A stretch of DNA of 38,965 bases from Folioceros fuciformis. Lineage: Eukaryota. The stretch is from positions 1-38,965 of the forward strand of contig JBNGIO010004078.1 of assembly GCA_049999805.1 (NCBI GenBank), written 5' to 3'. The notes below the pieces were generated by a model that was not told the origin of the DNA, searched no databases, and was given only the letters and a program-made list of their open reading frames with translations. This document shows positions 1 to 38,965 of the stretch, piece after piece (the first letter of the stretch is position 1; each line of letters opens with the position of its first letter). Both the position numbers and the translations under genes were made by a program.

Positions 1-473
1 CAGGCCTTATTAATGACATGAGAAATCAGACATGAGGTTAAAGTAGGGCAGGAAATTTAGAGGAAAACTGTTGAAAAATGAAGGTGAACAAATGCGGCAA
101 GTTGAAGGAATTGCAGAGAGGTGCCAGTTGTGACCCGATCGCTTTTGATTAAAATGGCCCCCGCATCCCCTTGGGCCTTCAACGTACCTGAGAGCTGGGG
201 AGCTTGCGGCCAGTTTTCTTACGCTGTACGCTGCATGCGGAGCTGCTTGTCCATCTTCACACTGGGCAAAGGGGCGGGTCCTGCCTTCTTGCTCCGGGCG
301 TCTCTCCACCACCATCGTTGAAGGAAGTTCTGAAACTAGGCTGGCACCGGCGGCATCTTTGCGGAGCTCGGCTGTTGTGTTGCAGCGTGAGCTTCCTGCC
401 ACCTTGCTGCATTCTTGCTCCAGGGCGTGCACATTATTATGTAAATTCGGCGGGAACGCAAATTCCAGCACGC

Positions 474-1536
474 ATGGGGTGTATTGGGTCCCGCCCCAAG
501 GGGCGTGATGGTAAGCACGTGCATGCTTGGTCGCCAATTTCAGGGCCGGTGCTGCTTCTGCAGCCTTGTTGTATCTTGCTTGGGGCGATCTCTGTGCGGG
601 ATCTGTGTTTGGCGGCCGGAATTCCGGTCTGCTTGGTGCTGTGAAAGGGATGTTGGTTTGAGCTTCCGCTCGTAGCTCGGAGTTTAGTGTGGAGAGTTGG
701 ATCGACCGGTAGGGCTCGGAATTCGGGTTTCTCCCTGACCGTGCCTGCGGAGCTAATGCTTTTGTGTGAATTGCCCGGAGAGGCAGAACGCACATGCAAG
801 AGCCCGGGCGTACGGTGCTTGAGTCTTAAGAGCATGCTGGTGCCGGGTGCTGTTATTTGGTGATTCTTTTGGGAAGCTGCATGGCCAGCAGCCCGTGACT
901 TAGCTCAGCAAGAAAAAACCAGACTACTGTCTCTCACTTTTGTGGAGCCAAGCTTTGGGGTCTCTCTGCATGTGCAGCTTCTGCGGTGTGCTTGCGGGTA
1001 ACATGATGCATCATGATTGTGATATCCAGGTCAGCAGCCGAAGAAGCTGAAAAAGCCCAAGCCGTGGATGTCGGAGGATCCCATCAATCGTGTGCAGCTG
1101 ATGCAAAAGCGGGAAGAGTTTTGGGACACTGCACCTCATTATGGAGGACAAAGAGGTTGTTTTGCTGTCCGTGGAAGTGGCCTGGCGTATGCTCCAATCC
1201 TTCGTTTCAAACTAACGCAATGGCTAATGGCTAAACCGCAGAAATATGGGATGCTCTTAGAGCGGCAGCTGAGGCTGACTTGTCCCTTGCCCAAGCTATT
1301 GTGGACAGTGCTGGAATCATAGTCACTAGTGAAGATCTGTCGACTTGCTATGACGAAAGAGGTACATGTTTGTTTGCTTTCCAGTGTGCGTGTGTGTGTT
1401 TTCATACCTCAAGTGTGTGTCCAACGGACTTGGTCCTTGCGATGGTTTTGAATCCAAGTGTTTGCGTTGTGCAGGTGCAAAGTATGACCTCCCGAAGTAT
1501 GTGATATCGGAGCCAGCTAATCTGAAGGAAAACTAG
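474..1536 (+). CDS. Ubiquitin domain-containing protein (UBTD1/2, DC-UbP N-terminal-domain family; similar to Arabidopsis At1g53400), 114 aa, 4 exons: 474-510, 1030-1155, 1242-1361, 1475-1536
   Basis: GT-AG introns give an in-frame splice: MGCIGSRPKGRDGQQPKKLKKPKPWMSEDPINRVQLMQKREEFWDTAPHYGGQREIWDALRAAAEADLSLAQAIVDSAGIIVTSEDLSTCYDERGAKYDLPKYVISEPANLKEN*. It contains the family signatures REEFWDTAPHYGG, EIWDALRAA and CYDERGAKY.LP, plus an N-terminal MGC acylation motif. Confidence 0.93.
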
Positions 1537-2389
1537 GGCTGAGGTCCTTGGGATTTCCTTCTCTGCCGTCAAGGGCCCCTTTTCGTTGTCAGTTCCCAGA
1601 AATTCTTTTTCCCGTCCTCGCCTGGAGGCTCAGTGGGTGTTGGTCTACACCGTAGAATTGCAAGCAGGGCAGAGATTGAGCTGTTGATACTGTCCACGAG
1701 ACAGAACTCGTTAGACTGAGCACATACCCGTTTGTTGCCTCATGTACATCTAGAGATCTACTCACCATAGAAACAAAGTTAGCGGCTTGGCCCACTGTCA
1801 AGGCGAGGGTACTGACTTGGAGGACTAAACGAAGCCCACGCTTCCTCCCTAAGTGTTTATAATGGGAAGCCTGGGAAACTTAGAACGTAGTCATCTTATT
1901 TGTTTGATATGCGGTACCAGTTGCTGTAAGTGGCAGCTTCGTGGTCTTTGTTGGAGAACCATCTCGGAAGAACTCCAGAGACATTTCACTGTGTTTTTTC
2001 TGCTAGGGGCTGTTTTAAGAGGCTTGTTTTATTAGATTACTGCATGGGCTAGAGTCGATGTGTGTGAACGAGGGAAAACAGAAGCAGAAGTGGTCCTCTT
2101 TCGGACTTCTGATAAGGCTATCCATCGTGCCGCCCTTAGCGGTTATAACTGGTGAGCGGAAACGAGCTTGAAATAGTGCCTTGCTTTGAGAAGCCCTTTC
2201 AGTAGAAGGCAGGCATCTGAGAATGCGTAGGCCCGAGGAATCGCCGACGCCATCTCCCCACAGCCCCGGGGACGGTACCGTGGTCGCACTCGTCACGTGA
2301 TTGTACCCACAACCTGCTCTTCATCTCCACGGACACCTCTGTAGCTCGGACCATCGTACTGTGCATACATACTTCGGGGACACTGCAGG

Positions 2390-2970
2390 CTCAGGCATGA
2401 ACTTCTGTGTTGCCAACCCCCTGACGCAGACTGTGACGCTGGAGGTGAAGGATCCTCCCGGCGCGCATTTCAAGCTCACGGTGGTCTGCGTGCATGCCTG
2501 CAAGCTTAAGATGGATCAGCAGAGGCTGGCTGCCATAACGTACGTACTTCTCCCGATTTGACTGATGGGAATGAACCTACTTTCGGGACAAAAATCGGTG
2601 GTATCTGGTTCCTGAGCTGAACCAGTGTCCAATACCTCGTCTGCAGAGGGTTCATGTACGTTTTGCTAAGGATGATACCCATGTGCACTCCACGGATGGT
2701 GGGGAGCAGGTGCGGAAGCGTTCTCGTATGGAGAATCAGAATTCAGGTGGTCTGAATTGTACCAGAAAGGTGCTTGAGCATTGTGGAGAAATATGCTTTG
2801 TGGGAGACACCACTAGCTTCAAGTTGCTCAGCCGTGGCACCTGGCATTTGAATTTGTGCAGTCTTACGTGGGAGTCCCTCTCGCTCTTGCCTGCCTCCTT
2901 ACAAAGCGAGTTGGCAGAGATGTGCCGAGAAGGCCAACGGAAATATCTGAGAATGGACGGTGCTGTCTAA
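2390..2970 (+). pseudogene. Possible decayed F-box/kelch-associated-domain gene fragment
   Basis: Interrupted frames give ordered fragments FCVANPLTQ, HFKLTVV, LVCRGFMYVL, KVLEHCGEICFVG and WHLNLCSLTWESLSLLP. These resemble the VCNPLT / FKVV / cnG.lY / lve.gGeL.lV / W.l....W.ev..mP pattern of plant F-box C-terminal domains. No F-box motif or intact ORF was seen. Confidence 0.35.
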
Positions 2971-3329
2971 ATAGCATCTCCTACCCAAGTGGTGTGTGGC
3001 TTGCCCACGTTCACACACCCATCTCGCGATGGTTATAAGGTTTGCAAACCCAGCGTAATGCCCACACAGTACATAGGCAAGTATACCTAGATGCAGCGGT
3101 AAATTCGAAAAGAAAGCACTGTCTCCGGCAGGTGTACGGCGAGTTTAGAAGCTTAGCTTCTGACAGTACCTCCGGCTATACTACACACGGGCTGCTCAAG
3201 GAAGACAGTTGCAATGACGTTGCAAATAGGATAATGTTCAGGACAAATCATCCATGCAACGCTGATACAACTTCATGTCACGTCGCCTTCCTGCCACGTC
3301 AATCGGCAAGGAAACATATGCTACCAGCC

Positions 3330-3574
3330 CCTTACCCTTGAAATACCCAAAATGGCTTGTCTTATGGAAAGATAAAGAAGTGCACATTCGTCTGTGCAGT
3401 GACTGTCGACGCCCACACGAGGGAGCCGGGTTGCGGAACGGCCAGCTCAATATTCACCAGCATCGAAAGCTGTGGAAACCCACGAGTACAATCTGTTCGC
3501 TAAAAAAACAAAATCTTCATTGCCAGCATCAGGTAGATCCTGATACGTCGCCTTCCTTCAATTTGAGCGTACAG
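3330..3574 (-). pseudogene. Decayed DYW-domain coding remnant downstream of the PPR-1 stop codon
   Basis: After the TAG, shifting frames read KLKEG, QDLPDAGNED, CFFSEQIVL and RVGVDSH. These are colinear with the DYW consensus KMKEEGY, DIPDDEKED, CGHSEKLAL and RVCxDCH. Confidence 0.55.
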
Positions 3575-6500
3575 CTAGATTAGCGTAGGATGCTCTTTGA
3601 ACCCAACGAGAAAACTGTGAACCTGTCCGGCCATGTCTGTCCACCAGCTCCGACCTGGCTCCTTCCATGCCCTGATTCGTTTTCTCCTAGCCTGCATCTC
3701 CTGTGCCTGCTCCCACATTTGAGCATCGGTGTATATGTTCAACATCAACACATACGCTGCTGAATCTTTCTGGTCTAGTTTAACAGCTTCATGAAAAGCA
3801 CTGCATCCCACCTCCACGTTGCTCCACTTTCTGCACGCAGCCAAGAGCGTGTGCCAGACTGCAGCATTAGGCGGTATAGGCATGCTCCTTATCAAAGCTA
3901 GTGCTTCATCCAGTTGCCCTGAACGACCAAGGAGGTCCACCATGCATGTGTAGTGGTCCGCTGTTGGCTTGATGCCGTACTGTTTGCTCATTACCTCAAA
4001 GTACTCTCGCCCCTTATCCACTAGACCCGTGTGACTGCACACTGTCAGCACACTCAAGAACGTAATTCTGTCTGGCTGTATGCCATCCTCTCTCATTCTG
4101 ACAACCAAGTCGAAGACACTGTTGCAGTCCCCTTGACGGGTATATCCGCCAATGAGTGCATTCCAGGCAACGACATCTTTCTCAGGCAGTGCCTGAAACA
4201 CATGCTGCGCTTCCACCATGCTACTGCATTTTCCATACATGTCTATCAAACTGACCGCCACAAGCACATCAGCTTGAAGTCCCTGTTCTGTAATCTGTGC
4301 ATGAAGCTGCCTTCCCAGATGCAAAGCCGCCACACTGGCACATGCCTGGAGGAGGCACGCAAATGTCACACAGTTGGGTGCAACACTGCCTTCTTCTTCC
4401 ATAGCCCTGTACAGGCGAAGCGCGTCATGGCCCATGCCCTGCTGAGAATAGCCAGCTATCATGGCACTCCACATTGCTACATCCTTCTGAACAAGGCCAT
4501 CAAACATGCCCCGGGCTTCCTCTAGGCTGCCACACTTCGCATACATATTTATCAAACTGCTGACAATGAACACGTCAGTTTCCAGTCCTTGTTCTCTAAT
4601 TTGTGAATGAAGCTGACGCCCATTTTCCAAAGCCAGGGAGCCCACACTGGCACATGCCTGAAGAAGGGACAAAAATGTCCCGGAATTGGGTGCAGCCATC
4701 CTTTCGTTCCTCATGGCACTGAGAAGATGAAATGCTTTCAGTCCCAATCCCTTCCGGGAATATCCCGCTATCATCACATTCCATGTCACCACGTCTTTGT
4801 GAGGAAGTCTGTGAAACAGGGCCTCAGCATCATCCAGGCTGCCGCATTTCACGTACATGTTTACCAAACTGTTGGCTATGAACGAATCAGCCTGAAGCCC
4901 TCGTTCTCCTATCTGTGCATGCAACTGCTTCCCCCTCGTCAAAGCTGGGGTGCCCACACTTGCGCATGCCTGCAGGAGGGACACAAATGTCACAGAATCA
5001 GGTGCACGCATGCCTTCTTCTTGCATAGTTTTGTATAGATCCAGGGCTTCCTGCCCCATTCCCTGCTGGGAGTATGCCGCTATCATGGCATTCCACGTCA
5101 CCACATCTTTCCGATCAAGTTCATTAAACACACTCTCAGCATCCTCTAGGCTACCGCACTTTGCATACATGTTAACCAAACTGTTGGCTGCAAACTGATT
5201 CCCTTCAAGTCTGCCTTCTCTAATTTTTACATGGAGGTCCTTCCCATCCTTCAGAGCTGGGTTCCCCACAGTTGCACATGCATGGAGGAGGCACACAATC
5301 GTCACAGAATTGGGCGTCACAATGCCATCTCCTTGCATAGCCCTGTAAAGACTAAGGGCCTCCTGCCCCATGCCCAGCTGGGAGTAACCTGCTATCATGG
5401 CATTCCACGTCACTAAATTCTTCTCGCGAAGGTTATCGAAGACACCTTGAGCATCCTCTAGGCTCCCGCACTTTGCATACATGGTAACCAAACTGCTGAC
5501 AACAAAAGCATGAGATTGAAGTCCTTGTTCTCTTATTAGCCAATGTAGCTGCCTTCCCGTCTGCAAAGCCTGCGTGCCCACGCTTGCACATGCCTGCAGC
5601 AGGCACACAAATGTCACAGAATCAGGTGGAGCCATGCCATCGTCTTGCATTGCAGTAAAAAGACTAAGGGCTTCCTTACCCATGCCTTGCTGGGAATAGC
5701 CTGCTATCATGGCATTCCAGGTCACCACATCTTTCTGACGCACCCCGTCAAAGACCCTTTTGGCTTCTGCCAAACTGCCACACTTTGCATACATGTCCAC
5801 CAAGCAATTGCAGACAAACAAATCAGCCTCAAAACCAGTAGCCACGACATCAGAGTGCACCTGCTGCCCAGATTCCAAGTCGACTCCCATCGCACACGCC
5901 TGCAGAGCTGCTACAAACACATGGCTATTTGGTTTCACACCGGACCTGCGCATTTGACGATAAAGTTGCATGGCCTTCCTGTCCTGCCCCTGCTTTACAT
6001 GAGCAGAAATAATCGCAGACCAAGTGAAAACATCTGGCTTGGCTACCATACTGAACACATCCACAGCCTCTTGTAACCTGGAAAAAGAATTATACATCCG
6101 CAGGATATGATTGCACAAGAACGTATCCGACTCGTACCCCGTCGTCACGGAGAGAGAATGAACAAGGCGGCCAAGCCGCAAATCCTTGGTACCCACACAC
6201 TGTTTCAGAACAACATAAAACACGTGTTTGGAAATTTGACAACCTGTGTGAACCAGCAATCTCAGGACCTCCACGGCCCCGGCAAGCTGGCCCTGCTGAC
6301 ATATTCGCATCACACTACTTTCGTATCCGGCAGGCCTGCCAGGGTCTCCATCAGCCGGTACGCTTGAGTGGGAGGTCCAGTCTCTGCAAGACAGCTGCAC
6401 ATCCACAGCACCGATCTGCGCATCCGGCCCAACCCAACCATTGAATCTGTGTACCCTGAAGACCTGCTGCAATGAGTCCTTTTCCCTGAAGGCAGGAAAG

Positions 6501-6604
6501 TAAAAGCTCTTCTCATGCTGCGCATCACGGGGTCCACACGAATTTGTGGACACACGAGCTCCCGGCGACGACCCGCGCTGCAGGATCCGTCTCCATCCAG
6601 ACAT
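3575..6604 (-). CDS. PPR-1: PLS-class pentatricopeptide repeat protein (6 P1-L1-S1 triplets + P2-L2-S2, E1, E2, WW-type PG box, truncated DYW); putative organellar RNA-editing factor
   Basis: Intronless ORF; the track start at 6655 is TTG and the first in-frame ATG is at 6604. It has repeated DVVTWNAMIAGY / VTFV.LLQACA / SLV.MYAKCGSL motifs, HYTCMVDLLGR (S2), WHTLLAAC (E1) and AAYVLMLNIY (E2), and ends KEPGRSWWTD..VHSFLVG..*. Confidence 0.93.
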   Translation of the reverse strand: MSGWRRILQRGSSPGARVSTNSCGPRDAQHEKSFYFPAFREKDSLQQVFRVHRFNGWVGPDAQIGAVDVQLSCRDWTSHSSVPADGDPGRPAGYESSVMRICQQGQLAGAVEVLRLLVHTGCQISKHVFYVVLKQCVGTKDLRLGRLVHSLSVTTGYESDTFLCNHILRMYNSFSRLQEAVDVFSMVAKPDVFTWSAIISAHVKQGQDRKAMQLYRQMRRSGVKPNSHVFVAALQACAMGVDLESGQQVHSDVVATGFEADLFVCNCLVDMYAKCGSLAEAKRVFDGVRQKDVVTWNAMIAGYSQQGMGKEALSLFTAMQDDGMAPPDSVTFVCLLQACASVGTQALQTGRQLHWLIREQGLQSHAFVVSSLVTMYAKCGSLEDAQGVFDNLREKNLVTWNAMIAGYSQLGMGQEALSLYRAMQGDGIVTPNSVTIVCLLHACATVGNPALKDGKDLHVKIREGRLEGNQFAANSLVNMYAKCGSLEDAESVFNELDRKDVVTWNAMIAAYSQQGMGQEALDLYKTMQEEGMRAPDSVTFVSLLQACASVGTPALTRGKQLHAQIGERGLQADSFIANSLVNMYVKCGSLDDAEALFHRLPHKDVVTWNVMIAGYSRKGLGLKAFHLLSAMRNERMAAPNSGTFLSLLQACASVGSLALENGRQLHSQIREQGLETDVFIVSSLINMYAKCGSLEEARGMFDGLVQKDVAMWSAMIAGYSQQGMGHDALRLYRAMEEEGSVAPNCVTFACLLQACASVAALHLGRQLHAQITEQGLQADVLVAVSLIDMYGKCSSMVEAQHVFQALPEKDVVAWNALIGGYTRQGDCNSVFDLVVRMREDGIQPDRITFLSVLTVCSHTGLVDKGREYFEVMSKQYGIKPTADHYTCMVDLLGRSGQLDEALALIRSMPIPPNAAVWHTLLAACRKWSNVEVGCSAFHEAVKLDQKDSAAYVLMLNIYTDAQMWEQAQEMQARRKRIRAWKEPGRSWWTDMAGQVHSFLVGFKEHPTLI

Positions 6605-6960
6605 CCTCTTGGACGCGCTAAGCACCCTATCCTCAGAAAATGCGGCATTTCGCAAATTCCGACGGTTGATTCGTTTGGGTCATCTACATTCCCGACAGCC
6701 ATGGCTCGCACATAGTCTGCCACTCCGCATTCCTGAAATTCCGGTGGGAGTACCTTCCCCATCATCTCCACTCCGGCACTTGGGCAAGAGGAGAGAAGTC
6801 CTGAGTACCTCTAGGACCTTCATCTTCGGGGAGCCCTAGCCTGCATTCGCAACCGAGACCATCGAGGCCCACCGCGTAGCCAGAGCCGCTAGCTCCCAGA
6901 AAGCTTCCTCCCGGATGTTCCAGAAGAATACCCGATAAAGAGGGCAGCACGAATCAATTT

Positions 6961-9708
6961 TTAGGCTTTTGCCCCAACCAGAAACCCATGCACCCGTCCA
7001 TCCATGTCTGTCCACCAGCTCTGGCCCGGCTGCTTCCATGCCTTTATGCTCGTTCTCCTCGATTGCATCTCCAGTGCCTGCTCCCACATCTGGGCACCAG
7101 TGTATATGTTTGACATGAGCACATAGGCTGCAGCATCTTTCTTGTCAAGCGTCACTGCTTCATAGAAGGCATGGCATCCCACTTCCACATTATTCCACTT
7201 TTGGCAAGCGCCCAAGAGAGTGTGCCAAATTGCAGCATTGGGCTGTAGAGGCATTGTTCTCACGACATCTAGTGCTTCGTCCAGTTCTCCTGCACGACCC
7301 AGGAGATCCACCATGCATGTGTAGTGGTCCGCCGTGCGCGTGATGTTGTAATGGCTGCTCATGGACTCAAAGTGCTCTCGACCCTTGTCCACTAGACCCA
7401 TGTGACTGCACGCTGTCAGTACACTAAGGAACGTGACGCCGTCTGGCAGTATGCCATCCTCCATCATTCGGAAAAACAATCCAAAGACCACTTTAGAATC
7501 CCCTTGGCGGGTGTATCCTGCAATTAGTGCATTCCAGACGGCAACGTCTCGTTTGTGCAATGCTTGGAATACCTGCTGTGCATCAACCATACTACCGCAC
7601 TTCCCATACATGTTTATCAAACTGCCAGGTACAAGCCCATGGCCTTCAAGCCCTTGATCTTTGATTTGAGCATGAAGCTGCCTTCCCAGGTCCAAAGCTG
7701 CCAAATTTGCACATGCCTGAAGGAGGCACACAAATGTCAAGGAATTCGGTGGAACTAAGCCTTCTTCTTTCATAGTCCTGTAAAGACAAAGGGTGTCCTG
7801 ACCCATGCCCTCCTGGGAATATCCTGCTATCATGGCATTCCACGTCACCACATCTTTTCGGCCAAGGTTGTCGAACACCACCCGGGCATCCCTTAGACTC
7901 CCACACTTGGCGTACATGCTTACCAAGCTGCTGGCTACAAACACATCAGCCTGAAGTCCTAGCTCTCGAATCTGTGTATGAAGCTGCCTCCCTTTCTGCA
8001 AGGCCGGAGTACCCACACTTGCACAAGCCTGCAGAAGGGAAGCAAATGTCACAGAATTGGGTGCAGACATTCCTTCTTGTTGCATTGCACTGAGAAGAGA
8101 AAGGGCTTCCAGTCCCATGCCCTTCTGTGCATATCCTGCTATCATGGCATTCCACGTGACAACATCTTTCTGAGCAAGTCTGTCAAACATGCCCTGAGCA
8201 TCCTCTAGAGAACCACACTTTGCATACATGTTCACTAGACTGTTGGCTACCACCGCATTTGCTTCAAGTCTTTGCTCTCTAACTTGTGCATGAAGCTGCT
8301 TCCCCTTCTCCAAAGCTGGGATGCCCACAATTGCACATGCTTGCAAGAGGCACACAAAAGTCACAGAATTGGGTCTCACGACACCTTCTGCTTGCATGGC
8401 CTTGTAAAGAGCAAGGGCATCCTGCACCATACCCTCCTGGGAATATCCCGCTATCATGGCATTCCATGTAACCACATCTTTTTGAAGAAGACCATCAAAT
8501 AAGCCCCTAGCATCCTTGAGGGTGCCACACTTTGCATACATGTTCACCAAGCTGTTGGCTACAAACACGTCATCGTGAAGTCCTCGTTCTTTGATTTGTG
8601 CATAAAGGTGAGTTCCCTTCTCCAAAGCCCTGATTCCTAGACTTGCACATGCCTGCAGGAGGGAAACAAATGTCACAGAATCGGGTGCAACGATGCCCTC
8701 CTCTTGCATGGCACTATACAGACGAAGGGCTTCCTGACCCCTGTCCTGCTGGGCATACGCGGCTATCATGACATTCCAAGTCACCACATCTTTTTGAGCA
8801 AGCCCGTAAAACACACTCTGAGCATCGTCCAAGCTGCCACACTTTGCATACATGTCCACCAAGCTACTACAGACAAACAAGTCAGGCTCGGCATCAGTAA
8901 TCAACACGTCAGCATGCACCTGTTGTCCACATTCCAAGTCTCCTCCCCTCACACAAGCCTGAAGTGCAGCTACAAACACATGGCCATTTGGCTTCAGGCT
9001 CGTCTTGCGCATTCTATGATATAGCTGTCTGGCCTGCCTATCTTGCCCGTGTCTAACATGGGCAGAAATTATGGCAGCCCAAGTAAACGCATCTGGTTTG
9101 AGAACCATATCGAATGCATCCATAGCTTCCTGCAGCCTGGCATTATGAGCATACATTCGCAAGATATGGTTGCACAAAAACGTATTTGACTCGTATCTCT
9201 TCTTCACGGTGAGAGCATGAACACGGCGACCTAGAGACAGATCCCGCTTGGCTCCACATTCCTTCAGCACCATACAAATGAGAGCGGTTGACAGCTGACA
9301 GCCTGTTAAGGCAAGAACTCCCAGGGCTTCTACCGTTTCAGTGAGCTGCCCCTGCTGACACAGTTTCCTCACAGTTTCAGCATTTGGGCATTTCCAGTTG
9401 AATGCATGAACACCACCACCAATGGGATTGTTATGGCGGTCGGCCAGCGATCGGGTACCACTATGCTGCTGCCGGCTACCCCTATGAAGTCCACGGCTAG
9501 AAAAAAATCTTGGACTTGGTCGCTGGAGCACCCATCGCCCACAACACATCATCTGTCTCTTTGAGGCGTCGTCGAATGTTGGTTGTGGGTGACTGAAAGA
9601 GAAAATTACGTGCGAGTCTGTAGATTTGAAGCAGTCGTCCCGTGCCGGTTTCTGTTGATTGCCACACTGCCGCAGGCAGCTTTCACGGGCAAGGACGTTC
9701 CCTTCCAT
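6961..9708 (-). CDS. PPR-2: PLS-class PPR protein (5 P1-L1-S1 triplets + P2-L2-S2, E1, E2, WW-type PG box, truncated DYW)
   Basis: Intronless 915-aa ORF with the same PLS motifs, ending KQPGQSWWTDMDGRVHGFLVGAKA*. The true start may be the ATG at 9552, which gives an Arg/Ser-rich presequence-like N-terminus (MMCCGRWVLQRPSPRFFSSRGLHR). Confidence 0.93.
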   Translation of the reverse strand: MEGNVLARESCLRQCGNQQKPARDDCFKSTDSHVIFSFSHPQPTFDDASKRQMMCCGRWVLQRPSPRFFSSRGLHRGSRQQHSGTRSLADRHNNPIGGGVHAFNWKCPNAETVRKLCQQGQLTETVEALGVLALTGCQLSTALICMVLKECGAKRDLSLGRRVHALTVKKRYESNTFLCNHILRMYAHNARLQEAMDAFDMVLKPDAFTWAAIISAHVRHGQDRQARQLYHRMRKTSLKPNGHVFVAALQACVRGGDLECGQQVHADVLITDAEPDLFVCSSLVDMYAKCGSLDDAQSVFYGLAQKDVVTWNVMIAAYAQQDRGQEALRLYSAMQEEGIVAPDSVTFVSLLQACASLGIRALEKGTHLYAQIKERGLHDDVFVANSLVNMYAKCGTLKDARGLFDGLLQKDVVTWNAMIAGYSQEGMVQDALALYKAMQAEGVVRPNSVTFVCLLQACAIVGIPALEKGKQLHAQVREQRLEANAVVANSLVNMYAKCGSLEDAQGMFDRLAQKDVVTWNAMIAGYAQKGMGLEALSLLSAMQQEGMSAPNSVTFASLLQACASVGTPALQKGRQLHTQIRELGLQADVFVASSLVSMYAKCGSLRDARVVFDNLGRKDVVTWNAMIAGYSQEGMGQDTLCLYRTMKEEGLVPPNSLTFVCLLQACANLAALDLGRQLHAQIKDQGLEGHGLVPGSLINMYGKCGSMVDAQQVFQALHKRDVAVWNALIAGYTRQGDSKVVFGLFFRMMEDGILPDGVTFLSVLTACSHMGLVDKGREHFESMSSHYNITRTADHYTCMVDLLGRAGELDEALDVVRTMPLQPNAAIWHTLLGACQKWNNVEVGCHAFYEAVTLDKKDAAAYVLMSNIYTGAQMWEQALEMQSRRTSIKAWKQPGQSWWTDMDGRVHGFLVGAKA

Positions 9709-9781
9709 TTATCGAGGTGGGTCTCCACGATAACTGGCCCATTGTTGAGTGGCCACCGACGATCTGCCATGGGATCCTCAC

Positions 9782-12700
9782 TCAGTCACGTTGCCCTACT
9801 CCCCCTTCCCCGGGAGCGAGCTGTTGCAACTTTGCCCCACTCCCGGGACGCGGCTCCGCCCCAACCAGAAAGCCATGGACTAGTCCGTCCATATCTGTCC
9901 ACCAGCTCTGGCCCGGCCTCTTCCATGCTCTGATTTCCTGTCTCTTTAGCTGCATCTCATGTGCCTGTTCCCACATCTGGGCACCGGTATATATGTTGAA
10001 CATCAACACATACGCGGCGGCATCTTTCTTGTCCAGCTTCACTGCCTCATCAAAGGCATGCCGGCCCACTGGCACATTCCCCCACTTCTGACAAGCAGCC
10101 AGTAGAGTGCGCCAAACAGCAGAGTCAGGCAGGACGGGCATCGTCCTCACTAAAGCTAGTGCCTCGTCCAAAAGACCTGCACGACCCAGGAGATCCACCA
10201 TACAGGTGTAGTGGTCTACTTTGGGAGTGATTCCGTAGTGGTCACTCATGTCCTCGAACAAGTCTTGGCCCTTTTTCACGAGGCCAGTATGACTGCACAC
10301 TGTTAGTAGACTAAGGAATGTGATTCCATCTAGCTGTGTGCCATCCTCTTTCATGCGATCAACTAAGTCAAAAAGCTCTTCTTGGTCTCCTTGACGGCTG
10401 TATCCAGCAATCAGTGCACTCCAGGCAACAATGTCTCTTTCCGGTAATTCCTCAAACACCTGCCGTGCGTCCACCATGCTACCGCATTTTGCGTACATGT
10501 TTATCAAACTGCCGGCTACAAGCGCATCAGCTTCGAGACCTTGTCCTTTGATCTGGGCATGCAGCTCCCTTCCGAGATGCAAAGCCGCGGAACTTGCACA
10601 TGCCTGCAGGAGACACACATATGTTACAGAATTGGGTGCAACACAGCCTGCTTCCTGCATAGCCCTGTAGATATGAAGCGCTTCCTCCCCCATGCCCTGA
10701 CGGGTATAGCCTGCTATCATGGCATTCAACGCCATCGCATCTTTCTTACCGAGTCCGTCAAAAACATCTCGAGCATCCTCTAAGCTGCCAGACTTTGCGT
10801 ACATGTTGATCAGACTGCTGGTCACAAACACGTCAGCCTGAAGACCTCGCTCTTTGATGTGCGCATGAATTTGCCTCCCCTTTTCCAAAGCCGCGTTGCC
10901 CACTATGGCACACGCTTGCAGAAGGGACACAAATGTTACTGAGTCGGGTGCTGCCATGCCTTCTTCTTGCATCGCACTGAGAAGCACAAGGGCTTCGGAT
11001 ACCATGCCCTCCTGGGAATATGCTGATATCATGGCATTCCATGTTACCACATCTTTCTGGGTAAGCTGATCAAAGACGCCCTGAGCATCGACTAGGCTGC
11101 CGCACTTTGCATACATGTTCACCAAGCTGTTGGCAACAAATACATCAGCCTGAAGATTTCGTTCTCCAACTTGTGCATGGAGCTGCTTTCCTTTTTCCAA
11201 GGCTGTGGTGCCCAGATTTGCACACGCCCGCAAGAGGGAGGCAAAAGTTACAGCATCTGGTGCAGCCATACCTTCTTCTTGCATGCATGTGTAAAGAGAA
11301 AGGGCTTCATGCCCCATGCCCTGCTGTGAATATGCTGCTATCATGGCATTCCACGTTACAACATCTTTTCTATCAAGTCCGTCAAACACATTCCGCGCAT
11401 CGTTCAGCACACCACACTTTGCATACATGTTCACTAAGCTCCCACCCACAACTACCTGAGCCTGAACCCCTTGTATCCTTATCTGTGCATGTAGCTGCTT
11501 CCCCGTCTCTAAACCCCGGGTGCCTACACTTGCACATGCCTGTAGAAGGCACACAAATGTCACAGAATCGGGAGCAGCCGTGCCTTTGTCTTGCATAGCT
11601 TCGTAAAGACCAAGGGCTTCCTGCCCCATGTCATTACAGCAATATCCTGCAATCATTGCATTCCACGTCACCACATCCTTCTGAGACAGTCCCTCAAACA
11701 CAGCTCGTGCGTCCTCTAGGCTGCCGCACTTTGCATACATGTTTACCAAGCTATTGGCAACAGATAAGTTTGCCTGCAATCCTTCTCCTACAAGATGTGC
11801 ATGAAGCTGCTTTCCCCGTTCCAAAGCACGGACACCCAACCTTGCACATGCATTCAGAAGGCACACAAATGTTACAGCATCGGGCACAAATCCTTCTTGT
11901 TGCATACACCCGTAGAGATGAAGAGCTTCCTCCCCCATTCCCTGTTGGCAATATCCTGCTATCAGTGCACTCCAAGTCACCAGAGTTCTTTTACCTAGTC
12001 CGTCAAACACTGCTTGAGCATGTTCTACACTGCCGCACTTTGCGTACATGTTCACCAAGCTGTTGGCTACGAACACATCCGATTGTAGACCGTTTTCTCT
12101 AATTTGTGCGTGAAGCTGCTTCCCGCTCTCCAAAGCTGGGGCGCCCAGAAGTGCACATGCCTGCAATACGGACACAAATGTCACACTGTCAGGTGCAGTC
12201 ATTCCGTCTTCTTGCATGGCCCTGTAAAGACCAAGGGCTTCTTGGCCCATGTTCTGCTGGAAGTATCCTGCAATCATCGCATTCCACGTCACCACATCTT
12301 TCTGAGCCAGTCCTTCAAACACACCCTGCGCAGCCTCGAGGTCGCCACACTTTGCATACATGTTTACCAAACTGTTGGCCGCAAACACATTCACTTGAAG
12401 TCCTCGCTCACTAATTAGCGCATGGAGCTCTTTCCCTTTCTCCAAAGCAGAGGGGCCAACACCAGCACATGCCTGCAGAAGGGCCACAAATGTAACGGAA
12501 TCAGGTACAGCCATGTCATCTTGCATAGACCTATAAAGAACAAGTGCTTCCTGCCCCATGCCCTGCTGAGCATATCCTACTATCATTGCATTCCATGTAA
12601 CCACATTCTTTTCAACTAATCCATCAAACATGCTCCGAGCCTCCTCTACGCTGCCACACTTTGCATACATGTTTATCAAGCTGCTTGCCACATAGACATC

Positions 12701-13921
12701 AGCTTGAAGTCCCAGTTCTCTCATCTGTTCGTGAAGCTGCCTCCCCATCCTTAGTGCTGAGGTTCCCACACTCGCACATGCCTGCAGGAGGCACAAGAAC
12801 GTCACCGAATTGGGGCCCACTATGCCTTCTTCTTGCATAGCACCATAGAGACGAAAGGCTTCCTGACCTTTATGGTGCTGCGAATATCCTGCTATCATGG
12901 CATTCCATATTACTACATCCTTGTCAAGAAGCCCATCAAACACTCTTCGAGCATCTTCCAGGCTGCCACATTTTGCATACATGTCCACCAAGCAACTAGA
13001 TACAAACAAATCAGCCTGAAACCCACTAGCCAACACCTCAGCATGCACCTGTAGCCCAGACTTCAAGTCTGCTCCCCTAGCACAAGCCTGAAGAGCTGCT
13101 ACAAACACATGCCCAGTTGGCTTGACACCTGACCTGCGCATTTGCTGATACAGTTGTACGGCTTGCTTATCTTGACCATGTTTGACATTCGCAGAAATTA
13201 TAGCAGACCAGGTGAAGACATCTGGTTGCGCAACCATGCTGAAAACGTCCATTGCTTCTTGCAACCTGGCGTTGGAAGCATACATCCGCAAGATGTAATT
13301 GCACATGAACGTGTCCGACTCAAAGCCCTTCTTAACCACCAGGGCATGAACACGGCGACCAAGAGGCAGATCCTTTTTAGCCACACATTCTCTTAAGACA
13401 ATATGAAATAAAGGCTTGTAAGTATCACAATCCGTGTGCACCAGAACTCCCAGAACCTCAACGGCCTCATCGAGCTGCCCCTGATTGCACAGTTTCCTCA
13501 CTGTTTCAGCCGTTACACCTAGTCCGTATCCTGCAGACCTGATAGAGACAGCACCATTTGGCACTCCCCAGGTAGTTGTAGGAGCATGACGTTCCATCTG
13601 GACATCCAGAGCAGCCAGCTGCGAATCCACCCAGGCTGGCTTGTGGATGTCGTTTAGCCACAGGACATCCTGGGAATCCCTTTGCCGGAAATCAGGGGAA
13701 TGAGAACTTTTCTTATGTTGCCTGATATCCCACCAAAGTGATGGGTCCAGAAAAAATGCTCGCCACAAGAGCTCCTGCTCCCTGGAGGGGCCATGGCATC
13801 CTGTTGGACGGGCTGGGCTGCCTGCCAGAGTGCTGTATCTTGTGGCTTCATTGTTGGTCAACGGTTGGTTCCTGGCTCGTGCTAAAATACCTGTTAACCT
13901 CCAGACAGCCATGGCTTGCAT
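9782..13921 (-). CDS. PPR-3: PLS-class PPR protein with an N-terminal OSB-type PDF motif (9 P1-L1-S1 triplets + P2-L2-S2, E1, E2, WW-type PG box, truncated DYW)
   Basis: Intronless ORF of about 1379 aa; the track start at 13927 is GTG, with ATGs at 13921 and 13912. A presequence-like N-terminus is followed by LWRAFFLDPSLWWDIRQHKK..SPDFRQRDSQDVLWL..PAWV, then about 32 PPR motifs, ending KRPGQSWWTD..VHGFLVG...*. Confidence 0.94.
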   Translation of the reverse strand: MQAMAVWRLTGILARARNQPLTNNEATRYSTLAGSPARPTGCHGPSREQELLWRAFFLDPSLWWDIRQHKKSSHSPDFRQRDSQDVLWLNDIHKPAWVDSQLAALDVQMERHAPTTTWGVPNGAVSIRSAGYGLGVTAETVRKLCNQGQLDEAVEVLGVLVHTDCDTYKPLFHIVLRECVAKKDLPLGRRVHALVVKKGFESDTFMCNYILRMYASNARLQEAMDVFSMVAQPDVFTWSAIISANVKHGQDKQAVQLYQQMRRSGVKPTGHVFVAALQACARGADLKSGLQVHAEVLASGFQADLFVSSCLVDMYAKCGSLEDARRVFDGLLDKDVVIWNAMIAGYSQHHKGQEAFRLYGAMQEEGIVGPNSVTFLCLLQACASVGTSALRMGRQLHEQMRELGLQADVYVASSLINMYAKCGSVEEARSMFDGLVEKNVVTWNAMIVGYAQQGMGQEALVLYRSMQDDMAVPDSVTFVALLQACAGVGPSALEKGKELHALISERGLQVNVFAANSLVNMYAKCGDLEAAQGVFEGLAQKDVVTWNAMIAGYFQQNMGQEALGLYRAMQEDGMTAPDSVTFVSVLQACALLGAPALESGKQLHAQIRENGLQSDVFVANSLVNMYAKCGSVEHAQAVFDGLGKRTLVTWSALIAGYCQQGMGEEALHLYGCMQQEGFVPDAVTFVCLLNACARLGVRALERGKQLHAHLVGEGLQANLSVANSLVNMYAKCGSLEDARAVFEGLSQKDVVTWNAMIAGYCCNDMGQEALGLYEAMQDKGTAAPDSVTFVCLLQACASVGTRGLETGKQLHAQIRIQGVQAQVVVGGSLVNMYAKCGVLNDARNVFDGLDRKDVVTWNAMIAAYSQQGMGHEALSLYTCMQEEGMAAPDAVTFASLLRACANLGTTALEKGKQLHAQVGERNLQADVFVANSLVNMYAKCGSLVDAQGVFDQLTQKDVVTWNAMISAYSQEGMVSEALVLLSAMQEEGMAAPDSVTFVSLLQACAIVGNAALEKGRQIHAHIKERGLQADVFVTSSLINMYAKSGSLEDARDVFDGLGKKDAMALNAMIAGYTRQGMGEEALHIYRAMQEAGCVAPNSVTYVCLLQACASSAALHLGRELHAQIKGQGLEADALVAGSLINMYAKCGSMVDARQVFEELPERDIVAWSALIAGYSRQGDQEELFDLVDRMKEDGTQLDGITFLSLLTVCSHTGLVKKGQDLFEDMSDHYGITPKVDHYTCMVDLLGRAGLLDEALALVRTMPVLPDSAVWRTLLAACQKWGNVPVGRHAFDEAVKLDKKDAAAYVLMFNIYTGAQMWEQAHEMQLKRQEIRAWKRPGQSWWTDMDGLVHGFLVGAEPRPGSGAKLQQLAPGEGGVGQRD
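13616..13774 (-). other. PDF motif (as in plant organellar ssDNA-binding OSB proteins) encoded within PPR-3
   Basis: ELLWRAFFLDPSLWWDIRQHKKSSHSPDFRQRDSQDVLWLNDIHKPAWVDSQL fits the recalled OSB PDF consensus W..ff..P..WWD.R..K.....PDFK.Kd....LWL....P.Wv...L. Confidence 0.85.
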
Positions 13922-14802
13922 GAGCACACACGAGCTTATGGATGTAAGGGGCTAGCAACAGGATCAAGGCAAGTGCTTGACATGCCAAGAGATCATGCCA
14001 CCCTGTAGACATCGGAATGCAATAGTAGGCATGAGAAAATCATTCACCTGTACAAGATGTACAGGCTCAAGTGCATAGCAAATTGTGAAGATTCAAGTAC
14101 TTCGGCCTGGTCAGTCCATGACCAGAGCGTCATCATTTGAGGATGATGGAAACCTTCTAGAGTCAGCAAACAGTGGAGCCGTAGATACGTACTTGGAAAG
14201 ACGCTCATGCTATGGATGCCCAACGAGTTGTGCAGCAATACGGCCATGCCAGCCATCGAAGGATTGGGTGGCGCAGCCGAGTAAACCACGTTAGAAGCGG
14301 AGTTGGGCACGAGACGAACTCCATCGAATGGCACCAGGCACTTGCCCAGTTCCTGTAATATTAGGTGTGGCATAAGTCGGGCTCGTGTACTTGTGCGACA
14401 TGGAAATGCTTGCAAGGGATTGCAGCAACTGCCAGCAACGAATTGGTACTTGTTGCATCCATCGTGGCGGGACGATCTTCCGAGAGCCATGGCTGTCAAG
14501 TTCTGAGGCTAACACGTATACAGCTGATTGCCGTCCCAGGTTCCATAGTGAACTCTGTGGGAAAGAGTCGCTAGCATGGGTGCCTGTAGAGACGGCATGC
14601 TCTTGATTGTAGGCAAGGTGTGCCTTTCTGTTTCATAGGTGACTCGCATACTGTGTATATGCAGATCCTCGAATTCAATCGACAGTGGGCGCGAATACTG
14701 AGCTTCCCAAGTAGCGTGCGGGCATGACGAGTCCAAGGAGATCGTTCTGCTGAGAAACTTGTAGAAGCGTGCTCATGTGGATTGGGTGACCCAGATGTGC
14801 CG

Positions 14803-17100
14803 ATGGATTGTCGTCTTAATACATCAAATTACGTGCTGGATGGTCGTTACCATGGCAGACCTGGAGGATATGAAGAAGGCATAACGGCTGGAATCGTGAC
14901 CACTCTTTGTCAGCGGGGCCAGCTCTCAGAGGCCGTTTATGCTCTGGGCCTTCTGGTGCAAACAGACTGTCACGCTTCCATCTCTCTCTTTTATATGCTC
15001 GTAAAAGAATGTGTGGCAAAGATGGATCTGTTTCTGGGTCGTCGTGTTCATGCTCTCGCTGTGAAGAAGGGGTATATGTCGGATACTTTTTTGTGCAACC
15101 ACATTCTGCGAATGTATTCTGCCCATGCCAGGTTGCAAGAAGCGGTGGACGTGTTCACTCTGGTTGCCAAACCAGATGCCTATACGTGGGCTGCCATTAT
15201 TTCTGCACATGTTAAACAGGGACAAGATAAGCAGGCCATACATCTGTATCATAGGATGCGGAGTTCCAGTGTGAAGCCGAACTGCTATGTGTTTGTAGCC
15301 GCCCTTCAGGCTTGTGCGAAAGCTGCTGTCCTGAAAGCTGGGCAGCAGGTGCATGCTGACTTGTTGGCTAGTTGCGTGGAGCCTGATTTGTTTGTGCGTA
15401 GTTCCTTGGTGGGCATGTATGCAAAGTGTGGCAGTTTGGAAGACGCGCATAGAGTGTTTGACGAGCTTCCCGAGAAAGATGTAGTGACTTGGAATGCAAT
15501 GATATCTGGATATTCCCAGCAGGGGATGGGTCAGGAAGCCCTCGGTCTTTACATGGCTATGCAGGCGGAAGGTATGACTGCACCGGATTCTGTGACATTC
15601 GTGTCCCTCCTGCAGGCATGTGCAAGTCTGGGAGCCCCAGGTTTGGAGAAGGGGAAGGAGCTTCATGCACAGATCGCCAAACAAGGATTTCAGACTGATG
15701 TGTTTGTGGCCTGCAGTTTGCTCAACATGTATGCAAAGTGCGGCAGCCTAGAGGATGCCCAGGGTGTGTTTGACGGACTTGATCACAAGTACTTGGCGGC
15801 GTGGAATGCCATGATCTCAGGATATTCTCAACAGGGCATGGGGCAGGAGGCTCTTCGTCTTTATAGGGCCATGCAAGAAGAAGGCGTGGTTGCACCCAAT
15901 TCAGTGACATTCGTGTGCCTCCTTCAGGCATGTGCATGTGTGGGAGCTTTGCATCTAGGGAGGGAGCTGCATACACAGATTACAGAACAGGGGCTTCAAG
16001 CTCACCTGCTCGTAGCTGGTAGCTTGATAAACATGTACGCTAAGTGCGGTAGCATGATTGATGCGCAGCAGGTGTTTGAGGGATTGCCTGAAAGAGACGG
16101 TGCCGCCTGGAATGCACTTATTGCAGGCTACACCCGTCTAGGAGACAGTGAAGCGGTCTTCGGCCTGGTTCTCAGGATGAGAGCGGAGGGCATCAAGGCA
16201 GATGGCATCACATTCCTCAGTGCCCTAACAGTTTGTAGTCATACAGGCCTAGTGAGCAGGGGGCGAGAGTACTTTGAGGTCATGAGAACAAGCCATGGCA
16301 TCGAGCCCACAGCTGACCATTATGCATGCATAGTGGACCTCCTGGGTCGTGCAGGACAGTTGGACGAGGCGTTAGGTGTAGCAAAGGCCATGCCCGTGCC
16401 TCCTAATGCTTCAGTTTGGCACACTCTATTAGCGGCTTGTCGAAAGTGGAGCAATGTGGAGATCGGACGCCATGCTTTTGATGAAGCAGTGAAGCTGGAT
16501 GAGAAAGACGCTGCAGCTTATGTCTTGATGTTGAACATATACACCGGTGCCCGCATGTGGGATCAGGCGCGGGAGATGCAGGCCAGGAGAAAAAGAAATA
16601 GGGCATGGAAGGAGCCGGGCCAGACCTGGTGGACAGACAAGGACGGGCTTGTGCATCGTTTTCTCGTTGGCCATAGGAATCATCCCAGGAGCCACGGAAG
16701 GCTGGACAAAAGTTTTACCAAATCCTTCTGGAAAGAAGGATTTGTGCCACATCTCAACGGGGCATCTGACGATGGAAAGGAATCTTCTTCTTGTGGTGAG
16801 AGCGGGAAGCAGGATATCGTTCATGGCCTAAACAACGCATCCGAGAGTGCCCGCCGTGTGCACAGTGTGAAATTTTTGCGCGTCTGCGGGAATTCTTCCA
16901 CTGCCACAGCCTACATATCCAGAGTAGTGAAGCGAATTAGTGAAGCTCGCTGTCTACCACTTGTAGGAGGAGGAGAGATCGTATGGTTGCAGGCTTTGAA
17001 AACCCCTTTGAAAAGTGTGATGAGGCTACCTTCCGTTATTGCATTTCGTTCAAGCCATTCGAGAGCAAAATCATGTCCTCTGCAGCAGCCTCGCTGGTGA
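14803..17100 (+). CDS. PPR-4: PLS-class PPR protein (3 P1-L1-S1 triplets + P2-L2-S2, E1, E2) with a near-full-length but catalytically degenerate DYW:WW domain
   Basis: Intronless ORF; the track start at 14782 is TTG and the first ATG is at 14803. The C-terminus runs PGQTWWTD..VHRFLVG..HP..KEGFVPHL..CGESGK..LRVCGNSSTAT..ISRVVKRI. The HxE motif reads ESG, the CxxC motif reads CGNS, and there is no terminal DYW. Confidence 0.9.
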   Translation: MDCRLNTSNYVLDGRYHGRPGGYEEGITAGIVTTLCQRGQLSEAVYALGLLVQTDCHASISLFYMLVKECVAKMDLFLGRRVHALAVKKGYMSDTFLCNHILRMYSAHARLQEAVDVFTLVAKPDAYTWAAIISAHVKQGQDKQAIHLYHRMRSSSVKPNCYVFVAALQACAKAAVLKAGQQVHADLLASCVEPDLFVRSSLVGMYAKCGSLEDAHRVFDELPEKDVVTWNAMISGYSQQGMGQEALGLYMAMQAEGMTAPDSVTFVSLLQACASLGAPGLEKGKELHAQIAKQGFQTDVFVACSLLNMYAKCGSLEDAQGVFDGLDHKYLAAWNAMISGYSQQGMGQEALRLYRAMQEEGVVAPNSVTFVCLLQACACVGALHLGRELHTQITEQGLQAHLLVAGSLINMYAKCGSMIDAQQVFEGLPERDGAAWNALIAGYTRLGDSEAVFGLVLRMRAEGIKADGITFLSALTVCSHTGLVSRGREYFEVMRTSHGIEPTADHYACIVDLLGRAGQLDEALGVAKAMPVPPNASVWHTLLAACRKWSNVEIGRHAFDEAVKLDEKDAAAYVLMLNIYTGARMWDQAREMQARRKRNRAWKEPGQTWWTDKDGLVHRFLVGHRNHPRSHGRLDKSFTKSFWKEGFVPHLNGASDDGKESSSCGESGKQDIVHGLNNASESARRVHSVKFLRVCGNSSTATAYISRVVKRISEARCLPLVGGGEIVWLQALKTPLKSVMRLPSVIAFRSSHSRAKSCPLQQPRW

Positions 17101-17389
17101 AACCCTGCATTGGAGTCGATGCCATTAGAATTCTCTTCCGATGTTCTTGAAGCTCATCGGGGTTCCCTCCATTCCACTTTTCGGCCATGGGCAGTTCTCG
17201 CCAGCTAGACTTTGGAGCCATGCGGTTTTGCCAACTGATCTGTCTCCCACGCATCTTTCGGGCCGCTACTGCTGCAGCATTATCGTCATGGCAGACCAGG
17301 AATGGTGACGGTGAAGAACGCTGCTGGTAGCCCGGTGTCGCACCAGCGCCAGCTAAGCTTCCCGGCTCGTGCTGCCCCTGGAGCAGCAG

Positions 17390-18357
17390 GGAAGGCTGGT
17401 GCTGGTGGACGGCAACAACCTGTTGAAGGAGCCTACTACAAGCTCATGGCCAGAATCCACCATGGGAAGCTTTTAGAGCACAAGTCGGATGGCCACGGGG
17501 ACTCTGTGCTCACGGTGAGTCTTCTCCGCCCTGCCCAGCCTAATTAGGCTGCTGGAGCTGTTACCCACCTGCGTCACCGTCGTATTCGACTCCAAGGGTG
17601 CCGCCACCTTCAGGCACCTGCTACTGCCGACCTACAAGGCGGGCCGCCCGCCGATCCCCGACGCGTTGGACGAGGCGGTGGGCTATGTCAAGGCCGCGCT
17701 CCTAGCCATGGAGGTGTCAGCGCTGGAGGTCCCCGGGGTGGAGGCGGACGACGTATCGCCGCCTTGGTCGTGCAGGCCTTGGAGGCTGGGATGAAGGTCA
17801 GGGTTGCGTCCGTGGACAAGGATTTCTTCCAGCTCGTCTCCCCGTCGCTACGTCTGCTGCGGCCGCTCCCCAGGGGTCCGGAGTGGTGTCCTTCGGAATA
17901 GAGGAATTCACGGGAAATGTATGGCGACTTAGAGCCGTCACAGTATGTGGATGTGCGGGCTCTGGTTGGGAATGCTGTGGATAGCATTCCTGGCGTGCCT
18001 GGGATCGGGGAGAGGACGGCGGTGAAGCTCATCCAGAAGCACGGCCCTCTGGAATCCCTCCTAGACTGTTGCCACCACGTGCCGGAGAAGCGGGTACGAG
18101 AGAATCTCCTCCGTAGCAAGGAGGATGCCGCTCTGGGAAAGAGCCCCCTCACTCTGCGATCCCAGCTGCCCTCCTCCGTGCTGCCGTCCGAAGTGCAGGA
18201 TCTCGTGTTCCGGGTGCCTTGGGATAGGGGCCTCAGGTACATTCAACTGCTGGATACGATGGGTACGTGTGTGGACCCTTCTGAGTGTAAGCAGCTGAAG
18301 AAGCGATATCTCAAGCTCTGGGAGTCTCTCCTGGAACTTGAAGACTCAGCCAGGTGA
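17390..18357 (+). pseudogene. OEX1: OEX1-like organellar 5'-3' exonuclease (DNA Pol I 5' nuclease family); intronless, at least 5 frameshifts
   Basis: Stitching frames gives GRLVLVDGNNLL/AYYKLMARIHHG..DGHGDSVLT/VFSALPSLIRLLELLPTCVTVVFD..TFRHLLLPTYKAGRPPIPD..LEVPGVEADD/IAALVVQALEAGMKVRVASVDKDFFQLVSPSLRLLR..GDLEPSQYVDVRALVGNAVDSIPGVPGIG. This is colinear with Arabidopsis OEX1 (At3g52050) as recalled. Frameshifts lie near 17428, 17515, 17752, 17884 and 17913. Confidence 0.85.
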
Positions 18358-18388
18358 CGGGAGACGAAACCAGCAGAAGGGCAGGTGC

Positions 18389-18488
18389 NNNNNNNNNNNN
18401 NNNNNNNNNNNNNNNNNNNNNNNNNNNNNNNNNNNNNNNNNNNNNNNNNNNNNNNNNNNNNNNNNNNNNNNNNNNNNNNNNNNNNNNN
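18389..18488. other. Assembly gap (100 N)
   Basis: A run of exactly 100 N, typical of an unsized scaffolding join. Confidence 0.99.
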
Positions 18489-18769
18489 CCACTTTTTGTG
18501 ATTCGACTCATTGTCGGGTGGGATTCTATGGCATGGCGTGGATGGATGCTGCAAGGTGAGTCGGGATTCTATCTCGTGAAATCAGTAGATCGTCCCGGGA
18601 TCAGCAGCGAACCCGGTTCTCAAGTTTGCTGGACATGCATTCGGCTGGTGCGTTGACCGCCTCGGATGCTTCTTGCCCAGCGTCAGCCTCGCAAGCCACT
18701 TTTGTTGCGAGATTTTCTACAATACATTCGGTAGTGGGTTCGCTAGTACGTTTTGGCTCGCAGGCCGAC

Positions 18770-19145
18770 ATAGTGCTAGAGTTGCCATACCTGATCCGTC
18801 ACATTGTCCGCCATTTTCTGTGTGCACGTCAAACATGGCCGAGGTACTGGCGATCCAACCGTACCATCTGATGTGCAGATGGCTACGTGTTTGTGCACGT
18901 GGCAGCTCTCCCTCAGGCCTAGGCAAGGGGTTCAGACTGGAAAAATGGGTGCAAAATGCATGCTGGTGTGCTGGCCAGTGGTGTTGAGCCTCATCTTTTT
19001 CATGTGTACCATTTGCCTCATGGCAGGTATGGAAAGCGTCGCACCTTGGAAGATGCTGAGACTCTGTCTGACGGACTTCCTATAAAAGAGTTGGGCATGG
19101 AATGCCCTGATAGCTGGATATTCCTAGCAGGGCACGGGGCAGGAA
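18770..19145 (+). pseudogene. Decayed fifth copy of the PLS-PPR gene (N-terminal P-L-S-P region)
   Basis: Fragments RVAIPD, SAIFCVHVKHG, AIQPYHLM, GYVFVHVAALPQA*ARGSD..MHAGVLASGVEPHLF, YGKRRTLEDAETLSDGLP and AWNALIAGYS*QGTGQE are colinear with PPR-3/PPR-4 (VAQPDVFTWSAIISANVKHG, GHVFVAALQACARGAD..VHAEVLASG..). Stops and frameshifts are present. Confidence 0.8.
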
Positions 19146-20403
19146 CGTCGTGTCCCAATGGCATGCAGGTAGTGCAAGACAGGAGGAGGCAACGGATAGT
19201 ATCGGCAAGCGGTGGCAAGGGAGATGGCCTCTTCATTTGGTTGCGGAGGTACACAGTTGCAAGGGAGGTCTAGCACTTGACCCCAAGCGGTTGGTGCTTC
19301 ATGGCAAATGGGAGAAGAGTATTTGCAAGACAGGCGTTCGATGGTTGGCCATGGACCATACGTTCCATGTGGCGCGTTTCTATGCTTTCGTACGATGTTA
19401 GATTTTGTCTCCGTGCCAAAAGTGCCTAAACTGGTTTGCTCAGATTTTCCGCAGTCTGGGGATCTGAAAGCAAAGCTGATTAGGGTTTCATCCTGGTAAT
19501 CCTGGCTTCATCTTGTTACAACTGGGTTCCAGACTTGTATAACCAGCTCTGCGGCCCGAGTAATACCTTTTGTTGATGGCCTCTGTTGCTCTCCGTTCTA
19601 TTGCGTTGGGACTGGGTGATGTACAGATGTACGTGACTGGAGAAACTTTGTATCCAGGATGCCTCCCATCAGACCAGATTCTTACCTTCTGAGGCGGGGA
19701 ATCCGTTTCACTTTACAGTCAGTCCCTTCGATTGATCGACACCTGAAAATCCGTTTTAGCCTTGCAGGCGGTGCTTTCTGGTTTGGTTAGAACCACCAAC
19801 CATCGTGGGCCTACAACCGTGCTGCTTCCTTTGAGGATTGCGAAAGCTGATAAAAGCGATTTGTAAATTGCTTTGGATAATCACCCGAGAAATGTTCCAG
19901 TTGCCGGCCCACCTCCCCGCACCCTGCCACAGCCATTGGAGCCTTCGGCAAGCACGTCTACTACGTAATGCTGATTAATCTACAAAGATATGTCACGACC
20001 TCTATCCACCAAAGACTCTCCACCAAAGGCTGCTTGCCACGTCGGTTGACGGACAGTGCCCGTGGTACATAGAAGGCGCACCGAATCTGAGGGATGTAGC
20101 AGCCAGTGTGAAGAATGCCTGTCTGCCCGAGATACAGTTGAACCTACCGAATGACAACGGCTTCACGGTAGAATGCGGATGGCATGTGGGGCTCGGGGCG
20201 GATCACGGCGTGCGATGGGTAGCCAGAAGAGTTCGCATTTGATTCACATGGTGTCGCTCCAGCAGATCCTGTGGATGGTTGCACTGGCTTAGAGGGCGCC
20301 CACAGCGATTGCCGGCCTTGCTCGTTGTCTGAGCTAGCTGTGGACCATGGTCAGCTTGAATCCAGGTCTGAACCGTTAAGATTGTGGGGGCGTGTGTCAT
20401 GTG

Positions 20404-23400
20404 ATGGCCAACATGACAGCAGGAGGCCCCTGTATGTGCCTAGCCAGTAGCACACGCGTCGCCAGCTTGTGGTCGCCGATGACATCGGTCTCGCGCTGTC
20501 TGTCTGGACCAGTTCCATGGCAGAGTTGTGTTCTCCAAACGAAGAAATGTGGAGGTTCCGAAAGCAGAATTTCAACAGGGATTGGAGTTGCACGCAATGT
20601 GGCGACAGTATCGAGTCCCAATGTAAGGCGCGGCCGATCTTCGCAAGTGGTGGACAGAGTTCGGCGTCCAGCCCCTCCCTGCAGTAGTGCATACAGTGGA
20701 CCTGGTAGAGGAAGTCCAAAGTATGCTTCCAGGCGTGGCGCAGATTCAGCAGGCAGGATAAGGAGCCAGATGTGCCCGCGCCTTGGCTCGATTCCATTGC
20801 GAAGATTAGGTTTTGTGCATATCTCAGGCGCTGTTCTTGATTGTAGATGCTTAGGTCACTTCCCAAGAAAATTTGGTGTAGCACCGTGCCCACTTGGAAC
20901 AGATTTCGAGCCTGCAGCTCTGGTAGCTAGTAAATCCTTGGATTATCGCAACACAAGGCATCCAAGGCGCTGTCCACCGACATTGTGTGAAATTTGGAAA
21001 TGTTCCAGGCCCAGTAATTCCCGGCGTGTGGTGAGGTTGGCTCCTCGTGCTAAAGATACTGGCTTGCCAACTTCAGGTCGCAGGGTCAGCTTTCAGCAGT
21101 CGAGCAGTGGGGTTGGCCGAAGGCAGAAGGCGTCCAGAAGACTTTGCCTGGCTACCGAAGACTCTTCCCTGGGGATTGATCATCCAAGCAGACAGTACTC
21201 GTTTGTGTCAAGGAGCAGGTCCATTGCATTTATTCTCCATGCTACTGAAAATGGGCAGTACAATGTCAGTTCCGATGGCAGGGACGGAACAGCGGCCAGA
21301 AAAGTGGTGGATGCCTCAGCAGAACTCTTCAATCTTGGGCTTCAAGGTGTGGCTGGAGAAGATTCGAGAGGGAAGCTGGCGGGGGGGCTCATGGATAGTG
21401 TATCATCTTCGACGGATGGCAACTTCAGTGACATTGCTACGGCTGCGATGAGAGCCACCATTCCTCGTGATACTAGGACCAGTGAACCTGTCGACGCTAC
21501 TGAAGCAGCAAGGTTGTCGAGCACGTCGAAGCCTGACAGCTACCCACCTTCACAAGCAGCCCCTGCTAATGCAGAGATAGAGGACGTAGTAGATGTGGTG
21601 GCACAAGCTGACAGGCTTTTGCGAAAGCTGGCAACAGCACCCAATGCAGATGCCGTGTTGTCACTGATCTCTGAAGTAGCTGGTGTGGAGGGCCGCGTCT
21701 TGAGCAATACAGAGTGTTCGGACCTGATCGTAGCTGCACTCGCAGAAAACAACGTAGAGTTAGCTTATTCAATACTTAATGGCATGCGCTCCAGCCTTTT
21801 GATACGAAGGCTTGACTCTGAAGAAGGTGAATCCTTGTTTGCTCGGAGGTTAGGGTTGCTTCGGTTGAAGGTTGCGGGTTCCTTTATCATGTTTCATTCC
21901 ACGGACTATGTTTTGTGCAGGTGGCCTTAGTGGTGAGAAAGACGGTTGCTGGAGATGGCCACAGGCAGACGTAACCACATATTCTGCTTTGGTTCGAGGT
22001 CTGGCTGCATCTCTGCGAGTATCAGATGCGCTAGAGAAAGTGGCTGATATACGGCGTCGTGGGGTTCCCTCTGGTGATGAGGTGTGTCTAGTTCTGTGTG
22101 GTGAAGCTGATGAGAGTGTTTGTAGCATACCTAAGCTAGATAACGGTATCCTCCTTGCGTGTGGGAAATGCCACGTTGACCTGTTCTCTAATTTCATCAA
22201 ACTTGTTGAATGAACTAGAAATGCCTGAACGCAATGCATCTGGAGAATGGACTCAGGAATGCTTGGTGTTCATCCTGTTGGGTCAAGGACACCACCTTGT
22301 GTGATAGCCGAAAATTGGCTACACTGCAGTTCTCACAAGGGATGGTTTAGATTCTGTATGCAGGTTCCTTTTGGGAAAGTTGTGATGTGCCCAACTTGTA
22401 AAACACCTCTTGCTGTTGTCCAGCCGCAGCATGGTATTCAGGTTAGTCATTGTGCTGAATGCTATCTCATTACCGACACCTGGTCGCGAGAGTGGGGCAC
22501 TGACATTGTCTAAATTTGCTGCAGCTGGTGCCCTGTGGAAAATGTCGATATCAGTACGAACTCATGTCGGGGGAGGTGGTTAGCTGTGAAAGTGAGTCTC
22601 TAAGGTAAGTTCGCAGTCATGAGAGACATTTGCTTCCGTGAATGAAATTTTGCCCGCTCACAATGTAAAGGACTTGCAGCGGAGATATGTCCATGTTCCA
22701 AAAAGGTGTACGAGTGTTGCGTTTCGGAAGCCGGGCTCCTGCAGCAGCTGTGCATGCAGTTGTGGTGAGCTTGCAGTCTGTTGAAGTGTACGCCAGCGTT
22801 TCCTGTCTGTCCGTCTGAGTTTTGAAGTTCTGTAACCATTGTTCATCTTTCGTGAAGGTAAGAACGCCAGGTGGTCTAGCACGAACACACAGATTTGCAA
22901 CAGCAACAGTAGATGTTCCTGCACAAGAGGGAGAGCGGGTCACAGTAGCTTTGGCAGCTCCAGCCTCAGCAGGGCGTGGCATTGGCCCCTTGAAATCCAG
23001 CACCAGAGCCCCAGGGTGGCGGCCAGATGAACCTATGGCGATCACAAATCATGTAACCGGGGCTGTGTCGGACTTAACGCGGGCCCCTCCTAAGTCTGGA
23101 AATGGAGCGTCGTTCGACACGTCTGTTCTGGTTCCTGCTGCAGTGTTGCTTGCTAGCAGTGATGCTGCCACGGCCCTGATCGACCCAACTCTTCCTCAAG
23201 TGATCGCCGTCGGGGCGGCTGCTGCAGTGGCCCTTGGTGGAGCTGCCAATGCCTTTGTCCTGCCCAAATTGAATCAGGTATGCTCACCGAAGTTACTTGG
23301 ATAAATTGCTTTAGTGTGGAGTACCCGGTTCTTCGCTACCTTGCGGAATGTCTCTTATGGAAATCAATACGCCCCCTCTGTTGGTAGCTCCCACAAAAAG

Positions 23401-24320
23401 CAGTGGACGCCACAGCTCTCAGGCAACAGTTGCTTTCTCAACATCAGAAACTGCAAGAACGGCTGGAAGAGCTCTCTCGTGCCGCCGCTGAAGAGGTATC
23501 ACAAACTTCCATCATTATTCCTGCAGTCCGCTCGCAAGACTTGTGAAATGTCTCATACATGGTTTGCTCTCACAGGTGCGAATGTTGGCTCGGATGTGCC
23601 AACTTCAGAACAAAATGGAAGCTGTGGGGATAGACACCTACAGGTGAATATCTTTCTAGTGAGCCATCGAGCAGTGAGGGGCCACCTCGTTTGCCTGGAA
23701 TTTCCGCTGACAGTCTTATTACTTCGGGAATGTAGTGCAAGGATTGCACGAGTGAAGAAGGCCAGAGAGGGTTTGGATGAACGACTGACGGCTCGACTTG
23801 AACTCATGGACAACTACGCCAAGGTGGATGTCCGATCCCGCTGCCTCGTTCTGCTGACATCAATTGTCCCCGGTGGTTGCCACCTTACTCAGAGTGTGTG
23901 TTTGCGTGTATCGCACGCAGGTTGCTTCCATGATTGAGATTGAAGTAGAGATGGATGTGGATGTTCTAGCTGCAGAGGACGCCGGTGCTGCGGTGAGATT
24001 GCTGATCGCGAAATGTCTCGCCTGCCATTTTTCTTGTGTTATCCCTCGATTTGTTCTGCATGCTGTGTTATCCCTTTCTGAAAGCTTGAATACTACCGTC
24101 ACGCAGGCAAGCATTGCAGAACAGATCGAACGATTGATGGAGGTGGAATCTCTTCAAGCGGTATTCATCTCTCAAAACCCTTGTGTTTAGCAAAATTGCA
24201 GTCGTACGGGGAAGCTAATTTTTTGTCGTGGTCGAACAGGAATGGAAATTACAAGCTGAAGTAAGTGATGAAGTGGAACGACTTCTACGATCTTCCCCCG
24301 CGCTGTCGGAGTCCTCTTAA
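20404..24320 (+). CDS. At1g64430-like conserved plant protein (PPR-like repeat, CxxC-CxxC segment, C-terminal coiled coil), probably plastid-targeted; 12 exons: 20404(start uncertain)-21826, 21921-22081, 22364-22441, 22525-22604, 22680-22764, 22858-23277, 23388-23495, 23576-23643, 23736-23823, 23921-23992, 24107-24160, 24240-24320
   Basis: GT-AG introns join DVTTYSALVRGLAASLRVSDAL, EVPFGKVVMCPTC..QPQHGIQLVPCGKCRYQYELMSG, VRTPGGLARTHRFATATVDVPAQEGERVT, RQQLLSQH, MLARMCQLQNKMEAVG, SMIEIEVEMDVDVLAAE and EWKLQAEVSDEVERLL into one frame. These match Arabidopsis At1g64430 motifs as recalled. Confidence 0.88.
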
Positions 24321-25330
24321 TTTTTTTTTTCCCTCCGTTTTCACTTTCACCTGCTTGATATTCATGCCCAGTGAGGTAAGGATTGGTAAGCAGGTGTTTT
24401 CGTATTGGACTTTGTATCATATTTGGTGCACATGTGACATATCGTAACAGTTACCCAAGGTCGACTGAAATCCAGCACATTTATCAGTTATCGTGTCTTG
24501 AAAAAAGACAGAACAGGTTGTTGCACTAACAAAGAGCGCCAAGTTGAAACTATCTAGCGAGGGATGGAGGGGAAGTTCTCGGTGCTCTACAAGATTGGCT
24601 TGACAAGATTTGTGAAGTAACATTTCCGTGTTTCTGCGATGACGAAGACATTCCTGAACAAGTCTCACGCAAACAACGGAACAAAAAAAAAGAATCAATC
24701 GCGATCTGTCCGAATCGTCGATAAAGCTTTTGAGCAGTTTTCAACACGCAGCCAAACGGACGACGATTTGGGACAGCCCAAAGATAAACGTTGCTGACAA
24801 GTTTCTTCCAAACTACGCGCTACACATTCGTAAACAGTCGGACCAACAGTGATGGTAACATTAGAACGGATCCCTACATATCAAAGCTATAATCAGGCGT
24901 AGTACAGCAGCCGCATAAAATATTCCTCGGAGGGAAATATTTCAAGTAATCTTGCACCTCCGGCCATTCAGCCAAAGCTATGAAGGACAAAGGATGCGAT
25001 TGCAGCTGTGCGCTACTTACCAGAGCGGGAAAAAAAAACACCCACCATCGCACTGCAGACATTTGCAGGTGCAAACTTGCTGACACTACCAAGCTGGTAC
25101 CTCGCCTTTCATGGTTCACCTCAAAGATTTGCAATACCCCCACCCCTCCTCCTCCTCTGTTACTGTTACAACCGAGGGCAAGCTGCAACCCAGAGCAAGC
25201 TGCAACCCATCTGATTGCTCTGGCTTCCACGACCTGAGAGCAGAAGGTGAGGTTGCGGTAGGAGCAGTAGCCCTGCTTAAGGAGTGTCCAAGAACCCGAT
25301 AACTACCATTCGATCCGTGCTCCTCCCCTG

Positions 25331-26422
25331 CTACGCCGTGACGCCATCCGGGTGCACTAGAGCGGATATGGACAACTTCTTGCTCACAGACTGGGCGTCC
25401 GCAGGCCTACGGAACTTCCACCTCGACACCCAAGACAAGTTCACCGCCGACTGCAGATTAGCGGCACTGGAATCAGGAGCGGCAGCAGCCCTCCCACTCC
25501 TGCTGCTCAAGATCCCGCTCCTGTTTGAAACATCCTCTCCCGACGTCGATTTCCGGCCAGCTCCCCTCACCGGCGAGTCAGTTGAAGTCCTCCTCCTCTC
25601 CCCCGCCGCGCCTGCCATCATCCAGGAGGCAGTCCCATTGGCATTCGACCTCTTCACTCCCCGGACTCCCGCACTTTCAGAAACTCCACCCTCCACAGCA
25701 CCGGTATCGAAACCTCTAGACCTCCCCGACTTGGACTTGCCGAAATGTCCACTCAACGAGCTCTTGAAATCAGAGCGCGCACAGTATTGATGCACGACCT
25801 CCACTGTCGAGAACCTCCGGCTGCCTTCCCCACTCGCACTCCCCCTGTCCGAGAAGGAATTCCGGGCGCTGGTAGTGCCCACCTCGGAGCCGGCCCCGCT
25901 CTTGTTCTCCTTCCTGGTGCCCACCCTCGGAAGCCCCTCCTTCAGCGCCGAAAGAGGTGCGGAAGCCCTGTGCTGCTTAGCCGCCCACACCACCTTCACA
26001 GGCCCTGCCGAGGCCGCCTGCCCCGGCGCTTTCTTGCTCCTCCCAGCCTTATTGTCCCCGGCCCCCGGACTGACAGCCTCCGGGCTCTCCCCCCCCCGCG
26101 AGCTGGCCTGCTCCGCGGCCGCCAGCCTCGTCAAACACACCGTCAAGCAAAGGGGACATACCCCCACCAGGACCCCCGCCTCCGGATGCTTCCGACACCT
26201 GGACGCCATGAAGTCCTCGTCGTCAGAGCTGTCTGCGTCCGACTGCTCCCCGTTGCTCCGGTACTCCTTCAAACTAGCAATCGCTCGCCTGATTTCAAAC
26301 AAGGAATCCTCATCAGATTGGTGCCTGCTGGCATCATACGCGGCATTCACGATCGCTTTTATGACGAACGTGGAGATGGACTTAAGCTTGATCCTCTTCC
26401 ACGTCAAGCTTCCTAGCGCCAT
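25331..26422 (-). CDS. DUF740/OCTOPUS-like protein, 363 aa, single exon
   Basis: ATG-to-TAG ORF containing CRKHP...VGVCPLCL..CLTRL, which matches the C.kHP...GvC..CL.erL motif, followed by a Ser/Gly/Arg-rich low-complexity tail. Confidence 0.68.
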   Translation of the reverse strand: MALGSLTWKRIKLKSISTFVIKAIVNAAYDASRHQSDEDSLFEIRRAIASLKEYRSNGEQSDADSSDDEDFMASRCRKHPEAGVLVGVCPLCLTVCLTRLAAAEQASSRGGESPEAVSPGAGDNKAGRSKKAPGQAASAGPVKVVWAAKQHRASAPLSALKEGLPRVGTRKENKSGAGSEVGTTSARNSFSDRGSASGEGSRRFSTVEVVHQYCARSDFKSSLSGHFGKSKSGRSRGFDTGAVEGGVSESAGVRGVKRSNANGTASWMMAGAAGERRRTSTDSPVRGAGRKSTSGEDVSNRSGILSSRSGRAAAAPDSSAANLQSAVNLSWVSRWKFRRPADAQSVSKKLSISALVHPDGVTA

Positions 26423-29337
26423 TCATATCCTCGAGCACGGGCAAGCACGCTGGCAGGCAGCTGAGGTGGGAGACAGGCGAACAAGAGAGTGGGGAGAGTC
26501 GGCAGGGACAGAAAGAAGACAGACGGACGGACAGACAGACTCCTTTCCTTCGTCTACCCTCTCCCCGGCCTTACCCCGCCTTAAAGCTTACGCAGCGCGA
26601 GTTTGCTCCCCACTTATACTACACTCTCTCCCAGCCTCACCACACACAAACACAAAAGCGATCGGATCCCGCCCAGCTGGCGCCGGGGAGACGTTACCGT
26701 GCAGCAACCGAGGCCAGGAATTTGGTGGCACAGACAGGCACCGAATCCTGGCCTCGATGGGGGCCGACAGCAGCCTGCCGTCAGGGCAGAGAGCAGGAAG
26801 CTGCTGCGAAAGAGAAGACGACGCCCTCGAAACATGGGCCGGGAGTGCCTATGGTGAGGTAAACGCTTCTTCTTCAACGGACCACGCAAAAAGGAGCTCG
26901 CCCACGACGCCCCCGGCTGACAACCAAGTCCAAGGTCCAGACGCATCCATGCACAGACACGCTTTTACTACGTCACTCCCAAGCCCGGGCAGCAGCTGGA
27001 CCCCAGGCCTCAGCACGTACAGTACATACTCAGGAGAGGAGAAGACAAGAGAAAAGGCATTAACTCCATCGACATCTCCATCAGCGGATTTAATATGACA
27101 CATCACATATCGAGCTGCTGAGCACACTATTCACCTGTCCGTGGAAGAAGAGCACAGAGACACACACACAAGGAACAGGAGAACAGCACAGAGATTACTA
27201 GACGGGGAAACGGGAGCGGGCGCTGGAGCGCGCGAACTCTGTGTGAATCGGAGCCGGATAACCGTATCCCGTGCGGTTTACAAGAAACTGCCGGAGCAGC
27301 CGATCGCACGGCGACAGAGGAGATGCGGCGCGTCCGTCAGAGCGGCCGGGCGTACAGGCCTCCTCCCTCTCGGCTCCACCCTGCCCTGCTCCTCCCCTTT
27401 CTGGGGAGTGTGTGGGCGGAGGCCCGGGAGCGGGAGGCTCAATCGTCCAGTGGGCCCCGCAGGTCCAGATACCCGAGCCTTGAGCCTTGCCCTCTCTACC
27501 GTCGCCATGCGCGGAGGAGGAGGAGGACGAGGGGGCGTCGCACCACCTGGCAGGAGAGCAGAAAAAAATATTCGGAATATGGGATAACTCGGCCTACGGA
27601 ATGTCTCTTGGGAAGTGGAGGGCCTCTCCGCGTAGTAGCGAGGAATAGGCTGCTGGTTGCGGAGTGCGCGCAGTCCCGTGGCCCGTGTCCTGTCGTGTCT
27701 TGCATGCACAGTTGGGATGCCGGGAGTACAGTGCCCCGCCGGGTCCCCGGCTCCACCAGCCACTCATGTTGCGGTCACCGGTCGAGCAGGGCCATGCGGG
27801 ACTTTGGAATAGGAGAGGCGAAGACACGGCTCGCGACTCCTGACGACCTACCAGTCGTGACGACCTACCAGACTGGCCAGGCGGGCCGGGGTATTGCAGT
27901 GCCGTGGTCGCTCGGCAGGCGGCGAGGCAGGAGGATAAAATATCACGACTCCCATTCCCGACTCCCCCTCCGCCTCCGCCTCCAGCTTTGTTTGTTGTCA
28001 TGTACAGTACGTAGGGTTGGAAAAAGGAGAGCAGGCCACGAGCAGGCAGGCAGCACGCTGGCGTCTTCTGCGGCAGCGGACACAAGATGAGCACGATTTC
28101 TCGGGGCACGAGCCCCGCCCCCGAGGTTTGCGTTGCCAGTATTCCATTTTTTTTAGGGTTTCACTGTAGCCACGGCCAGTGGTGCCAGCGACGCGCATCG
28201 TTGATTGCAGAGGATGCATCCTTCATGAGGGAGAATGCCGTCCAATGTATGTATCGATGATCATGTATGGAGGGACGGACAGGAGGAATAGTCGGCGGGA
28301 CGCCAGCTCGAAGCTCTGCTCGCAACGGCGATGGAGCACCGGGATGACGCTGGGCAGGGGGGATGCTCCACGCGCTCACCTTGGCACTCACTACATATAC
28401 TAGTCTGATTCAAGTTTACAGCAGCGGCATTGAAGGAGGGAAGTTTTGGAGGTCCCCACAGACCTAGGACCATGCAACCACAGAGGTGACTACTTGCGTA
28501 CCAGCTCTGCACAGCCGGGGGCCCGGGCCACCAGAAGCGGACTGTCAACAGTACGCATGCGGTATCTGATGTTCTGGGACATTGGACATCTCAACGACGG
28601 AGATCCGGGTCCCATATAGTGTTGTATTTTTGTATGCGTGGGAGTGATTGGTGCACGGAGAAGACGTCCCTGGCTGCACCCCTTTCACAGGACATGGCTA
28701 GGGTGTGGCTACGGCGGATTGAGGATAAGCGCGCGTATGTATGTATACGTACGAACCGGTTTGCTTCTTCTATTTCTGTATAACTGCCTCTTCTTGATCT
28801 CCAAGGACCACCTCATAGCTGGCCTGGGATTTTCCGTGGTGTGCCTGCAGGCGGTCGTGCGTGCAACGATGCCTCAAAAAGTGTTCTCACATCGGAGATA
28901 AATACAACACGATTGCACTCAACTGCCGTGCCTGCATGCCCCCCTAGAAGCCTCTCATATGTACGTGTTCATACGCGACGCGCGAATCACTGTCGTCCGC
29001 ACAAGTTGGGAAGTCCTTACCGTAGATATTACATGTTTGGAATGCACGCACCATGTTTATGTTTCAGAGAATTTAAAAACGTTATGCACATCCGTTCACT
29101 TTTGTTTTCTTGCATTAAAGTTACTTTGAGTACAGGTGCTTATAGAGTGTAAGTAGCTATTACCACAACAAACGACTTTTTTTATTATTAAAAATATGGA
29201 ACAATGAACTAATAAATAAATCATATTTCTCCAAACACGCTTCACAATAGTGAGCAACATATCTTATGGACTAATCCCTTCATTTGGGGGTTTCAAACTT
29301 GTGCAAAATGGAGCTGGTATGGAAGTACGAACCAAGA

Positions 29338-29395
29338 TGTATCCGACGAGTATTCGTAAGGAAATATTGTATCCGACGAGTATTCGTAAGGAAAT
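29338..29395. repeat. Perfect 28-bp direct repeat (TGTATCCGACGAGTATTCGTAAGGAAAT) x2, period 30 bp
   Basis: Copies at 29338-29365 and 29368-29395, about 200 bp upstream of the Harbinger transposase start. Confidence 0.95.
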
Positions 29396-29593
29396 GCGAG
29401 CTAATATTGCAAAATCATATCCAGCAGGGTCGCACCTACTGGATTTGTATATCAGCCCTGGATGGCTCACGATATCAGCTGGCGTTGCCGAGACAGGAAA
29501 CTGCAATCCCATTTGCTGGGATAGCTTGCGCGCACGCTTCAACCAGAAACCCAAGTTTGGGTTGTGGTCGCTGCGGAATAAAGGAGAACAATC

Positions 29594-30823
29594 ATGCCTT
29601 ACAAGTCTGAGAGGCAAGAGTTTTTGAGCGACCTTTCCAGATGGATTGCGTTCGCCTTTGTTGAGAACTCATCCTTCGAATCCTCATCCTCCGAATCGTC
29701 TAATGGAGATAAGGCTGTTGACCTTTTCTTTTTTTTCTTGTGCCTCTCGCTATTTGTCCACTCGAGAGCCCAAACATCGTCCTGTGCACTTCTTTCTCAA
29801 TTCTTTCACCATGATTGCTAACGAGGAATTTAGGCAACTATTTCGCACCTCCCATCGGGGCTTCGTGTCACTCTTCACAGTCCTTAAGGGTCATCCGGTT
29901 TTCAACAATGGGTCTCAGTGTTCCCAAGCAGCTCCGGCTTGGCAATTGGCTTTGACCCTATGTAGGTTGGGCGCTAATGGCAATGGAGCTAATGTCAGCA
30001 AGATGCAAGCCATATTTGGGGTTGGGGTAGGAACTGTTTGCCTATTTACCAAATGAGTGATAGAAGCTATACTTGCTCAATTTGATGGTTGGCTAGAGTG
30101 GCCTGTTGTAGGAAGACGTCGAGAGCTTGGACGTGTCATGCAAGAGGAAGGTTTCCTAGGCTGTGTGGGTTTTATAGACGGCACCACATTACCACTATCA
30201 CAAAAACCAGGTGTGGATGGCGAAGTGTAAATTGACCATAAAAGAAGGTATGCTACAATATGTGTTTCGAGGGCATGTTGTAACCCAAGACACGAGTACT
30301 AAGCTTGCACTACCTCTCTTTGCCAGGTATTTCATCAACATGCAAGCGGTTTGCGATGTTGACAAACAAATCACTGCCCTACATGTGGGTTGTTTTGGTC
30401 GGTGTGCAGACTCGTTTGTGTTCCACCGGGTGAAACTATACAAGGATTCGCAAACTCACTTTTCAGCAGGGGAGTACATACTTGCAGATTCTGCCTACGG
30501 TTTGTCTACCAACTGTATACCTGCATACAAGGCTCATGCTTCAAATGTGCTGGAAAATGCAGAATTCAATTTTTGCCTTGCCAAAAGTAGAGTTAAGAAT
30601 GAGCACTGCATAGGTATTTTGAAATGTCGTTGGGCCTCCCTTTTGAGAAATGAGGCAGCAGATAAGATGACCTCAGGATATGCGGGAGGTAGTCCGTAGG
30701 GTTGCAACATGTTGTGTTCTTCATAACATGTTAGCTTGCCTTGGTGATACATGGACAAACATGTTTCTGGTGAAGTTGTTGGGGCTAGTACCATTCACGC
30801 TAAGAGTTTTCGTATGTCTTTGA
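29594..30823 (+). pseudogene. PIF/Harbinger (HARBI1-like, DDE_Tnp_4) transposase with stops, frameshifts and one intron (30248-30326)
   Basis: Motifs EEFRQLFRTS, HPVF, QLALTLCRLGANGNG, GVGTV, WP, GFLGCVGFIDGT, KRR|YFINMQAVCD, YILADSAY, FNFCLAKSRVKNEHCIGILKCRWASL and CCVLHNML. Confidence 0.9.
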
Positions 30824-30975
30824 AGATGATTACTCTTCAAACAAATTACGAAAGTGGAATTCTTCCTTTGTCTCGTCGACCAGAAGCATGAAGATATTAT
30901 TTGCCACAACGTTTGCAAGCCTAATTTGGTTTTGTTGTCCTCAAGCACCTAGAAGGGAAGCTATATTTCTGCCAA

Positions 30976-31122
30976 TCAAATGAACTTTAGCATATGGTCC
31001 AATTGCTCGCTGTCGTAGCCCTTTTCAACGTCCGTCTAAATGAGCAACAGTTTTTGTATCCTCAAATGCTCATTAGTCTCCTCCTTACGTTGTTGCCGTG
31101 CTCCTCTTTCCGATCTGCCCTC
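30976..31122 (-). pseudogene. Probable C-terminal remnant of the Harbinger accessory ORF, cut by the Copia-1 LTR
   Basis: Minus strand reads GRSERGARQQRKEETNEHLRIQKLLLI*TDVEKGYDSEQLDHMLKFI*. This charged helical tail converges on the transposase and stops abruptly at the AT-rich LTR start. Confidence 0.4.
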
Positions 31123-31377
31123 TATAGAAATATAAAATTAGGAATCAATTTTATATTAAATAGCCAGCCTTAGGTTTATTTATTAAATTAGGCGAAACGT
31201 TATAGTTATGAAATGGTATGTCGTTTCATACCGTCGTGACCGAACCCTAAGCGACGTTTTCACTCACGTGAACAGTCGTACCTCCACAGACCTCCACGAA
31301 CCTGCCTCAAGAGCAGCCTGGTCATGGCAATCGTAATTTTTCATTCTTTCCTCTACGCCTACCGATCAGCTTGCTTA
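31123..31377 (+). repeat. Putative 5' LTR of Copia-1 (ends approximate)
   Basis: AT-rich segment that ends just before the PBS. Its termini read TA...TA rather than TG...CA, consistent with transition decay. The partner LTR is not in the window. Confidence 0.45.
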
Positions 31378-31378
31378 A

Positions 31379-31390
31379 TGGTATTAGAGC
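31379..31390 (+). promoter_or_regulatory. Primer-binding site for tRNA-iMet
   Basis: TGGTATTAGAGC is one mismatch from the canonical TGGTATCAGAGC and lies upstream of gag. Confidence 0.8.
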
Positions 31391-32500
31391 ATGGAGCCTA
31401 TCACGTCTCCTAATCCTTGCGCATTCTGCCATAGCAAAGATTGCATCAGAAATCTCTCTCATGAGAATTTTCGTAGCCTCATTGCTGCCCACAAACTTGC
31501 GCTTGTTAGATTTGGAGACATGGCAGAACATTTCTTGGCTGATGCCGTTTTTCACTACTACGCACGTTAGGCGTCATGCCGAGAGGTAGAGGAAGGAAGT
31601 CGAACCCGCCTGTTGATCCATTTGCTGGGTATCCTGGTCAGACTGTAGAACAACAGAGTAGAAACCTCAATCGCTTCTTCTCCAAGGTCATAGCACCTGT
31701 TTGCATCCACGGCCAGAGCACTAGGCATGCGCAGCTAGCAATCAGACCTGTTCCCAATCACAGCCAGAACACCAGGTATGCTGCTGCGCAGCAAGCAATC
31801 AAACCTGTCCCTCTAAGGCACCTTAGAAGGCAAGTTAGTGAGATCATCAGCCAGGCACAGCGCATCTCGATCGCTAGCTACCGCGCACTCTTAGAGAGTC
31901 AGTTAGCAACCTGCAGCCAGTGCACAAATGCTAGCAATTCCTCCCACGCAACCAGCGATTAGACCCTTGCACAGGTTTGCGATCTCATAAACGCACAAAA
32001 TTGCAAAACACAAGCAAGGATTGCGGACTTCATCGATAGGCAGACCACTTCGAACATCAGCATCGTGGCTCTCACGAGACAAGTGGAGGTGCTTGCGCAC
32101 GGCGTCGCCGCATTGCATACAGCCATGGAAAAATCTCTTGACCCAAGATCAGGCAATCCCTGGGCCAGAAAGGCGTGCTAGGTGCGGCTGATGTCAAACA
32201 GCGGACGGGGAGGAAGAAACCCTCATCCCCGTGGCCGCCACCTCATAAACGCATCGGCCTCCGCGTTGGTTCAATCCTTTGGAAAATCCAAACCTTGCTG
32301 TCACACCTCCTGAAGATCTCGTGTCCGCACTTGATCCTGCATCACAACTTGAGCACGAAGCCCCTTCTGAGTCTATTTTAGATGCACAATTAGCTCAAGC
32401 AGCTGCAGCAGCCCAGGCTTCACGGTCAGCACGTTTTGCTCAATCTACCCTTGCTTCTCAAATCCTACAAGCCGTCTTAACATCCCAAGTAGTTCACTCC

Positions 32501-35500
32501 ATGGCCAATCCAAACCCTATTGGCACAGTCAACAACACCACCATCAACAATTTGAAGATTGACTTCAAGGAGAGAGACAGATTCTCTGGATCCCAGTTTG
32601 ACGTGTGGGCCATGCGAGTCAAGACCATTCTTCGAGAGAATGGTTTGTGGGATGTTGTGACGGGTACCACCCCGAAGCTTGCAGCGACTACACCAGTAGC
32701 TGATCAGGAGGCGTGGGACATGAAGGACCTGCGTGCATTGGTAGTAATCTAGGCAGCCCTGGACGGGTCAATGATGCACTACACGCAGGACGTGGAAACC
32801 ACAAAAGCAACTTGGGATGCTCTCACTCAATCCTACTAGGTGGCGAATGAAGCAGCCAACCTGACGGCCACACGACAATTTTAAAATTGCAAGATGTGGG
32901 AATCTGACCCAATTGAGCAACATGTGAGCAGGTTCCGAACACTATGTTCAAAGCTCACATCAAGTGGAGCTCCCACAACGGAAATGCAATCAGCCCTGCT
33001 TCTTTCCCTGCCTGACAGCTACCGGACCTTCGTGAGCAACCACAGCATGAGGCTTCACCAGATAGCTCAGGCCACACCTGCAGGACAAGTACTAGCTGTG
33101 TCCCTTGCAAATCTAATCGAAGCTCTTCTTGAGGAAGAGTCCTCCAGACAAGCAAACTGAAGTGGACCCTCCCACAGAGGAGATGCCTCAAACAGAGTAC
33201 TCTACACAAACAAGGATACTTGACGGCCTCCACCTCGTCAAACCTGGCAAAGGGACAGCAACGGAAGTAAGAAGCCTGCAGCTAGCATGGGAACGAAGAA
33301 GAAAGGACTGTGCAATTGGTGTTTGATACCTGGACACTGGGAGGCAGACTATTGGAAGAAGAAGGCGGGTGAACCTCGTCGTGTAGCACCTCCAAAATCA
33401 AATGTGGCTCATCCCAAGGTGAACACATTAGCTAGTTGTCTACATGGTAGCAACTCCTCAATACAGGCATTCCTGGTACTTAGACTCTGGAGCTTCCTCA
33501 CATGTCTGTCATACTTTCAAAGCTTTTTCAGAGTATAGGAAGATGCCACGAGGTCAAGTCGTGTTGCTTGGAGATGACCGTGGACTCCCCATAGCTAGCA
33601 TAGGCAACGTCCCTGTACAACTCATGAATGGCACCACAATAGATCTTATTGATGTTTTACACGTCTCAGCAATGGTTAAGAACCTAGTGTCTGTACATTT
33701 GCTAGACACCCACCAGCACATGCTGCACATCATGTTTGCAGGAGAGGAGTGTAAGGTGCTAGACCCCTCATTAAAGGACAAGGTCGTCATTCGAGGCACA
33801 CCTGTCTATAACCTATACAAATTAGACATCATATACAATTTAGGTGTTCAAGCTGGAACACATATAGCTAATCTAAGTCACGAGAAGCTAGCTGAGAGAG
33901 AGACCCTGTTGTGGCACTACCGGCTTGGATATGCCAACTTTGACAAGCTGAAGTCTATGATAGCCAACAACACTCTCTACAGGGAAAAATTCATGATGAG
34001 GTTTGCGAACAAACAGTTCTGCGAAGCCTGCGTGTTTGGGAAGCAGCATCGCCAACCCTACACTGACAAGAACCCAACAAGGGCCACACAGCTGTTAGAG
34101 TTCGTGCATACTGACATTTATGGCCCCATGTCAACAACAACCTTTGGGGGAGCCAAATACATGCTGTTGTTCATAGATGATTGGAGTAGATACACAATGA
34201 TCTACCTAATCAAGCAGAATAGTGATGCTCTAGGGTGCTTCCAGGACTACGTTACCTTTGCTCAAAGGCAGATTGGTCAGCTTCTGAAGACATTGCGGAG
34301 TGACAATGGTGGGAAATTTTGCTCAAATGCCTTCAATGACTACTGCAGCAGTCTCGAGATTGCCAAGCAGCTGACCACACCCTACACTTCGGCACAAAAC
34401 CCAATTGCAGGGCTCAGCAAGAGGCATGTTCAAGTGTCCGCTAAATCAACAATGAAGGTGGCAGGCTTGTCCAGAGGGTAATAGGGAGAGGCTGCAGCAA
34501 CAGCAGTGTACCTTTGAAACCGCCTACCCACAAAGGCCTTCACAGGAGCTACACCTTTCGAGCGATGGACATCACACAAGCCTCGAATCTCACATCTTCG
34601 AATATTTGGTGCACCTACGTATGCGCACTTATCCAAAGACCAGAGGGTGAAGCTAGATTACAAGGCTCGTAAGTACGTCTTCGTGGGGTATACAAAAGGC
34701 ATAAAAGGGTACAAACTCTTTGACCCCATCACTCGCACTACAATCCACTGCCGTAGTGTTACCTTTCACGAGCAGCTTTTGCTAGCCCCACCTGAGCTTA
34801 TTCCAGTAGACACAACGTCCTCTAGCTACACAGCACCCAAACCACTAGATGAGTTCGAACAGGGCACCTTCCAGTCCCTTAGCTTGCCACCTGCACCTCC
34901 TGCTGTTGATCCAGAGGAGGAACCAAGCTCATTCTTGTCTAACGATGAGGAAGAAGCCCTAGAAGCTGAAGAACCTGAACTAGAAGAGCAGGAACTTGAA
35001 CAGGAGGTCCCTACACAAAGCCAACACCCACCTGAGCCTTCAGCTCCACAGCTTCGAAGGAGCACGAGGAGACACAGCTCCTCTCCATCTGAGTGGGTAA
35101 ATCCACCATTGACTGCTTCCTCTTTCTTGGTGCAAGAGGATGTTGATCCAGAAGAGTTGGGTCAGCCACTCTCCTACAAGGAAGCTATTAGATCGCCCAA
35201 AGCAGCAAAGTGGATTGAGGGCATCAATTCCAAGTACAAGTCCCTAGTAGACAATGGAACATGGAAGCTTGTGGACTTACCAGTAGGCAGAAAATCGGTC
35301 ACATGCAAATGGGTCTTCAAGAAGAAGCTAAACGCTGATGGAAGTGTCTCCCATTACAAAGCAAGACTGGTTGCTAGAGGGTATAGCCAAGTGGAAGGCT
35401 TGGACTACAGCGAAACATTCTCTCCATTGGTATGTTCCACATTCGTACGCTCCTTGTTTGCTATAGCAGCACAACATGATTATGCAATGGAGCATATGGA

Positions 35501-36263
35501 TGTGAAGACTGCTTTTCTCAATGGTACCTTGGAGGAGGCCATCTACATGCGCCAACCAGAGGGCTTCAAGGACCCTAAACACCCAAACAAAGTGTGTAAG
35601 CTCATCAAAACTAGATATGGGCTTAAGCAATCACCTCGGGCATGGTACAATAGAAAAGATACTTATCTAAGAAAGTCAGGATTCGTGCAAAGTGAGGCTG
35701 ATTCCAATGTGTACCTGCTGCGAGAGCAAGAGGGTGTAGTGTTTCTTGCCCTCTATGTGGATGATGCAATGTTGATTGCTAGCAGTCCCAAGCTTATGTC
35801 AAAGGTCAAGGAAATACTTACCTCAGAAATTTTCAATGACTGACCTAGGCAAGCTCACATGGTTCTTGGGCATTCAAATAGTCCAGGACGTGAATACACA
35901 CACTGTGGCAATCCATCAAGCACAATATATTAGTCACATTCTAGCTAGATTTAGAATGGTTGACTGCAAACCTGCACCAACACCAATGGCTACAAGGGAG
36001 AAACTTAGCTTAGAGCTATCTCCAAAAACAGAGGAAGAAAGGATGCAAATGGACAAAGTCCCATATAGATCAATTGTTTGCACTTTAATCTACTGTAGAA
36101 ATTGGACCCAGCCAGACTTGTCACATGCAGTGGGAGTTACTGCTAAATTCTTAACATGCTATGGAGCACCCCACTGGATAGCTGTGCAGCGGATTATGCG
36201 GTATCTAAAGGGTACCCCCAGACTTGGACTAATCTATAAGAAGAGGCCAGAAGCACCCACACT
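32501..36263 (+). pseudogene. Copia-1 gag-pol polyprotein with multiple stops and frameshifts
   Basis: Gag: FDVWAMRVKTILRENGLWDVV and LLLSLPDSY. Zinc knuckle: CNWCLIPGHWEADY. Protease: WYLDSGASSH. Integrase: LWHYRLG..CEAC, VHTDIYGP and LRSDNGG. RT: KARLVARGY, MDVKTAFLNG and LYVDD. Confidence 0.93.
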
Positions 36264-36554
36264 TGAAGGATCGCTAGAGGAGCATGGTGAAGGAGAGGAG
36301 AGGAGGAGGCAAGAAGGAGAGGAGAAAGAGAGGTCACACTCTCACAATAGAGTCTCAATAGCAAGGGAGCTCAAGGAGGTATTTATACCCTCTAGAAGAG
36401 CTCCCTAGGAAACTTCACAAGAAGCGCACATGAAGTTGCGCAAGAAGCTTCCTACATATTAGCTTAAGCTAATCTAAACTAATGATACTTAACTAAACAC
36501 TAATCTAAGACTAAACACATTAGTATAAGCACATTGGGCTTTATTAACCCTACA
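36264..36554 (-). repeat. 3' LTR of Copia-2 (about 291 bp)
   Basis: On minus it begins TGTAGG (36554) directly after the PPT and ends CCTTCA (36264). The termini are TG...CA with a 5/6 inverted repeat, and Copia-1 RT homology stops here. Confidence 0.8.
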
Positions 36555-36565
36555 ACCTCCCACTT
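36555..36565 (-). promoter_or_regulatory. Polypurine tract of Copia-2
   Basis: AAGTGGGAGGT on minus, immediately before the LTR's TG and about 30 bp after the pol stop at 36597. Confidence 0.75.
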
Positions 36566-38760
36566 AAAGGCCAATTTACCTTCATAGGAGAGTGGTCTAC
36601 CTCATGCCCATGAGTGTCCGAGCTTGTGCGAATTGCTCCGTAGAGAGTCCCTTGGTAAGAACATCTGCAGGGTTCTGACTAGTGTGAACTTTGACAAGTT
36701 GTACCCTCTTATCTTCCAACACCTCTCGAATGAAGTGATACTTCACTTCCACATGTTTGGGTTTTGCATGAAACACTGGATTCTTCGCATGAAACACTGG
36801 ATTCTTCGTCAACTGGATAGCACTCTGGCTATCACAATGCAACACTAGCAGCTCAACCTTGATCCCCAAATCTCCCACTAAACGAGCAAGCCACATGGCT
36901 TCCTTGCAAGCCTCAGTCGCTGCAACATACTCGGCCTCTATGGTAGATAGTGTTATGCACGATTGCAAACGAGATCGCCATGAGACTGCCCCTCCTGTGC
37001 ACATGAAGACATAACCTGATGTGGACCTTCATTTGTCCATATCCCCTGCATAATCAGCATCCGTATATCCCATGACAGATGCATCTTCACTACCAAAACA
37101 TAAGCACAAAGCTTTCGTACCATTCATGTACCTCGTAACTCCTTTCACTGCCTCCCAATGCTTCCTGCCAGGGTTTGACATTAACATGCTAACTACTCCC
37201 ACTGCAAAGGCAATGTCAAGACATGTAGAAATCATTGCATACATCAAACTCCCTACAGCTGATGAGTATGGAACCTTCTCCATTTCAGCTTTGTCCTCCG
37301 CAGAACTTGGGCAATCTTTGCTCGACAGTTTCACATATGAAGGCAACGGAGTACTCAATACCTTCCCCTTCTCCATATTGAAACGTTGAAGCACCTTGTT
37401 AATGTATTCAGTCTCAGACAAGTAAAGGAAACGCTTCTGTCTGTCTCGACGAATACACATGCCAAGAATATGGCTTGCCTCTCCCAAGTCTATCATGCTA
37501 AAGTGAGCATTCAGCTTTGACTTCAAAGCTGAAATTTCATCGCTGTTAGTCCTAGCAATTAGCATATCATCCACATAGAGGACCAGAATGAGCAAGCTTC
37601 CATCCTTAGCTTGCTTCGTATAGAGGCAATGATCCTCATCGCTACGTTTGTAGTCTTGAGAAAGCATAAATGAGTGGAACTTGAAATACCACTCCCTAGG
37701 TGCCTGCTTCAAACCATAAAGGCTCTTCTTTAACCTGCACACCAAACTCTCTTTGCCCTTCTCAATGAAACCCTCTGGTTGCTGCATGTATACCTCTTCT
37801 TGGAGATCACCATGCAGAAATGCTGACTTCACATCCATCTGGATAAGTTCCATGTCGTGCCTCGCAACCAGACCAAGAACACATCGCAATGTGGTCATTT
37901 TCACAACTAGTCAGAAAGTCTCATCAAAGTCAATACCTTGCTGTTGCTTAAAACCCTTAGCAACCAATCGTGCCTTGTACTTGGGTTTGCCATAATGGGG
38001 TATGTCCTTCATCTTATACACCCATTTGCATGGCAACGCCTTCTTGCCCCAGGCAACCGAACCAACTCCCAAGTTTGGTTCTTATGGAGTGAATCCATCT
38101 GCGATTACATCGCCTTCTCCCACTTGTCCTTGTCAGTCACTGACATGGCCTCTTGGTAACAAGAGGGTTCCCCACAATCCGTCAGCATGACATAATCAAG
38201 AGATGCAACATACCTGTCAGGAGGACGTGAAATCCTTCTTGACCTACGAAGCACTGGCGCCTCGATCGGAGCTGGTTGCAGTCTCTCCTCTTTTACAAGG
38301 GGAGGAACTTGTTCCTGCACATCACGATGTTCAACCTACGCAGGACGGTCAAATCCATCTTCTTGAAAAACCACCCGTCGCACCTCCATAGTTGGAGTAG
38401 GCTTCTTGTGCATCTTGGTCTCATTGAAGAACACGTCATTGCTGCGAACCATCCTCTTGGCCTCCGGATCCCATAGACGGTATCCCATCTCACCAGATTC
38501 ACCATAGCCAAGAAAAATACATTTTCTTGACTTAGGAGCCAATTTGTCCCGAAACTCCTTTGGAACATGATAGTATGCCTTGCAGCCAAACACTCGTAGA
38601 TGCTTGTATGACGGCTTCTTTCCAGACCACATCTCCTCTGGAACCTGCTCATCCACAGCCCTATTAGGAGATCTGTTAATAAGATGCATCGCAGTAACCA
38701 CTGTTTTTGCCCAAAATCCGTTAGGCAATCCAGAGTTTGACAACAAACTACGCATCCTCT

Positions 38761-38965
38761 TGTGGAGGCAAAACCCCGGGCACTGATTGCCGACGGGTCC
38801 CACCTTTAGTGGCCACACTTATCCCACTGTCGTTGAGACATTGGGTTTCGTTCCCACGAAGGAGCGATGGGGTTCCTTGCTGCTGTGGATGGAGGGTCGG
38901 ACTTGATCGACTCGATGACGGATTCGAGGGCTCCCCTCCAGCTCCGATCAGGCGTAGGACAGGCC
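38761..38965. mobile_element. Probable LTR of a third retroelement inserted into the Copia-2 integrase; runs off the window
   Basis: Copia-2 integrase homology (..RMRSLLSNSGL) stops exactly at 38760, and the unrelated sequence that follows starts TGTGGAGG. Confidence 0.55.

Follow-up and report, generated by a model that had tools for sequence, protein, structure and literature searches.

Gene organization of the locus

The window (the whole stretch of Folioceros fuciformis DNA that was analysed, 38,965 nucleotides) contains an intact nuclear gene (Table 1). Its product is a PPR protein of the PLS class and E type that bears a single bona fide PDF domain. The gene is a single unbroken ORF in the raw DNA, in which the PDF and the PPRs are encoded together, and belongs to a tandem family. 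The ORF extends over 9782..13927 on the minus strand, comprising 1381 codons when counted from a GTG. Its first ATG lies at 13921 and an alternative second ATG at 13912, in a sequence context (CCATGGCTGTC) which is also kept in a tandem paralogue, and the stop codon occupies 9782-9784. The ORF ends 39 residues past the E motif, with the next gene 74 bp further. A preliminary description of this stretch had reported an ORF at 9782..13921 in which a PDF motif sits between a targeting peptide and a PLS-E PPR array. This ORF is indeed present on the minus strand, 13921 being its first ATG, and the PDF does lie between a presequence-like N-terminus and the array without interruption of the reading frame. 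The 47 residues that had been quoted as the motif recur verbatim as residues 54-100 of the protein (P0001; 13628-13768), and only the span given for them, 13616-13774, requires correction, being 6-12 nt off at each end.

Table 1. Features of the PDF-PPR gene and of the PDF relic in its tandem paralogue; residue numbers are those of P0001
Feature	Position	Strand	Basis or remark
Whole CDS, PDF-PPR gene	9782..13921	-	no intron needed; intronless
Presequence-like N-terminus, residues 3-47	13787..13921	-	composition; presumed organelle targeting peptide
PDF domain, residues 48-112, one copy	13592..13786	-	OSB-only profile, signature columns, AlphaFold
Linker from PDF to PPR array, residues 113-139 (~27 residues)	13511..13591	-	low pLDDT, low identity
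PLS-class PPR array, residues 140-1258, 11 P-L-S triplets, 33 motifs	10154..13510	-	Pfam and triplet profile
E motif, residues 1284-1342	9902..10078	-	PF20431
Short non-DYW C-terminal tail and stop codon	9782..9901	-	no PF14432 match
Decayed PDF relic in tandem paralogue (ORF 3575-6655)	6395..6562	-	BLASTP and DNA alignment

Residues 3-52 contain 6 R+K, 3 D+E, 8 S+T and 7 A, with the first acidic residue at position 25, and the N-terminus is presumed to be an organelle targeting peptide.

Homology of the PDF domain to OSB motifs

Pfam detected no family at E ≤ 1 in the N-terminal 150 residues, the ESM Atlas gave no usable match for residues 45-115, and word-indexed protein searches returned nothing for residues 1-150 (against proteins of near lengths) or 41-115 (against shorter proteins). 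The empty word-indexed searches are attributed to the limits of the word index, since an exhaustive phmmer comparison of residues 41-115 to a set of 1.84 billion representative proteins then gave 452 matches at E ≤ 1e-3, of which 92 reached E ≤ 1e-10 and 12 also E ≤ 1e-30. Among the best 150 of these 452 matches, an SSB domain was recognised by Pfam in 40, and in 39 of the 40 the PDF copies lie C-terminal to it. A profile was built exclusively from such OSB-like proteins (56 PDF segments from 40 SSB-domain proteins) and used to scan the window, which has 795 stop-to-stop frames. The PDF-PPR ORF scored 75.1 bits (E 1.2e-22) and the runner-up frame 6.4 bits (E 0.34), with no extra PDF copy in the 795 frames at E < 0.3. 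The preliminary description had called the motif OSB-type, to be abandoned if no significant HMM match was found; the strength of this profile match upholds the assignment, as does the alignment to a protein named 'protein OSB3, chloroplastic/mitochondrial' by NCBI (P0055), all three PDF copies of which align with the window PDF (E 3e-12, 2e-08 and 2e-07). A Diphasiastrum SSB-domain protein with a single PDF shares 54% identity with it (E 4e-20).

Sixteen columns are at least 80% conserved in both 29 PPR-linked and 84 SSB-linked PDFs, forming the signature W, P, W-D-R, K, P-D-F, K, L-W, P-W-V, L. The window PDF is identical at 15 of these 16 columns, the remaining one being a K-to-R substitution. 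Compared with six PDF-PPR relatives, the PDF shows 41-57% identity, whereas the linker shows 0-22% and the presequence 0-23%; against the distant relatives P0006, P0062 and P0070, the PDF (48%) is also more similar than the PPRs (29-34%). At the level of sequence, the PDF core is conserved while its flanks drift. Taken as a whole, the window protein almost certainly joins a genuine homologue of the PDF to a PPR array.

Predicted structure of the PDF domain

AlphaFold predicts the PDF core with pLDDT 90-95 as a helix, two or three short strands and a second helix, the fold being the same when the PDF is modelled alone (pLDDT 85.6) and in a 290-residue model. In the latter, residues 115-130 of the linker fall below pLDDT 50, and the sequence following the PDF and the linker is modelled as PPR helices. 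The models thus depict the PDF as a compact α/β module that is flexibly tethered. A sequence search of solved structures gave a best E of 1.2, to chlorophyll-binding proteins. Foldseek against the PDB returned no match at E ≤ 1e-3 (best E 4.6), and the highest Z from VIA-align, run against 48,161 chains, was 3.1 (0 chains reached Z ≥ 5). Neither the sequence search nor the structure searches of solved structures revealed an OSB or PDF structure. The lack of a match to solved nucleic-acid-binding folds counts against a role of the PDF as an ssDNA anchor. A prediction of a two-copy PDF complex, in which no alignment was used, scored 0.01 against a mark of 0.32, a result that bears on dimerisation in neither direction.

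PPR array and E motif

Pfam annotation of the whole protein is dominated by PPR families (PPR_2, 1.6e-162; PPR, 9.4e-134; plus related families). When the protein's 102-aa P-L-S unit is itself used as a profile, residues 147-1258 resolve into 11 triplets of about 101-104 aa, and therefore into 33 PPR motifs, close to the roughly 32 repeats counted in the preliminary description. The E motif (PF20431) scores 35.9 bits, above the cut-off of 27.3, whereas the DYW domain (PF14432) is matched neither in the whole protein at E ≤ 1 nor in the last 80 residues at E ≤ 10. The triplets and the C-terminal E motif place the protein in the PLS class and the E subclass, and outside the DYW subclass. The protein had previously been called a PLS-PPR editing factor; the PLS array and the E motif agree with that name, but no DYW deaminase accompanies them, and the editing role is for that reason read from the E motif only. 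We infer that the protein is an editing-type specificity factor.

Recurrence in mosses, lycophytes and ferns

In the PDF-PPR architecture, a single polypeptide carries a presequence, one to three copies of the PDF and a PPR array, in that order. Among the best 150 of the 452 motif matches, 17 are PLS-positive by a purpose-built profile (13 by Pfam), and in all 17 the first PDF copy starts within residues 1-100; a PDF is also present in 11 of 120 PPR homologues. The named sources of PDF-PPRs are Sphagnum, Diphasiastrum, Selaginella, Adiantum, Ceratopteris and Pteridium, and the Selaginella protein (P0150) bears the RefSeq label 'At3g09040-like'. The presequence-PDF order, with 45-95 residues before the motif, occurs in Sphagnum, Diphasiastrum and ferns. 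Three PDF copies precede the PPRs in P0006, and two each in P0036 and P0104. A DYW domain is present in other PDF-PPRs, according to Pfam in P0064 and P0089 and according to precomputed Pfam annotation in P0194, P0198, P0268, P0277 and P0288. In P0062, an ORF from a fern transcriptome, PDF and PPRs share one reading frame, indicating that the PDF is not spliced out in this fern. For seed plants, the motif was found in 0 of 57 named rows, a biased sample. Some of the motif matches may stem from the merging of gene models, examples being a kinesin of 1526 aa (P0081) and an 'ICR2' protein of 1063 aa (P0027).

The search for PDF and PLS co-occurrence that the preliminary description had called for is therefore positive in mosses, lycophytes and ferns. 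Judged by sequence, the presequence-PDF-PLS PPR is a recurrent architecture in these three groups, unnamed in databases, and the PPR-linked PDFs may have one single origin. The statement that this is not the canonical PLS architecture agrees with the available part of a review (PMC9459714), in whose list of PPR accessory domains (RRM, LAGLIDADG, SMR, NYN, CBS, SAP) the PDF does not appear; however, the arrangement is no one-off. No paper linking the PDF with PPRs was found in the literature searched, in which the combination seems to be undescribed.

Loss of the PDF in a tandem paralogue

A tandem paralogue (ORF 3575-6655) retains 1026 codons despite decay of its PDF. BLASTP homology between the two proteins begins inside the PDF (query residue 70 versus subject residue 46), and in the DNA alignment 13 bp are deleted at the S-L-W-W codons, PDF is changed to PAF and LW to VF. 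The relic is seen only by BLASTP and DNA alignment; the PDF profile does not detect it at E ≤ 10. It is a picture of neutral decay over the same time span. Two further paralogues are without the PDF motif. Since one paralogue's PDF has decayed and two others are without it, the PDF is dispensable for at least some family members, which counts against the nucleoid-anchor reading proposed below.

Comparison with known systems

OSB1 controls organelle recombination, and the OB-folds of OSB proteins are poorly conserved. The window protein shares with the OSB family a PDF with the same 16-column signature, an N-terminal presequence and the presence of one or several motif copies. We also note differences between them. 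First, OSBs possess an SSB-like OB-fold followed by C-terminal PDFs, whereas the window protein has an N-terminal PDF followed by 33 PPR motifs. Second, Pfam detects no SSB domain (PF00436) in the window protein at E ≤ 1, and there is no space for an OB-fold because PPR helices follow the PDF. Third, the process in which OSBs act is the recombination of organellar DNA, whereas in the window protein the domain that accompanies the PDF reads RNA. Classification of the window protein as an OSB was consequently rejected, as it carries the PDF without the N-terminal SSB/OB domain.

In common with PLS-class E/E+/DYW PPR editing factors, the window protein is composed of P-L-S triplets with an E motif, and its gene is intronless and part of a tandem family; in contrast to them, the protein adds a folded N-terminal domain, and it has no DYW domain, although some other PDF-PPRs do. 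A different parallel is provided by PPR4 (RRM), PPR-SMR proteins, PRORP (NYN) and OTP51 (LAGLIDADG), in which the PPR tract supplies specificity and an added module another activity; the RRM of PPR4 is likewise N-terminal, as stated in the accessible text of PMC9459714. However, these are P-class proteins with Pfam-recognised domains, whereas the window protein is PLS-class and its module has no Pfam model, which is probably why architecture surveys miss the PDF-PPRs.

With respect to ligand and location, the ssDNA-binding property of the PDF is taken from the accessible parts of papers that cite one Arabidopsis study, and preferential binding is known from them only for Arabidopsis OSBs. A PLS-DYW editing factor has been described, in the available part of PMC7689822, as co-localising with plastid nucleoids, and RNA processing is thought there to start co-transcriptionally. 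The PDF motif itself is regarded as a hallmark of DNA-recombination surveillance proteins. Its original description is reportedly that of Zaegel et al. 2006.

Proposed function and alternatives

PPR proteins bind RNA with a defined polarity, their N-terminal repeats lying on the RNA 5′ side. The explanation that we tentatively consider best overall, at close to an even chance, is that the PDF-PLS-E PPR protein is an RNA reader with a PDF that anchors it to ssDNA at the nucleoid. The PPR array would read ~33 nt of organellar RNA, with the N-terminal repeats at the 5′ side, the E motif would make the protein an editing-type specificity factor with the deaminase supplied in trans, and the PDF would hang on its flexible ~27-residue linker at the 5′ end of the RNA footprint. 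By analogy with what has been reported for the OSB1 PDF motif, the PDF may bind ssDNA non-specifically, and such binding would hold the factor at the nucleoid (at a transcription bubble, an R-loop, or replication or recombination ssDNA), where it would meet its RNA target during RNA synthesis. The PDF is rather probably a functional accessory nucleic-acid-binding module of some kind; the analogy to OSBs makes an ssDNA/nucleoid anchor specifically possible, somewhat below an even chance.

The PDF could instead bind RNA and clamp the transcript non-specifically immediately 5′ of the PPR footprint, where it would assist a very long PPR array by raising affinity or on-rate or by melting local structure. 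This is unlikely, but the PDF is fused to an RNA binder, its tethered N-terminal position corresponds to the RNA 5′ side, and the multiple PDF copies in P0006, P0036 and P0104 are as expected if copies add avidity. However, OSB1 and OSB2 have been reported to favour ssDNA over dsDNA and RNA (available part of PMC4166229), and the PPR-linked PDFs are unshifted at the 16 signature columns, giving no hint of a ligand change.

The AtOSB2 protein has been reported to be tetrameric in the accessible part of PMC6963530, E-type PPRs without DYW need partners, and a small domain with two predicted helices could make an interface, all of which would suit a protein-protein module, serving for example in oligomerisation or in recruiting OSBs, the deaminase or editosome partners, with no nucleic-acid role here. 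We consider such a module improbable, given that the AtOSB1 PDF motif alone has been reported as sufficient for ssDNA binding (same part of PMC6963530) and that most of the invariant positions hold aromatic or basic residues (W, F, R, K), among them the Trp, Arg and Lys of profile columns W13, W23, R27, K30, W48 and W56, a composition suggesting base stacking and phosphate contacts.

It is more doubtful still, and very improbable, that the PDF is a functionless evolutionary leftover or is removed with the transit peptide. The motif does begin only ~45 residues after the start codon, and the decay in the tandem paralogue and the absence from two further paralogues point the same way, but 15 of the 16 signature residues are intact though the flanks have drifted, the presequence-PDF order is kept in Sphagnum, Diphasiastrum and ferns, and the decayed paralogue displays what neutrality has produced over the same period. 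Chance resemblance, ruled out by the 452 phmmer matches and the OSB-only profile E-value, and an artefact of gene prediction or assembly, conceivable for P0081 and P0027 but for which testing of the window gene gave nothing and which the raw-DNA ORF, the fern transcriptome ORF and the recurrence in several independent genomes rule out, have practically no likelihood left.

Implications

The usual picture of a PPR editing factor is that of an array which reads RNA, supplied with a targeting peptide and with E/DYW domains, and the PDF is usually seen in OSBs. The occurrence of the PDF in PPR proteins portrays it as a mobile module, and surveys that are based on Pfam or require an OB-fold, such as a 2026 OSB survey (PMC13393729, as far as its accessible text goes), would miss the PDF-PPRs. 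A small natural add-on domain which alters targeting or affinity could also serve engineered PPR editors. The conserved fusion of PDF and PPR in multiple lineages offers a natural experiment for locating site recognition within the organelle. A bolder proposal, for which the chances are rather slim, is that the PDF-PPRs are an ancient land-plant class physically coupling the sequence-specific reading of a nascent organellar transcript to the ssDNA from which it arises, at transcription bubbles or R-loops. If this coupling is true, editing or processing at their sites would be obligatorily co-transcriptional; alternatively, these proteins would stabilise or resolve R-loops in a sequence-addressed manner, and might thereby influence recombination, the process in which OSB1 itself acts.

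The PDF-PPR gene and its protein

The PDF-PPR gene is a single unbroken minus-strand open reading frame (ORF) of 1381 codons, read from 13927 to 9782, and its protein is referred to here as P0001. The first ATG of this ORF, at 13921, is the end coordinate adopted in the preliminary description, and a second ATG at 13912 lies within the context CCATGGCTGTC, which is conserved in a tandem paralogue, suggesting that ATG 13912 may be the true start. Residues 1–50, counted from the ATG, include 6 R+K, 3 D+E, 8 S+T and 7 A, with the first acidic residue at position 25, and, judged by composition alone, the N-terminus looks like an organellar presequence. The 47-residue string singled out in the preliminary description occurs verbatim at residues 54–100 (13628–13768), although the coordinates assigned to it were 6–12 nt too wide.

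The Pfam families of P0001 are PPR and the E motif only, the latter (PF20431) at residues 1284–1342 with 35.9 bits vs. a cut-off of 27.3; the Pfam scan detected no DYW domain in P0001 and no family in residues 1–150. A profile made from the 102-residue P-L-S unit of P0001 itself delineates 11 P-L-S triplets, i.e., 33 PPR motifs, at residues 147–1258, so the earlier count of roughly 32 repeats was a fair estimate.

Homology to the PDF motif of OSB proteins

Word-indexed protein searches with the N-terminal motif of P0001 gave no match. An exhaustive phmmer search with residues 41–115 against 1.84 billion representative proteins returned 452 matches at E ≤ 1e-3, of which 92 reach E ≤ 1e-10 and 12 reach E ≤ 1e-30. 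A Pfam scan of the best 150 of the 452 found the SSB domain (PF00436) in 40 (26 among 80 scanned at E ≤ 1e-3, 14 among 70 scanned at E ≤ 1e-5). Of the 40, 39 have every motif copy (1–4) C-terminal to the SSB domain, the sole exception being P0003, an unusual model of 1160 residues that has 13 copies. The 39 proteins thus have the published OSB architecture, in which an SSB-like OB-fold precedes one or several PDF motifs of 50 residues (PMC6963530, PMC4166229). Among the database names are "protein OSB3, chloroplastic/mitochondrial" (P0055, Canna indica) and "Single-stranded DNA-binding protein" (P0068, Parasponia and Trema). The P0001 motif is 35–38% identical to the three copies of the OSB3 protein (E 3e-12, 2e-08 and 2e-07) and 54% identical to the only PDF of an SSB-domain protein from Diphasiastrum (E 4e-20).

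The preliminary description had claimed an OSB-type PDF motif and proposed a profile comparison, which was run here with database OSB-type PDFs: 56 segments, all from the 40 SSB-domain proteins, each with a per-segment E < 0.01 scaled to the 1.84-billion library. Among the 795 stop-to-stop frames of the window, the P0001 ORF scored 75.1 bits (E 1.2e-22) and the runner-up 6.4 bits, with a profile that leans towards P0001 in that its segments were collected with the P0001 query. Sixteen columns reach a conservation of 80% or more in both 84 SSB-linked and 29 PPR-linked PDFs, i.e., those sharing a polypeptide with the respective domain (W13, P20, W23, D25, R27, K30, P36, D37, F38, K41, L47, W48, P54, W56, V57 and L61), and the P0001 PDF is identical in 15 of them, the remaining one being K41R. 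With the profile, the OSB3 alignments and the signature columns in agreement, the initial observation stands and the homology of the P0001 segment to OSB PDF motifs is confirmed. Judged by the 16-column signature, the binding surface of the PPR-linked PDFs gives no sign of change.

The PDF also occurs in other settings. The top-scoring matches (P0002, P0004, P0007 and P0012) contain 9–11 tandem PDF copies without an SSB or PPR domain; P0002 and seven members of its cluster belong to Effrenium voratum, a dinoflagellate, and lie on contigs as long as 978 kb. PDF copies are also present in a kinesin-motor protein model of Coptis chinensis (P0081, 1526 aa) and, together with an SSB domain, in a Striga hermonthica protein named "Interactor of constitutive active ROPs 2" (P0027, 1063 aa); instead of real fusions, both may be artefacts of gene-model merging.

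A recurrent architecture distinct from OSB proteins

While P0001 shares the PDF with OSB proteins, Pfam found no SSB domain in it at E ≤ 1; lacking this defining feature of the family, P0001 is, on its domain content, not an OSB protein. Among the best 150 of the 452 motif matches, 13 are PPR proteins by Pfam and 17 are positive with the PLS-triplet profile at E ≤ 1e-5, the Pfam PPR match of P0073 being weak only. In all 17 PLS-positive matches, none of which has an SSB domain, the first PDF copy begins within the first 100 residues and is followed by PPRs. Several short fragments in the alignment of PDF matches also run on, by eye only, into PPR-like sequence. P0006, a PLS-E PPR protein of 1371 aa and thus almost equal in length to P0001, has three N-terminal PDF copies (26–91, 136–206 and 219–288), and P0036 and P0104 have two each; with three copies in P0006, PDF copy number is variable in PPR proteins as well as in OSBs. 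The named PDF-PPR proteins are annotated throughout as hypothetical or PPR proteins.

PDF-PPR proteins by species
Species	Proteins
Sphagnum species	P0089 (with DYW domain); P0136 cluster of 39 members
Diphasiastrum complanatum	P0104; 6 of 8 Diphasiastrum rows among homologues of residues 1–320
Selaginella moellendorffii	P0150 (RefSeq label "At3g09040-like")
Adiantum capillus-veneris	P0070, P0036
Ceratopteris richardii	P0135
Pteridium aquilinum	P0062 (transcriptome ORF)

The motif is present in 11 of the 120 PPR homologues found with residues 1–320 of P0001 and in 0 of their 57 seed-plant rows (hand count), in a set biased by choosing candidates through words shared with the PDF-containing query. 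Given this bias and the coverage of the best 150 of 452 motif matches, the apparent absence of PDF-PPR proteins from seed plants is a lead.

A first PDF tree (199 segments), poorly resolved with only 63 columns, placed the P0001 PDF in a 13-row group (SH-aLRT 94) of 12 PPR-linked PDFs, fern proteins included, and one 162-residue fragment. A second tree was restricted to 30 PPR-linked and 72 SSB-linked PDFs, leaving out P0003 and rows of unknown architecture; here the PPR label requires 4 changes vs. a shuffled mean of 26.1, and none of 500 shuffles needed so few. When the PPR-linked PDFs were all constrained to a single clade, the likelihood rose above that of the free quick search (+22 lnL, p-AU 0.80), and a single fusion is thus not rejected. 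A single ancient fusion may therefore lie behind the PPR-linked PDFs, though it is not established by a short alignment and a group named only after the first tree was seen.

A full-text literature search, with subscription journals mostly outside its coverage, found no paper connecting PDF with PPR; the only paper found to contain both "PDF motif" and "pentatricopeptide" has them in unrelated sections (PMC6963530). A 2026 survey of 182 OSB genes required both PDF and OB-fold for inclusion, and "PPR" and "pentatricopeptide" do not appear in its main text (PMC13393729). The PDF is not on the list of additional domains (RRM, LAGLIDADG, SMR, NYN, CBS and SAP) in an overview of the Physcomitrium PPR proteins (PMC9459714). 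The novelty lies in the combination: the PDF itself is a known domain, so far unlisted among the accessory domains of PPR proteins, and an earlier mention is possible.

Tandem paralogues and decay of the motif

The window contains four paralogous intronless PLS-E PPR genes with 55–63% mutual identity, spanning 3575–17100, and 74 bp separate the PDF-PPR stop (9782) from the first ATG of the adjoining ORF (9708).

Features of the window
Feature	Position	Strand	Remarks
PLS-E paralogue, 1026 codons	3575–6655	-	tandem
Decayed PDF relic in 1026-codon paralogue	6395–6562	-	inside ORF 3575–6655
PLS-E paralogue	6961–9708	-	tandem
PDF-PPR gene (P0001)	9782–13927	-	tandem
PLS-E paralogue, 772 codons	14782–17100	+	divergent
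Degenerate DYW-like sequence	16591–17097	+	tail of 772-codon paralogue, beyond E motif
Long overlapping ORFs	25000–28100	both	G+C 0.59–0.61 vs. ~0.50 elsewhere
Ty1/copia-type retrotransposon pieces	33444–37904	both	Pol_BBD, gag_pre-integrs, rve, SH3_retrovirus, RVT_2

In the 1026-codon paralogue, homology to the PDF-PPR gene starts within the motif. The DNA alignment shows a 13-bp deletion across the S-L-W-W codons as well as the replacements PDF to PAF and LW to VF; the ancestral start context CCATGGCTGTC is recognisable upstream, now out of frame, and the N-terminus has been rebuilt from a new in-frame ATG further down. This relic, which the PDF profile did not report in its scan of the window frames, indicates that the ancestor of at least these two genes had a PDF.

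Between P0001 and six PDF-PPR relatives, identity is 41–57% in the PDF, 0–23% in the presequence and 0–22% in the linker. Against the distant P0006, P0062 and P0070, the PDF is 48% identical vs. 29–34% over the initial 190 residues of PPR sequence, a contrast that speaks for retention of the module by selection. The Sphagnum layout matches that of P0001, with ~46 residues, the PDF at 47–105 and then PPRs.

The DYW-like tail of the 772-codon paralogue scores 21 bits with PF14432 (E 2.9e-4), under the 24-bit cut-off, and by eye its catalytic signatures (HxE and CxxCH) are not intact. Each of the remaining three paralogues ends at a point of its own, within 40 residues of the E motif. The long ORFs at 25000–28100 match no Pfam family at E ≤ 1e-5.

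Predicted structure

An AlphaFold2 model of residues 41–125 (29-row alignment; pLDDT 85.6, pTM 0.66) has a helix at 9–20, short strands at 25–27, 40–42 and 48–49, and a helix at 58–74. A second model, of residues 41–330 (24 rows; mean pLDDT 89.9), returns the same PDF fold, followed by a stretch with pLDDT < 50 at protein residues 115–130 and regular PPR helix pairs from ~140, so that, as modelled, the PDF forms a module of its own, flexibly tethered to the array. Solved structures gave no sequence resemblance to the P0001 PDF, and a Foldseek search of them with the PDF model gave no match (best E 4.6). VIA-align against 48,161 chains reached a best Z of 3.1; such weak or missing matches are not proof of a new fold.

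Proposed function

A PPR array binds RNA in parallel, with its N-terminal repeats on the 5′ side, and E-type PPR proteins that lack a DYW domain depend on a deaminase acting in trans. In general terms, the PDF of P0001 is probably a functional accessory nucleic-acid binder. More specifically, our best reading, held tentatively, is that it serves as a single-stranded-DNA anchor, which combines the domain order, homology, conservation and tethered build shown above with this PPR background and with published reports: OSB1 and OSB2 prefer ssDNA over dsDNA and RNA (PMC4166229), OSB1 reduces R-loop levels at mitochondrial repeats (PMC8330923), and in rice a PLS-DYW editing factor is found together with plastid nucleoids, RNA processing being thought to start co-transcriptionally (PMC7689822). 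The earlier suggestion that the protein could link a transcript to ssDNA, or tether editing co-transcriptionally, appears plausible.

That the PDF is an RNA clamp 5′ of the PPR footprint, on the side of the N-terminal repeats, seems unlikely beside the ssDNA preference of the OSB proteins. A role as a protein-contact module is more doubtful still. Slightly less probable again is an evolutionary leftover, or removal of the PDF along with the presequence. The 1026-codon paralogue bears on this in both directions: having kept its PPR ORF while its PDF decayed, it shows that some family members can do without the module, and its relic equally shows that the intact P0001 motif is not simply too young for decay.

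As an ssDNA anchor, the PDF would bind non-specifically and hold P0001, as a very long PPR protein whose search is slow, close to the nucleoid, where this protein could capture its site on nascent RNA.
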